Positions 1 to 64,000 of a stretch of DNA of 64,000 nt are shown in pieces. The stretch lies in contig CAXXFK010000015.1 in NCBI GenBank assembly GCA_963663965.2, positions 160,001 through 224,000 on the forward strand. The letters run 5' to 3'. The stretch's first letter is position 1; each line of letters begins with the position of its first letter. This DNA comes from Sedimentisphaerales bacterium (lineage in GTDB: Bacteria; Planctomycetota; Phycisphaerae; Sedimentisphaerales; SM23-30). A program made the position numbers and the translations under genes. The notes beneath the pieces were generated by a model, which ran no database searches, had not been told where the DNA came from, and was given only the letters and a program-made list of their open reading frames with translations.

Positions 1-13
1 GCCAAACGTATGC

Positions 14-2407
14 TTGGAGCAATTAGATACCAGTTTGATTACGATACCTTGGGGCCAACCTCAAATTAATCAATCTGTTGGAAAGAATGTTCTGCAAATT
101 AATGAGCAATCCTATTCCAGAGGTTTGGGATTACATGCCGCATGCAAATTCTGGATCGAAACAAGAGGCGCAACCCGTTTCAGCGGAGCGGTTGGAATTG
201 ACGATGAATCCCTTGGAACCGTCGCCAGTGCTCAGATGACAATTTACGGAGACGGTGCTCTTTTATGGGAAAGCCCTGTCTTTAAAGCTGGCCAACCCGC
301 CAATCGATTTGATCTGGACATTTCATCCATACAAAAAATCCTGATAGAAATATCGGATGGAGGAGATGGCATTAATAGCGATCATATCGATATCGTTGAT
401 GCGATCTTTGAAGTGAATGGGAATCCCCCCCGACTGATTGAAACCCCTCTTCCGCCTGATCGCTGGATTTTGGGGCAAAAACATGATATTGAGTGGAATG
501 TCGCTCACGAGGAGAGATTGCCGCATCAGGATTTTATTGAATTGAGCGGCCGTAAAGTGTCCTTTGTTCTTACCTATCAAGTTAATCCAGATAAAACGCT
601 GGAAATTAACCGTCGCCTTATCTGGCCTGCCCTGCGTACAATCCCTAACGATACTCATGCCAGCTTGATTCATGATTTTCCGAAAGAATTGTTCTATAAA
701 ATTGAGTCCAATGGAAATTCGATCTTACCTGAAACGGTCAACCAGATAATCATTCACGGTTTAGTAACGATCCGTTCAACACTGACAAATGGTTTACACA
801 TGGAACGCCTATTAATGCCCAGCATGAATAAAGGTTACGTTGTTGAAATTGTTCGAATTACCAATCCTACCAAGGATTCAGTAACACTCACTTTTACTCC
901 TCCCCATTACGAATATAAAACTGCCTCCGAAAAAGGAGTCTATGGATCCTACGTATTAGATATTTTAGCAGATTTTGAACCATCCATAACTTTGTTACCA
1001 GGGGCCGACCACACCTGTTCTCTTTTTTTTCGGGGCCGGAAACTAAACGAACTTCCGGAACAAGGTAACGCCCAACAGGAATTACAAGTACGTCAGCAAT
1101 ATGTCAACTCCCTTTTTGAATCCCTGATTTTGGAATGTCCGGACCCGATTATAACCCAGACTTTCAATTTTACCAAATTACGCGGTACCGAAAGCGTTTT
1201 TCAGACACAAGGTGGGTATATGTTTGCCCCGGGCGGAGAACGCTACTATGCCGCGATCTGGGCCAATGACAATGCGGAATATCAGGGCCCATTCGCCCCT
1301 TTTATAGGAGATTACTATGCCAATGAAGCAGCCCTGAATGCCTACCGCCACTTCGCTCGCTTTATGAACAATGAATTTAAACCGATACCATCTTCTATCA
1401 TCGCCGAAGGAGTTTCGATCTGGAATGGCGCCGGGGACCGTGGCGATGCCGCCATGATCGCCTATGGAGCGGCACGTTATGCCCTGGCGCGAGGCAGTCA
1501 GGACGTCGCCCGTGAATTATGGCCTCTGATTAAATGGTGTTTGGAATACTGTCAACGCCAAAAGAATACCCAGGGTGTTATCGCTTCTGATTGTGATGAA
1601 CTGGAACACCGATTCCCGGCGGGTAAAGCGAATCTTTGTACTTCAGCCCTGGCTTATGACGCATACCGCTCAGCGGCTATGCTGGCAAACACTCTGCATC
1701 TAAATTCATACATCAGCGATAAGTATCAACAGGAAGCCAATGCCTTGAAGGAAAATATAATCCGGTATTTTGCAGCAGAAGTTGAAGGGTTTCAAACCTG
1801 GCAATATTACGAAGGAAATACGGTTTTACGGGCATGGATTTGCATCCCTTTAACTACAGGGATCACTGACAGAATGGATGGGACCTTGGCTGCGTTATTC
1901 AGCCCGAGATTATGGACCCGCAATGGATTGGCAACCCAGGCCGGCGCCAGGACATTTTGGGATCGATCCACCCTGTACGCACTGCGCGGGGTATTCACCG
2001 TCGGAAAAACCGATTTGGGACTGGAAAAATTTCATTATTACAGTGAGAGACGCCTCCTTGGAGAACATGTTCCATACCCGGTCGAAGCCTGGCCGGAAGG
2101 CAATCAACGCCATCTGGCCGCTGAAAGCGCGCTGTATTGTCGAGTAATTACTGAAGGTTTGTTTGGAATTCGACCCACTGGATTCGGGCAATTTGAATGC
2201 GCTCCTTATCTCCCCTCTTCCTGGGATAAAATGGCTCTTAAACATATCAAATTATTCGACCGTGATTTTGATATCGTATCTGAAAGAACATCTGATGGTT
2301 TTGCCGTGACCATCCAATCGCCGCAACAACCGCCGGTCGTTTATCGTTGGAATGGTACAACCCCATTAAAAATCACCCTTGATCAACATGGCCTGCTTGA
2401 CAAATAA
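14..2407 (+). CDS. NPCBM/NEW2 domain + six-hairpin glycosidase-like protein (true start may lie upstream of the window)
   Basis: N-terminal NPCBM motifs (RGLGLHA, FSGAVGIDD, DGGDGINSDH); C-terminal (alpha/alpha)6-type motifs (YYAAIWAND, GDRGDAAM, SDCDELEHRFPAG, EGLFGIRP). Confidence 0.75.
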   Translation: MEQLDTSLITIPWGQPQINQSVGKNVLQINEQSYSRGLGLHAACKFWIETRGATRFSGAVGIDDESLGTVASAQMTIYGDGALLWESPVFKAGQPANRFDLDISSIQKILIEISDGGDGINSDHIDIVDAIFEVNGNPPRLIETPLPPDRWILGQKHDIEWNVAHEERLPHQDFIELSGRKVSFVLTYQVNPDKTLEINRRLIWPALRTIPNDTHASLIHDFPKELFYKIESNGNSILPETVNQIIIHGLVTIRSTLTNGLHMERLLMPSMNKGYVVEIVRITNPTKDSVTLTFTPPHYEYKTASEKGVYGSYVLDILADFEPSITLLPGADHTCSLFFRGRKLNELPEQGNAQQELQVRQQYVNSLFESLILECPDPIITQTFNFTKLRGTESVFQTQGGYMFAPGGERYYAAIWANDNAEYQGPFAPFIGDYYANEAALNAYRHFARFMNNEFKPIPSSIIAEGVSIWNGAGDRGDAAMIAYGAARYALARGSQDVARELWPLIKWCLEYCQRQKNTQGVIASDCDELEHRFPAGKANLCTSALAYDAYRSAAMLANTLHLNSYISDKYQQEANALKENIIRYFAAEVEGFQTWQYYEGNTVLRAWICIPLTTGITDRMDGTLAALFSPRLWTRNGLATQAGARTFWDRSTLYALRGVFTVGKTDLGLEKFHYYSERRLLGEHVPYPVEAWPEGNQRHLAAESALYCRVITEGLFGIRPTGFGQFECAPYLPSSWDKMALKHIKLFDRDFDIVSERTSDGFAVTIQSPQQPPVVYRWNGTTPLKITLDQHGLLDK

Positions 2408-2723
2408 AACTACTTCTGCGCAGAAGAGATGCACAAGAGTCATTTGATTAAGTTTTCCTTAAAAATATCACCATTACACAACATCGGGCTTGAATATATA
2501 AAACAGCCTTTGAGACTCGCATAGTCCTGAAATTATCTTGTATCGGATAAAGGGATCATTACAATTTAACAGGCTGACATTGGAGGAAATATAACATTTT
2601 TATTACGATCAAAAAATGGGAATGGACACAAAATAATTTTTTATTTTCCACCTCCAATTTTTCCCATCAATGACAAATTCATATGTTGCCTGACAAAGTT
2701 TAGATTCAATAACCCCAAACAAT

Positions 2724-3245
2724 ATGGATAAGAACAAACAGTTTATTCGCTTTTTTACCGGCGTCCAGGTTAAATTACATGCCTTTATCATGGCATGTGT
2801 GCATAACCGCAATGATGCCGACGATATCATGCAGGATGTTTCCGTAATTTTATGGGATAAATTCGAAACTTATGAAGTAAACCGGGATTTTGGCGCCTGG
2901 GCCATGGGAATTACTAAAATAAAAGTTATGGAATTCCTGCGTAAAAACAGGCGTTCAAAAATGGTTTTCAACGATTCCTTTTATCAATCGGTCTCTGATT
3001 ATACTGAGCAGGCCAATGATGACATAAACGAACGGATTGAAGTTGTCAAGAATTGCATGTTGAAACTTAAAGATAACGAACGAAATCTGTTAAAACTTCG
3101 TTACCACAAAAACCTTACTGTTAAGCAAGTCTCCCAGATCACCGGTCGTTCCTCGTACGGTTTATACAAATCTTTTGCACGATTAATCGTTTGTCTTCGT
3201 GAGTGCGTAAGGCGTAATCTGGCTATCCAGGGACTGGAGAGATAA
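2724..3245 (+). CDS. ECF RNA polymerase sigma-70 factor, Rhodopirellula/Verrucomicrobium type
   Basis: DADDIMQDVSVILWDKF, FGAWAMGI, LLKLRY, LRECV motifs; abuts a FecR-like gene. Confidence 0.9.
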   Translation: MDKNKQFIRFFTGVQVKLHAFIMACVHNRNDADDIMQDVSVILWDKFETYEVNRDFGAWAMGITKIKVMEFLRKNRRSKMVFNDSFYQSVSDYTEQANDDINERIEVVKNCMLKLKDNERNLLKLRYHKNLTVKQVSQITGRSSYGLYKSFARLIVCLRECVRRNLAIQGLER

Positions 3246-4955
3246 ATGACTGAAGAAAATAAACTCATTGAAATCTTTCTCCGTCTGCTGGAAAACGATG
3301 CGTCAGATCAGGATATCGCTGATTTTGAAAAATGGTACGAACTGACTCCAGACGCCAATGAGATTTACTGGAACTTTATCAAAGATTATGAAGCATTCCG
3401 TGTCGCGTGTGAAGCGGTTCATATCACCGGTATTTCTGCTCAGACCAATGGGGAACCGGTCAATCATAATATTCTATCCGCTTTGAGTGAGAATGAGCGC
3501 TCGGCGCCCACCATCGTACCGGAACAGAACCTTCCGGAATCATCTAACGAGATACTGACTCTTAAGATTAAGGCATTCCAACAGAATAATATACGCGGTC
3601 TGAAAAAGGGTTTCTGGTCCACACTGGGATTAGTAGCGTCGATTATCATGGTCTTATCGATCATTCTATATACTGAAATTATCCGTTTTCAACCCGGTAA
3701 AATCGTTGCAACCCTGGCGGATGGCCAGGATATCTCCTGGCGGGATTCCGCTTTCTCCGATCAAATAAACACACCGTTTTATTCCCGCCAAAAAACGGCT
3801 CAGCTTGATTCTGGTTTGGCGAAATTCATGTTCATTAATGGCGTCAAATTGGTTATGGAAGCTCCTGCGGCAATTAAATTTATTTCCGAAGATAAAATCA
3901 GTCTGGATTATGGCCGAATTTATGTGCGGGTGCCCGATCATTCCATCGGATTTACTGTATTAACGCATAATTCTGAAATCATCGATTTAGGCACTGGCTT
4001 CGGCATTTATGCCGATCAGGCGGGCAGCGCTTCCATCCATGTCATGGATGGACAGGTCAATCTGTTAAGCGGAAACAAAAGAAAACACAATCTAAGTAAA
4101 TTAGTTACGGTCGGGCAGGCTTATGAGGTTTCCGCGGATGGCCAGAAGGTTGATCCAATTGCATATTCCCCAACTCTTTTCGCCCGGGATCTATCCCCAA
4201 TCAATGGTAATGTCTGGCGGGGCGGTTCTCTGGACCTGGTTGACATATCCAACGGCGGCTTGGGAATCGACCTTAAAACAACACCTTGTACGATCAATCC
4301 GTTTACCGGCGAAATCATTAAACCAATCCGTGAAGATATGTCATTGAAAATCACGACGAATCCCTCTTATTGCATCACCGATTCATTATGGGCTGTCGAC
4401 GGTGTTTTTGTCCCCCAGCCGGTATTCTGGAATGCCGTGGTAAGTTCTGACGGCCACGTCTTTATGGAGATGCCCCGCATTGCAGGAGGCTGGCATAATC
4501 CAATTTTAACCCAGGCGGTTCAACGGTATATTTATATCGATACCGACAATCAGCCAACCTACCGAAACATTGAAGAACCGGTTATCGCCGGGGAATACTA
4601 TTGCCGCCCGGGCAATATGCCTGGCATGATTATCCATTCGAATCAGGGGATCACCTACGATTTGGATAAATTACGCCAGGCCCTGCCATTTATTGAAATT
4701 ACCGGGCTAAAAGCAAGGCTGGGACATCCTGATTCCGCTTATAAAATTTGTCGAACGGATTTCTGGGTCCTGTTGGATGGACAATTACGATTCCATTACG
4801 CCCACGACCCTGAAACCAGTGAGAGTATTCCGTTATCGTTGCCCCTGGAACGATCAAATCGCTTTCTGACTATGATCGCAACCGATGGCAATGATTCGAT
4901 TAATAACGATTGGTGGGGGTTGATCGAGCCCAGGCTGACAACCCGAGAAAAATAA
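3246..4955 (+). CDS. FecR-like anti-sigma factor with C-terminal NPCBM-like domain
   Basis: Single TM (~aa123-145); FecR motifs (GFTVLT, IIDLGTGFGI, IHVMDGQV); C-terminal DFWVLLDGQLRF...RFLTMIATDGNDSINNDW. Confidence 0.85.
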   Translation: MTEENKLIEIFLRLLENDASDQDIADFEKWYELTPDANEIYWNFIKDYEAFRVACEAVHITGISAQTNGEPVNHNILSALSENERSAPTIVPEQNLPESSNEILTLKIKAFQQNNIRGLKKGFWSTLGLVASIIMVLSIILYTEIIRFQPGKIVATLADGQDISWRDSAFSDQINTPFYSRQKTAQLDSGLAKFMFINGVKLVMEAPAAIKFISEDKISLDYGRIYVRVPDHSIGFTVLTHNSEIIDLGTGFGIYADQAGSASIHVMDGQVNLLSGNKRKHNLSKLVTVGQAYEVSADGQKVDPIAYSPTLFARDLSPINGNVWRGGSLDLVDISNGGLGIDLKTTPCTINPFTGEIIKPIREDMSLKITTNPSYCITDSLWAVDGVFVPQPVFWNAVVSSDGHVFMEMPRIAGGWHNPILTQAVQRYIYIDTDNQPTYRNIEEPVIAGEYYCRPGNMPGMIIHSNQGITYDLDKLRQALPFIEITGLKARLGHPDSAYKICRTDFWVLLDGQLRFHYAHDPETSESIPLSLPLERSNRFLTMIATDGNDSINNDWWGLIEPRLTTREK

Positions 4956-4982
4956 CAAACCCGTATTTGAAAGGAAAAGTGA

Positions 4983-7145
4983 ATGAAACTCCAAAGGTAT
5001 GCCAAAGCATTGTTAATGGCAGCATGGACCGTTGCCTTGATTGGAGGGAATCTGGCTGGTGCGACTTTGACGGATGGCCTGGTCGCTTACTATCCCTTTG
5101 ATGCCGGAGGGACGTATGATGAAAGCGGATATAATAATCACGGCACTATTGATGGAAGTGTCACGCCCCAGGAAGGCATCGTCGGAGGCGGCATGCTCTT
5201 TAATGGCCAAGGGGTGATTACTGCTCCGGATAAACCGCAGATTGACCTGGCCGGGAATCTGTCGTTTCAGGTCTGGTTCAAAACCTCCAGTACCAGCCGT
5301 ATGGGATTGCTGGGTAAAATCTATGCCTGGCCTTACGACGTGTTCCCTTATTACTGCGAATTAATTCAGGTTAACAGCGTCACAAAATTCTATCCCTATA
5401 TTGACGGCGCCGAATGGAATGGTGATGATCCGACGATACTGTTTGGAAATGCCCTTAACGATAATGAATGGCATCATGCCATAGTCACCTTTGATGATGC
5501 GGCAAACGTCATGAAGGTCTATATCGATGGTGTTTATAAGGGAGATGGCGGTACACAGGATGAGTTGATCGCTGATGAAGTAAATGATTACCCTCTGGTC
5601 ATTGGCGCCCTGCTGGCCGGGGATTCCCCCTCTTATTACCGAGTATTCAACGGAAGCATGGATGAAATAGCCATTTGGAATCGCGTACTGACCGAAAATG
5701 AAGTAACCGCTCTATACAACAATGGCCAGGGACGCCCGGTGAGCTCTGTAACTTACCCGGTTTCACCCCAGCATCATCAAACCGGTGTGGCTCCAACTGC
5801 CAGTTTACACTGGGAAACGGTTTCATCCGGTTCCGGCCAGAGCTATGACATTTATCTCGCCGGCAATCTGGATCCCAATCAAATAGACCCCAACAACTTA
5901 CCCCTGGTTGCCAGCGGGCTCGCCACAAAGGAATTCGATCCCGATGGCGAGCTGGGTTTCGATTTTACTTATCGTTGGCGAATTGTTACCCATATACCTG
6001 GCCAGGCAGACCAGACCAGCCCGGCTTGGACTTTTGTTGTTCGTTCGGATACGCCCTTCATTGCGACTCAACCACTTGATATCCATGCCACCCCGAATGG
6101 AATCGCTCAATTTACGATACAGGCAGAAAGTACCACTGACATGACTTACGCCTGGTATCGTCAGGTGGGTACAGAACCCACTCCGGCAACCGATCCACAA
6201 ATCTTCGACCAGAACGCCGGCACTCCGGAGGTTTTGGACCTGGCGTCAGTGCAACTTGCCGATGAAGGCTATTATTACTGTGTCGTATCTAATAATGGCG
6301 GCAGTGTAACCAGCTCTCCCGCCTTTTTAACCATCGATCGTATCATAGCAACCTGGGAATTTGACCAGACATTGGCCGATTCAACCGGTAATGGTTGGGA
6401 TGGACAGATGAGTCACGGTGCGACCCCCGTTTATGAGTCGGGCCTCAGCGGGACAGCCTTGAATCTCGCTGATACCCATGAATACGTTTATATCCCGGAC
6501 AGTAACCAGGGATTTGAATTCCTCAAGCGTGGTTATACCTTGTCTGTTTGGATTAATACAACGACGGGTGGATGGAATGGTGTTTTGACCAAATCTACTC
6601 GAGCGAGTGGTACTGCGGGTGGCGTAAACTACGCCAGCTATAAAGGAATCGTTATCACCCAGTATGATGGCTGGGCAGGTCACCAGATCCGTGGTGCAGG
6701 CGATTACTGGGGCAGCAACAACATCAACGACGGAAAATGGCACATGATTACAGCCACCTATCGCAACGATAAATGGGCCGAAATTTATGTCGATGGCCTG
6801 CGTTATTCCACCACCGGCGGACCGGTTGATGTTGATCCAACTACCAGTGCCGACACGGACCAACCGTTCGTAATCGGTAATGAATTAACGGTGCAATTGG
6901 AAAATGGGGATGATGTGCCATTTAACGGTCTGATCGATAATGTTCAGGTCTACAATTATGCGCTTTCACAGGATACCATTGCTGATATGTACCTGGCTTA
7001 TGTTGAGCAGGAGTATCTTTGCAAGAGTCGTCCGGAATTCGATTTTAACAACGATTGCATAACCGACCTGCTGGATTTCGCTCAGTTTGCCCAAACCTGG
7101 CTGGAATGCTACCGCTATCCGGAATGCCTGGATACACTGGAATAA
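4983..7145 (+). CDS. Secreted LamG-like jellyroll (x2) / Ig-domain protein with dockerin-like C-terminal motif
   Basis: Signal peptide; GLVAYYPFD, WHHAIVTFD, FNGSMDEIAIWNRVL; Ig DEGYYYCVVSN; C-terminal DFNNDCITDLLDFAQFAQTWLEC. Confidence 0.85.
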   Translation: MKLQRYAKALLMAAWTVALIGGNLAGATLTDGLVAYYPFDAGGTYDESGYNNHGTIDGSVTPQEGIVGGGMLFNGQGVITAPDKPQIDLAGNLSFQVWFKTSSTSRMGLLGKIYAWPYDVFPYYCELIQVNSVTKFYPYIDGAEWNGDDPTILFGNALNDNEWHHAIVTFDDAANVMKVYIDGVYKGDGGTQDELIADEVNDYPLVIGALLAGDSPSYYRVFNGSMDEIAIWNRVLTENEVTALYNNGQGRPVSSVTYPVSPQHHQTGVAPTASLHWETVSSGSGQSYDIYLAGNLDPNQIDPNNLPLVASGLATKEFDPDGELGFDFTYRWRIVTHIPGQADQTSPAWTFVVRSDTPFIATQPLDIHATPNGIAQFTIQAESTTDMTYAWYRQVGTEPTPATDPQIFDQNAGTPEVLDLASVQLADEGYYYCVVSNNGGSVTSSPAFLTIDRIIATWEFDQTLADSTGNGWDGQMSHGATPVYESGLSGTALNLADTHEYVYIPDSNQGFEFLKRGYTLSVWINTTTGGWNGVLTKSTRASGTAGGVNYASYKGIVITQYDGWAGHQIRGAGDYWGSNNINDGKWHMITATYRNDKWAEIYVDGLRYSTTGGPVDVDPTTSADTDQPFVIGNELTVQLENGDDVPFNGLIDNVQVYNYALSQDTIADMYLAYVEQEYLCKSRPEFDFNNDCITDLLDFAQFAQTWLECYRYPECLDTLE

Positions 7146-7163
7146 ATTGAAAGTATTGCGTAT

Positions 7164-7203
7164 AGGTTCAGTCGAGCCGGCAAATGGCCCGGCTGAACCT
7201 TTC
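7164..7203 (+). terminator. Hairpin after the LamG gene, possible terminator or mRNA-stabilising stem
   Basis: AGGTTCAGTCGAGCC...GGCCCGGCTGAACCT stem with only a short U tract. Confidence 0.5.
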
Positions 7204-7275
7204 ATATCCTGATAAATAAAGACTAACATCCAATATAAATCACCCCTGATTGATTTAACCAAATAAAAAATACTT

Positions 7276-8740
7276 GTAACCGTTCACACATTCTGACAGA
7301 TTAACGATGGATATTTTATGTTGCTCCAATGAGCAATAATCGATTCATGGATAAAATCAAGGACATTCTGACGCTGTTTTTTGCAGGTTGCTATTGTTGT
7401 CCAGATGCGTTCGCACCAGCGCATGCCTGCCTGGCCGCGCGTTCCTTGCGTGATCCGTCGGTCAATCACCACGGTGCGAATTTGGCGCTCCGTGCCATTA
7501 TTGGTGGGTTCGACAGCCGGCTCCGTCAAAAATCGGAAGTAATCGGTTGCAGCATTGCCCTTAAATCGTTTGGCCAGTTTCTGGGCCAGTTTGTGATTCG
7601 GCGGCCTTCGCATTTGCTTCAAAAAGCCGGTTTTGAGGCGCGCCATCGAACGCAACCAGCCCGGTGGCGTCAAGGCGTCCCGCCGATGCAGGGTGTCAAA
7701 CAGTTTTTTGAGCCATGCCAGCAATTTTGTTCCCCAGCGAGACAGTGCGGGCACGCGATGCTCGGCCAGAAAACGAACGTCTCGAATCAAGTGAGCCATG
7801 CAATACTGAACACGAACACCAAACAACCGGGCATACTTGCGATAGGCGCCCCAGTAATCGGCCCCAATGATCCCGGCAAAGGTTTTACCAAGCATGGTTT
7901 CCAGCACGCCGCTGCCGCGCGACGGATCAATCTTAAACAAACTGTAGGCGCCGGTATCAAAACACCAGGTCCAGTGCAGCTTGCCATTGTCATGATGGCC
8001 TGTCTCATCGATATTGACCTGCGGTTCGTTCGGCAATCGGTCGGCCAGTTCATCATACGATCGGCCCAAGGCGCTCGATCCCTTCTGAACCGCCTTGCCA
8101 AGCATGCCGCGAGAAACCTCCAGCTTCATCACCTGCTGGAAAAAACCCTGAATGGTGCTATACGACATATGGCAGGCGCCTTTCAAATAGGACACCAACG
8201 CCGTCAGGTCCGCACCCAGCAATCCCCCTTTACGAATCTCGTTCGGCAAGGGGGTGATCTGGACCTTTCCTGTCACAGGGTTTCGGTACTTTCTGGCTCG
8301 ATGCTCAATCACCTGGTACATTTTCTCCGGCAATCCGATTTGTTGAATGACAAACCAGGCATCCAGAGGCTTAAGGCCCACGGCGTCTTTGTCTGCCAAC
8401 TCGTATTCAAATGTGTGGTCAACTTCTTCAAACGGTTGACGCGAAAACTTTTTATGCCCATGCTGGCCACCCCGGTTGCGTTTTTTGCGACTAGCCTTAG
8501 CGGAAGGCCTCTTGGGTTTGACAATATCACTTGAGGGCGGCTTGGACGAATTGCTCGAATCTTTCTTGAGCCGAGCAATTTCTTCTTTGAGCTGCCTTAC
8601 TTCTTCGCGTAAGGAAGCGACCTCTTGGAGCAGCTGCGCTATAACAATATCTTTGTCATCCATAACTTATGGTATAACAGATGGTTGTGCAGGGCGCAAT
8701 CTTTTTTCTTGTTATTTTTAAAAAAAGTGTGAATTGTTAC
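7276..8740 (-). mobile_element. IS66-family element, single-ORF (ISBst12-like) type, 1465 bp
   Basis: Inverted ends GTAACCGTTCACAC / GTGTGAATTGTTAC; 8-bp target duplication AAATACTT at 7268-7275 and 8741-8748. Confidence 0.95.
7284..8663 (-). CDS. IS66 family transposase
   Basis: DSSNSSKPPSSD, GGQHGH, IDETG, QYCMAHLIRD, PTNNGTERQIR motifs. Confidence 0.95.
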   Translation of the reverse strand: MDDKDIVIAQLLQEVASLREEVRQLKEEIARLKKDSSNSSKPPSSDIVKPKRPSAKASRKKRNRGGQHGHKKFSRQPFEEVDHTFEYELADKDAVGLKPLDAWFVIQQIGLPEKMYQVIEHRARKYRNPVTGKVQITPLPNEIRKGGLLGADLTALVSYLKGACHMSYSTIQGFFQQVMKLEVSRGMLGKAVQKGSSALGRSYDELADRLPNEPQVNIDETGHHDNGKLHWTWCFDTGAYSLFKIDPSRGSGVLETMLGKTFAGIIGADYWGAYRKYARLFGVRVQYCMAHLIRDVRFLAEHRVPALSRWGTKLLAWLKKLFDTLHRRDALTPPGWLRSMARLKTGFLKQMRRPPNHKLAQKLAKRFKGNAATDYFRFLTEPAVEPTNNGTERQIRTVVIDRRITQGTRGQAGMRWCERIWTTIATCKKQRQNVLDFIHESIIAHWSNIKYPSLICQNV

Positions 8741-8784
8741 AAATACTTTAAGATCTGAAACGATCTTCTGGAGAGACACTACGC

Positions 8785-10428
8785 TTGGATATTCTGAAAT
8801 TATTCTGCCTGCTTGCTTGTATCCTGACTGTTCCGGTAAATCAGTCAATGGCTGACAACCCTGCTTCTTATTTAACCGCCGTCAGCCCGGATCGGATTAT
8901 TGGAAAAATGAGCATTGACGAGAACATCTACGGATCTTCGATCGTAATCGCAGGCCAACCCTTTGAACGCGGGATATCGGTCCAGGCTGACAGCGAAATC
9001 ATTTACCCGTTAACCTCATCCTGGCATCGTTTGGAAGCCTGGGCAGGACTCGACATGCAATCCGCCAATCCCGGTCAGGCGCAATTTCAAATCTATGCCG
9101 ATGACCAATTGGTACTGGATAGCGGCAATGTCAGCTTTTATCCCTGGCAACCCGGCTCCAGTAATCCTAATCGCCCTTTTCGAGTTTCTGTGCCCTTGAA
9201 TGGCTGTCGTCAGTTGCGGTTAATTGTAAAAAACACCGGATCTCCTGCGGATAACGTATGCGCCAACTGGGCGAACCCCCGTCTGGTTACCCGCTCGGAA
9301 CCGGAATTTCGCCAACCGGTTCTCCTGAATAATCCGCCATTACCTCCGATGGGTTGGAATAGTTGGAATTGTTTTGGGACCGACATCGATGAAATAAAAA
9401 TCAAAGCGATCATCGATACCATTATTGATAGTGGTCTCTTTCAGGCTGGATATCGTTTTATCAACCTGGATGATGGCTGGCAGGCTCCTGAATATCATGA
9501 CGATCAGGGACGCCCTTTGTGTCATCCCATTCGTTTCCCCAATGGTATCAAGTCTCTGGCGGATTACGCGCACACCCATGATATGAAACTGGGAATCTAT
9601 ACCAGGCCCGCCTGGATCAGGAACCATTATCAACCAACCGCCAAAACCTTCGCCGAATGGGGAATTGATTATATCAAATTTGACTTCAGCGATGAAGAAA
9701 GCAATCGCCAGATGATTCAGGCCACCCGTTCAGCCGGACGCCCGGTCCTGTTTGCGGCCTGCGAATGGGGGGCAAACCTGCCCTGGCGCTGGGCTCCCGG
9801 GTTTGGCGCCGAATTATGGCGTACCAGCTACGATGTCGTCGATGCCTGGCACAACCAACGCGATAATAACCGCGGCATAGGTATCCTGGATGCCGCCCGG
9901 CAATGTGAATATGTGGCGTCGATTTGCGCCGGCCGGGGGATATGCGATCCCGATATGTTGATCGTCGGCTTAAACGGAAAATCTCATCATGGCGGTGGAT
10001 GCACTCTGGAAGAATATCGATCCCAGTTTACCCTCTGGTCATTGCTGGGGGCTCCTTTACTACTCGGCAACGATATCCGCAATCTAAGTCCGGAAATTAA
10101 AGCGATCCTGACCAGCCAGGAATGCATTGCCGTCGATCAGGATCGTCTCTCAGTGCCTGCCTGGCGGGTTTGCATCATGCCGTCTTTTGAAATCTGGAAA
10201 AAACCACTCACTGGCGGCGGCTGGGCCATCGGAATATTAAATCTTGATAATAAGCCCCAATCGATAACGATCGACTGGATAAAACTCCATATTACACAGC
10301 CATACACCATTAAAGACATCTGGAATGCCCGGGAACTCCCAAATACCAGTCAACCGCTAATCGTCCATCTGGTCCCCCACCAGACCGCCCTGCTTGAACT
10401 ACGACCAGCCACCGATTCTTCCCATTAA
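8785..10428 (+). CDS. Alpha-galactosidase, GH27, with N-terminal NPCBM domain
   Basis: [46 protein letters not shown]. Confidence 0.92.
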
Positions 10429-10447
10429 CCATAGAAAGGGATTCCAC

Positions 10448-11233
10448 ATGAATATGATTAATAAAAACAGACGGGGGTTTACTCTGATTGAATTACTTGT
10501 TGTTATTTCGATTATCGCTTTATTGATCGCGATATTAATGCCCGCGCTGGGTAAAGCCCGGGAACAAGCCAGGCTGATTACCTGTGTCACCAATGTCAGA
10601 TCGCTTTCCCAGGCCTATGACTTGTATCTGAGTAATTATGATGGCAAATTATTGCCTTACTACGAGGGGGGGGATTTCGCCCGGAAAATCCAGAATTTAT
10701 GGTTGTTGCAATTGCAGAAAATCCAGAAGGATGTCAGTGACAATCGCTTTTGTCCCATGGCAGCCAGGGCGAACCTCACTGTAGATCCTGTCGCAAAATC
10801 TCAATACTACCCGAAACACAAAAAAGAACCCTGGCACTGGCATGGTCTGAATACCGAATATGTCGCCGACGGCAGCTATGGCATGAATGGCTGGATTTAT
10901 GGCCCGAAATACAACGAATCCGATTTGCCGGATCATTACAAAAACAGTTCGGAAATCAAGCCGGCCGCCAATGTGCCGCGTTTTTTTGACTGTATCTGGG
11001 TTGACACCTGGCCTTCGGACAACAATAGCGTCAACAACCTGACATCCGATCCGGGCTTACTGGAAACCGGAAGCTGGGATAGTATGATGGGACGTATCTG
11101 GATTAACCGTCACGCCAAAAAACTCGCCATGTCTTTTTGGGATGGTCACGCCGAAGCGATTCCATTAAACACACTCTGGTCACTGGACTGGCACAAACGG
11201 TTTTACAAACAGCTTGATATTACGCTACCCTGA
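10448..11233 (+). CDS. Prepilin-type N-terminal cleavage/methylation protein (planctomycete pseudopilin, H-X9-DG C-terminus)
   Basis: [32 protein letters not shown]...C; SYGMN; RH...[18 protein letters not shown] upstream. Confidence 0.92.
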
Positions 11234-11683
11234 TTAGTTTAATATATCAGTTCTGGGGATATCCTATACAATAATATTTTACCGTTGCGCTAGGAGATAA
11301 CCAGTTAACGAGTAATATGTTATCTTTCGAGCGATCAGGAATTTTCTTACCCATTGGGTAAAGAAATGTCCGATCGCTCGTAAGCTAAGTTCCTACTTGT
11401 AAGAGACTTATTTCACAACCCGGCGGGCATTATCGTTTGTCAATAGTATATCTCTTTAATCCGATCCTTTAAAAGTAACCACCGTCAACTCAGCGGTTCT
11501 CCAGCTTTTATTGTCCAGAACCTCATGCAGTTCGCCCGGTTTCAGTTCCGGCGTATTATCCGTTCGTTCTACAACTTCAATTGCCTTGGCCCCCTTGTCG
11601 GTAGACTGTATCCGTTCGGTGAAGTACCCGTTGTAAGGTTGGTGGAGGGGTATTATAATTGTTTGGGGTGAGTTTCGACCGTT

Positions 11684-13255
11684 TTAGTCTGGGGTAGCGG
11701 ACCATTTATCCGGCAGCAGTTCACTCAGTCGGCTGACTGGGATATCGCTGATCCGGTCGAGGACATTCTTGAGATACACCTGTGGATTCAGGTCGTTGCG
11801 TTTGGCGCTCTGGATGATCGACATCAGAATCGCCGCGGCGCGGCCACCCCGGTCGCTGCCCATGAACAGCCAGTTTTTCCGCCCGATAGCGACCGGTTTC
11901 ATCAGTCTTTCCGCTTCATTATTGTCGATGTCAAACTCTCCGTCGGTCGTATAACGACACAACGCCTCCCAGCCGTTTTCCGCATAATTGATTGCCTTGC
12001 GGAACGGGCTTTCCGGCAGGGCCTGCCGGTCGGTAATCCCAGCCAGCCACTGCTTAAAATCAGCCAGGATCTTAACCGACTTCTCCTGCCGCACCGCGTA
12101 CTTTTCCTGCGGACTCTTCTCCTTCAGCTGCTTTTCAATCTGGTACAACGGCTGGATAAAGGCGAGCGCAGTCAGGCTGAGCTGGGGCGCGGTCTTTTCC
12201 GCCTCCCGGAACTTGCGGCGCGCATGGGCCCAGCACAGCAGTTCTTGCACCGACCGCTGGGGGTCGTTAAAAATAAAGTCATACCCGGCATAGGCATCTG
12301 CCTGGATAAAGCCGGAGGTAAAATCCCGCAAAAACTCGGCCGGACCGTGACGGCTCCGGTCCGGGGTAAAATCATAGACATAATACGGATAAGACGGGTC
12401 GCCGGCATAGATCCACAAGCGCGATTGGCTCATGCCTTTGGGGTGGTTTTTATCCTGTTTACTGACCGGGGTGTCATCGGTTTTGATGACTTTTGACTGC
12501 AAAACCCTCGTTTTCATCAAGTCATACAATGGAACCAGCAAGTCCGCCGTATTCATCATCCAGCCGCACAGGGTCGACCGGCTGAGCTCGATGTCATGAC
12601 GATGGAAGATCTGTTCAATGCGATACAACGGCAGGTGGTCGAGGTATTTGCTGACCGCCACATAAGTCAGTAATCCGGAGGCCGCCAGTGATTTTTCTAA
12701 CGGCTGATTCGCCTTGGGAGCCGTCTCGATCCGGCCCTCGCATCGTTTATTCTTGCAGGCATATTTATAACGGATATGCTCATTAATGAATAATCGGGCG
12801 GGAATATACTCCAGTTGCTCCGATTTGTCTTCCCCGATACGCTCCATCGCAATGCCGCAGCAGGAACAGGTCTTCTCCGATTCATCCAGATCATGGATAA
12901 TCTGCCGGCGTTCCATATGCGCCGGAAAGGTATTGCGCCTTTTCGGCTGGTTGCGGGTATAGGAGATGGTCTCTTTTTCAGGAGGGGTCTTTTCCGCTGC
13001 CTGCTCCTGAGCTTTCAGTTCGGCCAGATAATCCTGCATAAACGGAAGAAGTTGTTTGGGATCAATCTCTTCCAGCCGTTCCGATTTGCGGCCGAACCGC
13101 TGTTCCAGCAGTTTTTGGATGCCATGTTCCAGTCGGGTCACTTTCCGCTCATACTTCTCGATCGTTTCAAAAAGCGTGCGAATCAGTTCATGGCAAAGAC
13201 CGATGTCTTCGGGGAGTTCCACTGGAGAGGTGTTGTTTGCTTCCTTGCTTATCAC
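11684..13255 (-). CDS. tnpC: IS66 transposase TnpC
   Basis: RFGRKSE, Zn finger, KYLDHLPLYR, TDDTPV, CWAHARRKF, IDNNEAER, GRKNWLF. Confidence 0.96.
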   Translation of the reverse strand: MISKEANNTSPVELPEDIGLCHELIRTLFETIEKYERKVTRLEHGIQKLLEQRFGRKSERLEEIDPKQLLPFMQDYLAELKAQEQAAEKTPPEKETISYTRNQPKRRNTFPAHMERRQIIHDLDESEKTCSCCGIAMERIGEDKSEQLEYIPARLFINEHIRYKYACKNKRCEGRIETAPKANQPLEKSLAASGLLTYVAVSKYLDHLPLYRIEQIFHRHDIELSRSTLCGWMMNTADLLVPLYDLMKTRVLQSKVIKTDDTPVSKQDKNHPKGMSQSRLWIYAGDPSYPYYVYDFTPDRSRHGPAEFLRDFTSGFIQADAYAGYDFIFNDPQRSVQELLCWAHARRKFREAEKTAPQLSLTALAFIQPLYQIEKQLKEKSPQEKYAVRQEKSVKILADFKQWLAGITDRQALPESPFRKAINYAENGWEALCRYTTDGEFDIDNNEAERLMKPVAIGRKNWLFMGSDRGGRAAAILMSIIQSAKRNDLNPQVYLKNVLDRISDIPVSRLSELLPDKWSATPD

Positions 13256-13294
13256 GAGTCATATCCTAAGCAAAAATGCTTGAAATTGCAAGTG

Positions 13295-13636
13295 TTATTT
13301 TAGCTTAAAACGTGCTTTTAATGCAGTTTTATGCGGTTTTAAGCCTTTCAGCATCATCGCCAGTTGACGATGATCCACGGCATGATCGGCGCCGGTTGGC
13401 GGGATGGAAAAGGTGCCTTTTTCCAGGCGCTTATACCAGATGGCATAGCCATCTTGATCCCAGTATAAACACTTGATCCGATTGCCGCGTTTATTGCAAA
13501 AGATAAAGATGTGGCCGCTGAGCGGATTCTGGCAGAGAACCGACTCCACCAGAACGGCCAGGGCATCGAAACTCTTTCGCATGTCCGTGGGCGCCTGGCA
13601 AAGATAGATCTTGACGGGGGAGGGCAGATGCCACAT
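13295..13636 (-). CDS. tnpB: IS66 accessory protein TnpB (Orf2; not the RNA-guided TnpB)
   Basis: TDMRKSFDAL, IFCNKR, YWDQDG, KRLEKGTF. Confidence 0.95.
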   Translation of the reverse strand: MWHLPSPVKIYLCQAPTDMRKSFDALAVLVESVLCQNPLSGHIFIFCNKRGNRIKCLYWDQDGYAIWYKRLEKGTFSIPPTGADHAVDHRQLAMMLKGLKPHKTALKARFKLK

Positions 13637-13639
13637 ACG

Positions 13640-13969
13640 CTACCTCCGGCACAAGACGATGACTTTGTCGAGTTGGGCCAGGTCGCACGTTTCCGGCACA
13701 TCGATGGATATCCCCGTGGGCAGATTGATTCTGAGCAGAGAACTCGCACGGGTCCTGACCTCGATAAAGGACGGTGGGCGGGTGGCCGTTTGGGCCGGAA
13801 CGCCAAGATCACCGTCCAGGATCTTTAACTTGCGGGCAAAAGTTGAGATCGCCAGGTGATGCTCCCGGCAGTAATCCGATAGGCTTTGGCCACTGAGTCG
13901 AAATTGATTGATCTCGGCCTGCCAGAATTCCTTGCTGCGAAATAGCCGTCGCTTGCCTGTTCGGCTCAT
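13640..13969 (-). CDS. tnpA: IS66 accessory protein TnpA (HTH)
   Basis: FWQAEINQFRLSGQSLSDYCREHHL; first gene inside the IS; RBS AGGAG. Confidence 0.85.
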   Translation of the reverse strand: MSRTGKRRLFRSKEFWQAEINQFRLSGQSLSDYCREHHLAISTFARKLKILDGDLGVPAQTATRPPSFIEVRTRASSLLRINLPTGISIDVPETCDLAQLDKVIVLCRR

Positions 13970-14190
13970 AATAGCTCCTGTCCTGATTAGAATATTGAAT
14001 GTCAAATAACCTGGACAGATTTTATCACACCCCCGCTATCCCGCAACGGGGGGTTCGCCGAACGGATACGGTAGACTTGAACTTACCGGAGTAATTTCTT
14101 GAATCAACCCCCGTTAATAGCAAAGGACGACGCATCGCGATCGCACGCACCAGGAATTCACCATGTGGAGGCCTGATAGCCAGTTGAAAA

Positions 14191-14784
14191 TTATCCCGTG
14201 GATCGGAAATCAGCATTTTCCCACCACCGCGCGTCGGGATAGGTCTCCCGCTGCATAATCGACTGGTTATAATCCACTCCCAGCTGGGTTTTCAGATACA
14301 ACACCATCGTCACCGCCCGGAACTTGCCTTCCGAACCATCGTAAGCCGCCGGCTCCTGCCGAAACCGCGGCAAACGCAACTCCGTCTGACAGCCAACCTC
14401 CGCCGCCCACCGATCCAGGATCGCCAGGCAATTCTCCACCTCCAAATCCTGCGATCCCGGCAGCCCCCCGGCGCACAACAGGTTCATCCGGGCGATATCC
14501 ACCCCCGCCAGTTCTTCCGGCCCCATCGCCAGCAACTCACCCAAAGTCCCCGGCTTTTGCCCACCTTGCGATACAACAGTTTTATTCGTTTTCTCAACCG
14601 GCATCACCTCAGAACCAGCCACCACCCCCAGCGTATCAGCCAGTGCAACCTTGGACCGCCCCTTCGCCTCGCGACCATCAGAATTCACCGCGACAGTCCC
14701 CACAACCCCAATCACACAGCCGGCAAGAAATATCCCTATCGCCTTCACGCCCCATACAGCTTGCTTAGTTATCATTTTTCCCAT
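14191..14784 (-). pseudogene. 3'-truncated copy of the SirB1/transglutaminase-like gene at 18132-19151
   Basis: 14227-14730 is near-identical DNA to 18621-19124; it breaks off at YPDAR, before the putative catalytic Cys/His. Confidence 0.85.
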
Positions 14785-14789
14785 AGCTC

Positions 14790-15821
14790 TTATTCCGCCG
14801 CCTGCCACACTTTAATATCATATTTCGCAAACAACGGCTCCAGGACCCTTTCATACTCACGGACCTCCCTGGGAATCTGTTCTTCTTTCAGTTTCCATTC
14901 CTCTCGAATATATCCCGTACTGCCAAACCGGGGAATAGGCGGCACCTCCGGCCCCTGGATCAGCTTCTCCGCGCGAGCCAGGTAAAAGCCATTCCCAATC
15001 TCCACCACCATCTTCTTAAACCCATTGCCATGATAAAAGATATACTCCTCATGATAATACGGACCGGACCGGTCCAGATACGGTTCAGGGTTCAAATCCT
15101 CCTTCGTGATCCGCCGGATAACGCTTTCCGGCCGGGCCTGTTGAATCTCATCCTGAATTTTCAGATACGCCGCTATCGGCACCCGGCGACACCCAAATCG
15201 GTAAGGTGAAAATTCCTCTTCATCTTTGGCAAATTGGATACTATAGTGCCAATCCATCTTGATGTCTTGTACTGGATCTTTTACCGCTAACAACTGCCGG
15301 GCATTCTCTTCATTTACCTCCCAGTCAAAATAGATATAATCCCTGAAATTATTTTCTAACAGATAGATGCGAAAAGGTGTCTTTATCCATTCTCTTTCGT
15401 GTGTTTCATTATGAATTCCCCATTCATGATATTGAGAACCATAATATATGTGATCTTTTGAACGTCGTTTCAAAAAATCATATTTATCTAACAAATAATT
15501 TCGATCGATTATATGGTTTTCAGGATAATACTGATTTACATACTCCGTATAATTTATAAATTCTTTATCGCGAATAACACATTGACTAAAATCCTTTTCA
15601 AATGCCTTCCAGATCAAGATCTCTTTGTTTATCTCACCCAGTTTATCCGGATGAATACCTATACAAATTTCATCAGTTTTATCATATTCACTTAAAGTCT
15701 CTTTGATCGCCACGATATCATGGCCACAATAATGACATCCCAGCATAAAAATTACTATCACGGCGTTAATAGGATAATATGCTTTTCTCATAGTATCTCC
15801 GGCAAAATACCTCATAATCAT
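14790..15821 (-). CDS. Exported protein/lipoprotein, putative immunity protein for 15818-16879; paralog of 19204-20211
   Basis: 4-bp overlap with the toxin stop; hydrophobic N-terminus with MLGC; shares EILIWK, DYIxFDW, YHxEYxFY, GNGF, LIQGP with its paralog. Confidence 0.7.
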   Translation of the reverse strand: MIMRYFAGDTMRKAYYPINAVIVIFMLGCHYCGHDIVAIKETLSEYDKTDEICIGIHPDKLGEINKEILIWKAFEKDFSQCVIRDKEFINYTEYVNQYYPENHIIDRNYLLDKYDFLKRRSKDHIYYGSQYHEWGIHNETHEREWIKTPFRIYLLENNFRDYIYFDWEVNEENARQLLAVKDPVQDIKMDWHYSIQFAKDEEEFSPYRFGCRRVPIAAYLKIQDEIQQARPESVIRRITKEDLNPEPYLDRSGPYYHEEYIFYHGNGFKKMVVEIGNGFYLARAEKLIQGPEVPPIPRFGSTGYIREEWKLKEEQIPREVREYERVLEPLFAKYDIKVWQAAE

Positions 15822-16879
15822 TTTTTGCTTCTGGCATGAAAGACTTTTTCAGCAATTTGAGCCCAATCCAAAAAATCGTTAAATTCAATCCAGATATGAG
15901 TGTTGCTGCTATAGGCCGAACCAATAGTCTGACTGCCAACCACCTTTTCGAAGGGAACATAATAGTTCCAGTTATCTATCAAACTATGCTGTAATTCCTC
16001 AGCAGAAAGAATTTTTTTTGAAGGAAATCCAAAATACGAATTTTCTCCAACTTTTATTGCATTTTCATGCCGGGCTGATCCTAAACTTTGTGGATATTTA
16101 CTTATTCCAGTTATAACAGTTGGCCCATAGGGACCATTCCAATTATTTATATAGGGACCGTTAGTAAAGCGTATCCAATTCCCAATCACCATACTATCAA
16201 AATTCCTGTCATACTCTATGAACGGCAAAGCCTCTCCCTTGAATGTAACATTGTATTCGGCCGGCTTCAAAGTCCCGATAACGGCATTAGCCATAATAAA
16301 ATAAGCCGCGTCCCAACAATCCGCCTGCAGTCTATTATTCGGATTGCCAAAATATCTTTTAATCATTACATCACTCGCACCGTAACGTTTTTGCACTCCC
16401 AGCGAATTAAAGCTCCCATGAAAACCATAGGCCCCCGCCACCACATTCGAACGAAGCAGGTTTTCATAGTACCTGAAATAATACTCAAGATTATAAATGG
16501 TCCCTTCAGGTACTTCATCCTTGATTTCCAATCCCGGTACCTTTTGTACAATATTTCTGACTTGCGAATAGAATTGCCCCATTTCGCCCGGTAACAGTTT
16601 CCACAATCCGCTCCAGGTATCGCGACACTCAGCTTGCACCAAACCCTTATACGGCTTCGATTCCCAGGGTTTTCCATAAACCTTCCACAAACCCGCCGGA
16701 TCAACCGCTAGCACCGGTTGGCTTCCCACATATTCATACCCGTTCATCCCATCCGTATATTCCACCGGATCCAGGCTCAGCCACCGCCCCTGCTTCGCGT
16801 CATACATCCCATAGCCCGCCTGTCCGGCCAATCCAATCCAGATCATCATAACAGCAAAGATCGCTTTGGGCTTATCCAT
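15818..16879 (-). CDS. Signal peptide + Rhs-associated core motif + Tgl-like transglutaminase toxin domain ('mini-Rhs')
   Basis: RBS GAGGTG; signal peptide ending AGYG; MYDAKQGRWLSLDP...YEYV...VDPAGL; DCWDAA...GNWIRFTN...HENAIKVG. Confidence 0.8.
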   Translation of the reverse strand: MDKPKAIFAVMMIWIGLAGQAGYGMYDAKQGRWLSLDPVEYTDGMNGYEYVGSQPVLAVDPAGLWKVYGKPWESKPYKGLVQAECRDTWSGLWKLLPGEMGQFYSQVRNIVQKVPGLEIKDEVPEGTIYNLEYYFRYYENLLRSNVVAGAYGFHGSFNSLGVQKRYGASDVMIKRYFGNPNNRLQADCWDAAYFIMANAVIGTLKPAEYNVTFKGEALPFIEYDRNFDSMVIGNWIRFTNGPYINNWNGPYGPTVITGISKYPQSLGSARHENAIKVGENSYFGFPSKKILSAEELQHSLIDNWNYYVPFEKVVGSQTIGSAYSSNTHIWIEFNDFLDWAQIAEKVFHARSKK

Positions 16880-16975
16880 CTGCTCACCTCTCCGCTTCGG
16901 GCGGATTTATCACCTTTATTCGTTTAGGTGTTTTGTTAAATCGAATAGGTTTGCACAATACTCTAAACTCAAACA

Positions 16976-17221
16976 TCACAATAAACATTCAACATGATTA
17001 AAGAGGATCAAGGCCAGGCATATTCCAATTAAAATAGCGTTAATAATACCTTCTCTTTTCGAATATCTGCCTTTTTTCTGGAATATCAATAATATAATTC
17101 CCATCAGATAAAAACAATCGCCAATCAATTCGAATTTATCTTGCACTATTAATGAAAATACAATCCCTAAAAACAAGAGTATCAAAATTAGGATGGTATT
17201 ATTGCGCCTTTTTAACGACAT
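16976..17221 (-). CDS. Small multi-TM protein, putative immunity for 17199-18119
   Basis: 81 aa, three hydrophobic segments, AT-rich, overlaps the toxin 3' end, RBS GGGGA. Confidence 0.6.
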   Translation of the reverse strand: MSLKRRNNTILILILLFLGIVFSLIVQDKFELIGDCFYLMGIILLIFQKKGRYSKREGIINAILIGICLALILFNHVECLL

Positions 17222-18119
17222 TAAGTATTCCCCAATTAAAACCAGCAGCTTCAAATCCATTGCCCAACCAATAAAAACCATTTTTTGAAACCGTATCAGA
17301 CCAGGGTGGATTCGCTTGGGCAGCATTACAAATTTTTAAAATAAGAATACCCAATTGATGATCTGGAATATCTAATGGGATTATTGTGTCTGAATTGTCA
17401 CCTTGATTTTTTGAGACGAGCCATACTCCTTTTAGTGCATTGCCCCATGGAAGAGAGAACTTACCTCCTTTACCACCCCAGCCATGTCCACCTCCCATAA
17501 TACCGTACAATTCTGTAGGAGATATATTACTAATATTGGAGGATGGCCATGGCCTTACATAATAATCATAGAATGGGGCATAAAAACCTTTTTGGCTTAA
17601 TAATTCAATAGCTTTTCGCCATGTACCAAGATATAAATAATGTGCTTGGGTATTCATGTGTCCCAATGCGACAACAAATGTGTTAGGGACTGAAAAACGC
17701 CTGGTTTCTTTGAGTGCTTGACTTGAACTTGGCGGAAGCGGTTTTCCATCTAAAGCAACCAGCCATCTTCTAAAATACCTTTCATCTAATAATATTTTTT
17801 TGGATAAACTATCAATTGTATCTCCGCATTCCCCTATGGCGTTAGCTGTTTTTTTATATTGCCGAATTACTTTCCACTCTAATCCAAACATATCTTTTTC
17901 ACTGCTAGGCCTCCCCCCTACATACTCATACAAATTCCCACCATCCGCATACTGCCCCGTCGGCCCAAACGCATTCGTCTCATCGCCCACCACCGTCCCC
18001 ACCGGATCCAGGCTCAGCCACCGCCCCTCTTTCGGATCATACATCCCATAGCCCGTCAGACAGAAAGCTCCCATCCAGATCAGGCCCACAACCCATCGGT
18101 AACACCCCAGTTTAGTCAT
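17199..18119 (-). CDS. Signal peptide + Rhs-associated core motif + variable C-terminal domain (possible His-Cys caspase-like peptidase)
   Basis: Signal peptide ending TGYG; MYDPKEGRWLSLDP...NLYEYV...DMFGL; GGGHG...LILKICN. Confidence 0.75.
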   Translation of the reverse strand: MTKLGCYRWVVGLIWMGAFCLTGYGMYDPKEGRWLSLDPVGTVVGDETNAFGPTGQYADGGNLYEYVGGRPSSEKDMFGLEWKVIRQYKKTANAIGECGDTIDSLSKKILLDERYFRRWLVALDGKPLPPSSSQALKETRRFSVPNTFVVALGHMNTQAHYLYLGTWRKAIELLSQKGFYAPFYDYYVRPWPSSNISNISPTELYGIMGGGHGWGGKGGKFSLPWGNALKGVWLVSKNQGDNSDTIIPLDIPDHQLGILILKICNAAQANPPWSDTVSKNGFYWLGNGFEAAGFNWGILNVVKKAQ

Positions 18120-18131
18120 CAGATGATCCTC

Positions 18132-19151
18132 TCATTGAGTTGGCGTAACAGTCTTCTGATAAATCGCACGATAGTTTCCCAGTTCCTTTTCCAGCGCCCG
18201 GTTCAAATGGGCCAGGGTATCCAGCGAATCCGGCATCAACCGATAGGCCCAGGCGTACATGGCCTGGGCTTCCGTCACCCGTCCGGCATCGAACAGACAA
18301 TGCCCGCGTGTCTGCAAGAACACACCCAGTTCCTCGGACGGGCTCAACGATCTCAGATACGGATTGGCCCGCATATCCGCATCGCTGATCCGGCCCGGCC
18401 AGCTGCGATAATACGCATCCGGATGCGAATCACAGCCCGGACAGCAGGCCTCCACATTAAAAACCTCACTCCCCTCCTCCCAGCGGAAAAACACATGCTG
18501 GCGGGTCGCAACCAGTTTGAGCGGATACCCCAGCCGCCGGCCCACCGCCACACACAAAGTCGGAATCGACAGACAGCCGCCCTGCTTCTGATCGCCCAGA
18601 CAGCCATGAATAAACACATCCCGCGCGTCGGGATAGGTCTCCCGCTGCATAATCGCCTGGTTATAATCCACTCCCAGCTGGGTTTTCAGATACAACACCA
18701 TCGTCACCGCCCGGAACTTGCCTTCCGAACCATCGTAAGCCGCCGGCTCCTGCCGAAACCGCGGCAAACGCAACTCCGTCTGACAGCCAACCTCCGCCGC
18801 CCACCGATCCAGGATCGCCAGGCAACTCTCCACCTCCAAATCCTGTGATCCCGGCAACCCTCCGGCGCACAACAGGTTCATCCGGGCGATATCCACCCCC
18901 GCCAGTTCTTCCGGCCCCATCGCCAGCAACTCACCCAAAGTCCCCGGCTTTTGCTCACCTTGCGATACAACAGTTTTATTCGTTTTCTCAACCGGCATCA
19001 CCTCAGAACCAGCCACCATCCCCAGCGTATCAGCCAGTACAACCTCGGTCCGCCCCTTCGCCTCGCGCCCATCAGAATTCACCGCGACAGTCCCCACAAC
19101 CCCAATCACACAGCCGGCAAGAAAGATTACTACACCCACTTTCAACTTCAT
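18132..19151 (-). CDS. Membrane-anchored SirB1/Transglut_core2-like protein with C-terminal TPR
   Basis: N-terminal TM; FIHGCLG...GGCLSIPTLCVAVGRRLGYPLKLV...HVFFRWE; TPR-like RGHCLFDAGRVTEAQAMY. Confidence 0.75.
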   Translation of the reverse strand: MKLKVGVVIFLAGCVIGVVGTVAVNSDGREAKGRTEVVLADTLGMVAGSEVMPVEKTNKTVVSQGEQKPGTLGELLAMGPEELAGVDIARMNLLCAGGLPGSQDLEVESCLAILDRWAAEVGCQTELRLPRFRQEPAAYDGSEGKFRAVTMVLYLKTQLGVDYNQAIMQRETYPDARDVFIHGCLGDQKQGGCLSIPTLCVAVGRRLGYPLKLVATRQHVFFRWEEGSEVFNVEACCPGCDSHPDAYYRSWPGRISDADMRANPYLRSLSPSEELGVFLQTRGHCLFDAGRVTEAQAMYAWAYRLMPDSLDTLAHLNRALEKELGNYRAIYQKTVTPTQ

Positions 19152-19203
19152 GCTATCCCCTGATTTTTTGATAATTTAATCTGTTTTCACCTTAACAGGC
19201 ATC

Positions 19204-20211
19204 TTACAAACCGTATTTATCAAATAAACTTTTCACATAATTTTCAAATTCACTGACCTCAGCCGGAATTTGGTCTTTCTCCACCCGATACGCCCCAACA
19301 TCACTAAGCTGGGTTCCATGGCGCTGTTTTCGTTCTTCAAGTTCTTCCGCGCTCCATTCAAATTGTGGTCCTTGTATCAGCAGTTCAACCCGGCCCATAA
19401 AAAAACCATTACCCATCTTGATCACCATCCGCCAGAAACTGTTTCGATAATAGAAAACATACTCTTTATGATACCATTTCTTATCGGTACGAATGCTGGG
19501 TTCAGGCAAAATCGTATCGGTCCCTGCCATTTTTCTGACACATTGCGGCCGGCTGGCTCGAATTTCTTGTTGAATCGCTGGATACTTGTCAAGAGGAATT
19601 ATTCGATAATCCAGTTGATAACCATCCACCGCATCAATTTCGTCCAAAAACGCCAGGTTTCCAGCCACCAATTGACGATCCAGTTCATGCATTTCCTTTA
19701 GCAGTTCTTCGGCATGATCCCTGATCAGATCCCAGTCAAAATGGATATAATCAAAAAATTGATTGCCCATCTCCCGGCAACCCAGGTCGTTTTGAATAAC
19801 CCATTTGATTCGTGGTTCCGGCTTATTCGTTTTAGCGCTATAGCGGTTTTGATATCGCTTTTCAAAAATCTGACAATCCGGCCGCAATTTTAAAAACCGA
19901 TGCTGATCCAGAAATGGATAAGATTGCACCTGACTCACGACCTCAAGACCCTGTTTGGCTACCAAGAAGCTGTTTGGATCGCCATAATTAACAAATCCCT
20001 GACAAAGAAACGGATCATTTGATTCCATTTCAAATATCTTCCATATGAGAATTTCATGATCGATATCCCAGACTTTGGCGGCATCAATATAAACACAAAC
20101 AGCGATTGATTCCTGGCATTCATCAAATATTTCACAATTCGTGTGTATTGCCTGAATCATCGATCCCATGCAACACAAGATTACAATTACTATTTTATCC
20201 ATACTAATCAC
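19204..20211 (-). CDS. Exported protein, putative immunity for 20233-21264; paralog of 14790-15821
   Basis: Signal-like N-terminus; directly downstream of the toxin; motifs shared with its paralog. Confidence 0.7.
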   Translation of the reverse strand: MISMDKIVIVILCCMGSMIQAIHTNCEIFDECQESIAVCVYIDAAKVWDIDHEILIWKIFEMESNDPFLCQGFVNYGDPNSFLVAKQGLEVVSQVQSYPFLDQHRFLKLRPDCQIFEKRYQNRYSAKTNKPEPRIKWVIQNDLGCREMGNQFFDYIHFDWDLIRDHAEELLKEMHELDRQLVAGNLAFLDEIDAVDGYQLDYRIIPLDKYPAIQQEIRASRPQCVRKMAGTDTILPEPSIRTDKKWYHKEYVFYYRNSFWRMVIKMGNGFFMGRVELLIQGPQFEWSAEELEERKQRHGTQLSDVGAYRVEKDQIPAEVSEFENYVKSLFDKYGL

Positions 20212-20232
20212 ACATAAAAATACTAGATTCCA

Positions 20233-21264
20233 TTAACTTCTATTTCTTATATTAAATATTCTTTTTGCAATTCTCGCCCAGTCTAAAAAACGATTAAATC
20301 CAATCATAACATGATTTTTATTGTACGGATCATATGGTCGTTTCAAATCAGGCCCCCGACCATTATTTACAACATTATTGATCCAGGCATTAATCATCTC
20401 AGTCCTCCATCCATCCCAGCTTAAATTTCCAATTGGAAATCCCCAATACAAATCTTCACCAACTTTAATGGCATTTTCGTGTCGAAACGCGTCTGGATTT
20501 GGTGACCATTTTGGATTTATGTATAGATCTTGGCCGTTTATTATTGGCCCATTTTGAAATCGTACCCAATTACCAACTGGCATATTGCTAAAGCTCTTAG
20601 GATATTCAACAAATGGGATCGCGCCAATTTGATTAAATTCACCTGGATGTAATGTATCTATCACCGCTTTGTCCATAACATATTGAGCGGCATCCCAGCA
20701 ATCCAGCGATTTACCCGTTGCCGGGTCTTCATCAAAGTAAGCGTTCACAAAATCTTCTTTGGCCGAATAGCGCGCAGTTAAATGACTGGCACCAAATTTT
20801 CCCATCTCAAAACTCACGGTTGCTTTCACCACATTACCACGCAATAATTGCTCGTAAAACATCAGATACGACTTTAGGTTGACACGGATCCCATTAGGCA
20901 CGCTGTCAATATCGACCCCGGCTATTTGTTTCGTAGCATATGCCAGTGCATGATATAATCCACCATCCAACCCCGGCAATAAACTCAATAACTCGCTATA
21001 AGTATCGCCACATTCTGATATGATAAATCCTTCATAGGTCAATGACTTCCAGGCTCCCTGAGCCTTCCACAGGCCCGCCGGATCAACCGCTTGCGCCGGT
21101 TGGCTTCCCACATATTCATACCCGTTCATCCCATCCGTATATTCCACCGGATCCAGACTCAGCCACCGCCCCTGCTTCGCGTCATACATGCCATAGCCCA
21201 CCTGGACAAGTGATAGAATCCAGCCAACCGCCATCACCCCAATCAGCCTTTTTGTATTAATCAT
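20233..21264 (-). CDS. Signal peptide + Rhs-associated core motif + Tgl-like transglutaminase toxin domain ('mini-Rhs')
   Basis: RBS GGAGG; signal peptide ending VGYG; MYDAKQGRWLSLDP...VDPAGL; LMFYEQLLRGNVV, DCWDAAQ, VGNWVRFQN, FRHENAIKVGEDLYWG. Confidence 0.8.
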   Translation of the reverse strand: MINTKRLIGVMAVGWILSLVQVGYGMYDAKQGRWLSLDPVEYTDGMNGYEYVGSQPAQAVDPAGLWKAQGAWKSLTYEGFIISECGDTYSELLSLLPGLDGGLYHALAYATKQIAGVDIDSVPNGIRVNLKSYLMFYEQLLRGNVVKATVSFEMGKFGASHLTARYSAKEDFVNAYFDEDPATGKSLDCWDAAQYVMDKAVIDTLHPGEFNQIGAIPFVEYPKSFSNMPVGNWVRFQNGPIINGQDLYINPKWSPNPDAFRHENAIKVGEDLYWGFPIGNLSWDGWRTEMINAWINNVVNNGRGPDLKRPYDPYNKNHVMIGFNRFLDWARIAKRIFNIRNRS

Positions 21265-21317
21265 AAAACCTCCAATTTGATATAATTATTTCTTCCAGTT
21301 TAAGTCAGCATTTAGAT

Positions 21318-21390
21318 TCAGCGGTTCATCGATTCCATTGCCATAGACGAACTCACGCCGGGTTGTTCCTTGCTCATCGGTTTCCATTAT
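21318..21390 (-). pseudogene. Rhs core remnant
   Basis: Translates as IMETDEQGTTRREFVYGNGIDEPL, matching the Rhs cores at 24.8 and 28.8 kb. Confidence 0.8.
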
Positions 21391-22585
21391 TATCCTCAAA
21401 GATAATGGGATACCCAACTTCTGTATCCCATTCAATCACATACTGATATAAAGGTTGCTGATCCCAGGTAATTAGCTTATATTTCGGCCCGTTATTTTTC
21501 AGTGCCGAATCAGTTTCAGTTTTAATGTCTATTTCCAGCCTCTGCTTTTTCAGAAGCTCAAAGCTGCGTTCTCTGAATTCTGACTCAGAATTACGATCCC
21601 ATTCTGTCACAATGGTCAATCCAGGTAATTTTTGTCTTAACGCCTCAATACCTGTTAAAGTTACCTGAGTATTGAATACTGTCAGATATTTTAAATTTTT
21701 CATATACGCCAGAAAGCTTAATCCTTTATCCGAAATCGCAGTCGAATGCAATTCCAGATACTCTAAATCTGGCTCTCGATAAAAATATAGATCACGATCC
21801 GTAATATTAGTATAGGACAATAGTAGCTTCTTTAAATGAAGCGGATTGAGTTCCGCAATATTGTAATCTCTGAAATAATTTCCCCGCAAATCCAGAATTT
21901 GCAGCTCCGACATATCTGCAATATCACACCATCCCGAACCTGTGATCTTAGTCCAGGAAGCATTCAGATAACGCAAGTTTTTGAAATTCGCTACCACACT
22001 GAGATAATCATCGTTACTGGTATACGGCAATCCCAGATAGGTCAGATTGGATAATCCCGAAAGTTCAGCGAAGTTTTCCCGGGTCATACTGGCAAAATAT
22101 AAGTCCAAATACTTCAAATCGACAAAGTCGGAAATCTCCTTGACTGTGGGAACATAAGTTTGGTTTCTAAAATCATAACAAAAGGATCTCAACTCGATTT
22201 GACCGATATGTGTCAATGTCTGTCTATCGCCGGAACGGCCATTGCTAATCGCTAAACCTTCCACATACAATTCGGATGGTTTAGCTGTTGAACGAGAGCC
22301 GAACTGGACTAGCAAGTGGTCAATCCCTGCCAAATCTTCTAAACCTTTCCTATCTCTGGAATTAAGCCCCTCATATAACTTACAATTCAGGTCACTTTTA
22401 TAATAGAGATACCCTCCTTGAGGTACGGTATAAACACGACGAAGCATACCCCTAATATTTTCGGAATATAACTCCCTCTGACAGCGAAGCCAATGATCTT
22501 CTGTAATCCCTTCACCACCCATCAAAGCGTTAGAAAGCAAAAACAGGTTAAAATACAACAGGTATATCCTTTTTAATGAACACAT
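21374..22585 (-). CDS. Exported leucine-rich-repeat protein (orphan immunity candidate)
   Basis: Repeated LxxLxL (LKYLDL, LTYLGL, LRYLNA, LQILDL, LEYLEL); VTLTGIEALRQKLPGLTI cap; signal-like N-terminus. Confidence 0.8.
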   Translation of the reverse strand: MCSLKRIYLLYFNLFLLSNALMGGEGITEDHWLRCQRELYSENIRGMLRRVYTVPQGGYLYYKSDLNCKLYEGLNSRDRKGLEDLAGIDHLLVQFGSRSTAKPSELYVEGLAISNGRSGDRQTLTHIGQIELRSFCYDFRNQTYVPTVKEISDFVDLKYLDLYFASMTRENFAELSGLSNLTYLGLPYTSNDDYLSVVANFKNLRYLNASWTKITGSGWCDIADMSELQILDLRGNYFRDYNIAELNPLHLKKLLLSYTNITDRDLYFYREPDLEYLELHSTAISDKGLSFLAYMKNLKYLTVFNTQVTLTGIEALRQKLPGLTIVTEWDRNSESEFRERSFELLKKQRLEIDIKTETDSALKNNGPKYKLITWDQQPLYQYVIEWDTEVGYPIIFEDNNGNR

Positions 22586-22845
22586 ATTATTCACCTTAAT
22601 ATAATACCACACTTGGATCATATTCACCAGATACCCATGGGCTTATTGAATTCGATGCATAATCACTTACATTAAATGGATACCAAACATTTGGATCCCA
22701 AGCATGTAAATAGTCGGGTCAGTAACGGCTGTTCCGGCCCAATTGGGCGTCGCCCATGCGGTCTCATTTAAATGATCCATCATTTCCTGATCCATCCTGT
22801 CAATCCTGTGATCCTGTCTAGAATATTTTTCTTTAAAATCTCGAC

Positions 22846-22946
22846 GATCTCCATCACCACCTACCGGCGGTCATTTTAATAATACTGCGTCACAGTATCC
22901 ATCACCTCGCCCGGCACCCGCATCGCGATGTAGCGTCCCAGCGCGT
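22846..22946 (-). pseudogene. Degenerate Rhs core remnant
   Basis: Mutated copy of the DNA encoding ALGRRIEMRVPGEVVDTVTRYYFNDRWQVVME, now with an in-frame stop. Confidence 0.8.
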
Positions 22947-22999
22947 TTTAATAACACTTTACTATCCTTACTCAATGTTTATCCTGCTATCAGATCCCA

Positions 23000-23458
23000 T
23001 CATTCCGTTGACACAAAACGCTTATAGAGTATAAGACTATATTTTTCATATAAATCCTTTGCAATAAATTTGTGCTTGCCTTTAATTAGAAAAACCTGCT
23101 CATTTCCCTTATCGTAAATTGTACCACTGCGTTCTTTAAGATCGTTAAAATCCTTACCATACCCAATAAAATAATCATCCAACGCATCAGTTTGAATGAC
23201 ACAATCCATATTTTGACCATATCGTAATAGATAATCTTTATTTGAAACCGAGTCTGGTTTTACCAATTGCAAATAACCTTTTAAAATCAGATCATTCTTG
23301 CTTGTAGGCATTGCATTATTCTGGTCAATATAACAAGAAAGCCAGGTACATATTTTGTACAAATCACATCCCGTCTTATATCTTATATAAGCAACATCGA
23401 AAGCAATATACAATATAATTATAACCGCAATTATAATTAGTCTTTTTTTCATGGACAC
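23000..23458 (-). CDS. N-terminally membrane-anchored protein, putative immunity for 23449-24930
   Basis: Overlaps the toxin stop; AT-rich; single TM. Confidence 0.65.
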   Translation of the reverse strand: MSMKKRLIIIAVIIILYIAFDVAYIRYKTGCDLYKICTWLSCYIDQNNAMPTSKNDLILKGYLQLVKPDSVSNKDYLLRYGQNMDCVIQTDALDDYFIGYGKDFNDLKERSGTIYDKGNEQVFLIKGKHKFIAKDLYEKYSLILYKRFVSTE

Positions 23459-24930
23459 TCCTTCAACATTACCTCAATAATCTGCCTGGCATATCTTCCA
23501 CATGCATGTTGTGCAGTATATATCCAAGGCTGATCTACAAGCCCCTTTTTTAATTTGTCTGCGGCATCGCAACTTATTGCTCCGGCAAATTCCCATTTCG
23601 CACCTAAATCCGAATTGTGTGTAATTTCTGTTTGAACAATGCTAAATACAAATCCGGCCTGCTTAAATCCAAACAACTCACCTGGCATTACATGAATATC
23701 CCATGATTTCTCAATGCCATGCTTGAAGCATTTTACTCTGGCAACTTTATGAGCCCATGTGGATTCAAGGGTGACAAAATAAACTCCGCACCAACAACAT
23801 GTACCTTTATGAGCGCCATAGACAGTACTTGATGAATTTCCATATTTACATTGACATGCGGCCATCGCATCTTGTTTTTCTCCTCTTGGCACTGAAACCT
23901 GTTTACAATCACTTATCGTCTTATAGTGCTGTATCGGGTCCCCATGCATATAAGTAGTATGCGTATAGACCTTTTTACCATGCTCTGGACCTTTGATCTT
24001 GCAACAGGCATAACTATCTTCACTTAATCCAGTTAAATCACCATTCATCATCGGTCCACTCTTTACATATTCATACAAATTCACTCCATCCGTATACTGC
24101 CTCAGCGGACTGAAACCATTCATAGTGTCCCCCGGCACTACCCCCAGCGGATCCACACTCAACCACCGCCCGGTCCGATAATCATAATACCGATGACGGT
24201 TAATCTGAATCAGCTTCGCCCCGCCGTCAAGGATATCTAATCGCCGACCGGTGAAGTAGTACGGATTACCGATAACCGATCCTACCGCCGAAGCCGTCAA
24301 TTCCGAAGTCGGCCCCGCCACACTCATCGCCGGCATCTCCAATCCTCCCAGCGACAGTCCTTCAGCATCAATCACCGTATTGGGATCCAGCAGCATCCCC
24401 AACGAATCGTTCGGATCGTAAACCGGGTCATACTCCGGCAACTCCGTCGCATACAATACCGGCGCAAACTGCCAGTCCCACGGCTCCATCCGCCACAGCG
24501 ACTCCTGCGCCAACTCATCCTCCGTCACCCCCGCCCAGGCCGCCTCATCATACCCCCCATACGCCGGCATAACCGCCCCGGCGATCAGATCATCCCGCAC
24601 CCACACACTCGGCTTGCCATAGACATCATACTCGTACCGCTCGGCCACCTCTGCCGATTCATCTAATAAGGCAACGGTGCTATTCAGGTGGTCCTGAACA
24701 TAGTAATACAACGGCTCACCGGCCGTCATCCCATCGATCAGGATCAGCGGCTCATCGATACCATTGCCATAGACGAACTCACGCCGGGTCGCCCCTTCTT
24801 CATCCGTCTCCATCACCACCTGCCAGCGGTCATTGAAGTAATAGCGCGTCACAGTATCCACCACCTCGCCCGGCACCCGCATCTCGATGCGGCGTCCCTG
24901 GGCATCGCTAGGCTCAAAAAACAACAACAA
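23449..24930 (-). CDS. Rhs orphan cassette with Cys-rich C-terminal toxin (possible permuted papain-like fold)
   Basis: YYVQDHLNST, YEYDVYG, NPYYFTGR, RYYDYRTGRWLSVDP, DLTGL; CT has H...H...YTAQHACGRYA; no convincing start. Confidence 0.8.
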   Translation of the reverse strand: MLLFFEPSDAQGRRIEMRVPGEVVDTVTRYYFNDRWQVVMETDEEGATRREFVYGNGIDEPLILIDGMTAGEPLYYYVQDHLNSTVALLDESAEVAERYEYDVYGKPSVWVRDDLIAGAVMPAYGGYDEAAWAGVTEDELAQESLWRMEPWDWQFAPVLYATELPEYDPVYDPNDSLGMLLDPNTVIDAEGLSLGGLEMPAMSVAGPTSELTASAVGSVIGNPYYFTGRRLDILDGGAKLIQINRHRYYDYRTGRWLSVDPLGVVPGDTMNGFSPLRQYTDGVNLYEYVKSGPMMNGDLTGLSEDSYACCKIKGPEHGKKVYTHTTYMHGDPIQHYKTISDCKQVSVPRGEKQDAMAACQCKYGNSSSTVYGAHKGTCCWCGVYFVTLESTWAHKVARVKCFKHGIEKSWDIHVMPGELFGFKQAGFVFSIVQTEITHNSDLGAKWEFAGAISCDAADKLKKGLVDQPWIYTAQHACGRYARQIIEVMLKECP

Positions 24931-24958
24931 TCATAAAATCAGTACACATAGTATCATT

Positions 24959-25453
24959 TTATGGATTTTCCTCATCTATTGCCCACGATTTATTAATAGC
25001 ATATTTCTGCACAATATCATCCTTCAATCCCTTGTCATCTTTTCCATTGTAGCCATAACTCATAAGACAATACTGACCATCTTTCTCCTTGATAATTATG
25101 ATTGGTTTATTGTAATCATCAAGCAAATCATTGTTTGTGTCAATATATTCATCTAAATAACTCAAATTTGCAGCAACTACAATATCGTCATTTTCTACAG
25201 ATTCACCCCATTCTGCAGATTTGCCCCATTCTATCACCGAACGGGTAGTTATGGGAAATTTTTCATTATTTTTTGCATATATTTCTACGATATTAGAAAA
25301 AAAATCCATTCTTTGCTTTGTTCTAGATATAGCCTCAGCCTTCCCTTGTCGTATACAATCTCGCTCATTTAAAAAATTGACGACAAGTACAAACACAACA
25401 ACAACGGCCACAAGTGCCGCTAAGATATATTTATATTTTTTATTTAAACACAT
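24959..25453 (-). CDS. Putative immunity protein with GspG C-terminal-like motif
   Basis: N-terminal TM; DDYNKPI...YCLMSYGYNGKDD...DDI; overlaps the toxin stop. Confidence 0.6.
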   Translation of the reverse strand: MCLNKKYKYILAALVAVVVVFVLVVNFLNERDCIRQGKAEAISRTKQRMDFFSNIVEIYAKNNEKFPITTRSVIEWGKSAEWGESVENDDIVVAANLSYLDEYIDTNNDLLDDYNKPIIIIKEKDGQYCLMSYGYNGKDDKGLKDDIVQKYAINKSWAIDEENP

Positions 25454-26669
25454 CGGGGATTCGTCCTTCGGTTCCGAACTCATATATTACGTTACTAGGA
25501 TGACAAACAAATTTATAGCAAGAATTGCCCTTATATTTTAATAAGCTGTTATATTTTTCCGCTAATTCACGACAACTTAATTTAAAACCAAATATTTTTT
25601 TAAGCTCTTCAAATGGTCGTTCACCTAATGTAAAATTATATCCCAACAAGCCCTGTTCCGACATTGTTAACAGGCTTTTTGGCAAACCCTTAAGAGCTTC
25701 ACTTGAAACAACCCAAGCGCCATTATATTGTACGCCTTCTCTAGCTGTACTCCATACTAATTTCCAGAATCCTTTGATTTTTCTTGTATTAGAAAAATTA
25801 TTTTCAACATTATAAATATATATCTCCCGCTCTAAAAGTCTAAGATCTCTTAATGGGGTTAAAATTTGTTCTGAAGCATATGCTATGCCTTCATTTTTAA
25901 TAATATCTCTTAAATTATCCTTATCAGGATAAATTCCATTAAGATATAAATATGCATGAACTAACTCATGTAATGCGGTAGCATTAGTAGAACCTTCGGG
26001 CAAATATACAGTTTCGGATTCATCATCAAAATGAGCAATAGATGTAATTATAGGTCGTCTAATTCCACCATGATTGAATAGTACATTAGCAGTATTTGTT
26101 AAATCAATCTCAAGCATTTTTTTAAAACCTGTTAAAGGATAAAAAGCAGTAGAAACTTCATTTCCGTTTACATTAACTGAAGAATAATAAGAAATAAGAC
26201 TTTGAATATGATTTAATAGGAAGTTTTCTGCCGCTTTTGGGGTGTCTCTCACATAATTCCCTCCTAGCCCTCCATAAGGATCCCAATAATCTGTACCCAA
26301 AGGATCATAATATTCAACAGGATTATCCCCAACATACTCCAACAAATTCCCCCCATCTGCATACTGTCCCAGCGGACTAAAAGCATTCTCATAATCCCCC
26401 GGCACCACGCCCAGCGGATCCACACTCAGCCACCGCCCGGTACGATAATCATAATGCCGATGCCGGTTAATCTGAATCAGTTTCGCCCCGCCGTCAAGGA
26501 TATCCAGCCGCCGCCCGGTGAAGTAGTACGGATTGCCGATAACCGACCCCACCGCCGAAGCCGTCAATTCCGAAGTCGGCCCCGCCACACTCATCGCCAG
26601 CATCTCCCCAGCGGCGAGCGTCAGCGACCCGATTTCGTCCGCCGACAGTCTCTGCGACAATCCATCCAC
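25440..26669 (-). CDS. Rhs orphan cassette with HExxH zincin metallopeptidase-like toxin
   Basis: GRWLSVDPLG...DPLGT; ALHELVHAY...NEGIAY. Confidence 0.8.
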   Translation of the reverse strand: MDGLSQRLSADEIGSLTLAAGEMLAMSVAGPTSELTASAVGSVIGNPYYFTGRRLDILDGGAKLIQINRHRHYDYRTGRWLSVDPLGVVPGDYENAFSPLGQYADGGNLLEYVGDNPVEYYDPLGTDYWDPYGGLGGNYVRDTPKAAENFLLNHIQSLISYYSSVNVNGNEVSTAFYPLTGFKKMLEIDLTNTANVLFNHGGIRRPIITSIAHFDDESETVYLPEGSTNATALHELVHAYLYLNGIYPDKDNLRDIIKNEGIAYASEQILTPLRDLRLLEREIYIYNVENNFSNTRKIKGFWKLVWSTAREGVQYNGAWVVSSEALKGLPKSLLTMSEQGLLGYNFTLGERPFEELKKIFGFKLSCRELAEKYNSLLKYKGNSCYKFVCHPSNVIYEFGTEGRIPDVFK

Positions 26670-26730
26670 AGCCGTATTAGATAGGATAACAGGATTTACA
26701 GGATAATTTATAATCCAATAGCCCTCCTTC

Positions 26731-27267
26731 TTATCTCGTAAGTAGAGTATCGAGCCGTTTTACCACATTATCCGTTTTCCAATCGTCCGACATCCAAAAC
26801 TTAATAAATGTATCATAAGGGACTGGAGCATACCGGTGAAGTACGCCCGTATCCAAACTTGTGACCTCAATTAATAAGCCAATTCTATCATTTTCTTTTG
26901 AAATAAAATACAAATATTCATAATCAAGACCAGATATGCCTCTACCACAAGCATAGATCGCACTAATTGTTATTATCGGCTTTCTGTCAATTAAATCAGG
27001 TTTAACTGCATTAGGGTCTGGAGGATCAAACACAATATCAGATTCGTCAAAACCTTCAATTCTATACTTTTTTTGATATCCAAGCATTTCAAGTTTCTGA
27101 CAAACCTTTTCAACCTGATCACCAATTACTAAATTGGGGGCCGGGTTATAGTTAGTCCGGCATAGCAAGGAAGACTCGTCACACCACATTTTGGCGGCTG
27201 TTACCCTGTCACACCCTGACAAATAGACACACACAATAAACAACGCGATCAAAATTAGTTTTCTCAT
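26731..27267 (-). CDS. Lipoprotein, putative immunity for 27264-29339
   Basis: Lipobox LSGC; 4-bp overlap with the toxin stop. Confidence 0.75.
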   Translation of the reverse strand: MRKLILIALFIVCVYLSGCDRVTAAKMWCDESSLLCRTNYNPAPNLVIGDQVEKVCQKLEMLGYQKKYRIEGFDESDIVFDPPDPNAVKPDLIDRKPIITISAIYACGRGISGLDYEYLYFISKENDRIGLLIEVTSLDTGVLHRYAPVPYDTFIKFWMSDDWKTDNVVKRLDTLLTR

Positions 27268-29339
27268 TTATTAATCTCCACCACTAACCATGGAAATGCC
27301 TCGTATGGGTATCGTAACGGACTTATTATCTTGCCATCTGGACTTACGCATCGTTTTACAATTTCATGTTTAGACTCATCATAATAAATATTGCATGAAT
27401 ATCGATGTTCTTCATTAGTCCAGGCAAATGGCGCGCTTTTTTCCCATGGATCTAACCGCACTGAGCATGGACCAGTAAGTAATGGTCGTTCACCAACAGA
27501 TACTGTTGCCCAATTGTGTCGAATAGTCATACTTTTATTAATTGTTTCAGTTGGATCATAGCCTGCTCTCCATACTTTAAAACAGCTATCCGAATCCCTG
27601 CTGGCTTTGATGGCATTGTAGGTTAAGGTCTGCCAGTAGAAGCAGGGCCAACCACAATGTAAATTGCCATATTCAGACCCCAAGTAACTGTTATCTTGTA
27701 TTCCAAAATTAATCATCGCAAATGACTGAGGATAATTCGCCATATTATCCCACATCTTGATATAATCGTTCGCAATCTGCCGGGCCTCTCTGAGGCATTT
27801 GAAAAGATCGCATTTGCAATCAGAATTATCTCTGCACTTTTTGTTTCGACATACTTTGGCCAATTTTTCATAAACTAACGATGCCGATTCAGTTAACGGC
27901 CCGTATAATGGAGGTTCTGCTCTTGTTTGAGCGTCTGGATAAATTACTTTTGGATAAATCAGACCGGTATCAGGGTCAACATAATCTGTTGCGGAATCAA
28001 TAACATTCGTCATCTTTCCCATCGGATCTGTATTTATCATCACCTGTGAATAAGCATATTGATAAAGATTCATCCCATCGACATATCCAGCAGGATCCAC
28101 ACTCAGCCACCGCCCGGTACGATAATCATAATACCGATGCCGGTTAATCTGAATCAGCTTCGCCCCGCCGTCAAGGATATCCAGCCGTCGCCCGGTGAAG
28201 GAATACGGATTGCCGACAACCGACCCCACCGCCGAAGCCGTCAACTCCGAAGTCGGCCCCGCCACACTCATCGCCAGCATCTCCAATCCTCCTGGTATCC
28301 CCGTATCAGCGGCGATCAATCCCGTACTATTGGGATCACTCGGCCAGCCCATCATGTCGCTGCCGCTCCATGCTTCATTCGGATCCAGCGCCGCCAACAG
28401 CAGTATCGGCGTATTATCACCCACCGCCATTTCTCCGGATGTTTCCTCCATGACCTTCATGTCCCTCGTGGTGAATAACGGCTGTTCCAGCCACCCGGCC
28501 GCCGCGTCGGCGTAGAAGGTCAACGAATCCATCGGCCTCACCGTCGGCGCCATGATCGAGTCGCTGACGCTCCCCGCTGCTACCCAGACACTCGGCTTGC
28601 CATACACATCATACTCATACCGCTCGGCCACGTCCGCCGCTTCATCCAACAGCACAACGGTACTATTCAGGTGGTCCTGAACATAGTAATACAACGGCTC
28701 TCCGGCCGTCATCCCATCGATCAGGATAAGCGGCTCATCGATCCCGTTGCCATAGACGAACTCACGCCGGGTCGCCCCTTCTTCATCCGTCTCCATCACC
28801 ACCTGCCAGCGGTCATTGAAGTAATAGCGCGTCACAGTATCCACCACCTCGCCCGGCACCCGCATCTCGATGCGGCGTCCCAGCGCGTCATAGTCATAAG
28901 CGACCACATCCGTATCACTCCCTTCATCATACACCCCATCGCTGTCCAGGTCAATATAAACCCGCTTCAGCCGGTTCTCATAGTCCCAGACATAACTATA
29001 GCCTTCTTCATCAGTTACGACATTCCCCGCCGCGTCATAGCCCAGCTGCACATCATAACTGCCGACCGCGTCATACTGGTTCGTCAGCGCATCGACGGCA
29101 TAAGTCTCGACCGCCCCGGTTTTCAGGGCCACCTGCGTCCGGTTCCCCAGGGTATCGTAATCGAAAACTTCCGACTGACCCTGGGCCAGCCGCTCGATCG
29201 TCGCCTCAGACAGAACCTGGTTATAGATCCGCACATCGTCGATCACCCCATCAAAACCACGGCCGCCGCCGATCCGGGCCAATGAAATGACCTGAATGAA
29301 CCGACTTTCAGCCGCCAGACTATTGGCAATTACCATCAC
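27264..29339 (-). CDS. 5'-truncated Rhs/YD-repeat protein with LamG remnant and papain-like (C-H-D) C-terminal toxin
   Basis: FDGVIDDVRIYNQVLS then YD repeats, DPAGYVDGMNLYQY, DPMG; CT WPCFYWQ...HNW...LDPW. Confidence 0.85.
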   Translation of the reverse strand: MMVIANSLAAESRFIQVISLARIGGGRGFDGVIDDVRIYNQVLSEATIERLAQGQSEVFDYDTLGNRTQVALKTGAVETYAVDALTNQYDAVGSYDVQLGYDAAGNVVTDEEGYSYVWDYENRLKRVYIDLDSDGVYDEGSDTDVVAYDYDALGRRIEMRVPGEVVDTVTRYYFNDRWQVVMETDEEGATRREFVYGNGIDEPLILIDGMTAGEPLYYYVQDHLNSTVVLLDEAADVAERYEYDVYGKPSVWVAAGSVSDSIMAPTVRPMDSLTFYADAAAGWLEQPLFTTRDMKVMEETSGEMAVGDNTPILLLAALDPNEAWSGSDMMGWPSDPNSTGLIAADTGIPGGLEMLAMSVAGPTSELTASAVGSVVGNPYSFTGRRLDILDGGAKLIQINRHRYYDYRTGRWLSVDPAGYVDGMNLYQYAYSQVMINTDPMGKMTNVIDSATDYVDPDTGLIYPKVIYPDAQTRAEPPLYGPLTESASLVYEKLAKVCRNKKCRDNSDCKCDLFKCLREARQIANDYIKMWDNMANYPQSFAMINFGIQDNSYLGSEYGNLHCGWPCFYWQTLTYNAIKASRDSDSCFKVWRAGYDPTETINKSMTIRHNWATVSVGERPLLTGPCSVRLDPWEKSAPFAWTNEEHRYSCNIYYDESKHEIVKRCVSPDGKIISPLRYPYEAFPWLVVEINK

Positions 29340-29535
29340 TCGCGGAACATTATCCGGTAAAGTAATCTCTACAGCCTAGTCAATCCCAATGAAACGAACG
29401 GACCGTTTTGACAACAATGATTTTAATGCATAATTCTTAACCAACCAGATGCCCGGCTCCCAACATGGCGTTCGACCGATAACTATTGCCCGATAAATTA
29501 AAATCCGAATTATCAGTATTATTTTGCCAACAAAT

Positions 29536-29565
29536 TTGCCTTTTCATTTTCATGGTGTATATTAT
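29536..29565 (+). promoter_or_regulatory. Sigma-70-like promoter for the candidate ncRNA
   Basis: TTGCCT (29536-41) with TATATT/TATTAT 16-18 bp downstream. Confidence 0.5.
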
Positions 29566-29570
29566 ATACG

Positions 29571-29825
29571 GCGCCCGTTGGACCGGAGAGCCTGACGGAT
29601 AAAACTGGTTGCCCGATTACCCGAGAGAGAGCTGACTCACGGTAAGTTATAAAGCGAGACAACTTTTTATGAGTTTGTCGCCGTAAAGGAAAGAATAACC
29701 GGATAAAGCTCAAGGTAACCGAAATAGCAAGATCCAAAATTAAGTTCCATGAATGCAATCGTACACTGCTTTTAAGAAGGGAGTAAGAAGATTCGATAGT
29801 TGGAAATGATTCTGGGTCAACAGGC
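29571..29825 (+). ncRNA. Candidate ~255-nt structured non-coding RNA (6S-like or unclassified)
   Basis: 5'/3' closing helix (14 of 16 pairs, including 3 G-U), nested long arm 29597-29735, second arm 29745-29805, flanked by a promoter and an intrinsic terminator. Confidence 0.65.
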
Positions 29826-29826
29826 T

Positions 29827-29860
29827 AAAAGCCCCCGGTCAATACCGCGGGCTTTTTTTA
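29827..29860. terminator. Intrinsic, probably bidirectional terminator
   Basis: AAAAGCCC-CCGGT caat ACCGC-GGGCTTTTTTT between the candidate RNA and the convergent deoR gene. Confidence 0.85.
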
Positions 29861-29883
29861 TTGCGCTTAGTCCATCGCTTTGA

Positions 29884-30651
29884 TCACGCCACCACAACTT
29901 CCATGCCATTTTTTTCCAGGATTAATCGATCTTCCACTGACGGTTCAGCATCCACAATCAGAACATCGATTTCATTGCACGACAAAACACTATATAAAGC
30001 CTTCCTGCCCATTTTGGTTGAATCTATCAGCAAATAGACTTTACCCGCACGCGCCGCGATCTGACGTTTAATGGTCCGATTGAACGCCGCGTTTTCAAAG
30101 GTTCCCTCACCCGGCATCAATCCTGTACAGGAGAAAAAAGCTTTTTCAATATAAATCGAATCGCGCTGACTGTCCGTCTCAAACCCAACAAAAGAATAGG
30201 TCTCTCGATCAAATACCCCCCCCAGACCAATCAACCGGATTTCCTGTGAGCGCGCCAGTTCATTAGTAATAATCGCGGAATTGGTCACCACAGTCACATC
30301 CCGCCGCTGCCGGGTCAGTTCCCTGCCAAAACATGCCACTGTTGTCGATCCATCCAGAAATATCGAATCGCCCGCGGAAACAAAATCCATCGCCCGGTTG
30401 GCAATTTTCTGCTTTTGGACCAGATTCATTTGCATCCGATAAGTGAGTGCCGCTTCCCGAAATTGCGCCGGCGAATCCAACCGTTGGGCCCCCCCCTTGA
30501 TTCGCGTCAAAAAACGCGATTCCGCTAGAAAATCCACATCTCGACGAATCGTAAATGGAGACACCCCAAATTTATCAGCAAGATCACCAAACGAAGCAAT
30601 GCCAACTTGCTGAATATATTCCAATATCTTTTGCTGTCGTTCTCTTACCAT
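29884..30651 (-). CDS. DeoR/GlpR family transcriptional regulator
   Basis: ERQQKIL...FGVSPFTIRRD...GGA; IFLDGSTT, VVTNS, LIDSTK. Confidence 0.95.
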   Translation of the reverse strand: MVRERQQKILEYIQQVGIASFGDLADKFGVSPFTIRRDVDFLAESRFLTRIKGGAQRLDSPAQFREAALTYRMQMNLVQKQKIANRAMDFVSAGDSIFLDGSTTVACFGRELTRQRRDVTVVTNSAIITNELARSQEIRLIGLGGVFDRETYSFVGFETDSQRDSIYIEKAFFSCTGLMPGEGTFENAAFNRTIKRQIAARAGKVYLLIDSTKMGRKALYSVLSCNEIDVLIVDAEPSVEDRLILEKNGMEVVVA

Positions 30652-30740
30652 TTCTAATTCATTTAATAATAGATAATTATATTAAAAAAACCATTCTAAT
30701 TGACACTATATATACCGCTAATTATACCTAAATGTTGGTT

Positions 30741-30831
30741 TTTTGCAAATATTTTGCAAAATATATTGACATTATTAGCACATTCTTTACAATAAATGAA
30801 TCGTCAACAGCAATATTTTGTCAGTATTGCT
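30741..30831 (+). promoter_or_regulatory. Promoter of the E1/E2 operon with flanking palindromes (candidate DeoR operators)
   Basis: TTGACA 30766-71, 16 bp, TACAAT 30788-93; near-palindromes TTTTGCAAATATTTTGCAAAA (30741-61) and AGCAATA-N9-TATTGCT (30809-31). Confidence 0.6.
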
Positions 30832-30889
30832 AATATTACGCTAAAATTTCCTGAACATTCCATAAAGCGACTGTGGAGAACTGGTAAAA

Positions 30890-33157
30890 ATGAAAAGTAT
30901 CCTTGCGGCACCGGATTTCACTCCAAAATCACTCACCTTTGGTGAAGTCCCATGTTACCAATACACTGGCACTCTAAAAGATGAAATCAAAGCCAACTTA
31001 TTGAGTAAAGATGACGCTATCTTTATGTTCCGCGTCATGCTTTATAACCGTTATTTTGAACAAACTATCATCAAACTACGCAATGGTGAGCTTGTTCCTT
31101 ATGAAGGATTTAAATTTACCGGCGCCACTCACTTATCCATCGGCCAGGAAGGCGTTGCCATTGGTGCCAATGCCGCACTGCGCTATGACGATTATATCAC
31201 CAGTTCCCATCGCGGTCATGGCCATGGCATCGCGAAAAGCGCTTATGCGCTGCGCCAATCCTGCCAGAGCGAATGGGCCGATTTTATCAAAGGGGTCAGC
31301 TTTACCAGCCAACAAACAGACCTTTTCGAACAGGCTATGGAAGTCCATCTTTATCGCACCATGGCAGAATTTATGGGAATGGAAGAGGGCTATTGCCGCG
31401 GACGAGGCGGCGGCATGCACATTGCCGATTTTCACGTTGGACATCTGGGCGCCAACGCCATCGTTGGTGGCAGTATTCCAATCGCCACTGGCGCAGGCAT
31501 GTCGATGACATTACAGCACAAAGATCGGGTCACCTGTTGTTTCTTTGGCGATGGCGCCTGCAATAACGGCGTGTTTGGCGAATCGCTTAATATGGCTTCC
31601 ATGAAACAATTCAAACAGGGAGTACCTGTCATCTTCTTAATCGAAAACAACCAGTTTGGCATGAGCGGTCGTGGCGCAGGCGAAGTAACCGGGGTAGACC
31701 ATGTGGTCCGGCGCGGTTGGGGCTACAAACAAAATGGCATGCACGCCGAAGTGGTTAACGGCATGAATGCCATGGCCGTTTATGAAGCCGTGCGGCGGGC
31801 AGTCGACACCTGCCGGTCAGGCGATGGCCCGGTCCTGCTCGAGTGCATGACCTACCGATACCGCGGTCATTCTCTCAGTGACCAGAATGCCTATCGCTCC
31901 GATGAAGAAATAAAAGCCTGGATGGACGAAGACCCCATCAACCGTATGGAAAAAGAACTTATTGATGCCGATGTCCTTACTGCCAACCAGATAGAAGCCA
32001 TGAAAACCCGGCATGAAACGCAGATGGAAACCATTACACTGGCTGCGGCGCGCAGCGAATTCCCCAAACCCGAGGACATCTTGAAGGGACTCTATTCATC
32101 CAGTACCAGCGATACCATCCCAGCTGAATTGCAGACGACCGATTACAACAAAGAGGCCATACGCGATCAGCGTGATGGCAAAGGCCGCATGCAGGTTCGG
32201 CGCGCGTTACTTGAGGCCATGACCGAAGAAATGATCCGTGATCAACGCGTTGTGGTTTATGGTGAAGACGTTGCCGAATATGGCGGAGCCTTCGCCGTTA
32301 CGGCTGGTCTGATCGATATTTTTGGCCGTGACCGGGTATTTAATACCGCCATCTCCGAAGCGACGATCTGCGGTTCCGCAGTCGGCATGGCCATCACCGG
32401 CCTGCGCCCTGTTTGCGAACTCATGTATATCGATTTCATCCTGATGAGTATGGACCAACTCGGCAATCAGGCGGCTAAAAATAAGTACATGTTTGGCGGT
32501 CATGCCAAAATTCCCATGGTCTGCCGATGCGCGATTGGCGGTGGCAAAGGCTACGCCGGCCAGCATTCCCAGAGTCTCGAAGCAGTCGCCACCATGATCC
32601 CCGGCCTCAAGGTCGTGGCGCCTTACACGGCTGCCGATGCGAAAGGCCTGCTCAAAACCGCCATTCGCGATGACAATCCGGTCATTTTCCTCGAACATCA
32701 GTTGCTCTACGGCGAACGCGGCGAAGTCCCCGCCGGGGATTTCCTCGTTCCATTCGGCAAGGCAGCAATTTTACGGGAAGGTACTGACGTCAGCCTGATC
32801 GCCTACAGTTATATGACCCTCATCGCCGAAAAAGCGGCTGATCTGCTGGCACAAAAAGGCGTTTCTGCTGAGGTCGTAGATGTTCGCAGCCTGATCCCGC
32901 TGGATAGCGAAACCATAGCCGCATCAGTCAAAAAGACTAACTACGGCGCCATCTTATCTCAGGCTCCCGGAACCGGTTGCTTTGGCGAACATATTGCCCG
33001 TAGAATCAACGAACTGGCATTTGATTACCTCGATGCCCCGATTGAACTCATCGCTTCCTACGATTGCCCGCCTCCCATGGCGCCTACTCTTGAAGATGAA
33101 TTTATGCCCAACCCGCAGAAAGTCTGCGATAAAGTTCTTAAAATGCTCAATAAATAA
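30890..33157 (+). CDS. 2-oxoacid/acetoin dehydrogenase E1, fused alpha+beta subunits
   Basis: HLSIGQE, GRGGGMH, GDGA...ENN TPP motif, YRYRGHS; beta part GEDV, NTAISE, QHSQ. Confidence 0.93.
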   Translation: MKSILAAPDFTPKSLTFGEVPCYQYTGTLKDEIKANLLSKDDAIFMFRVMLYNRYFEQTIIKLRNGELVPYEGFKFTGATHLSIGQEGVAIGANAALRYDDYITSSHRGHGHGIAKSAYALRQSCQSEWADFIKGVSFTSQQTDLFEQAMEVHLYRTMAEFMGMEEGYCRGRGGGMHIADFHVGHLGANAIVGGSIPIATGAGMSMTLQHKDRVTCCFFGDGACNNGVFGESLNMASMKQFKQGVPVIFLIENNQFGMSGRGAGEVTGVDHVVRRGWGYKQNGMHAEVVNGMNAMAVYEAVRRAVDTCRSGDGPVLLECMTYRYRGHSLSDQNAYRSDEEIKAWMDEDPINRMEKELIDADVLTANQIEAMKTRHETQMETITLAAARSEFPKPEDILKGLYSSSTSDTIPAELQTTDYNKEAIRDQRDGKGRMQVRRALLEAMTEEMIRDQRVVVYGEDVAEYGGAFAVTAGLIDIFGRDRVFNTAISEATICGSAVGMAITGLRPVCELMYIDFILMSMDQLGNQAAKNKYMFGGHAKIPMVCRCAIGGGKGYAGQHSQSLEAVATMIPGLKVVAPYTAADAKGLLKTAIRDDNPVIFLEHQLLYGERGEVPAGDFLVPFGKAAILREGTDVSLIAYSYMTLIAEKAADLLAQKGVSAEVVDVRSLIPLDSETIAASVKKTNYGAILSQAPGTGCFGEHIARRINELAFDYLDAPIELIASYDCPPPMAPTLEDEFMPNPQKVCDKVLKMLNK

Positions 33158-33267
33158 CTTTGGATATATTGGCCCTGGTGACCGGGTAGGCCTGATGTTT
33201 CCTTTCCTTCCAAACCATTATGATCAGGCTTACCCGAGTCACATTTCTTGCAGGAGTAATCGATTCA

Positions 33268-34938
33268 ATGGCCACCGAAATCAAAATACCCGTTCCCGAT
33301 CAGACGACTACTGAAGTTCGTATTGTTGAATGGAAAATCAAACCAGGCGATACGGTCAAACACGGCCAGGTTATTCTGGAAGTCGAATCGGACAAATCTG
33401 TTATCGAAGTGGAATCCCCGGCCGATGGTACCGTACTAAAGCTTCTAGCTCAGGTCGATGACATGGTCCCGGTTGCTCAGGTCGTCGGCTTTATCGGCCA
33501 GTCAGAGGAACCCATAGAAACACCTTTGCCTTCCCCTCCACCCGCCAATCCCTCACCGACCCCAGTAGCTTCTCCCCCACCAGTAACAGATGAGCAGTTG
33601 CCCACAAGCGTTACTGAAATAAAAATCCCGGTACCCGACCAGACCACAACCGAGGTTCGCATTGTCGAGTGGAAAATCAATCCGGGCGACACAGTGAAAC
33701 GCGGCCAGGTGATCTTGGAAGTTGAATCGGACAAATCCGTCATTGAAGTGGAATCCCCTGCTGAGGGTGCGATCCTCAAGTTAACGGCCCAGGTAGATGA
33801 CATGGTCCCCGTCGCCGAAGTCGTCGGCTATATCGGCCAGCCTGGAACTCAACTTCCAGATACCAGCCAATCCCAATCGTCTCAAGCCAGTGAACCCACA
33901 GCTTCAATTGCGCCTCAAACAGTTGATGGCACAGCCAAGGCCTCCCCGCTGGCTCAAAAAACCGCTCAGGAACTGGAGGTGAATCTGACGACCATACAGG
34001 GTACAGGTATTCACGGTAAAATCATGCGGGCCGATGTGGTTGGTCATCCGGATAAACCGGTTGGTTCCAGAGAGAGAGTTATCGCCTCTCCCAATGCCCG
34101 GCGACTGGCTCGTGAACTCAATGTCGATTTAACCGCCATTTCAGCCGGCAGTGGCGCCGGGGGCCGCATCGTGGGCAAAGATGTCCAGGCCCTGGCCGCC
34201 AACGGACCCACCGCAACAACTCCTGCTCCTGCTACAGCACCGGCGAGCGCCGGTTCACCTCTTCCCGGCACCGTTGAACCCCTGTCAAAAATGCGCCGGG
34301 CAATTGGCAACAATCTGCAAATGAGTTTTCGTGACACCCCTCATTTTAATGTCACCATGGCCATTGACATGACCCAGGCGATCTCATTTCGCGCCATGTA
34401 CAATTCCGGCAAGGATAAATCCACCCAGATATCCGTCAACGATCTGGTTGTCCGCGCCACTGCCAATGCCATGAAACAATTCCCAGTGGTCAATAGCCGC
34501 CTGGTCGATAACGCCATTCACTATCTGGCCGATATTAATATCGGTATCGCTACTGCGCTGGATTCCGGCCTGGTTGTGCCTGTCCTGGCCCATGCCGACC
34601 AGAAAAACTGGGCTCAACTCGCCGCCGAAACCAAACGTCTGGCCACCGAAGCGCGCAACGGGAAGATTATCGGAGCCGGCAAAGGCACTTTTACCATCTC
34701 CAATCTGGGCATGTTCGGTGTCGATCAGTTTACTGCCATTATAAATCCGGGAGAATGCGCCATCATGGCCGTTGGCGCCTTGCAACAGGAAGTTGTCGTA
34801 ATTGACGGCATGATTGGCATTAAGCCCATGATGAAAATCACCCTCTGCAGCGATCACCGTATTATTGATGGCGCCACAGCTGCCCGTTTCCTGTTGGCGC
34901 TTAAACAATATCTCGAAAGAGATATCATTGAAGGGTAA
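33268..34938 (+). CDS. Dihydrolipoamide acyltransferase E2 (two lipoyl domains, two subunit-binding domains)
   Basis: 2x EVESDKS; ASPLA and ASPNA; FTISNLG, DHRIIDGA. Confidence 0.95.
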   Translation: MATEIKIPVPDQTTTEVRIVEWKIKPGDTVKHGQVILEVESDKSVIEVESPADGTVLKLLAQVDDMVPVAQVVGFIGQSEEPIETPLPSPPPANPSPTPVASPPPVTDEQLPTSVTEIKIPVPDQTTTEVRIVEWKINPGDTVKRGQVILEVESDKSVIEVESPAEGAILKLTAQVDDMVPVAEVVGYIGQPGTQLPDTSQSQSSQASEPTASIAPQTVDGTAKASPLAQKTAQELEVNLTTIQGTGIHGKIMRADVVGHPDKPVGSRERVIASPNARRLARELNVDLTAISAGSGAGGRIVGKDVQALAANGPTATTPAPATAPASAGSPLPGTVEPLSKMRRAIGNNLQMSFRDTPHFNVTMAIDMTQAISFRAMYNSGKDKSTQISVNDLVVRATANAMKQFPVVNSRLVDNAIHYLADINIGIATALDSGLVVPVLAHADQKNWAQLAAETKRLATEARNGKIIGAGKGTFTISNLGMFGVDQFTAIINPGECAIMAVGALQQEVVVIDGMIGIKPMMKITLCSDHRIIDGATAARFLLALKQYLERDIIEG

Positions 34939-34962
34939 AATTTTCGGTTCGAATGCAATATC

Positions 34963-34985
34963 AGGCGGCTCATAGCCGCCTTTTT
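34963..34985 (+). terminator. Intrinsic terminator
   Basis: AGGCGGCT cat AGCCGCCT followed by a T run. Confidence 0.8.
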
Positions 34986-35450
34986 ATTTCAATAATTCAC
35001 AGGCGACTTTCACAACGACCTTTTTAACCCCAGCCTTTTCCCCTGCCAGGGCAATTCCCGGCAAATGACCATCGTGCGGATAAAACACGGCTATTGAACC
35101 AGGTTCCATAACAAGCGAGCTGACTGCGATGTGATCATGATAGTAAAATATGACATCCCGTTCAGTATCGTAAGGTCCGGATGGGCGCAAAAAGACCCAC
35201 TGGAGAGAACAAGATCCGTTCACTTCCATTCAAGAGATATTGTACATCAACATATTTCTGGTGGGACTCAAATTGCCCTTCAGCTTCAAACCTGGTCTGA
35301 TATTCGGATATAACGGCAAATATCTCATGCCCCCGTAACTCATACTTTCCCGGTTCTGGATCAGTCAATCCTCTGAGATAGTCAGCAACAATGACCCATG
35401 CCTCTCCCAATTGATAATAGTTACTATAAATCCAGCCTGTCAAAAATCAT
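34984..35450 (-). pseudogene. YhcH/YjgK/YiaL family protein with two frameshifts (real or assembly error)
   Basis: MIFDRLD / ...FESHQKYVDVQYLLNGSERI / ...YDTERDVIFY...VFYPHDGHLP...VKKVVVKV lie in different frames. Confidence 0.8.
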
Positions 35451-35562
35451 TAAGTTCATGCTCCAATTGAAACCTGTTCTCGGTTATGTTTTGCCTCCAT
35501 CAGTAAGCAATCCGATTCGAGTATCATTACTCTCTTCCAGCATCAACACAAACACCATTCTA

Positions 35563-36000
35563 CTATGGATAACAATTCATTTCCAGCCAATACCGACAAA
35601 ATAATGTTAACTGCTCAGAAAAACCTTTGAAAATCCAACGGTTTGGTTAAAAAAACTGTTGGCATGATATTCATAAGCCTTCTTAACATCAGCCTCAGCG
35701 GCCGAAGTCGATAATACAATAATCGGAATCGAGCATAGATTCTTATTCTGCTTTACTGTTTGCAACACCTCCAGACCATCTAAACGAGGCAGTCGCAAAT
35801 CAAGCAGAATCACATCCGGTCTTTGCACGGTAGTATCGTTAAGATACGTACCTTGCTGAAAAATATAATCGACTGCCGCCTGACCATCTGATATATGGCG
35901 TAATTCGATTGGCGCAGGTGCAACATTTCAGACTGCGTCGGATAATCTCGGCATGGGCCGGATCGTCTTCAATCATGAGGACATGAAATTCTTTTGCCAT
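35563..36000 (-). pseudogene. Single-domain response regulator (Rcp1-like) with frameshifts (real or assembly error)
   Basis: MAKEFHVLMIEDDPAH / PDVILLDLRLPRLDGLEVL...ANSF / KPLDF / YWLEMN in shifting frames; starts 1 bp after the kinase stop. Confidence 0.8.
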
Positions 36001-36001
36001 A

Positions 36002-39000
36002 CTAACTCTCCTGGCCAGAAAGGATATGTGTCTTCATTAAGGTGAATTTAAAAGTAGTCCCAGTGCCGGAACCTTTAGATTCAACCCAAATACGTCCACC
36101 ATGGACCCGAACAATTCGCTGGACTAACGTCAGGCCGATTCCCGTCCCTTCCTTGGCAGGATCTAACTTTTCAAACAAGCGAAATAGCCGGCTGTGATAT
36201 TCAGGCTCAACCCCGATCCCATTATCTTTAACGAACAAAACCGGTTCTTCCTCAATACATTCCACACCGATTTCGACGTGTGGTTCGGGTTGATTACCCA
36301 TGAATTTTGCCGCGTTATCGAGCAGATTCTGATACAATTCCCGTAATCGGCGTCGATCACCGAACAGCATTACTGGGGTATCGGTAATAGTAACCTTTAT
36401 CCCCCCCTCAACATACCGTCCGGCTACCAGATCCAGTGTTTCCTGAATCAGTTCCTGCAAAGTCAATTTTACCGGATCGTTCACGATCCGTCCGATACGA
36501 GATAATTCCAATAACTCCTCCAGCAACTGGCTCATTTTTTCTGCCGCGTTGCTGATATAATTCATATCCGATTCAGCCTTCTTTAAATCCCCTTTTCCCC
36601 AGTCTTCTTTTAAATATCCTAAAAATGCCCGGATCGTTACCAGCGGACTCTTGAGATCATGCGAAACGGTATAAGTAAACCGTGCCATTTCTTCGTTGCG
36701 TTGCTCCAGTTCCTCCCTTTGTTGAATGCGTTCGGTAATATCTTCAAACACCGTCGCGAATCGATCCTTAAACGGAGATACGACGTAAATCCTGAAATGT
36801 CTTTGCATCGGCTCAAACCAGGTCTCGAATGTATAAGATTCACCCGTTCTGGCAACCTGCTCGAAATAGTCAAAATACGGAGGCTTGCCGGTCCTGTACA
36901 ATTCACTGGCCAGTAATCCACGGACGGATATGGCCTCGAGCCCCGTGTGCTTTTCGTAAGCGGGATTGACATCGATAATCCTGTAATCAACCGCTTCCCC
37001 CTGCTCATTGCGAATAATTTCATGCAAGGCCACACCTTCTGTCATCGTCTCGAACAATGACCGGAATTTTTCCTCGCTTTCCCGAAGCGCCCGCTCGGCT
37101 TTTATTCGGGCGGTAATATCATCAAATGTGGCGTATACCCCATAAGGCCGCGCTCCCCCCTGCCGATATTGGGGAACCGCCGTAATATTCAACCAGATAT
37201 GATCCTTCCGCATAGGTTGATATACGCCCATCACTTGATTATATACGGTCTCACCGGTCTGTAACGCAATCATGGCCGGATGACGGTCGCCCGGCACCAC
37301 ATTACCATCGATATCAATCGACTGCCAATGGGAATCTTCAGAACTTTTCCCTTTCATGTCCTCCTGGCTGATTCCCAGTATTCGCTCTGCGGCAGGATTG
37401 GCCATAATGATTTTGCCATGCTGATCTTGATAGACAACTCCCGGGGCCATGGTTTCAAACAGCGTTCTGAACCGTTCCTCACTTTCACATAGAGCCTCTT
37501 CGATTTTCTTTCGGGCGGTAATGTCATGAAATAACGTGGCAAATCGACCACGATCCGGACAATAAGCCAACACTTCATAATGCCGCCCCAAGGCACCGCT
37601 GTAATTTTCAAAATGGATCGACTCTCCGGTCATTGCGACACGTCCATAGGTTTCGATCCAGTATTTTTCAGTATCTGGCATACACGCTAAAACCGTTCTG
37701 CCAATCAAATCAGACGCTTTCAATCCGGTCAGGCGTTCAAAGGCCGGATTGATTTCCAGAAAACGATAATCGCATGGCTGCCCCGATTCATTCAAAATGA
37801 CTTCGTGCAACGCAAAACCTGAATTAATCTCTTCGAATAACTGGCGGTAACGGCGTTCACTTTCTTGAAGAGCCTGTTCTGCCTGCTTACGCTCAGTGAT
37901 ATCTTCAAAGGCTACTCCCAGTTTTTCGCCCGTCATCCAGAAGGCTATTACCTTAAATGCTCCCGCCAGGCGCCCATCAGCATAAATGATAGTATCGTCG
38001 ACATAAGACTTGTGAGTTTGCATGACTTGCAAAAATTTTTCCGTGAGCCCCCGTCTGCGGGCATCTGGCCAGATATCATTAAATTCTTTACCCCTGCATT
38101 CATCCAGGGCAAGCTGGGTGTAATTTAAGGCGGCGGGGTTGGCATCCACGAACATCAATTTATCCGGTTCGATATATTGATAAATAAATAAACCCGAAGG
38201 TATCGATTTGACGACTTCGGTAGAGGCCTTGATAATTTCTTCCGCTCGCTTCATCTCAGTGATATCGCTGCAAATCCCTAATACTCCCTGGATAACGCCA
38301 TTTGTGTCCCGAAAAGGAACTTTGGTGGTATCCACGTCACAACGACTGCCATCGACCCGTTCCATCGGTTCAATGATATGCCATTTTGCCGCCCCCGATC
38401 GAATGACCTCTTGATCGTCTTTGCGGTAATCGTTTGCCTCCGATTCCGGCCAGGGCATATCATAATCGGTCTTACCCTTAACGGCATCAGGATGATCAAA
38501 TCCGATATCCCTGGCAAACGCGAGGTTGCAACCAAGATAAACAGATTCACGATCTTTCCAGAAAATGGCCTGTGGTAAAACATCCAGCACCTGACGCAAC
38601 ATGTTCTGGTTCGCATGCAAAGTCTTTTCAATTCGTTTACGATTTACGATTTCCCCAATCAACAGGGCAGAAGCATGCAAACGCGCTTTGGCATTCTCGA
38701 TCATATAATACGGCCGCTTTTTATAGGCTTTCGATAATCGGGCTAATTCTTCAACAGGAATCCGATACCTGGCTGAAAGCTCTTCCAGAGTCTTTTTATC
38801 ACCTGGCGGCGTTCCATAACCGAAATTGATCGCGCCAACAATTTCATCTCCGGCCCGAATCGGCTCACTATAAAGCCTTAACCCCCCGTCGCAAGCCACA
38901 TCCACAGATTGGCCGCTCTCAATGGCTCGTAAAGAGGCTTTTCGCCAACAGGATTCATGACAAAGCCACTTGCCACACTCTAAAGCAACCGCATTATCTT

Positions 39001-40048
39001 CTGTATCACATAATAGACGCGATGCCTGATCCAGACATTGACACCAGTTCGAGGAAAATATCCCAACGGCATAATCCCCATTCTTCTCATACACGGCCGC
39101 GGAAGTTTCCAGCAAAGACAAATATTCATTCACGACCTCTTCCAACAGAGGTTTTCCCACCGAATCTAAGATCAGCCTGGCGGTATTCAACCTCGTTAAA
39201 TCACCATAAGCAGGACACGCCTGGGGTTTGACCGGTCGCTGGGTTAACATCCATTCGACACTCTCCAACCGATCCGAAGCCTGCTTTATCCGGGTCTTAT
39301 CCCGGATGATGGATAGACCGGTGGATACCCCATTCCAGTTGAATAACTGCGTACGGATTTCAGACGGAACCTTCCGCCCATCCCGGGTAATCAGGGTCTT
39401 TTCCACAACCATTTCGTGCCCCGATTCCAATCCCGGCCATTGATCGGTCATTGTTTGCCTGTCATCCGGATCGATCAGATCGTCAAACCCCATTCCGGCA
39501 AGTTCTTTTTTGGTATACCCAAGTACCTCACAAACCTTGTTGTTCACCTGGGTGAAATGCCCTGCAATCCCATCCGAAACGAGGGGGTACATAACAATCA
39601 TTTCATTGGCGCCCACAAATAATAATTGATAAAACAGCTCGCTTAGATGCGCGTCGAAACCAACCGGATTGCTATCTGGCACTTCCTTCATATACCAGAC
39701 AAGGCTATCTTCACAACGAAATCCACTGAACTCTATCTGCTGTTTTATGCCTGATCGACGATAAATATAGTCTTTCGCTTGAAAGGACTCTCCACATTGA
39801 CAACATGAATTTACGAATCGGAAAAATTCTCCATTTTCATCCCGATGGACCATTTTAAACCATTGAGAAAGGCTCTTGATATCATTCGATCGGTAGCCCG
39901 TTAACTCCTCGGCCTTTCGATTCAAATGGATAGAATGCCCCTGACTCATCACCGCGGCTATAGGGAGGGTATCTACCCATACGAGCAAAGGATCTGGCTT
40001 GACAGATTCTTTATTGACCATAATCTGCATCTCTCGTTTCCCTGGCAA
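36002..40048 (-). CDS. Cytoplasmic multi-PAS + PocR-domain histidine kinase
   Basis: Multiple PAS/PAC; PocR-like SNWCQCLD...CHESCW...ACDGGL...PI; SHDLKSPL, QNLLDNAAKF, DNGIG, GTGIGL. Confidence 0.92.
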   Translation of the reverse strand: MPGKREMQIMVNKESVKPDPLLVWVDTLPIAAVMSQGHSIHLNRKAEELTGYRSNDIKSLSQWFKMVHRDENGEFFRFVNSCCQCGESFQAKDYIYRRSGIKQQIEFSGFRCEDSLVWYMKEVPDSNPVGFDAHLSELFYQLLFVGANEMIVMYPLVSDGIAGHFTQVNNKVCEVLGYTKKELAGMGFDDLIDPDDRQTMTDQWPGLESGHEMVVEKTLITRDGRKVPSEIRTQLFNWNGVSTGLSIIRDKTRIKQASDRLESVEWMLTQRPVKPQACPAYGDLTRLNTARLILDSVGKPLLEEVVNEYLSLLETSAAVYEKNGDYAVGIFSSNWCQCLDQASRLLCDTEDNAVALECGKWLCHESCWRKASLRAIESGQSVDVACDGGLRLYSEPIRAGDEIVGAINFGYGTPPGDKKTLEELSARYRIPVEELARLSKAYKKRPYYMIENAKARLHASALLIGEIVNRKRIEKTLHANQNMLRQVLDVLPQAIFWKDRESVYLGCNLAFARDIGFDHPDAVKGKTDYDMPWPESEANDYRKDDQEVIRSGAAKWHIIEPMERVDGSRCDVDTTKVPFRDTNGVIQGVLGICSDITEMKRAEEIIKASTEVVKSIPSGLFIYQYIEPDKLMFVDANPAALNYTQLALDECRGKEFNDIWPDARRRGLTEKFLQVMQTHKSYVDDTIIYADGRLAGAFKVIAFWMTGEKLGVAFEDITERKQAEQALQESERRYRQLFEEINSGFALHEVILNESGQPCDYRFLEINPAFERLTGLKASDLIGRTVLACMPDTEKYWIETYGRVAMTGESIHFENYSGALGRHYEVLAYCPDRGRFATLFHDITARKKIEEALCESEERFRTLFETMAPGVVYQDQHGKIIMANPAAERILGISQEDMKGKSSEDSHWQSIDIDGNVVPGDRHPAMIALQTGETVYNQVMGVYQPMRKDHIWLNITAVPQYRQGGARPYGVYATFDDITARIKAERALRESEEKFRSLFETMTEGVALHEIIRNEQGEAVDYRIIDVNPAYEKHTGLEAISVRGLLASELYRTGKPPYFDYFEQVARTGESYTFETWFEPMQRHFRIYVVSPFKDRFATVFEDITERIQQREELEQRNEEMARFTYTVSHDLKSPLVTIRAFLGYLKEDWGKGDLKKAESDMNYISNAAEKMSQLLEELLELSRIGRIVNDPVKLTLQELIQETLDLVAGRYVEGGIKVTITDTPVMLFGDRRRLRELYQNLLDNAAKFMGNQPEPHVEIGVECIEEEPVLFVKDNGIGVEPEYHSRLFRLFEKLDPAKEGTGIGLTLVQRIVRVHGGRIWVESKGSGTGTTFKFTLMKTHILSGQES

Positions 40049-40416
40049 GAATTACGTATCATTTGAACATCCACTTTTGAATAAATTCTTGCCAGATATT
40101 GACTTAATATATCATCGGGTATATTTCCCATCCAATTTGATTAAATTAAACTTTGGATAATTTTATGATATTCTTCGCTTGATTACCAGCACTTTTATAA
40201 ATCTATCTTAACCCAAAACATTGTGGGCCGCCCTGTTTCGTCCCGCAAGATTATTGTTCATTGAAGCATGACAATTTTATTTGACATACAAAATTTACTT
40301 TGATTGGCGTACCAAAGTCACGGATTTGATTACCGACTTATCAGCAACCCAATCCGGACCAGGAAAAGAAGTTTAGCATTTTGCGTATTCTCTTTATCGA
40401 TCCTGACATTAATTTA

Positions 40417-40598
40417 GGGTACCGCTGAAAATGGTTCTAACGGCGAAAGGAGGAGGCATTTTCTCTGGAAAGGAACAAACCACGGACATAGATGTCCATA
40501 CTCACGTTTTTTGTGAGGCTGCTTAGATGAAAACACTCATCTCGCGGCATAGGGAGTGCCCCCAGGATTGAATCCCTGAATGATTTTTTAAGGCGCCA
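40417..40598. mobile_element. Degenerate MITE-like element, relative of 54699-54859
   Basis: Shares GGGTACC, GGCGAAAG, TTTTCTCTGGnAAGnAACAAA, TCACG..TTTTTTGTGA and CCCTGAATGA blocks; decayed IRs. Confidence 0.65.
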
Positions 40599-40956
40599 TT
40601 AATATTTTGAATTTCTCCAATTAGATAACCGTTTGAATTTCGATCATATCAGCAAAGAATCACTGACTGGTGATTGCACTCTCAAACTCAAACGTTAATC
40701 ATCGATTCTTTTAAATTTGTAATATTATTGCATTTAATCGTTCTGATATTAAATTAAATTTCACTTCCTGATAATTTCAATACTAGATGATAGATCTTAC
40801 ACAATTGCTGCAAATAGAATTACCCCCTTCATATCTCCTGTTCTTTTAAGGTATTTCCTCTATCAAATTTGACTTTTTCCTGGTCGGTTCATAACATTTA
40901 CCGTTCTTTGATAATTGAACCATTAAATAATCCTTTTTTGAAAGGGGGATTTTATT

Positions 40957-41718
40957 ATGAAGTTTAAAACAATCAGTTACGTGTTTCTCCTTTTGTTAGT
41001 TTATTCACAACTGCAGGCAGGCACAACGGACATTACCCGATTGACGGGTTACTATGTCACTGGCTTCAATGGCGGTGAATTCACCATTGGTCAACTGGAT
41101 TCCAATCTTCAAAGCTACCTGAATCAATATGCGGATGTCGCTAAGAATCGAGGAAATAATCCCAGTTTCCAATCATTCTGTCTTGAATTAAGTGAGCACA
41201 CTGACAGCAATGTCGATTACACAATCGACAATTATGCGATTAATGGCGGCGCCGGAGCAGATGCGAATCTCGGCGGTGATCCGCTTTCCGATCCTACGGC
41301 TTGGCTATACAAACAGTTTGCCACTGGTAAGATCAATGATTACGGTCCGGTTGTATACGATTACGATAATAATGCCAATCGGGCTATTTCTGCCAGAGGG
41401 ATGCAAAAAGCCATTTGGTTCCTCGAAGAAGTGATCAATTACGATGTCGAAGCCAAACAATTCCTCGACTTGTACAACAAAGTTGTCCAGAATGTGGATT
41501 CTTCCAGTTGGAATTCAACTGCCGAGTATTCGGTTTTACGGGGATACACCAATCAGCAAACCGGTGTGGCTGTTTTTAATCCATACGTTTATGGTAATAA
41601 TGGCGAGATACTTCATCGCCAGTCCCAGTTGATTCTGGTACCTGCACCGGGAGCGGTTATTTTAGGCAGCCTTGGTATGGTTGTGGTTAATTATCTGCGC
41701 AATCGCAAGAGATTCTGA
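40957..41718 (+). CDS. PEP-CTERM-type (VPAPGA) exosortase-sorted surface protein
   Basis: Signal peptide; GGEF, FQSFCLE, AWLY, QKAIW; C-terminal VPAPGA-TM-RNRKRF. Confidence 0.88.
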   Translation: MKFKTISYVFLLLLVYSQLQAGTTDITRLTGYYVTGFNGGEFTIGQLDSNLQSYLNQYADVAKNRGNNPSFQSFCLELSEHTDSNVDYTIDNYAINGGAGADANLGGDPLSDPTAWLYKQFATGKINDYGPVVYDYDNNANRAISARGMQKAIWFLEEVINYDVEAKQFLDLYNKVVQNVDSSSWNSTAEYSVLRGYTNQQTGVAVFNPYVYGNNGEILHRQSQLILVPAPGAVILGSLGMVVVNYLRNRKRF

Positions 41719-41805
41719 TAGATTATTTTATCAGAATTAAAATGGAATTCGAAGAGGAATTTGTATTAAAACAAGGAGGTCAGGAAGTGTGTTAGTGAAG
41801 GCAGG

Positions 41806-41838
41806 AAAAAAGCCGCGAATACTATTCGCGGCTTTTTT
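41806..41838. terminator. Bidirectional intrinsic terminator
   Basis: AAAAAAGCCGCGAAT act ATTCGCGGCTTTTTT between convergent genes. Confidence 0.9.
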
Positions 41839-41881
41839 ATTTATATTTTGTCGTGATAACCTTGATATGACTACTGGCTTT

Positions 41882-42679
41882 TCAATGGGTTTTGTGAGAA
41901 AATTTTGTCGCGGTCTGGTTTTGACGTTGATAAACATTAACCACTCGTCCTAATCGACGCATTATATTCCTGCCCTCTTCTGTCAGTTCCAGTCCAACAA
42001 ACTGGAATCCAACCAGATTGGAGTCTGCATCCAGATGAGTGGAATGACGATAACGCCCTTGAGCAATGACGCTTTCCTGCCCGGGCAATGGCGTGAATTG
42101 CACCTGGCATAATTGATCATCCGGCCATCCCGGCAAATGATTGCTGTCTACCGCGACACCTATGCCGCCGGTTGAAAGATTCTCTAACACGCCGGCATGT
42201 TGTTCGCCTGCATCGTCAATCGACCAGAAATGAACCTCAACATTCATGTCGCCTGGAACATTCGTTCGCTCGAAAGCGCGTCGTTGAATTTTCTCAACCT
42301 GCTCTGGAACATAAATTGTCAATGAAGCCGCTTTCTCGCCCGATGGAAACTCAAATTCATCCTGTGATATAATCCGACTGGTAAATAAACACTTATTATA
42401 GCCCTTTTTGAAGGTAATGGCTATTTCCTGACCGGCGATGGCTTCCATTCCCGGATGATCACCCTCTGCCACCGGCAAAGCAATCTCCATCCGATAGGGA
42501 TACAACTTCAATATTGTCGATTTATAAACCTTCCACTGATTATCAGGACCGCGCTGGGTAATGGTCAATGGCAACGGTTTTTCCGCCGCAAACTCTAATA
42601 ATTTCCGGCATTCGTTTCCGGCGACAAACTTTCTCTTACGCATAAACTCGGTCCTCCGGTTTAGCTGGTCATTTGACAA
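41882..42679 (-). CDS. PilZ-domain, YcgR-like c-di-GMP effector
   Basis: QRRAFER and NLSTGG PilZ motifs; VGFQF. Confidence 0.85.
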   Translation of the reverse strand: MSNDQLNRRTEFMRKRKFVAGNECRKLLEFAAEKPLPLTITQRGPDNQWKVYKSTILKLYPYRMEIALPVAEGDHPGMEAIAGQEIAITFKKGYNKCLFTSRIISQDEFEFPSGEKAASLTIYVPEQVEKIQRRAFERTNVPGDMNVEVHFWSIDDAGEQHAGVLENLSTGGIGVAVDSNHLPGWPDDQLCQVQFTPLPGQESVIAQGRYRHSTHLDADSNLVGFQFVGLELTEEGRNIMRRLGRVVNVYQRQNQTATKFSHKTH

Positions 42680-42834
42680 AAACTCACTTTATTACCGGTC
42701 TTTATACATCGAACCAGTACTCTATGACTATTTTCGTCCGCCGCAAGCAACGACATAAGCCAAAAGTTTAAGGGCGCAGCCAAAAATATTCAACTCACGC
42801 CCTGAATCATCATAAGCCTATGTAAACCAGAAGA

Positions 42835-44664
42835 TTACAATTCAGGAACCGGACCCGCAATCACTTCATATTCACTGATCGTACTACGATCGCCCCTTAA
42901 GATATCCTTGCAAAGCATCGTCACTTTAGCCCCATTGCCATGGATATACCGGTTGGCAACCACTCGCTTATGCTGCTGTACCGCCCGATAACCAGCCAGA
43001 TTCTTTAGCGCTGCTGGCGAATTATCACTTGGTTTTTCACTAAACGCATCCATAATTTTCGCATCACCACAGCTTTGTTGCAAAAACAGATGCCCGACAA
43101 CCAGCATGATTGCCACATCAACAATCTTCCGGCCATATAAATCCATGTACTCAGTACCAGGCTGCTCCTTGACAAAATGGATCGCCTCAACCATTTCTTC
43201 ACGGCCTTTAACCAGAATGTCCGCCAGTTCGCGAACTTCTTGCGGATAGGCGAAAGTCTCCAGTTCCATCAGATATTTTTCCGCCGTACCGTTGCAAACG
43301 CCTCGTACCCCCGCCACAATCTGCAATTGACTGGTGCCTTCGTAAATCGTCGTGATACGCGCGTCACGAGTCAGACGTTCAACAGGATAATCCTTCATAT
43401 ACCCGCTGCCACCCAGCACCTGCATGGCGTCGTAACAAACCGAATTGCACATCTCACTGGCGTGATATTTACTTAACGGGGTCAGCATATCCGCCAACCG
43501 TTTAATCCGTTTGCTTTCCTGTTTCAGCGCCTTGACCTGCTCTTTGTCGGTCACTTCACCGCCTTCCAGCTTTTTCATTACGGCCACCATATGATCTACG
43601 GCCCAGCAGGTTTCATACGTCAAACTGCGTGAAACTTCCATCTCGATCTTCATGTCAACCAGCAGTTCTCTCACCGCCGGGAAATTTTCAATCGACATGC
43701 CAAACTGTTTACGGCTGAAACCATAATCGCGCGCCACCCGATAGGCCGCCTCGGCAATCCCCAGCGACTGAGCGGCGATTCCCACCCGGGCGCCGTTCAT
43801 CAAACTCATGACATAAGTGACCAGGCCGCGCTGGCGCTCGCCGATCAATTCACATGGAGTGTTCTTGTAAATCAATTCACAAGTGGGAGAACCGTGAATG
43901 CCCAGCTTATTTTCCAATCGGCGTACTCGCACCGTTTCATCACGGCGATTGACAAACAAACTCAGTCCCAACCCCCCACTGCGATCGGGTTCACTGCGGG
44001 CCAGGGTCAACAGCACCTCGCCGCAGCCGTTGGTAATAAACCGCTTCACGCCATTTAAATACCATTGACCATTGGCGTCTTGATGGGCGCGTAATTTCAC
44101 CGCTTGCAAATCACTGCCGGCATCCGGTTCCGTCAAGACCATGGCGCCGGTTGTTAAGCCTTCACAGAAATCCGGCAGATAGGCCTGCTTAATCTCATCG
44201 CTGGCAAACGCGTTGATCGTTTCGGCAATCCCCTGTAATCCAAAGATATTCATCAAGGCTGCGTCAGCACGGGACACGATTTCGGTTGCGATAGTATAAA
44301 TCAAATTCGGACAGTTCAATCCACCATATTGGTACGGCAGGGTAAATCCCATCACTTCAGCCTGTTTCAATCGAGCCAGGTTCTCCTGCATCCCCTTGGA
44401 ATAGGTTACAGTACCATCCTCGTTCAGATGGTTGCCTTCCTGGTCGATCCCTTCCGCGCGGGGCGCGATAAAATCACCGCTGATCTCACCCAGCGTATCC
44501 AACAGGCGATCATAGTTATCGACGGCGTCATCAGCATTTTCCGGCGCCCATTGATAGTTCTGGCTATCCGTATAATCCCCTTCCATCAAATCCGCCAGCT
44601 TGCGCATATCGTAATAGCGGAACAAAAATCGAATGTCATCGTTATCTAGATAAAAGTTTGCCAT
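42835..44664 (-). CDS. Acyl-CoA dehydrogenase
   Basis: LTEPDAGSD, LNGVKRFITNG, KLGIHGSPTC, RKQFG, QVLGGSGY, IYEGT. Confidence 0.95.
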   Translation of the reverse strand: MANFYLDNDDIRFLFRYYDMRKLADLMEGDYTDSQNYQWAPENADDAVDNYDRLLDTLGEISGDFIAPRAEGIDQEGNHLNEDGTVTYSKGMQENLARLKQAEVMGFTLPYQYGGLNCPNLIYTIATEIVSRADAALMNIFGLQGIAETINAFASDEIKQAYLPDFCEGLTTGAMVLTEPDAGSDLQAVKLRAHQDANGQWYLNGVKRFITNGCGEVLLTLARSEPDRSGGLGLSLFVNRRDETVRVRRLENKLGIHGSPTCELIYKNTPCELIGERQRGLVTYVMSLMNGARVGIAAQSLGIAEAAYRVARDYGFSRKQFGMSIENFPAVRELLVDMKIEMEVSRSLTYETCWAVDHMVAVMKKLEGGEVTDKEQVKALKQESKRIKRLADMLTPLSKYHASEMCNSVCYDAMQVLGGSGYMKDYPVERLTRDARITTIYEGTSQLQIVAGVRGVCNGTAEKYLMELETFAYPQEVRELADILVKGREEMVEAIHFVKEQPGTEYMDLYGRKIVDVAIMLVVGHLFLQQSCGDAKIMDAFSEKPSDNSPAALKNLAGYRAVQQHKRVVANRYIHGNGAKVTMLCKDILRGDRSTISEYEVIAGPVPEL

Positions 44665-44724
44665 TTTCAGACTCTTTCATATTAAAGGCGCTTTTGTCAT
44701 TTAAAGTATTGACACATAGGCCGG

Positions 44725-45753
44725 TTAAACACGTTCCCGAATCGCCCGGATCATCTTTGGAATGATCTCCTGATAATCACCTTTTATGCCATAATGAGCA
44801 ACGGAAAAAATTGGAGCGTCCGGATCATTGTTGATCGCGATAATCTTGCCGGAATCACTCATTCCCGCCACATGTTGCACCGCGCCGCTGATGCCGACAG
44901 CAATATACAACGCCGGCCGCACTGTCGTACCGGTCTGCCCGATTTGATGATCATGGTCAATATAACCCAGATCCACCGCTGCGCGGGATGCCCCCGGCGC
45001 GCCACCCAGCACATTAGCCAGATCCCAGACCAGCCGGAATCCATCCCTGCTGCCGATTCCCGCTCCCCCGGCCACAATTACCCGGGACGCTTTCAGGTTA
45101 ACCTTTCTGGGCGCGCGGTGATGTTCCAGAATCCGGATACAGGCATCGGCGGCATCCAGAATAACTGATTCTGAAACAATTTCCGCCTTTCCGTTACTAT
45201 TCTTTTCGGGCAAAGGCATGACCCCTTCACGAACCGTCGCCATCTGGGGCCAGCGATCGTAATTGACAATTGTTGCGATAATATTACCACCAAAAGCCGG
45301 CCGGATTTGCTGTAAAAGATTCTTGTGGACTTCTTTAGTCTTTGTCTCGACAAAGTCCTCAATCTGCAAATCGGTACAATCTGCCGTTAAGCCGGCTTTC
45401 ATTGCCGATGCCACGCGCGGCGCCAGATCCCTGCCAATCGCTGTCGCGCCATAAAGAACAATCTGGGGTTTATGTTTCCCGATCATTTGACAAAGCGCCT
45501 TGGTATAGGGAACCGTTTGATAATGATTCAGAACCGTATGCTCCAGCACATACACTTTATCTGGCCCATATGCAGCCAGGGTCTGGGGCATCATTCCAAG
45601 ATTATTGCCTGGCAAAACGGCCGCCAGTTTAACACCCAGTTTGTCAGCCAGTTCCCGTCCCCGGCCCAGTAATTCCAGCGACACCTCGTTCAGTTCGCCG
45701 TAAGCTTGCTCGGCAAACACCCATACATCGCCATTTCTATTCACTTCAATCAT
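44725..45753 (-). CDS. etfA: Electron transfer flavoprotein alpha subunit
   Basis: GLTADCT, RPAFGGN, QIGQTG, GISGAVQH, AINND. Confidence 0.95.
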   Translation of the reverse strand: MIEVNRNGDVWVFAEQAYGELNEVSLELLGRGRELADKLGVKLAAVLPGNNLGMMPQTLAAYGPDKVYVLEHTVLNHYQTVPYTKALCQMIGKHKPQIVLYGATAIGRDLAPRVASAMKAGLTADCTDLQIEDFVETKTKEVHKNLLQQIRPAFGGNIIATIVNYDRWPQMATVREGVMPLPEKNSNGKAEIVSESVILDAADACIRILEHHRAPRKVNLKASRVIVAGGAGIGSRDGFRLVWDLANVLGGAPGASRAAVDLGYIDHDHQIGQTGTTVRPALYIAVGISGAVQHVAGMSDSGKIIAINNDPDAPIFSVAHYGIKGDYQEIIPKMIRAIRERV

Positions 45754-45817
45754 ATTAATTTCCTGTTACTACTCGGTTTATCCACAGTTTTTTTATCGAA
45801 TACACTGGTGCCCGGTA

Positions 45818-46690
45818 TTAACCAATGGTATGGTCTTCAATCAGTTCATGGACCATCTCGCGTATGGCAGCATCGGTTGGATCAATTTCTTTGTACTCAG
45901 TAGCTGTCAGTACAACACTTTGAATCCGATTCACTTTGGTGGGACTGCCATCCCGGCCGCACCACCGTAAATCTGCTTCCAGATAATCCAGATCCCATTG
46001 TTCCAGTAATAAGCCTTGCTCACGATACTGAGTAATCTCTTCGGCACTGGCGCCCTGACGCTCTAACTCTGATTGAGACCGCATTTTCTTACAGTACATC
46101 ATCTTACGCGCGGCTTGCGGCCGGGGCTCATTGGCCGTATCCATCACTGTCAATAAAATTGGCAACTGTCCCTCGACCAGTTCCCAGCCATTTCCAATAG
46201 TTCGTTTGGCAACCAGGATATCGCCATCCAGCTTCTCCAGGGCTTCTACATAGGTAATCTGCGGTATACCCAGTTTCTCTGCTGTTTGCGGTCCTACCTG
46301 GGCCGTATCGCCATCGATAGCCTGACGTCCACATAATACCATATCATACTTATCCAGCTTCTTTAACGCGCAACTTAGAATATAGCTGGTCGCAAGGGTA
46401 TCGCTGGCGGCACAACGACGATCTGTTATCAATATCGCTCGATCTGCGCCCCGATACAACGACTCCCGTAAAATCTCACAAGCCGTTGGCAAACCCATGG
46501 TAATAACGGTCACAGTCCCGCCGAACCGCTCTTTAACTTGCAACGCTAATTCTAATGCGTTTAAATCTTCCGGATTAAAGATCGCCGGTAAAGCGCCGCG
46601 ATTGACAGTTCCGTCATCATTCATCGCTTTTCCAGTAACTGCTTTGGTATCCGGAACCTGTTTGGCTAATACAACACAATGATATGCCAT
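45818..46690 (-). CDS. etfB: Electron transfer flavoprotein beta subunit
   Basis: KQVPDT, NPEDLNALE, DTLATS, GRQAIDGDTAQVGP, SPTKV. Confidence 0.95.
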   Translation of the reverse strand: MAYHCVVLAKQVPDTKAVTGKAMNDDGTVNRGALPAIFNPEDLNALELALQVKERFGGTVTVITMGLPTACEILRESLYRGADRAILITDRRCAASDTLATSYILSCALKKLDKYDMVLCGRQAIDGDTAQVGPQTAEKLGIPQITYVEALEKLDGDILVAKRTIGNGWELVEGQLPILLTVMDTANEPRPQAARKMMYCKKMRSQSELERQGASAEEITQYREQGLLLEQWDLDYLEADLRWCGRDGSPTKVNRIQSVVLTATEYKEIDPTDAAIREMVHELIEDHTIG

Positions 46691-47021
46691 AATCGTGTAA
46701 TCTCCTGTCGTTAAAAATAAGCCCCATACTTTATACAATCAGAAATTCCCTGTCAACCCCCCGGAAACGTCACGTAACACTTTTTTTGCAATTATTGATT
46801 CGAATCGCAAAAACTTTTCACAGAATTATAAATTAATTAATTAATCATTTAACTTGTCGCGTAATTGTATTTCTGCCAGAAATAATCCCACCCTGAAACA
46901 GACCACAAAAATTTACTTTTACAAACCCGTATAAAATGACTATACTCTTACATCATAATTCCGACCGGCAGGAGTCAGGCCGATCGTATTTACACAATAA
47001 GCTATTTAAATCAAATAAGTT

Positions 47022-47855
47022 ATGATTGTAGATTGTCATACTCATATCTGGCCGGACCGTGCTGCCATTGGGCGGGCTGCAGATTTTTCCTGCCTGTGTA
47101 CACCGAATGTTACTCAGGCCTGCACAAACTCACATATCGAAGCGATGGATCATGCCGACAGGGCAATCGTCCTGGGCTTCGCCAGTAAATTTTTACAGGC
47201 CGAAATCTCCAATGTTCTCCTAAAAAATTATGTTCAACAGCATCCTGGCAAACTCATCGGTTTTGCCGGTCTGGATCCTCTTGATACGGAAGATCCCATT
47301 GGAACGCTTGAAACCCTCCATCTGGACGGTTTCAAAGGAGTTGTTTTATGTCCTGCCTGCCAGAGTTGTCATCCCTGCGATGTCCAGGCCATGCTGGTTT
47401 ACGAAGCCGCTGAAAAATTGAACATGCCGGTTTACTTCCTCTATGGCCAGAACCTGCCCCGCCAAGCTTGCCTGGAATATGCCAATCCGACCCCACTGGA
47501 TGAAATCGGACGCCGTTTCCCCGATCTCAAAATGATCATTTCCCACCTGGGCTTCCCTTATATCGAAGAGACCATCGCTATCCTGGCCAAAAATCCAAAT
47601 GTCTTCGCCGATGTGTCCGGTCTATCTAATAAGCAATGGCAGGCCTATCGCAGCCTGACTCTGGCTTATGAATACGGCGTGATCGAAAAGCTGCTTTTCG
47701 GTAGCGATTTCCCTAACTTTTCAGTAAAAGAATCAATTGAGGCCCTCTACAATCTCAATAAGATTGGCCTGAACTCCGTCCTGCCTGCCGTGCCGAGAGA
47801 ACTGCTCCGGGGTATTGTTGAGCGTGACAGCATAACCTTACTGGGTTTAGATTGA
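47022..47855 (+). CDS. Amidohydrolase family (Amidohydro_2) protein
   Basis: DCHTH, SHLGFP, NVFADVS, LFGSDFP. Confidence 0.9.
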   Translation: MIVDCHTHIWPDRAAIGRAADFSCLCTPNVTQACTNSHIEAMDHADRAIVLGFASKFLQAEISNVLLKNYVQQHPGKLIGFAGLDPLDTEDPIGTLETLHLDGFKGVVLCPACQSCHPCDVQAMLVYEAAEKLNMPVYFLYGQNLPRQACLEYANPTPLDEIGRRFPDLKMIISHLGFPYIEETIAILAKNPNVFADVSGLSNKQWQAYRSLTLAYEYGVIEKLLFGSDFPNFSVKESIEALYNLNKIGLNSVLPAVPRELLRGIVERDSITLLGLD

Positions 47856-47993
47856 TACGATTGATGCCTAATAGTTTCTGAAGGGTTATCGGAAACGATA
47901 ATCTTGGACTGAATGCCGGCTTTCATCTAAACTAGGCTCATTTTACCCGAAATGCTTGAATACCCTTTTTGGCATTTTTAACTGAATAACATT

Positions 47994-49514
47994 ATGAAAG
48001 AACAAAGAGAAAACTGGGGTTCGCGCGCCGGCTTCATCCTGGCTGCCATTGGCTCCGCCGTTGGCCTGGGCAATGTCTGGCGCTTTCCTCATGAAGCCTA
48101 CAGCAGCGGCGGCAGCGCTTTCCTGGTCCCTTACATCATTGCCATGCTCGTCATCGGAATCCCGCTCCTCATTGCGGAGTTTTCCCTGGGGCACCTGACT
48201 CAACAGGCCTCCCCTAAGGCATTTGCCCGGATTGGCGCCCGATGGGAATTCGTGGGCTGGTGGCCGATCATTCTCAGTTCGATAATTGTCTGCTATTATT
48301 CCGCTGTGCTGGCTTGGACACTGAACTATCTGGTGTTCAGTTTCCAGACCCCCCTGCCCTGGGCCAATAATCCTGATAGCTTTTTTTACGACACGTTTCT
48401 AAAATTTAACAAATCTCATGCCATCGGCTCCCTGCAATGGCCGATCGTCATTTCTCTGGCGGCTATCTGGATCATCATGTTTCTATGTATTTTTAAAGGG
48501 GTTAAGATCGTCAGTAAAATCGTCCTGTGGACCGTTCCCATCCCTTGGATCATGCTACTGATTCTGATGTTCCGGGGAATTACTCTGAATGGAGCGATTC
48601 AGGGACTGGAATATTTTCTGGAACCGGATTGGTCCCGTTTAGCCGATTCCCAGGTCTGGCGCGCGGCCTTTGGCCAGGTCTTTTTCTCCCTGACCATCGC
48701 GTTCGGCGTCATGATTACATACGCCAGCTTCCTGCACCGCAAAAGCGACCTCAATAATAACGCTATGATTATCGCTCTGGCGGACCTGGCTACCAGTATC
48801 ATCGCTGGAATCGCTGTTTTTGCCACCATGGGCGCCCTGGCTCATAATAACGGTAAACCGGTTCACGAAGTCCTTGAAGGCAGTAAATCACTCGGACTGG
48901 CATTCGTTGCTTTTCCTGAAGCCCTCTCTAACTTACCATTTGCCCACATCTTCTCCGCCATATTCTTTATTGCACTGATCCTGCTCGGGATCGACTCCGC
49001 TTTCTCCATGACCGAGGCGACCCTTGCCAGTTTAATTGATAAAACCAGCTGGAAACGAACGACCATTCTCGCAGTAATGTCACTGGTTGGTTTTGGCATT
49101 GGTTTACTTTTTACCAGTGAAGGCGGTCTGTCCTGGCTGGATACCATCGACCGCACCGTCAACGAAGGCACTTGGGGCATTATGTTCGTCGGATTAATCG
49201 AATGCCTCGTCATCGGCTGGGCTTTCGACCTGAAAAAACTGCGCGATCATACTAACCGTCACAGCGACTGGAAACTGGGGGTCTGGTGGGAATGGGCGAT
49301 TAAACTAATTATTCCCGCCATTTTATTGAGCTTAATTGGCTGGAGTTTCTGGGATGATCTCCATCGCAAAGAGGGTTATCTCATTGATCCCCAAGGCAAA
49401 CTCATCGGTACTGATGTACTGAATATCGCACTGTCTTTCATAATCTTGTTGGTTTCTATTATTTTGGGACTCTGGCAACCTGACAAAACAAAACAGATCG
49501 TTGAATATGATTAA
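47994..49514 (+). CDS. Sodium-dependent transporter, NSS/SNF family
   Basis: RENWGSR, GSAVGLGNVWRFP, QVFFSL, LAFVAFP, GIDSAFS. Confidence 0.95.
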   Translation: MKEQRENWGSRAGFILAAIGSAVGLGNVWRFPHEAYSSGGSAFLVPYIIAMLVIGIPLLIAEFSLGHLTQQASPKAFARIGARWEFVGWWPIILSSIIVCYYSAVLAWTLNYLVFSFQTPLPWANNPDSFFYDTFLKFNKSHAIGSLQWPIVISLAAIWIIMFLCIFKGVKIVSKIVLWTVPIPWIMLLILMFRGITLNGAIQGLEYFLEPDWSRLADSQVWRAAFGQVFFSLTIAFGVMITYASFLHRKSDLNNNAMIIALADLATSIIAGIAVFATMGALAHNNGKPVHEVLEGSKSLGLAFVAFPEALSNLPFAHIFSAIFFIALILLGIDSAFSMTEATLASLIDKTSWKRTTILAVMSLVGFGIGLLFTSEGGLSWLDTIDRTVNEGTWGIMFVGLIECLVIGWAFDLKKLRDHTNRHSDWKLGVWWEWAIKLIIPAILLSLIGWSFWDDLHRKEGYLIDPQGKLIGTDVLNIALSFIILLVSIILGLWQPDKTKQIVEYD

Positions 49515-49716
49515 TTTACTGGCATCCATCGAAGCATCCACCCCTGATATCCAGGACACCGCCAGACATGTTTATGATGGCAAACTGGACCCGATTGCCT
49601 GGATCATCATTGGCATTATTTTTATTATGATCGCCGGCGGATTAAGCTGGTGCTTTTATCGCGCGATTACTGCCGCCAAAACCGACTACCAGGAACAGTT
49701 ACCCGACGAAATTTAA
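49507..49716 (+). CDS. Small single-TM protein, MetS-like NSS accessory subunit
   Basis: Overlaps the transporter stop; AWII...IAGGLSWCFYRA. Confidence 0.6.
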   Translation: MINLLASIEASTPDIQDTARHVYDGKLDPIAWIIIGIIFIMIAGGLSWCFYRAITAAKTDYQEQLPDEI

Positions 49717-49718
49717 CT

Positions 49719-50147
49719 ATGATATACCGTTTGTGTTGCCTGCTTGCTCTTTTATGGACGCTGACACTGACTGGCTGCGTGGAACGGGTCATTTATATCG
49801 ACACTGAACCCTCTGGCGCCACCGTCTGGCTCAACGATCAGGAAATCGGTTCGACCCCCTTGAAAACCGGCTTCCTTTTCTACGGCGATTATGATGTTAC
49901 CATCCGAAAAGAAAATTACGAACCGATCAAAACCCACCAACGTACCCCCAGACCCTTTTATGAGATTCTCGGACTTGATTTCATAACTGAAGTATTGATC
50001 CCCTTTACGATCACTGACGAGCATAAGTGGCAATTTGAATTACAGCCGCTCAATTCAGACAAAGAGGCCCTGCTGCAAAACGCGCTTCAAATGTCCAGTG
50101 AGCACAAACCCGTTGAATCCAATGAACATACCCAGGATTCATTTTAA
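49719..50147 (+). CDS. PEGA-domain lipoprotein
   Basis: Lipobox LTGC; TEPSGATVWLNDQEIGSTP. Confidence 0.85.
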   Translation: MIYRLCCLLALLWTLTLTGCVERVIYIDTEPSGATVWLNDQEIGSTPLKTGFLFYGDYDVTIRKENYEPIKTHQRTPRPFYEILGLDFITEVLIPFTITDEHKWQFELQPLNSDKEALLQNALQMSSEHKPVESNEHTQDSF

Positions 50148-50510
50148 TAGTACCCCATCAGATGTCTGCAAATCAACTCCCTTCGGGCTTGATCTCTGAA
50201 TAAACCGGGCTGGCCGGAATGTTAAATTCACCCACAGGATCTGGATGGGCCGGATCAAACGGAGATAATTCATCGATGATCTGGTTGGCCAATTCAGGAA
50301 TCGTGGCTTTGATGCCCTCCACAACACATTTGGCCAACTCATAAGCGCCATAGGCGTTATGGTGAGTACCATCCACAAACGCTTTGGCGGACTCTTCCGG
50401 CCCCAGGGCTTCATAGAATTTACGGCTCATGGCGTGCAGGTCGATCAGCGGGACATTCTGCTCCCGCGCCAGCGCTATCATGGCTTCAGGAAATCCCTGC
50501 ATGGTATCTA

Positions 50511-52338
50511 GAGCCTGTCCGTAGCTTTAACCCTATAGATTTCAAAAGATTATGTAAAAGAGTCGGAGTTATAGCGTGCTATTTTGGGTCAAAACCGTAA
50601 AATAGGTGTGTTATAAAATGTTTTGCGAATCATTTTTCCTTAAAAAAGGGAACACACCTATGCCAGAGATTTTACCCGTTCAGCAGTTGTTTGACAAAGG
50701 TATTCCGGAAGAATTTGGCTGTCTGGAGTATCGCCAGGAACGCCAGCAGTTGCTGGCCATGGACCAGATCATCCGCCACAGCGATCTGGAGCAGTTGTTT
50801 CTCCAGTATTTTCTCGACAAAGCTTACGCTGAAATGGCCATCGAGTACTTTGGCACTGACACGCCGGTTAAATTAACCCATACGGATCGCATGAATATTC
50901 GTGCCCAGGCCGTTTGGGCGTTACGGATGTCGATCCTGCGTAAGCGGCTGGGTTTGTCGTTGCGTAAATTTGCCGTGGCCTTGTCTCATAGCGAACTGTA
51001 TCAGTGGTTTTGCGGCATTAACCGCTTTGATCTGCCCCGGATCCCCGGCAAAACCAGAATCAACGAGTTGGAAAACGCGCTTTCGCCTCAGTTAATCGCT
51101 CAGGCGGAAGAACTGTTTTTTCAAGTGGCCCAGGGTTCGGTTGTTTTGGAGGACCCCCTGGATTTCAGTCAGGCTTATTTTGACTGTACCTGCATTGGCG
51201 CCCACATTCATTATCCGATCGACTGGCTGCTGTTTAGAGATGCGACCCGTACCTTGATGAAGGCGACGGCCCGTATTCGTAAAGCCGGGATCCTGTGTCG
51301 CATGCCTTGCGAGCCGGCTAAGTTTATTTCAAACATGAATAAGCTCTGCATGGAGATGACCTATGTTAACCGCAAAAAGGGCGCGAAAAAACTGCGTAAA
51401 GCGGTTTTGCGAAAGATGAAAAAACTGATCCGGCGGGTCTTGAATCATGCGGAAAATCATCTGAAAAACCTGGAAAACCACTGGAAAAAGGCCGATATCG
51501 CTCTCGGTTCCGTCCGGCAAATCGTCAAACAGATTACCGGCGTGACCTGTCAGTTGGCCGCCGTGGTCAGGCAGGCTCACGAACGCATGATCGGCGAACG
51601 CAAGGTTGCCAATCCAGACAAGATCTTGAGCCTTTACGAGCCGGATATCCATGTGATCGTGCGCCGCAAGGCCGGCGCGGAGACGGAATTTGGCAACCAA
51701 CTTTATCTGGCCGAACAATCCAATGGCTTAATCATGGACTGGAAGTTATTTCGTCAGCAAGGTCCCAGCGATGAAAAAATGCTTAAAGCCAGCCACCGGC
51801 GTATGGAAGAGAAGCTTGGTAATCAAGTCAAGCTGTTGGCCGGCGATCGGGGCTTCGACAGCGCCGGGAATCGCCAATACATGGAAAGTCACGATATTTT
51901 TAATGCGGTTTGTCCGCTCAGCCCGGCCTTGCTGAAGGAAAGGCTTCAGGAAGAGCCGTTCCGGCAGGCTCAGACTCGCCGCAGTCAGACCGAAGCCCGA
52001 ATCAGCATCCTGAGCCATGGTTTTTGCGGGGCGCCCATGAAACAAAAAGGCTTTGATCACCGCCAAGTCCATATGGGCCTGAGCATTTTATCGCACAACC
52101 TCTGGGTATTGGCCAGAATTAAGCTGGCTCAAGAGGAAGAACGGGAAAAAGAACGACAAAAAGTGGCTTAAAACCACCCCGGCTTGCCCTGTTTATGGGG
52201 CTACTATGCGCAGAAATCGGAAAATCACCCGCTGAACGAAAATAACCTGGACGCCAGCCGTCATCTACTGATGATACGATTGAAAATCCGTCCTCCCAAA
52301 ACCGCGGCTCACAAAATCCAAGAATTGCGGACAGGCTC
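50511..52338 (+). mobile_element. IS5-like (DDE) insertion sequence, ~1.83 kb
   Basis: IRs GAGCCTGTCCG / CGGACAGGCTC; direct repeat TATCTA at 50505-10 and 52339-44 (IR/TSD boundary ambiguous by 1-2 bp). Confidence 0.92.
50660..52171 (+). CDS. Transposase, IS5-like
   Basis: DCT..HIHYPID, KILSLYE..RRKAG...EFG, GDRGF, RSQTEARI. Confidence 0.88.
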   Translation: MPEILPVQQLFDKGIPEEFGCLEYRQERQQLLAMDQIIRHSDLEQLFLQYFLDKAYAEMAIEYFGTDTPVKLTHTDRMNIRAQAVWALRMSILRKRLGLSLRKFAVALSHSELYQWFCGINRFDLPRIPGKTRINELENALSPQLIAQAEELFFQVAQGSVVLEDPLDFSQAYFDCTCIGAHIHYPIDWLLFRDATRTLMKATARIRKAGILCRMPCEPAKFISNMNKLCMEMTYVNRKKGAKKLRKAVLRKMKKLIRRVLNHAENHLKNLENHWKKADIALGSVRQIVKQITGVTCQLAAVVRQAHERMIGERKVANPDKILSLYEPDIHVIVRRKAGAETEFGNQLYLAEQSNGLIMDWKLFRQQGPSDEKMLKASHRRMEEKLGNQVKLLAGDRGFDSAGNRQYMESHDIFNAVCPLSPALLKERLQEEPFRQAQTRRSQTEARISILSHGFCGAPMKQKGFDHRQVHMGLSILSHNLWVLARIKLAQEEEREKERQKVA

Positions 52339-54698
52339 TATCTACGACATGACCCGTTTCATCAAACCGGCGTCGATGCATGGAGGTGACCAGAACCGGA
52401 TGAGCGCCTCGATTCCGTGCTTCATCAATAAACTGTCTGAGAGAATCCTGATAACCAACTTCCTCGGGGGTTCCCCGCTTCATGTCATTATGGGCAAACT
52501 GGATAAATAAATAATCGCCGGCTTTGATCTGCGTCAACAGTTTTTCCAAACGTCGCTCACCCACAAACGCTTTCAGCGTTTCCCCCGATTCCGCGTAATT
52601 GGCAATACCGATATCTGGCTTGAAAAAACACGTCAGCATCTGACCCCATGATGTCCAGGGTTCTTTTGTCTGGTCAGTCACGGTTGAATCCCCCGCCAGA
52701 AACAGGGTAGTCACGTGATCGGCTTTTTCTATCTCGATGCTACAGACAGAAGGCTGCGTGCCATTCAATTCCAGAGTCAGGCTGTCATCCCAGTGCAAAA
52801 CGCCAACCTCCCGGCTTTTCAACTTTACTGAACGCCCTTCGGGAAGTCGGCTGTTTCGAATATTGACTATAAAGGAGCGGAGGATCGTGTTACCGGGAAC
52901 TATTTTAAGATTATCCAGCATCAGCCGGCGTGATTCCGCCTTGACAGTCGTATTAGCCAACGTATTGCCACTAAAAGTAATCGTCACAAGGTAGTTGCCT
53001 TCTTCGGGCACATCAACTGAAAACATAAACGGCTTGTCACTCGTGCAGAAATCCCCTCTCATGGCGTCAGTCATATTCCGCTTGCCAGTGACCATATCGG
53101 CGCCGGGGAGAAAGCCATAGCCTCGTTGAGGTGTGTATTGCGTATCTGAGCTTACTGGCGTATAGCCATCGGCTACACGACCTGAACCAAAATCGAATTT
53201 CCAGAATAGACCTGTCTCGGATAAGACCTTCATCGAATTTATCTTGGAATCCTGCTGGGCATCGCCAAACTTTTTATCACCGAGTTGACTGTTATTTATC
53301 TGAACATTTTCAGCATATTTAATCTCTATGGCTTTTTGAGTAATTTCATTGAGTGCAACATTTTCTAGTTGAATATCGCGAATCGGCTCTTCCGCATCGC
53401 CGTGTATCCATAGGCCATATTCAGCCTTGTCAGCCCGGATATTTTTTAACTGGATATTTCTGATTTTCGTTAAGCGTTTTTCATAAGTCGGCACCAGATC
53501 CCGCCACTGGTACAGGACATCGGTGTCGATCTCCAGAATGGCCTTGGCGGGTTGAGTGCCGTGAAACTGAATGTTGTCAACAAAGATATTTTCAACAAAA
53601 CCACCCCGGCGATGATTGGTCTTGATCAGTACACAACTGCGGACAAATCCTTCGTAGGGTTGATAATCGCAATCGTACATATAAACATTCCTGACCCCTC
53701 CGGACATTTCGCTGCCAATAGCCAGCAGGTTATGGCCCAGGATCACCTTGCAATGACGGATAACAATATTTTCACTGCACTTGCCAATACGCCAGGCATC
53801 CTGATTCCGGCCGGCTTTTATGACGATGGGATCGTCACCCTGGTCAAACTGGCAATATTCGATCAGAACATTTTTGCAGAATTCCGGATCAATACCGTCC
53901 GTATTATGGCCCCGGCAGCGAACATCAATGCCACGAACAATGACATTTTCACACAGAACCGGATGCACGGTCCAGAATGGACTGTTTCTTATTGTGACAT
54001 CTTCGATCAGGACATTCCTGCAACGATTTATCTGAATAAATTGCGGCCGCAGATTGATATGATCTCTGACCATATTCCGTTCCCGGACCGGAACGTTTTG
54101 GGCGGCCATTTCATACAGTTCCTTCAATCCCTGCATGTGGGCCGCCGGCCGGTCCATCCATTTTTTCCAGTGGTCCTGAACACAAGTGAGCTGCCCCTTG
54201 CCGGTTATCGCGACATTTTCACATTGATAGGCGTAAATCAGGGGGGAATAGTTATAGCATTCCAAGCCTTCCCAGGTGGTATGCACCACCGGCAGGTAAT
54301 CAGCCGGATCGTCAGAAAAAATCAGTTCAGCCCCTTGATCCACACGGAGGTTAACATTACTTTTCAAATGGACCGTGCCAGTCAGCCATTTCCCTGCAGG
54401 CACAATAACAAAGCCCCCTCCGGCATTATGACAGGCATCGATAGCCTTGGCAATGGCATCGGTGTTTTTGACATTGCCACCTTCCTGAGCGCCGTAATCC
54501 CTGATATTGTACTGCTGGTCCTGAAATGGCGGGCGCTGGATTGCGGGCATGATAAAAGGTGCTTGAATCGGTTGAATTTCAGCAGGAATATCTGCAGTAA
54601 CTCTATTATTGGCATATGTTAATGTAGAAATAATACTGACTAAGCCAAAGATGATATATTGATAACTAATATTCATATTATTGCTCTCTGACATTTAA

Positions 54699-54859
54699 GG
54701 GTACCTCTAATAATTGCTTTAGAGGCGAAAGCGAGGATGATTTTTCTCTGGCAAGAAACAAAGAACCGGGCATATTTGTCAATATTCACGGTTTTTTGTG
54801 ACGCCGTCCAGAGGAAAATCAGACCGCTTGCAGCCCTGAATGAATTATTAGAGGTGCCC
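54699..54859. mobile_element. MITE, 161 bp
   Basis: 17-bp IRs GGGTACCTCTAATAATT / AATTATTAGAGGTGCCC (1 mismatch), TTAA on both flanks. Confidence 0.85.
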
Positions 54860-54993
54860 TTAATTTAACGATTTTTCATTTTGATTTCATTTAGATGTGT
54901 AACCTTTAATAATAATCCTAAACCTGGAATTGGTTTTAATACACTGCATATTATTAAACCGCAAATTCAGATACCGGCCCAATTTTTATTCAA

Positions 54994-55035
54994 AGCGAGA
55001 GACCGGACTCGAACCGGCGACGTCCAGCTTGGGAA
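54994..55035 (-). other. 3' half of tRNA-Gly(CCC), prophage attachment site
   Basis: TTCCCAA-GCTGG-ACGTC-GCCGG TTCGAGT CCGGT-CTCTCGC; 5' anticodon stem and D-arm absent. Confidence 0.88.
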
Positions 55036-55113
55036 AATTTAAAGGCCGTTTTTGTAAGTATTTGTGGATTCATGGTTTATGAACTTAAATGTTTGTATTT
55101 TAAAAAGTTGTTG

Positions 55114-55295
55114 TTTCTATGGTTTTCTACGGTTTTCTATGGTTTTCTACGGTTTTTGGGGCTAGTGTCACATAAAGTGTCACATTGTGACACACTATTA
55201 AGTTTGGCTGACGGTCTAGGGTTTTCTGCGTATTTTTCACTATTTACATGCCAGTATGTCACAAAATGCCTAAAGTGTCACATCGGTGTGTCACA
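55114..55295. repeat. 10-bp tandem repeat (GGTTTTCTAY x~4) plus six (G)TGTCACA boxes, probable recombination arm sites
   Basis: Boxes at ~55165, 55177, 55186 (inverted), 55257, 55275 and 55288, next to att. Confidence 0.7.
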
Positions 55296-55304
55296 ATTTT
55301 TATA

Positions 55305-55637
55305 TTACTTCTTGTGACCCTTCTTTGCCACTATTTTCATTGCCCGGAGTTCGTATCCGAAGACATTCAGGCACTTGTTTACCCGGTCAATAGACATGTC
55401 GGTGTCACCGTCCAGAAAGCGGTAAATCATGGCCCGAGATACGCCCTCAACCCGCTCGCACAGGTGGGCCCGTCTCATATTCCGTTTCGTCATTTCGTCA
55501 ATTATAAGCTGTCTGACTTGGTCCATAAGATAAGCCTGTTCAAGTTCAACGGCTTCCTGATCGATCATGTCCGCACACCGTGTGCAGATCACATCGCCTT
55601 TTTGAGCCGGTCCAGTTTCGCATATTTCGCATAGCAT
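55305..55637 (-). CDS. XRE-type HTH protein with N-terminal CxxC...CxxC Zn ribbon
   Basis: CEIC...CTRC; GVSRAMIYRFLDG..MSIDRVNKCLNVFG. Confidence 0.75.
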   Translation of the reverse strand: MLCEICETGPAQKGDVICTRCADMIDQEAVELEQAYLMDQVRQLIIDEMTKRNMRRAHLCERVEGVSRAMIYRFLDGDTDMSIDRVNKCLNVFGYELRAMKIVAKKGHKK

Positions 55638-55709
55638 ATTAATAGTCCTTTGAGGTTGTGTCAAGGGCCAAATCTAAAATTTTAGAGATAGCCCTTGACG
55701 GGTTATGGA

Positions 55710-56102
55710 TTAATATTCTGATTTCAGCATGCTAACCCCGTCGATGTGATAGAATTCATACTCGGTCATGGGGAAGTCGGTGTACTCAATACGCTGACGA
55801 TAAAGACACTTGCTCTCGTTGGGTGTGTCATTCCAAGCCGTTACCCAAGCTTTACTAAGATCGTCCTTGTCCAGTTCGATACGCCAAACTTGGAACGATT
55901 CACCCTTAACGCCGGGTTCGGCCTGAACACTGCCCACAATATCAAGAAGCCAGTAGCACTCGGCCTTGTCGCACAGGTATTGAATCCCGTCCGTGTAGAG
56001 AGTGCCGAGCCAGTGCCGATACCATTTGCATGTCCCGGTGAAAGAGGGGAGATTGATTTTGAGATCGTGCTCGATTTGTTCCCTGTTTTGCTTGGTTGCC
56101 AT
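55710..56102 (-). CDS. DUF6876-like phage/MGE protein
   Basis: FTGT..WYRH...YTDGIQYL...YWLLD...FQVW...IEYTDFP...SEY. Confidence 0.7.
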   Translation of the reverse strand: MATKQNREQIEHDLKINLPSFTGTCKWYRHWLGTLYTDGIQYLCDKAECYWLLDIVGSVQAEPGVKGESFQVWRIELDKDDLSKAWVTAWNDTPNESKCLYRQRIEYTDFPMTEYEFYHIDGVSMLKSEY

Positions 56103-56189
56103 TTCGTGTCTCCTAAAAAGGTATGTGATTTTAATACAATCCCCCGCCCGGTTGCGAAGCCGGGTTGCGCTGTCGGGGGGTTAGGGGTT

Positions 56190-56372
56190 TTATTCAGAAA
56201 AAGTATAGTGACCAACAGTATTACCATTAAAGTCTCTGACACTTACGGGCTGTGATCCGAAGTAGAGGAACCTGTCATAGCTGACTTGCTTTAAGCAATG
56301 GTCGATTTCATCCCGCAGACCATCACCCTCGAAGGCCGAGTTGTTTGTTTCGATTTCAATTTGTAGCTTCAT
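56190..56372 (-). CDS. Small phage protein (60 aa)
   Basis: RBS GGAG; first gene after a repeated promoter; IETNNSAF...RDFNGNTVG. Confidence 0.75.
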   Translation of the reverse strand: MKLQIEIETNNSAFEGDGLRDEIDHCLKQVSYDRFLYFGSQPVSVRDFNGNTVGHYTFSE

Positions 56373-56465
56373 TTTTTTTTGTCTCCATTAGGGGTTATTA
56401 TTTATCTATACGAAGCCTAGCACAGAGAAAATAATAGTCAAACTGAATGTCTAATATTTTAGAAA
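56368..56465 (-). promoter_or_regulatory. Promoter-RBS module copy 1 with palindromic operator
   Basis: TCTAAAATATTAGA-8nt-TTGACT-16nt-(TGc)TAGGCT; near-duplicate of 57154-57250. Confidence 0.75.
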
Positions 56466-56469
56466 TATT

Positions 56470-56703
56470 TTAAAAAAAAATGGGAGGCCGAAGCCTCCCG
56501 CTAAAACACCCGCACCGCTCTCTAGTTTTCAAGTTTGTTAATGGCTTTCTCAAGAAAAATGTTGCATTTTCAAGATTTTCCATCGTGCCCGTGATAAGAT
56601 AATCAACCGGACTGGTTGGATCTCCAATCTCGTCACCCAGCTTCCTCAGATTGTCCCACTGTTTATTCAGGATTTCTAAGATTTTTTCTAATTTTGCTTT
56701 CAT
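56470..56703 (-). CDS. Small phage protein (3' end uncertain)
   Basis: RBS AAGGAG; ORF runs into a terminator hairpin at 56472-56499. Confidence 0.6.
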   Translation of the reverse strand: MKAKLEKILEILNKQWDNLRKLGDEIGDPTSPVDYLITGTMENLENATFFLRKPLTNLKTRERCGCFSGRLRPPIFF

Positions 56704-56707
56704 GGTT

Positions 56708-56869
56708 TTAACTCCTTACAATTCTGACTATTTTGTCTTTGTCCACAAGGACGTGCATGGTGTCGCACCAGAGCACAGCCTTGCCATCCTGCCAGCCCCG
56801 GAATACGCCTTCATCGTGGTCGCTCAGGGGTGATTTAAATATCACTTTATCGCCGCTGTTAATGTTCAT
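56708..56869 (-). CDS. Small phage protein (53 aa)
   Basis: RBS GGAGG before MNINSGDKV. Confidence 0.65.
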   Translation of the reverse strand: MNINSGDKVIFKSPLSDHDEGVFRGWQDGKAVLWCDTMHVLVDKDKIVRIVRS

Positions 56870-56894
56870 AGTTTTTTGCCTCCCGATTGTAAGA

Positions 56895-57158
56895 TTATTC
56901 CTTGCCCAATTTAGCATAGTCTTCAATCGTCTCAAGAATCCCCTTGAAGCAATCTCCAACAAAAGAGGTATCGTCCATATCAGTACAGTTGATGACCACA
57001 TCAGCAATAACACTTGGATCAAGTCCCATGATAATTCCATGAGCAACGACCGCTTCAAGCGCATCATCCAGACAAATCCCGTTCGTAAATCCGAGATTGT
57101 AAGTTTCTAGTCTGTCATACACTTCAGTTCTGGCTTTTATGTAATCTGGGAATTTCAT
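56895..57158 (-). CDS. Small acidic phage protein (87 aa)
   Basis: RBS AGGAG; first gene after promoter copy 2. Confidence 0.7.
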   Translation of the reverse strand: MKFPDYIKARTEVYDRLETYNLGFTNGICLDDALEAVVAHGIIMGLDPSVIADVVINCTDMDDTSFVGDCFKGILETIEDYAKLGKE

Positions 57159-57250
57159 TTTTTTGTCTCCTGTAAGGGGTTATTATTTATCTATACGAAA
57201 CGTATCACAAGAGAAAAAATTGTCAAACTGAAAGTCTAAAATATGAGAAA
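57154..57250 (-). promoter_or_regulatory. Promoter-RBS module copy 2 with palindromic operator
   Basis: TCTCATATTTTAGA-8nt-TTGACA-16nt-(TGa)TACGTT; preceded by a terminator at ~57258-57282. Confidence 0.75.
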
Positions 57251-57335
57251 ATTAATCAAAAAAATATCGGCACGAGGCCGATAGGTTTGCTAATGCCAGA
57301 TGTGAAGTTATTCACGGGACGTGACTTCGGGTAGC

Positions 57336-57941
57336 TTAGTCATTGGGTGTCAAAAAAAAACTGTGAAAACGCCTGACAATAATGAAGAACAAATGAAGGC
57401 AAAATGACAGAAAAAAGAGAGCGAAAAAGATTTTGAGTGTCAAATCGTATTCAAGCTCACAGGCTTCTATGTTTGCCGTTGTCGGAAGGCCGCCCAGTAA
57501 GGCAATGATGGCGATTAAATAATACAACTGCAACACAAACGAGGCGAAGACCCATCCGTTGATTTCTCTCAAATGCTCGCCTTCGCCTTCTGGGGCTATG
57601 ATCCGGGTACGAAGTAAGAATTTCAGTAAAAATATTTTGAACGGTCCCGGTGGCCTTATTCGACCGTTGAAGTATCGATGACGTGAAAGTGCTTTATTTA
57701 TGTCGATTCGGGGCATGTGATATGCCAGAACAAAAAAAAGCTGGATGGAAACAGTGGCGCAGTAAAACACCAGCAAAAAAGTGTTATTGGGTTTTGGGCT
57801 AAAATCAGCGGAAGAGTAGATAATTTTTCCGTCTATGTCATAGACCGGCTCGTAAATGCTTTCTTCCGGTGTAAGAATTGACCATGTGACTAGCATCTGA
57901 AGAATAAACAGGCCATATACCACTCGCATTATGCACCTCAT
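57336..57941 (-). CDS. Four-TM membrane protein (moron-like)
   Basis: Four hydrophobic segments. Confidence 0.65.
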   Translation of the reverse strand: MRCIMRVVYGLFILQMLVTWSILTPEESIYEPVYDIDGKIIYSSADFSPKPNNTFLLVFYCATVSIQLFFVLAYHMPRIDINKALSRHRYFNGRIRPPGPFKIFLLKFLLRTRIIAPEGEGEHLREINGWVFASFVLQLYYLIAIIALLGGLPTTANIEACELEYDLTLKIFFALFFLSFCLHLFFIIVRRFHSFFLTPND

Positions 57942-57996
57942 TTCTTAATGTTCTGTTTTGCGTTCAGTTTAATGATAGCACAAGTTTGCAACTTGG

Positions 57997-58257
57997 TCAA
58001 GTACGTTCTTCAGCGGCTCTTTTAAACTTGTAGCAGGGAGCCAAAGTTGCAATGCCATCGAGTCGGTAAAGTTGCTTGCGGCCAACAATTAACATTCCCT
58101 TCTTCTTGGCTCTGTGTAAGAGGCCCAGAATTGCCTTTCTGGGCTTCCCGGTCAGTTCTACTAGTTCTGTGGTAGTCAGTCCCTCGTCCGAGCCTCCTGT
58201 GGCTTCTTCGAGTTCCTGTAGCCATTCAGCGAGCGTTATTTGAATGTCTTCTTTCAT
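57997..58257 (-). CDS. Small winged-HTH-like protein
   Basis: GLTTTELVELTGKPRKAILGLL; coupled to the upstream gene. Confidence 0.65.
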   Translation of the reverse strand: MKEDIQITLAEWLQELEEATGGSDEGLTTTELVELTGKPRKAILGLLHRAKKKGMLIVGRKQLYRLDGIATLAPCYKFKRAAEERT

Positions 58258-59093
58258 TATGATGCTGTCCTTGTCCTGCTTAGGCGTTTAACAAAGTGTC
58301 TGGTAAATATATCTTCATCCCCACAGCGAATCATCGAGCCGCCAAATTGAGGCCGGGCCTGCCGTGCCCCTGCCACACGATAGACCAGCGGAGTTTTACC
58401 CTGCCAGCCCGGAGTTGTAAAGGAAGTCCCGAAGCCCTTGTAAGTCTGTACCCGAGTTTCAGCGTTACGGTGACGGTGGGAACGCACTACCACATCAGGG
58501 GGCTCCTCGTTCCAGCGTGCAGACTCTATATAAGCCTCAGTAAGTTCTTTCTGGATGGCAGTGGTCTCATAGTGCATCGAGCCAGCCGTGCCAATGTGGT
58601 GCATAATATTCACCAGCCCAAATCCGAGCCTGTACCACAGTTCCCATCGGGCATATTGGCCGGTTTCGTCAGGGATCGCACCCAGTTCCCGGGCCAGCCG
58701 TTCCTCGTCCACACCTGACTTGCCTGCGTGAGCCTCAGTCCCACGGATATGATAATATTGCTCAGACATCTCGACGACAGGCTCAAGGATCGCCTTGGCT
58801 ATTTTGAGTTCATCTTCCCGATTGTCTGAGATGTGGGTTGAGTTGCCGTGGTGTGCCCCGCCATCGAGAGCATCGCCATTGACCACCAACACAAACGGCT
58901 CGTTCTTTGTGGTCCGGGGTACAAAGTCATCCCAGAACTCTTGCCACCAAGAGAATACTTTTTTCTGAAAGGTCGATGGGTGATAAAATCCACCGTCGTC
59001 GAGTTTCGTTGGCTGGTTAGAGTGCAGGCCCATCCTGCACCCACAGTGCAGATCAGATACTACGATCATGTTATTGAATTCGCCTCGCTTCAT
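58257..59093 (-). CDS. Calcineurin-like metallophosphoesterase
   Basis: SDLHCG, NGDALDG, RGTEAH, HH, SHRH. Confidence 0.85.
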   Translation of the reverse strand: MKRGEFNNMIVVSDLHCGCRMGLHSNQPTKLDDGGFYHPSTFQKKVFSWWQEFWDDFVPRTTKNEPFVLVVNGDALDGGAHHGNSTHISDNREDELKIAKAILEPVVEMSEQYYHIRGTEAHAGKSGVDEERLARELGAIPDETGQYARWELWYRLGFGLVNIMHHIGTAGSMHYETTAIQKELTEAYIESARWNEEPPDVVVRSHRHRNAETRVQTYKGFGTSFTTPGWQGKTPLVYRVAGARQARPQFGGSMIRCGDEDIFTRHFVKRLSRTRTAS

Positions 59094-59167
59094 GACTTGT
59101 CCTTTCTTCTGTGTGAAAAAGTTTGGGGGCGAGATCGATCCCGCCCCCTAAAAGACTGTCAAAGCGA

Positions 59168-59638
59168 TTAAGTTGCCAGAGCCGATTGGCCAGCAATCCC
59201 GAGCTTGTATTTCTCGCCAGTCGTGCCGGTGACAGTAATGGTCCCGAGAGCATTAGTGGCCTGCTCGTTGTTTGGATTTGACCACACCATTGCACTTCCC
59301 GGAGGAAAGACCAAGCTGAAGTTATTGCCCGTGTTGAAGTTGGTTATCGCAACGGTCATGCTGGCCGTGGCCGACAGGTTTTCAAAGATCATATACAACA
59401 GGCGTGCCATGGTCTGGCTGGTGCGGTTGAGGGCATCGGTCAGAGAGCCAGCAGGATTAATTGAATTGCTCCCGCTCACAATGGCTTCGCCTTCACCGTC
59501 CGAGCCTGCCTGAACTGCCCACACATCAACGTCATCAGTGTTGGTCGGAATAGTAATATCGTGGCTCAGCTTGGCAGTCATCATGCCAAGCGTCTCCTCA
59601 AACTCAACTTTTGTAACAAGTCTGGTTTTTACACTCAT
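59168..59638 (-). CDS. Hypothetical beta-rich phage protein
   Basis: ORF with RBS AAAGGA; composition typical of virion proteins. Confidence 0.6.
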   Translation of the reverse strand: MSVKTRLVTKVEFEETLGMMTAKLSHDITIPTNTDDVDVWAVQAGSDGEGEAIVSGSNSINPAGSLTDALNRTSQTMARLLYMIFENLSATASMTVAITNFNTGNNFSLVFPPGSAMVWSNPNNEQATNALGTITVTGTTGEKYKLGIAGQSALAT

Positions 59639-59668
59639 TGAAAATAATCCTTTCAAAAAAAATATTAA

Positions 59669-59980
59669 TTACCATTTATTAACCGGGCAATGCTCGGTTT
59701 CGAGTTTTGTTTTAAATTTGGTGTAACAGCCGCATTTGGCACAGCGGCCATTAGCGGTCCAATGTTCACATAACTTACAGATTGTCAGTCTCCTGAGAGA
59801 TTCAAGTTTAGGCACAATTTTTAGTCCAGACTTCAGAATTCTAAGAACAGAGTTCAAAAAATTAAGAAGCTGAGCAATCTTGCTTGGAAACACCTTGCAC
59901 TTCCACTGGCAATAGCCATCTGGAATATGCTTATTGAACTTCTTACAAAAACCACCAATGATGTAGTGTTCACATGTCAT
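59669..59980 (-). CDS. Cys-rich protein with DUF6171-like C-terminus
   Basis: RRLTICKLC...CAKCGC...K...CPVNKW. Confidence 0.7.
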   Translation of the reverse strand: MTCEHYIIGGFCKKFNKHIPDGYCQWKCKVFPSKIAQLLNFLNSVLRILKSGLKIVPKLESLRRLTICKLCEHWTANGRCAKCGCYTKFKTKLETEHCPVNKW

Positions 59981-61503
59981 GCTTCAGATGTCGTAAAATA
60001 TCCCTTGTCGCCATCTTCACGATAGAGCGGGGTATATGTTGAATAATCTCTGGCATCATTACCGCCTGACGTGTACAAAGACACGGTTCGCATATTTTGT
60101 TTATACATCATCAGTCGCCATCCGCCATAATGTCCGCCCTGAGTAAAAAGCGAACTCCTGTCAAGGTTGTATGCCGCCTTCACTGTTATTGTTCCAGTGT
60201 TTGAATTGTAAATGACTCCAATCTCCAGTCTGACGTAGTGCGTATTAGGGTAAGTCAGACAAGTATATATTGGCCCAATGTATTCGTAATGAGCTGTCCC
60301 TGAGTCGCAAGATGTTCTGGTCAAAGTAAATGTGCCTGCATTTTCATAATTAATGTCAGTCGCAAATAAATCTTGACATTCAGTGCAGCATTCAAGATCG
60401 CTACAGTTTTCAATGTTGTCAAATCGAATATCTAGGTAATACGGGAAGTTTGTACATGTGATCGGAGATGAACAACAATTATCGATTGGTAAAGCCGATA
60501 TAGAAGCCGATCCGCTTAGCGATCCTTCGCTACAGGAGCTAGTAATAGATGTTATGTCTAGCGGGTCAGAAATTGAATCCACCCTACCAATAAAAGCAGT
60601 GTTTCCAAGGGAGTAATGGTTGACTATTATGCCAGCCTCCCACTTGCCCTCAATCTTATCAAACTTGTAATAAAGTGATATACTATTCCATGATGAGTTA
60701 TAGATACTACTGCCCTGATCGATAGCAACATACGTCCAAACATGGGCTTCTTCATCAGAGCCCGAATTGCTTGACGTGTGCTGAAGCACAAAAGACTGAT
60801 TACTAAATATAGTATCCGGGTCTGAGGTGTCACAATCCGTGAGAGAGCCAAAGGTAACTGTGATCCTCTTGGTTAAGTCAGGGGCTAAGCTAAAAACTGG
60901 TGGACAAGGCGTACAACAGGTATCCCAAAGGTAGAGAGCCCCCTGATAGGCAACTTTGTACGCCGTAGATTGGCCGCTATCCTCAATTGGAGCCATGGGC
61001 ATATATTGGCCTTCAGCATAACCGCCTTCAAATACAATTGCCGATGCGCTACTTGTAAGGCGAAGCAGATAATTCCAGACGAAATTACCGCTACTCATGG
61101 TCAGCGTCAAGATGGCCGTATAACTCACCCCGTTTATTTCTTCGACAGTTGACCATGTGCAAGTATTCGACTCGTAACCTTGATAATTAAGAGCAAAAGT
61201 GTGGCTGTCAACATTTCTGGTTTCTTGATAGTAATTATTAAGCGGCTCAAGATAAACAGCTTTGGCATATATCACTTTTCCAACAGGCACACCATAGTTT
61301 ACGCAATAGTTACAAGTAGAAGCATCGCAGTCATCAGGAATAGACAAGGCATTGTTGTACATTTTTGCAGGCACTTTTCGTGTGCCCAAATCTACTTTTA
61401 ATTTATTATCCGATGTGTCCATCTTGGCCGGGTACTTTGTGCCATTGATCTCTGCTTTGAGCTTGCCATCGGAGGTGTCTATTTTTAAAGGGTAGTATGT
61501 CAT
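59977..61503 (-). CDS. Cys-rich modular protein, putative tail fibre/receptor-binding protein
   Basis: N-terminal ~21-aa repeats (YPxKxDTSDxKLK); three modules each opened by a Cys cluster. Confidence 0.55.
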   Translation of the reverse strand: MTYYPLKIDTSDGKLKAEINGTKYPAKMDTSDNKLKVDLGTRKVPAKMYNNALSIPDDCDASTCNYCVNYGVPVGKVIYAKAVYLEPLNNYYQETRNVDSHTFALNYQGYESNTCTWSTVEEINGVSYTAILTLTMSSGNFVWNYLLRLTSSASAIVFEGGYAEGQYMPMAPIEDSGQSTAYKVAYQGALYLWDTCCTPCPPVFSLAPDLTKRITVTFGSLTDCDTSDPDTIFSNQSFVLQHTSSNSGSDEEAHVWTYVAIDQGSSIYNSSWNSISLYYKFDKIEGKWEAGIIVNHYSLGNTAFIGRVDSISDPLDITSITSSCSEGSLSGSASISALPIDNCCSSPITCTNFPYYLDIRFDNIENCSDLECCTECQDLFATDINYENAGTFTLTRTSCDSGTAHYEYIGPIYTCLTYPNTHYVRLEIGVIYNSNTGTITVKAAYNLDRSSLFTQGGHYGGWRLMMYKQNMRTVSLYTSGGNDARDYSTYTPLYREDGDKGYFTTSEA

Positions 61504-62438
61504 TATTCGTGTTTCCCCACATGCGTTAAAATGCTTCTGTCCAAAAACCAATCGCCGTTCCAGTAGCGTACATCAACTACCGTTCCTGAAGGGAGGCAGG
61601 GGAAGTATTGGGCAAGGTCAGCATAGTCTCCCGTGGTTACTTTGTCCGGGGTAACATAAACATCAAACTCATCTCCCGTCTCCGACCAAGTTCCACCATA
61701 ACACATCCAGAATTTGACAGACACAACGCCACTGGTTCCGGTTGTTGGCTCCTGCGTCTTCGCCTTGAAAATCGAATTAGGATTTTTGGTATTAAGGTCA
61801 ACTATACACCTCTGCACACCAGTTCCGCCATCTTTCCAGAGAATTCTATGGGCTTCAGGGTGAGGCACGGTCAGAGAGTCAGCCACTTCCACTTCATTTG
61901 GTGGAATTTCGCACCATTCATCGTCAGCGTCAATTATGTCCACCCACAACCATGCCGGACCACAATACACCGCCTTAAACAATGCGCCTACTGCCGCCGC
62001 AACTTCGCCAGCATTACAAAACCAACGACTAGACCCTTGCTGGGCCATGTGGACAGTTATTGGTTTAGCGGACGTTGGAAGCACGACCGATTTAGGGCAC
62101 ATAGTCCAATGATTGGGTATGCGAAAATCTGGCAATTCAGCAAGTTCAGACAACGGAGACTCAACCGGGTCTCCCAAGTAAAAAACAGTTCCCGGCTCTA
62201 CAGCTACATCCCACGTATTTCTGACCAAGACATAATTCTGGTTATCGTTGGCAATCTTGTTGGCACTAGAGAACAAATTGGATGGAGACTGATGCGGCTT
62301 AAAGTCTGGATGAATTCTGAACTGTTCAGCCATGCTTTGTTTACGCTTCTGTTCTCTCAGGTAGTCCAACACTGCCTGAGTGTCCCGGACGGGTTGCGGA
62401 ATTAACGGATCAGTAGTGCTATATGAAGTTAAAGACAT
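61503..62438 (-). CDS. Putative tail-tip/fibre protein; paralog of 62450-63328
   Basis: Shared GPAW..VD, GTG, AKTQ...GVVSVK, YFPxL.xGT.V, DWFL. Confidence 0.6.
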   Translation of the reverse strand: MSLTSYSTTDPLIPQPVRDTQAVLDYLREQKRKQSMAEQFRIHPDFKPHQSPSNLFSSANKIANDNQNYVLVRNTWDVAVEPGTVFYLGDPVESPLSELAELPDFRIPNHWTMCPKSVVLPTSAKPITVHMAQQGSSRWFCNAGEVAAAVGALFKAVYCGPAWLWVDIIDADDEWCEIPPNEVEVADSLTVPHPEAHRILWKDGGTGVQRCIVDLNTKNPNSIFKAKTQEPTTGTSGVVSVKFWMCYGGTWSETGDEFDVYVTPDKVTTGDYADLAQYFPCLPSGTVVDVRYWNGDWFLDRSILTHVGKHE

Positions 62439-62449
62439 TAAAATTCTCC

Positions 62450-63328
62450 TTAGAATTTATCTACATAAGTTAGATCGGGAGACACTAAAAACCAGTCATC
62501 CCCTTGCTGTTCGATACGGACGATTGTGCCTGTGGCCAGATAGGGAAAGTATCTGGCCATGTCAGCCAAATTACCGCTTGTGGTTTTGGATCGAGTGAAG
62601 TAAGCATTGAACGCATCGCCTGATTCTGTCCCATCTGCATCACAGAGTTTTACAGACACAACCCCGGCTGTCTGTCCTTGGTTCTGAGTCTTAGCCAGCG
62701 ACACACTGCCACCGTCAGCCGAGGCTGAGTAGCCCATACGAACCAATGCACTTAACATGCCCGTGCCAGACTCCCTCCACATGATCGGAAACCAACTCTT
62801 ATTGTCGGTGGATTCCAGATAGGTTGAAGAACCGGCGACGGGTTTGGCATAGTTGTGATCCGCATCAGTAACGTCCACATAGGTCCAAGCCGGGCCAGTG
62901 ACCACAGCCACTCCGAAGGCGTTGTTTTCCACTCCGTTCAGGGTAATGACCAGCTTGTAAGCGTCTTTGAGATTGGTTAAATAGTCGGCTATGGTTTCGT
63001 CAGAGGCATCAGATGGGACTATGTCTTCAAACAAGTCAGCGTCCCAGAAGCCATCCGCATAACTAACGCCAGTTGCCGCTGACAGAGTTGAGTTCAGTTC
63101 AATGGGTGAGTCAAGCATTAACAGTGTGCCAGCCTCAATGTAATCGCCTGACGAATTTTTAAATCGTTGGACGGTTACTTGAGGATTAAGCGAAGGCCAA
63201 TACTGACCAGAAACCTTCCCGGATGTTCCGGGGAGGTTACTCTGGTTGACAGTATCAGCTATCCGATTCCAGTCTGAAGCTGAAATCCTGAGCGGATCGC
63301 CTCTTTTGACGTACTTAATGCGAGACAT
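62450..63328 (-). CDS. Putative tail-tip/fibre protein
   Basis: VKRGDPLRISASDWN N-terminus; paralogous to the next gene. Confidence 0.6.
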   Translation of the reverse strand: MSRIKYVKRGDPLRISASDWNRIADTVNQSNLPGTSGKVSGQYWPSLNPQVTVQRFKNSSGDYIEAGTLLMLDSPIELNSTLSAATGVSYADGFWDADLFEDIVPSDASDETIADYLTNLKDAYKLVITLNGVENNAFGVAVVTGPAWTYVDVTDADHNYAKPVAGSSTYLESTDNKSWFPIMWRESGTGMLSALVRMGYSASADGGSVSLAKTQNQGQTAGVVSVKLCDADGTESGDAFNAYFTRSKTTSGNLADMARYFPYLATGTIVRIEQQGDDWFLVSPDLTYVDKF

Positions 63329-63969
63329 TAAATTCCCAGTAAGCTAAAATCGCCTGACTCATAAACGGTTTCAACAAAAACGGCTACCGGGGTCTGAACG
63401 ATACAACCTGCGGTTGCGTCATTGGTCGGCTCATAGCGAACCCATAAATAGTCCCAAGCCTTTTTGTCGATATTAGTGATTGATCCGATGGTCAGAGCGT
63501 TGCCATTGGCCGCTGTCCGGTTTTTTCCAGCCCGGAAGTAAAAGACTACTTCCCACTTAGCCAGATCGGATCGGTAGTTTGCCTCGGCTCCCTCGAACAA
63601 CACTTCTCCCGGATCGAAGTCACGGAACACATCAGCATTGACTGTACCAGTCAGGTCTCGAAGGGTTAATGCTTCGATTGACGTATCGAAATAATGAGTC
63701 TCACTGAACACAAACGCCGGGACCACAGCGTCAACACCCTCAACACCGTTGGGAGTCACGCCAATCGCCCCGCCATAGTCGGGTGCGGTCCAGCCGCTCA
63801 GGGCATAAGAGGCTGTGCTAAGGCTCTGAGTGATTCGTTCAGTTTTTCCGGTTGTGGAGAAAGAGGTTGTGTAGTTGTCTGTGTCCGGGGCATCAGCAGA
63901 ATAGACGCATGTGCCTAGCCAGATTTTGTCTTCTGTGATGACAGAGACAGAATAGGTCTTTCTGATCAT
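63328..63969 (-). CDS. Putative phage tail protein (may start beyond the window)
   Basis: SFSTTGKTERIT, GTVN...F..GEVLFEGA, KKAWDYLWV, DFSLLGI. Confidence 0.6.
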   Translation of the reverse strand: MIRKTYSVSVITEDKIWLGTCVYSADAPDTDNYTTSFSTTGKTERITQSLSTASYALSGWTAPDYGGAIGVTPNGVEGVDAVVPAFVFSETHYFDTSIEALTLRDLTGTVNADVFRDFDPGEVLFEGAEANYRSDLAKWEVVFYFRAGKNRTAANGNALTIGSITNIDKKAWDYLWVRYEPTNDATAGCIVQTPVAVFVETVYESGDFSLLGI

Positions 63970-64000
63970 CCAGCTATATGTCAGGGGTGATTCAGAAGCC

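Follow-up and report, generated by a model that had tools for sequence, protein, structure and literature searches.

Shell-less Rhs-derived genes with a predicted leader end on the catalytic arginine register and a neighbouring candidate maturation enzyme

In the three small Rhs-derived genes (mini-Rhs 1 to 3) of the window, by which we mean the whole 64,000-nucleotide stretch of DNA analysed, the predicted end of the signal peptide falls on the register of the catalytic Arg of Rhs autoproteases, as the earlier note had claimed. Among homologues this match is a family rule that exceeds chance, and a dedicated transglutaminase-like enzyme is typically encoded next to the gene. We propose that the pair probably constitutes a two-gene toxin-maturation system, in which an N-terminal tag on the toxin is served by a dedicated maturation enzyme.

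The mini-Rhs genes and the register of their N-termini

All three genes lie on the reverse strand. Mini-Rhs 1 (20233..21264) combines a 25-aa Sec-type leader with an Rhs core tip (M26 to approximately L65) and a TGL-like C-terminal domain; its Gly25 codon (21190..21192, reverse strand) specifies the residue at the Arg register, which is also the predicted -1 residue of the leader, and its Asp pair is D38 and D61. Mini-Rhs 2 (17199..18119) has a leader, a core tip with a 15-aa insert and an unrelated C-terminal domain, with Gly25 (codon 18045..18047, reverse strand) at the Arg register and D38 and D76 as Asp pair. Mini-Rhs 3 (15818..16879) is a paralogue of mini-Rhs 1 (45.5% identity), with G24 (codon 16808..16810, reverse strand), D37 and D60 as the corresponding residues. 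The encoded proteins comprise 306-353 aa, with the core beginning at residue 26, and none gave an RHS_repeat or YD match indicative of a YD-repeat shell; shell tests used PF05593 and TIGR03696, as TIGR01643 and PF25023 were too insensitive. TIGR03696, the Rhs-associated core (cut-off 32.5 bits), scored 41.6 bits with mini-Rhs 1 and 40.1 and 24.9 bits with the other two, the matches covering profile positions 30-76 only. A word-index search with the 68-aa module returned only the two window paralogues, and two more mini genes with Gly at the register are located on contig C12 of the same genome. Since public contigs, probably from the source sample, show zero differing letters in 13921-22784 where they cover it, the mini genes are not assembly errors. 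An upstream array (23449..29339, reverse strand) contains three canonical orphan Rhs fragments that keep the Arg, each followed by a small gene, and core DNA is common to this array and the mini genes. AlphaFold predicted the structure of mini-Rhs 1 only poorly (pLDDT 48).

The motif common to the three genes is a hydrophobic leader ending in G-Y-G, followed across the predicted junction by M-Y-D-x3-G-R-W-L-S-L-D-P; the junction Gly precedes the first Asp by 13 residues, and both Asp residues are present in each gene. The YenC2 residues named in the earlier note, R650, D663 and D686, are given in bioRxiv 10.1101/2021.02.03.429655, and the Arg-Asp spacing is identical in BiTLP (R2103/D2116; PMC13018210). 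A module profile, built from five genes with a G|M junction and hence favouring such genes, places the Gly on YenC2 residue 650 (4igl_B 647-690 against profile 22-66). The canonical orphan cores of the window were said to read RYYD; the Arg is indeed at the register in all three, but the full string occurs in two only, the third reading RHYD.

Gly occupies the Arg position in all five mini genes of the source genome, and among 128 signal-type cluster representatives the register residue is Gly in 60, Ala in 55, Arg in 11, Gln in one and Ser in one. With cleavage sites assigned heuristically from -3/-1 statistics, in leaders that display n-, h- and c-region features, a small-residue site lies exactly at the Arg register in 116 of 117 Arg-less homologues, compared with 6, 0 and 61 at neighbouring registers. 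Mini-Rhs 3 has an alternative site three residues upstream. A DNA pattern demanding Gly or Ala at the register, with no demand for a leader, found 61 sites in 55 metagenome loci, 59 of which pass the hydrophobic-leader cut-off, while two are cut by contig ends. Canonical and orphan cores retain the Arg in 40 of 40 cases. Homologues that keep the Arg and vary freely at the junction, which the earlier note regarded as evidence against its proposal, were found in the first respect (11 representatives), but their junction is not free: in 11/11 the -3/-1 site lies one residue earlier, directly before the Arg. The exact register is selected.

Signal-less versions begin at the same residue through the initiator Met, and purine-rich ribosome-binding sites precede the +1 Met in the five leaderless genes inspected. 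Because signal-less relatives reach the same N-terminus by this route, a free amine at the register position seems to matter. The amine register is not a single one, lying one residue earlier in the Arg-keepers and probably three in locus L069, which counts against reading the segment as a tag. Position 2 of the mature chain is aromatic in 24 of 26 toxins of types II-IV, among them the type that begins at another register. A conserved Gln as transglutaminase donor was considered and rejected: Gln is found at +11 in 111 of 128, yet it is missing from the window genes and from type IV.

The partner enzyme and the modelled complex

A gene at 18132..19151 (reverse strand), which went unmentioned in the earlier note, encodes a protein with an N-terminal membrane helix, a transglutaminase-like domain (C193-H219-E234) and TPR-like helices; it ends 12 bp before the start of mini-Rhs 2. 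A second copy (14191..14784, reverse strand), 96% identical over 169 aa, is truncated ahead of the catalytic Cys and adjoins an IS66 element. The match of the window enzyme to PF13369 (Transglut_core2) reaches 19.6 bits (E 7e-4; gathering cut-off 23.5), and many homologues, including 70% of the nearest Atlas cluster, carry this annotation. Judged by sequence scores, the dedicated enzyme is a distinct subfamily, well apart from generic long-TPR members of PF13369. As these generic proteins share the triad, it could be an inherited feature. The enzyme model (pLDDT 89.5) gave VIA fold matches to menin (Z 15.2, rmsd 4.2 over 225 residues), TglA (10.7) and the TGase 4xz7 (10.4), and a Foldseek search with it found no match under E 0.001. 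One of 34 longer forms, P0272, was examined as a module-enzyme fusion (module plus WHH nuclease) and discarded, as its His strand is missing and it looks like a stitched gene call. No relatives of the enzyme were found in viral contigs.

Of the 33 strong enzyme loci that could be tested, 32 have a shell-less module gene beside the enzyme, compared with none of 28 generic homologues; the module gene comes next downstream in 28, lies behind a group II intron in one and upstream in three. Two further enzyme loci end at contig edges and are outside the 33, and the truncated locus L066 is the sole testable one without a toxin gene. In the reverse test on 401 genomes, five of the six with the G/A-register pattern fall among the 10 with a dedicated enzyme. 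Genome G050 (91% complete, G/A register) showed no enzyme at E<=0.001. The 15 kb locus of the C12 mini genes contains no enzyme. The enzyme is visible in 16 of the 55 short metagenome loci, many of the others being in arrays or at contig ends, and in Myxococcota it was detected at E<=1e-24 in only 2 of 251 genomes searched. A third conserved gene, for example for an acyl donor or an exporter, was sought across 58 loci and none was found. The enzyme also matches the toxin in compartment: it carries a hydrophobic anchor in 28 of 31 cases with leader-bearing toxins versus 0 of 6 with leaderless ones. Leader type tracks enzyme clade in a quick tree with long branches.

We judge it very improbable that the register is the frozen outcome of a single accidental fusion between leader and core, with the neighbouring enzyme as a linked passenger. 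Gene order common to kin and the G-Y-G ends of the window leaders, which resemble the G-Y-R strand of TcC cores, would fit such an accident; however, there are four leader types in three phyla, the enzyme anchor follows the toxin compartment, genomes hold multiple enzyme-toxin pairs, and the complex model described next also speaks against it.

The predicted complex of toxin and enzyme scored 0.77 (runs 0.77, 0.81 and 0.73) against 0.00 for the best control. The score mark was attained by 116 of 157 solved pairs and by 2 of 215 mismatched ones; for the alignments used here, these counts are approximate. At least 56% of contacts agree between runs, with the partner at pLDDT 44-46 and its fold uncertain. 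Mini-Rhs residues 26-39 face enzyme residues including 193, 219 and 234, and the model thereby puts the new N-terminal segment, taken as a whole, on the triad. A memory of a similar complex is unlikely because the best 60 PDB sequence matches of the enzyme profile are TPR-only. The modelling suggests that the enzyme binds the mature N-terminal segment. A rival reading takes the partner for a menin-like receptor or chaperone without catalytic function, which would grasp the toxin at its N-terminus, the module being a binding and recombination tag only. Menin is the best fold match and human menin is probably an inactive scaffold (PMC10318531); core DNA shared by mini and canonical genes and the exchange of C-terminal domains are likewise compatible with this idea. 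We nevertheless hold it to be unlikely, since C193 and H219 are present in 125/125 sequences and E/D234 in 125/125 (23-62% identity), and all three residues lie in the modelled interface.

The earlier note had left two readings side by side, a docking tag or an amine that replaces the Arg. The docking-tag branch is supported by the co-occurring enzyme, the shared compartment and the modelled binding, and the amine branch is weakened. According to the latter, the new alpha-amine would stand in for the Arg, the module would cleave itself after the second DPxG, and the partner would at most be a scaffold replacing the shell. Both Asp residues are retained in the window genes and conserved in types I-III (the second in 119 of 122 parsed homologues), as self-cleavage would predict and contrary to the tag reading; one N-terminus is reached by two routes, and the Arg matters in canonical cores, autoproteolysis being reduced in BiTLP R2103A (PMC13018210). 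The replacement of the Arg by the amine is argued against because the type IV toxins of six partner-linked loci possess neither the hairpin nor the first Asp and yet keep the second DPxG. Further points against it are the 11 representatives that retain the Arg with predicted cleavage just before it, the invariant partner triad, the complex model, which gives the hairpin to the enzyme rather than to an autoprotease fold, the poor predicted folding of the module on its own (pLDDT 49-65), and structural reasoning that places the backbone amine one residue past, and a side-chain length from, the guanidinium. We consider this reading improbable; the types to which it might still apply are those with both Asp residues. 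An Arg supplied in trans by the enzyme was also rejected, since R128, which is part of the interface, varies, and R223, which is invariant, lies outside it.

Hypothetical maturation mechanism and relation to known systems

Returning to the docking tag with a dedicated enzyme, we propose the following hypothetical sequence of events, in which (i) the small gene would encode a polymorphic toxin of Rhs origin without a shell, which either leaves through Sec or is synthesised leaderless in the cytoplasm; (ii) the mature chain would begin exactly at the core hairpin, presenting a free amine-X-Tyr-Asp; (iii) this N-terminal segment, no longer mainly part of an Arg/Asp/Asp autoprotease, would dock in the active-site cleft of the Cys-His-Glu enzyme by adding a strand; (iv) the enzyme, membrane-anchored in the toxin's compartment, would act on the tagged toxin; and (v) the second half of the module (YxDG..DPxG) would be kept at least partly as a crossover zone for C-terminal domain swaps. 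As to the chemistry, our tentative lead is a thioester followed by acyl or peptidyl transfer to the new alpha-amine, which might tether the toxin or license it for onward export beyond the periplasm; that the enzyme cuts the tagged chain instead is an alternative to which we give somewhat less credence. In its fullest form, the proposal is that shell and autoprotease were discarded, that the core tip became an acceptor tag, and that a membrane-anchored PF13369 transacylase acylates or ligates the amine exposed by signal peptidase or by initiation, so that hundreds of different toxins would depend on this one enzyme for export and arming; we put forward such a new class of toxin delivery as possible, with considerable reserve. 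A peptide ligase joining mini-toxins to a YD-repeat shell made elsewhere in the cell, and so reloading shells, would explain an N-terminus at the junction matching canonical cores, and long Rhs frames exist in most carrier genomes checked. Such a role has little probability: the closed chromosome G401 has the system but no core-bearing frame above 630 aa and a single RHS-repeat match, no RHS-repeat match was found in G046 (88% complete, four enzyme loci), and no conserved shell gene is located nearby.

The mini-Rhs proteins resemble the Rhs/TcC YD-repeat toxins with an aspartyl autoprotease plug (YenC2, TccC3, RhsA, Rhs1, Tse5, BiTLP) in their homologous core tip with two DPxG-type motifs, their hypervariable C-terminal domain, their putative downstream immunity gene and their cassette exchange. 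They differ in that the YD shell and more than half of the core domain are missing, the Arg is absent from most members and the first Asp from one type, the predicted mature N-terminus lies at the hairpin, and a dedicated Cys enzyme is encoded in the immediate neighbourhood. Like orphan rhs-CT/immunity modules, they are short genes starting inside the core, occur in arrays and share canonical core DNA; unlike these, which have variable upstream starts and keep the Arg, they carry a ribosome-binding site of their own, have either a signal peptide or an initiator Met at the exact position, and come with a conserved partner. Sec-exported polymorphic toxins with a fused, inactive N-terminal transglutaminase domain ahead of an RHS-repeat stalk (Zhang et al. 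2012, PMC3482391) also bring together a signal peptide or TM helix, a transglutaminase-like fold and Rhs elements, whereas here the enzyme is encoded by a gene of its own, its triad is intact and the stalk is missing.

The motif order of the partner enzyme is that of Transglut_core2/SirB1-like (PF13369) proteins, including the TPR. The function of that family was stated as unknown in 2023 (PMC10318531); with the subfamily described here, the family gains its first candidate substrate, together with a reaction between two proteins that can be put to the test. The lasso-peptide leader peptidase McjB/B2 (PF13471) and arylamine N-acetyltransferases (PF00797), transglutaminase-fold Cys enzymes involved in precursor maturation or amine acylation (PMC10318531), may serve, by analogy only, as models for the two chemistries considered; they belong to other Pfam families, and the presumed substrate here would be a toxin-like protein of 180-350 aa. 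Our literature search found no description of the mini-Rhs/partner-enzyme system, and the pairing of tag and enzyme hints that bacterial toxins may be matured in a manner not described before. Rhs toxins can lose shell and catalytic Arg, contrary to the standard three-domain model. The system also suggests a way in which many variable toxins are put to use by Planctomycetota, Myxococcota and one cyanobacterium. Should acyl or peptidyl groups indeed be transferred by the enzyme to so short a tag at the N-terminus, this would be a new protein-ligation or labelling chemistry.

C-terminal domains and their downstream genes

We infer that the C-terminal domains are toxins and the downstream genes confer immunity. 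By position and paralogy, 19204..20211 would be the immunity gene of mini-Rhs 1 (exported type) and 14790..15821 that of mini-Rhs 3, and a small two-helix membrane protein (16976..17221) would protect against mini-Rhs 2, all on the reverse strand. The first two share 29% identity, and paralogous toxin pairs have paralogous downstream genes. The C-terminal domain of mini-Rhs 1 matches PF20085 with 24.2 bits (cut-off 23.7, E 2e-5), while mini-Rhs 3 gave no match to this family; compared with Tgl 4p8i (E 0.02), the Cys of the mini-Rhs 1 domain aligns and the His of FAHG faces WGFP. Altogether, 114 C-terminal domains were sorted into 84 clusters. One C-terminal domain is identical from DPxG onward behind two leader types, which at the level of sequence comparison demonstrates a C-terminal domain swap at the module.

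The leader end and the arginine register

Mini-Rhs genes 1, 2 and 3 (minus strand, 20233-21264, 17199-18119 and 15818-16879) each encode a hydrophobic leader running to G-Y-G, followed by M-Y-D-x3-G-R-W-L-S-L-D-P. A six-frame genome scan places Gly 13 residues before the first Asp in the mini-Rhs genes, in contrast to Arg in canonical cores, and adds two further mini-Rhs genes on contig C12 of the same genome. As an earlier note had held, this Gly is the predicted leader end in all three genes, and a profile of five modules aligns it with YenC2 residue 650; the YenC2 residues named there, R650/D663/D686, bear the same numbers in bioRxiv 10.1101/2021.02.03.429655, which quotes them second-hand. 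In BiTLP, R2103 and D2116 stand 13 residues apart, and mutants of R2103 show weaker autoproteolysis (PMC13018210); RhsA has an aspartyl autoprotease at its C-terminus (PMC8765631), and cleavage of Tse5 and Rhs1 demonstrably depends on Asp.

Among the best 150 representatives out of 1.84 billion searched, 128 combine a leader with the module, 21 are of other kinds and one was dropped. The Arg position of these 128 proteins is occupied by G (60), A (55), R (11), Q (1) or S (1), and the residue two before it is mainly A (69) or S (21), followed by T (9), G (6), V (6) and C (5). The predicted -3/-1 site coincides with the register for 116/117 Arg-less proteins and precedes it by one residue for all 11 Arg-keepers; canonical cores of the fetched loci keep Arg in 40/40 cases. 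Because the profile is biased toward G|M, we also ran a DNA pattern that demanded G/A at the position and left the upstream free, which matched at 61 sites spread over 55 metagenome loci; a hydrophobic leader is present at 59, and a contig end cuts the other two. From the predicted sites and the leader counts, we infer that the mature chain begins on the Arg position or directly after it; that the junction is a fusion accident appears very improbable.

The C-terminal domains are hypervariable (84 clusters among 114 domains). An insert separates the two Asp motifs in 67 of 122 signal-type homologues (spacing >30, up to at least 82), the 18-19 residues reported for shell-enclosed cores being far tighter. 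Directly after the module, a W-K..E-C-G/R-D-T..L stretch is common to the three mini genes (17700-17870, 20900-21060 and 16500-16690) and also present in locus L124; it may be related to a LysM-like domain.

A partner enzyme encoded beside the toxins

The earlier note, though right on the register, had overlooked the minus-strand gene at 18132-19151, which ends 12 bp before mini-Rhs 2. Its product is confidently modelled as a membrane helix, a transglutaminase-like domain and TPR helices, with menin (Z 15.2), TglA and streptococcal TGase as best fold matches; against PDB sequences, the best 60 profile matches are TPR-only. A search at E<=1e-8 finds 944 homologues, and the protein weakly matches PF13369, a family described in PMC10318531 as of unknown function as of 2023. 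C193, H219 and E/D234 are kept in 125/125 aligned enzyme sequences. A second, truncated copy in the window adjoins an IS66 element (tnpA/B/C, 11684-14005) at the array end. A longer exported subfamily (P0273, P0275-P0304; 600-740 aa, Pro/Gln-rich tail) includes one member named from Limisphaerales (Verrucomicrobiota). In Prochloron, the enzyme gene is interrupted by a group II intron that carries a reverse transcriptase (L060:7448-9157), and in a related genome (L073) the enzyme is broken and fused to another gene.

Loci were gathered via the enzyme, four having first surfaced via the toxin, and among the 35 scoring >=150 bits the shell-less module gene lies next downstream in 28, behind a group II intron in one and upstream in three; two stop at a contig edge and one holds a truncated enzyme without a module gene. 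Weaker Myxococcota loci carry the module gene in 5/6, the sixth stopping at a contig edge. No module gene stands alongside two enzyme fragments or any of 28 generic homologues, 20 of which have only about 0.6-1.1 kb downstream and one 57 bp. In the reverse test on 401 Planctomycetota genomes, the G/A pattern occurs in six, five of them among the ten with the dedicated enzyme (Fisher p 6e-7, own genome excluded; kin are not independent); the exception, G050, lies outside these ten. The enzyme is visible in 16 of 55 short metagenome loci, and no third conserved neighbour gene was found across 58 loci.

A full-text literature search covering few subscription papers returned no description of this pairing. 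Zhang 2012 (PMC3482391), whose supplements may list comparable architectures, reports transglutaminase domains ahead of RHS stalks; these are fused and inactive, whereas the partner enzyme is encoded separately and has an intact triad. Five of eight toxin homologues checked are unnamed, two are called 'hypothetical protein' and one 'uncharacterized protein RhaS with RHS repeats'. We place the system, as a variant, among the polymorphic toxin systems of Rhs type and see a genuine possibility that its maturation chemistry is new.

The core tip as a candidate substrate tag

Toxins beside the enzyme have four leader types: a leader followed by Arg (type I); a leader ending on the register, as in this window (type II); no leader, with the initiator Met at +1 (type III; Pirellulaceae, Prochloron and genome G370), where all five genes inspected have ribosome-binding sites; and a leader followed by R/E-Y-x-D-G without the hairpin and first Asp (type IV; six loci in four genomes, two with long inserts), where the second DPxG is kept in 6/6. 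A hydrophobic anchor is found in 0/6 type III enzymes, compared with 28/31 enzymes of the other types, and 24/26 type II-IV toxins retain an aromatic residue in second place. A quick tree groups the type IV enzymes in one clade (100) and four of the type III enzymes in another (100); three Arg-keeper enzymes (L061, L063, L069) make up a nested clade with Asp for E234, while Arg-keeper enzymes of Myxococcota and genome G015 fall among generic members. Toxins of the L061/L063/L069 clade keep Arg behind an extended leader, and the Glu-to-Asp change of the third triad residue is a single event.

Residues 66-330 of the enzyme were modelled in complex with residues 26-75 of mini-Rhs 1; the score was 0.77, the best control having 0.00. 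Among solved pairs 116/157 attain the score mark, among mismatched ones 2/215, and these counts are only roughly valid with the alignments used. Runs agree in >=56% of contacts, with a partner pLDDT of 44-46. Confident contacts link mini-Rhs 1 residues 26-39, taken as one segment, to enzyme residues including C193, H219 and E234, and G32-L35 runs along enzyme strand 237-242; the DPxG region is left unplaced. The model supports a predicted binding of the tag by the enzyme. A passive receptor role of the partner is rated unlikely.

The N-terminus reached by two convergent routes, the kept aromatic residue, the matching compartments and the modelled triad facing the tag make it the simplest and, in our judgement, probable reading that the core tip serves the partner enzyme as a substrate tag. 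The neighbouring enzyme, the shared compartment and the modelled binding favour the docking-tag branch of the earlier note. Its other branch, in which the new amine replaces Arg in catalysis, cannot cover type IV, which lacks the first Asp, and is unlikely, though possible, where both Asp persist. For the substrate tag, we tentatively propose that the enzyme would transfer an acyl or peptidyl group to its free amine. We favour transfer over the somewhat less probable alternative of a protease cutting the tagged chain, because, once the cut has been made, a fixed N-terminus would most naturally serve aminolysis. The enzyme's fold group includes both reactions (PMC10318531). Ligation of the toxin to a shell is rated a slim prospect, since the closed chromosome G401 carries the system without an intact shell.

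Domain exchange and surrounding elements

An identical C-terminal domain occurs in a type IV and a type II toxin, the identity starting within the module's second half, and the core DNA of the window mini genes is 75-93% identical to one another and to canonical orphans. To judge from these sequence identities, some of the Asp conservation can be put down to recombination. Short relics of Rhs-derived DNA at 21318-21399 and 22717-22947 recur on contigs C20, C25, C30 and C40 and mark cassette boundaries. Long Rhs frames in the same genome (contigs C21 and C6; 6482 and 2129 aa) have a core type unrelated to the window array. In three metagenome loci (L132, L166, L173), mini-Rhs cassettes lie among type II secretion genes (gspD, gspE, gspF, gspG; Pfam), which may hint at an exit route or mark an insertion hot spot. 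Leucine-rich-repeat proteins with leaders adjoin both mini-Rhs clusters of the genome (21374-22627 in the window; 5877-7283 and 9966-11480 in locus L001) and are possibly encoded by orphan immunity genes.
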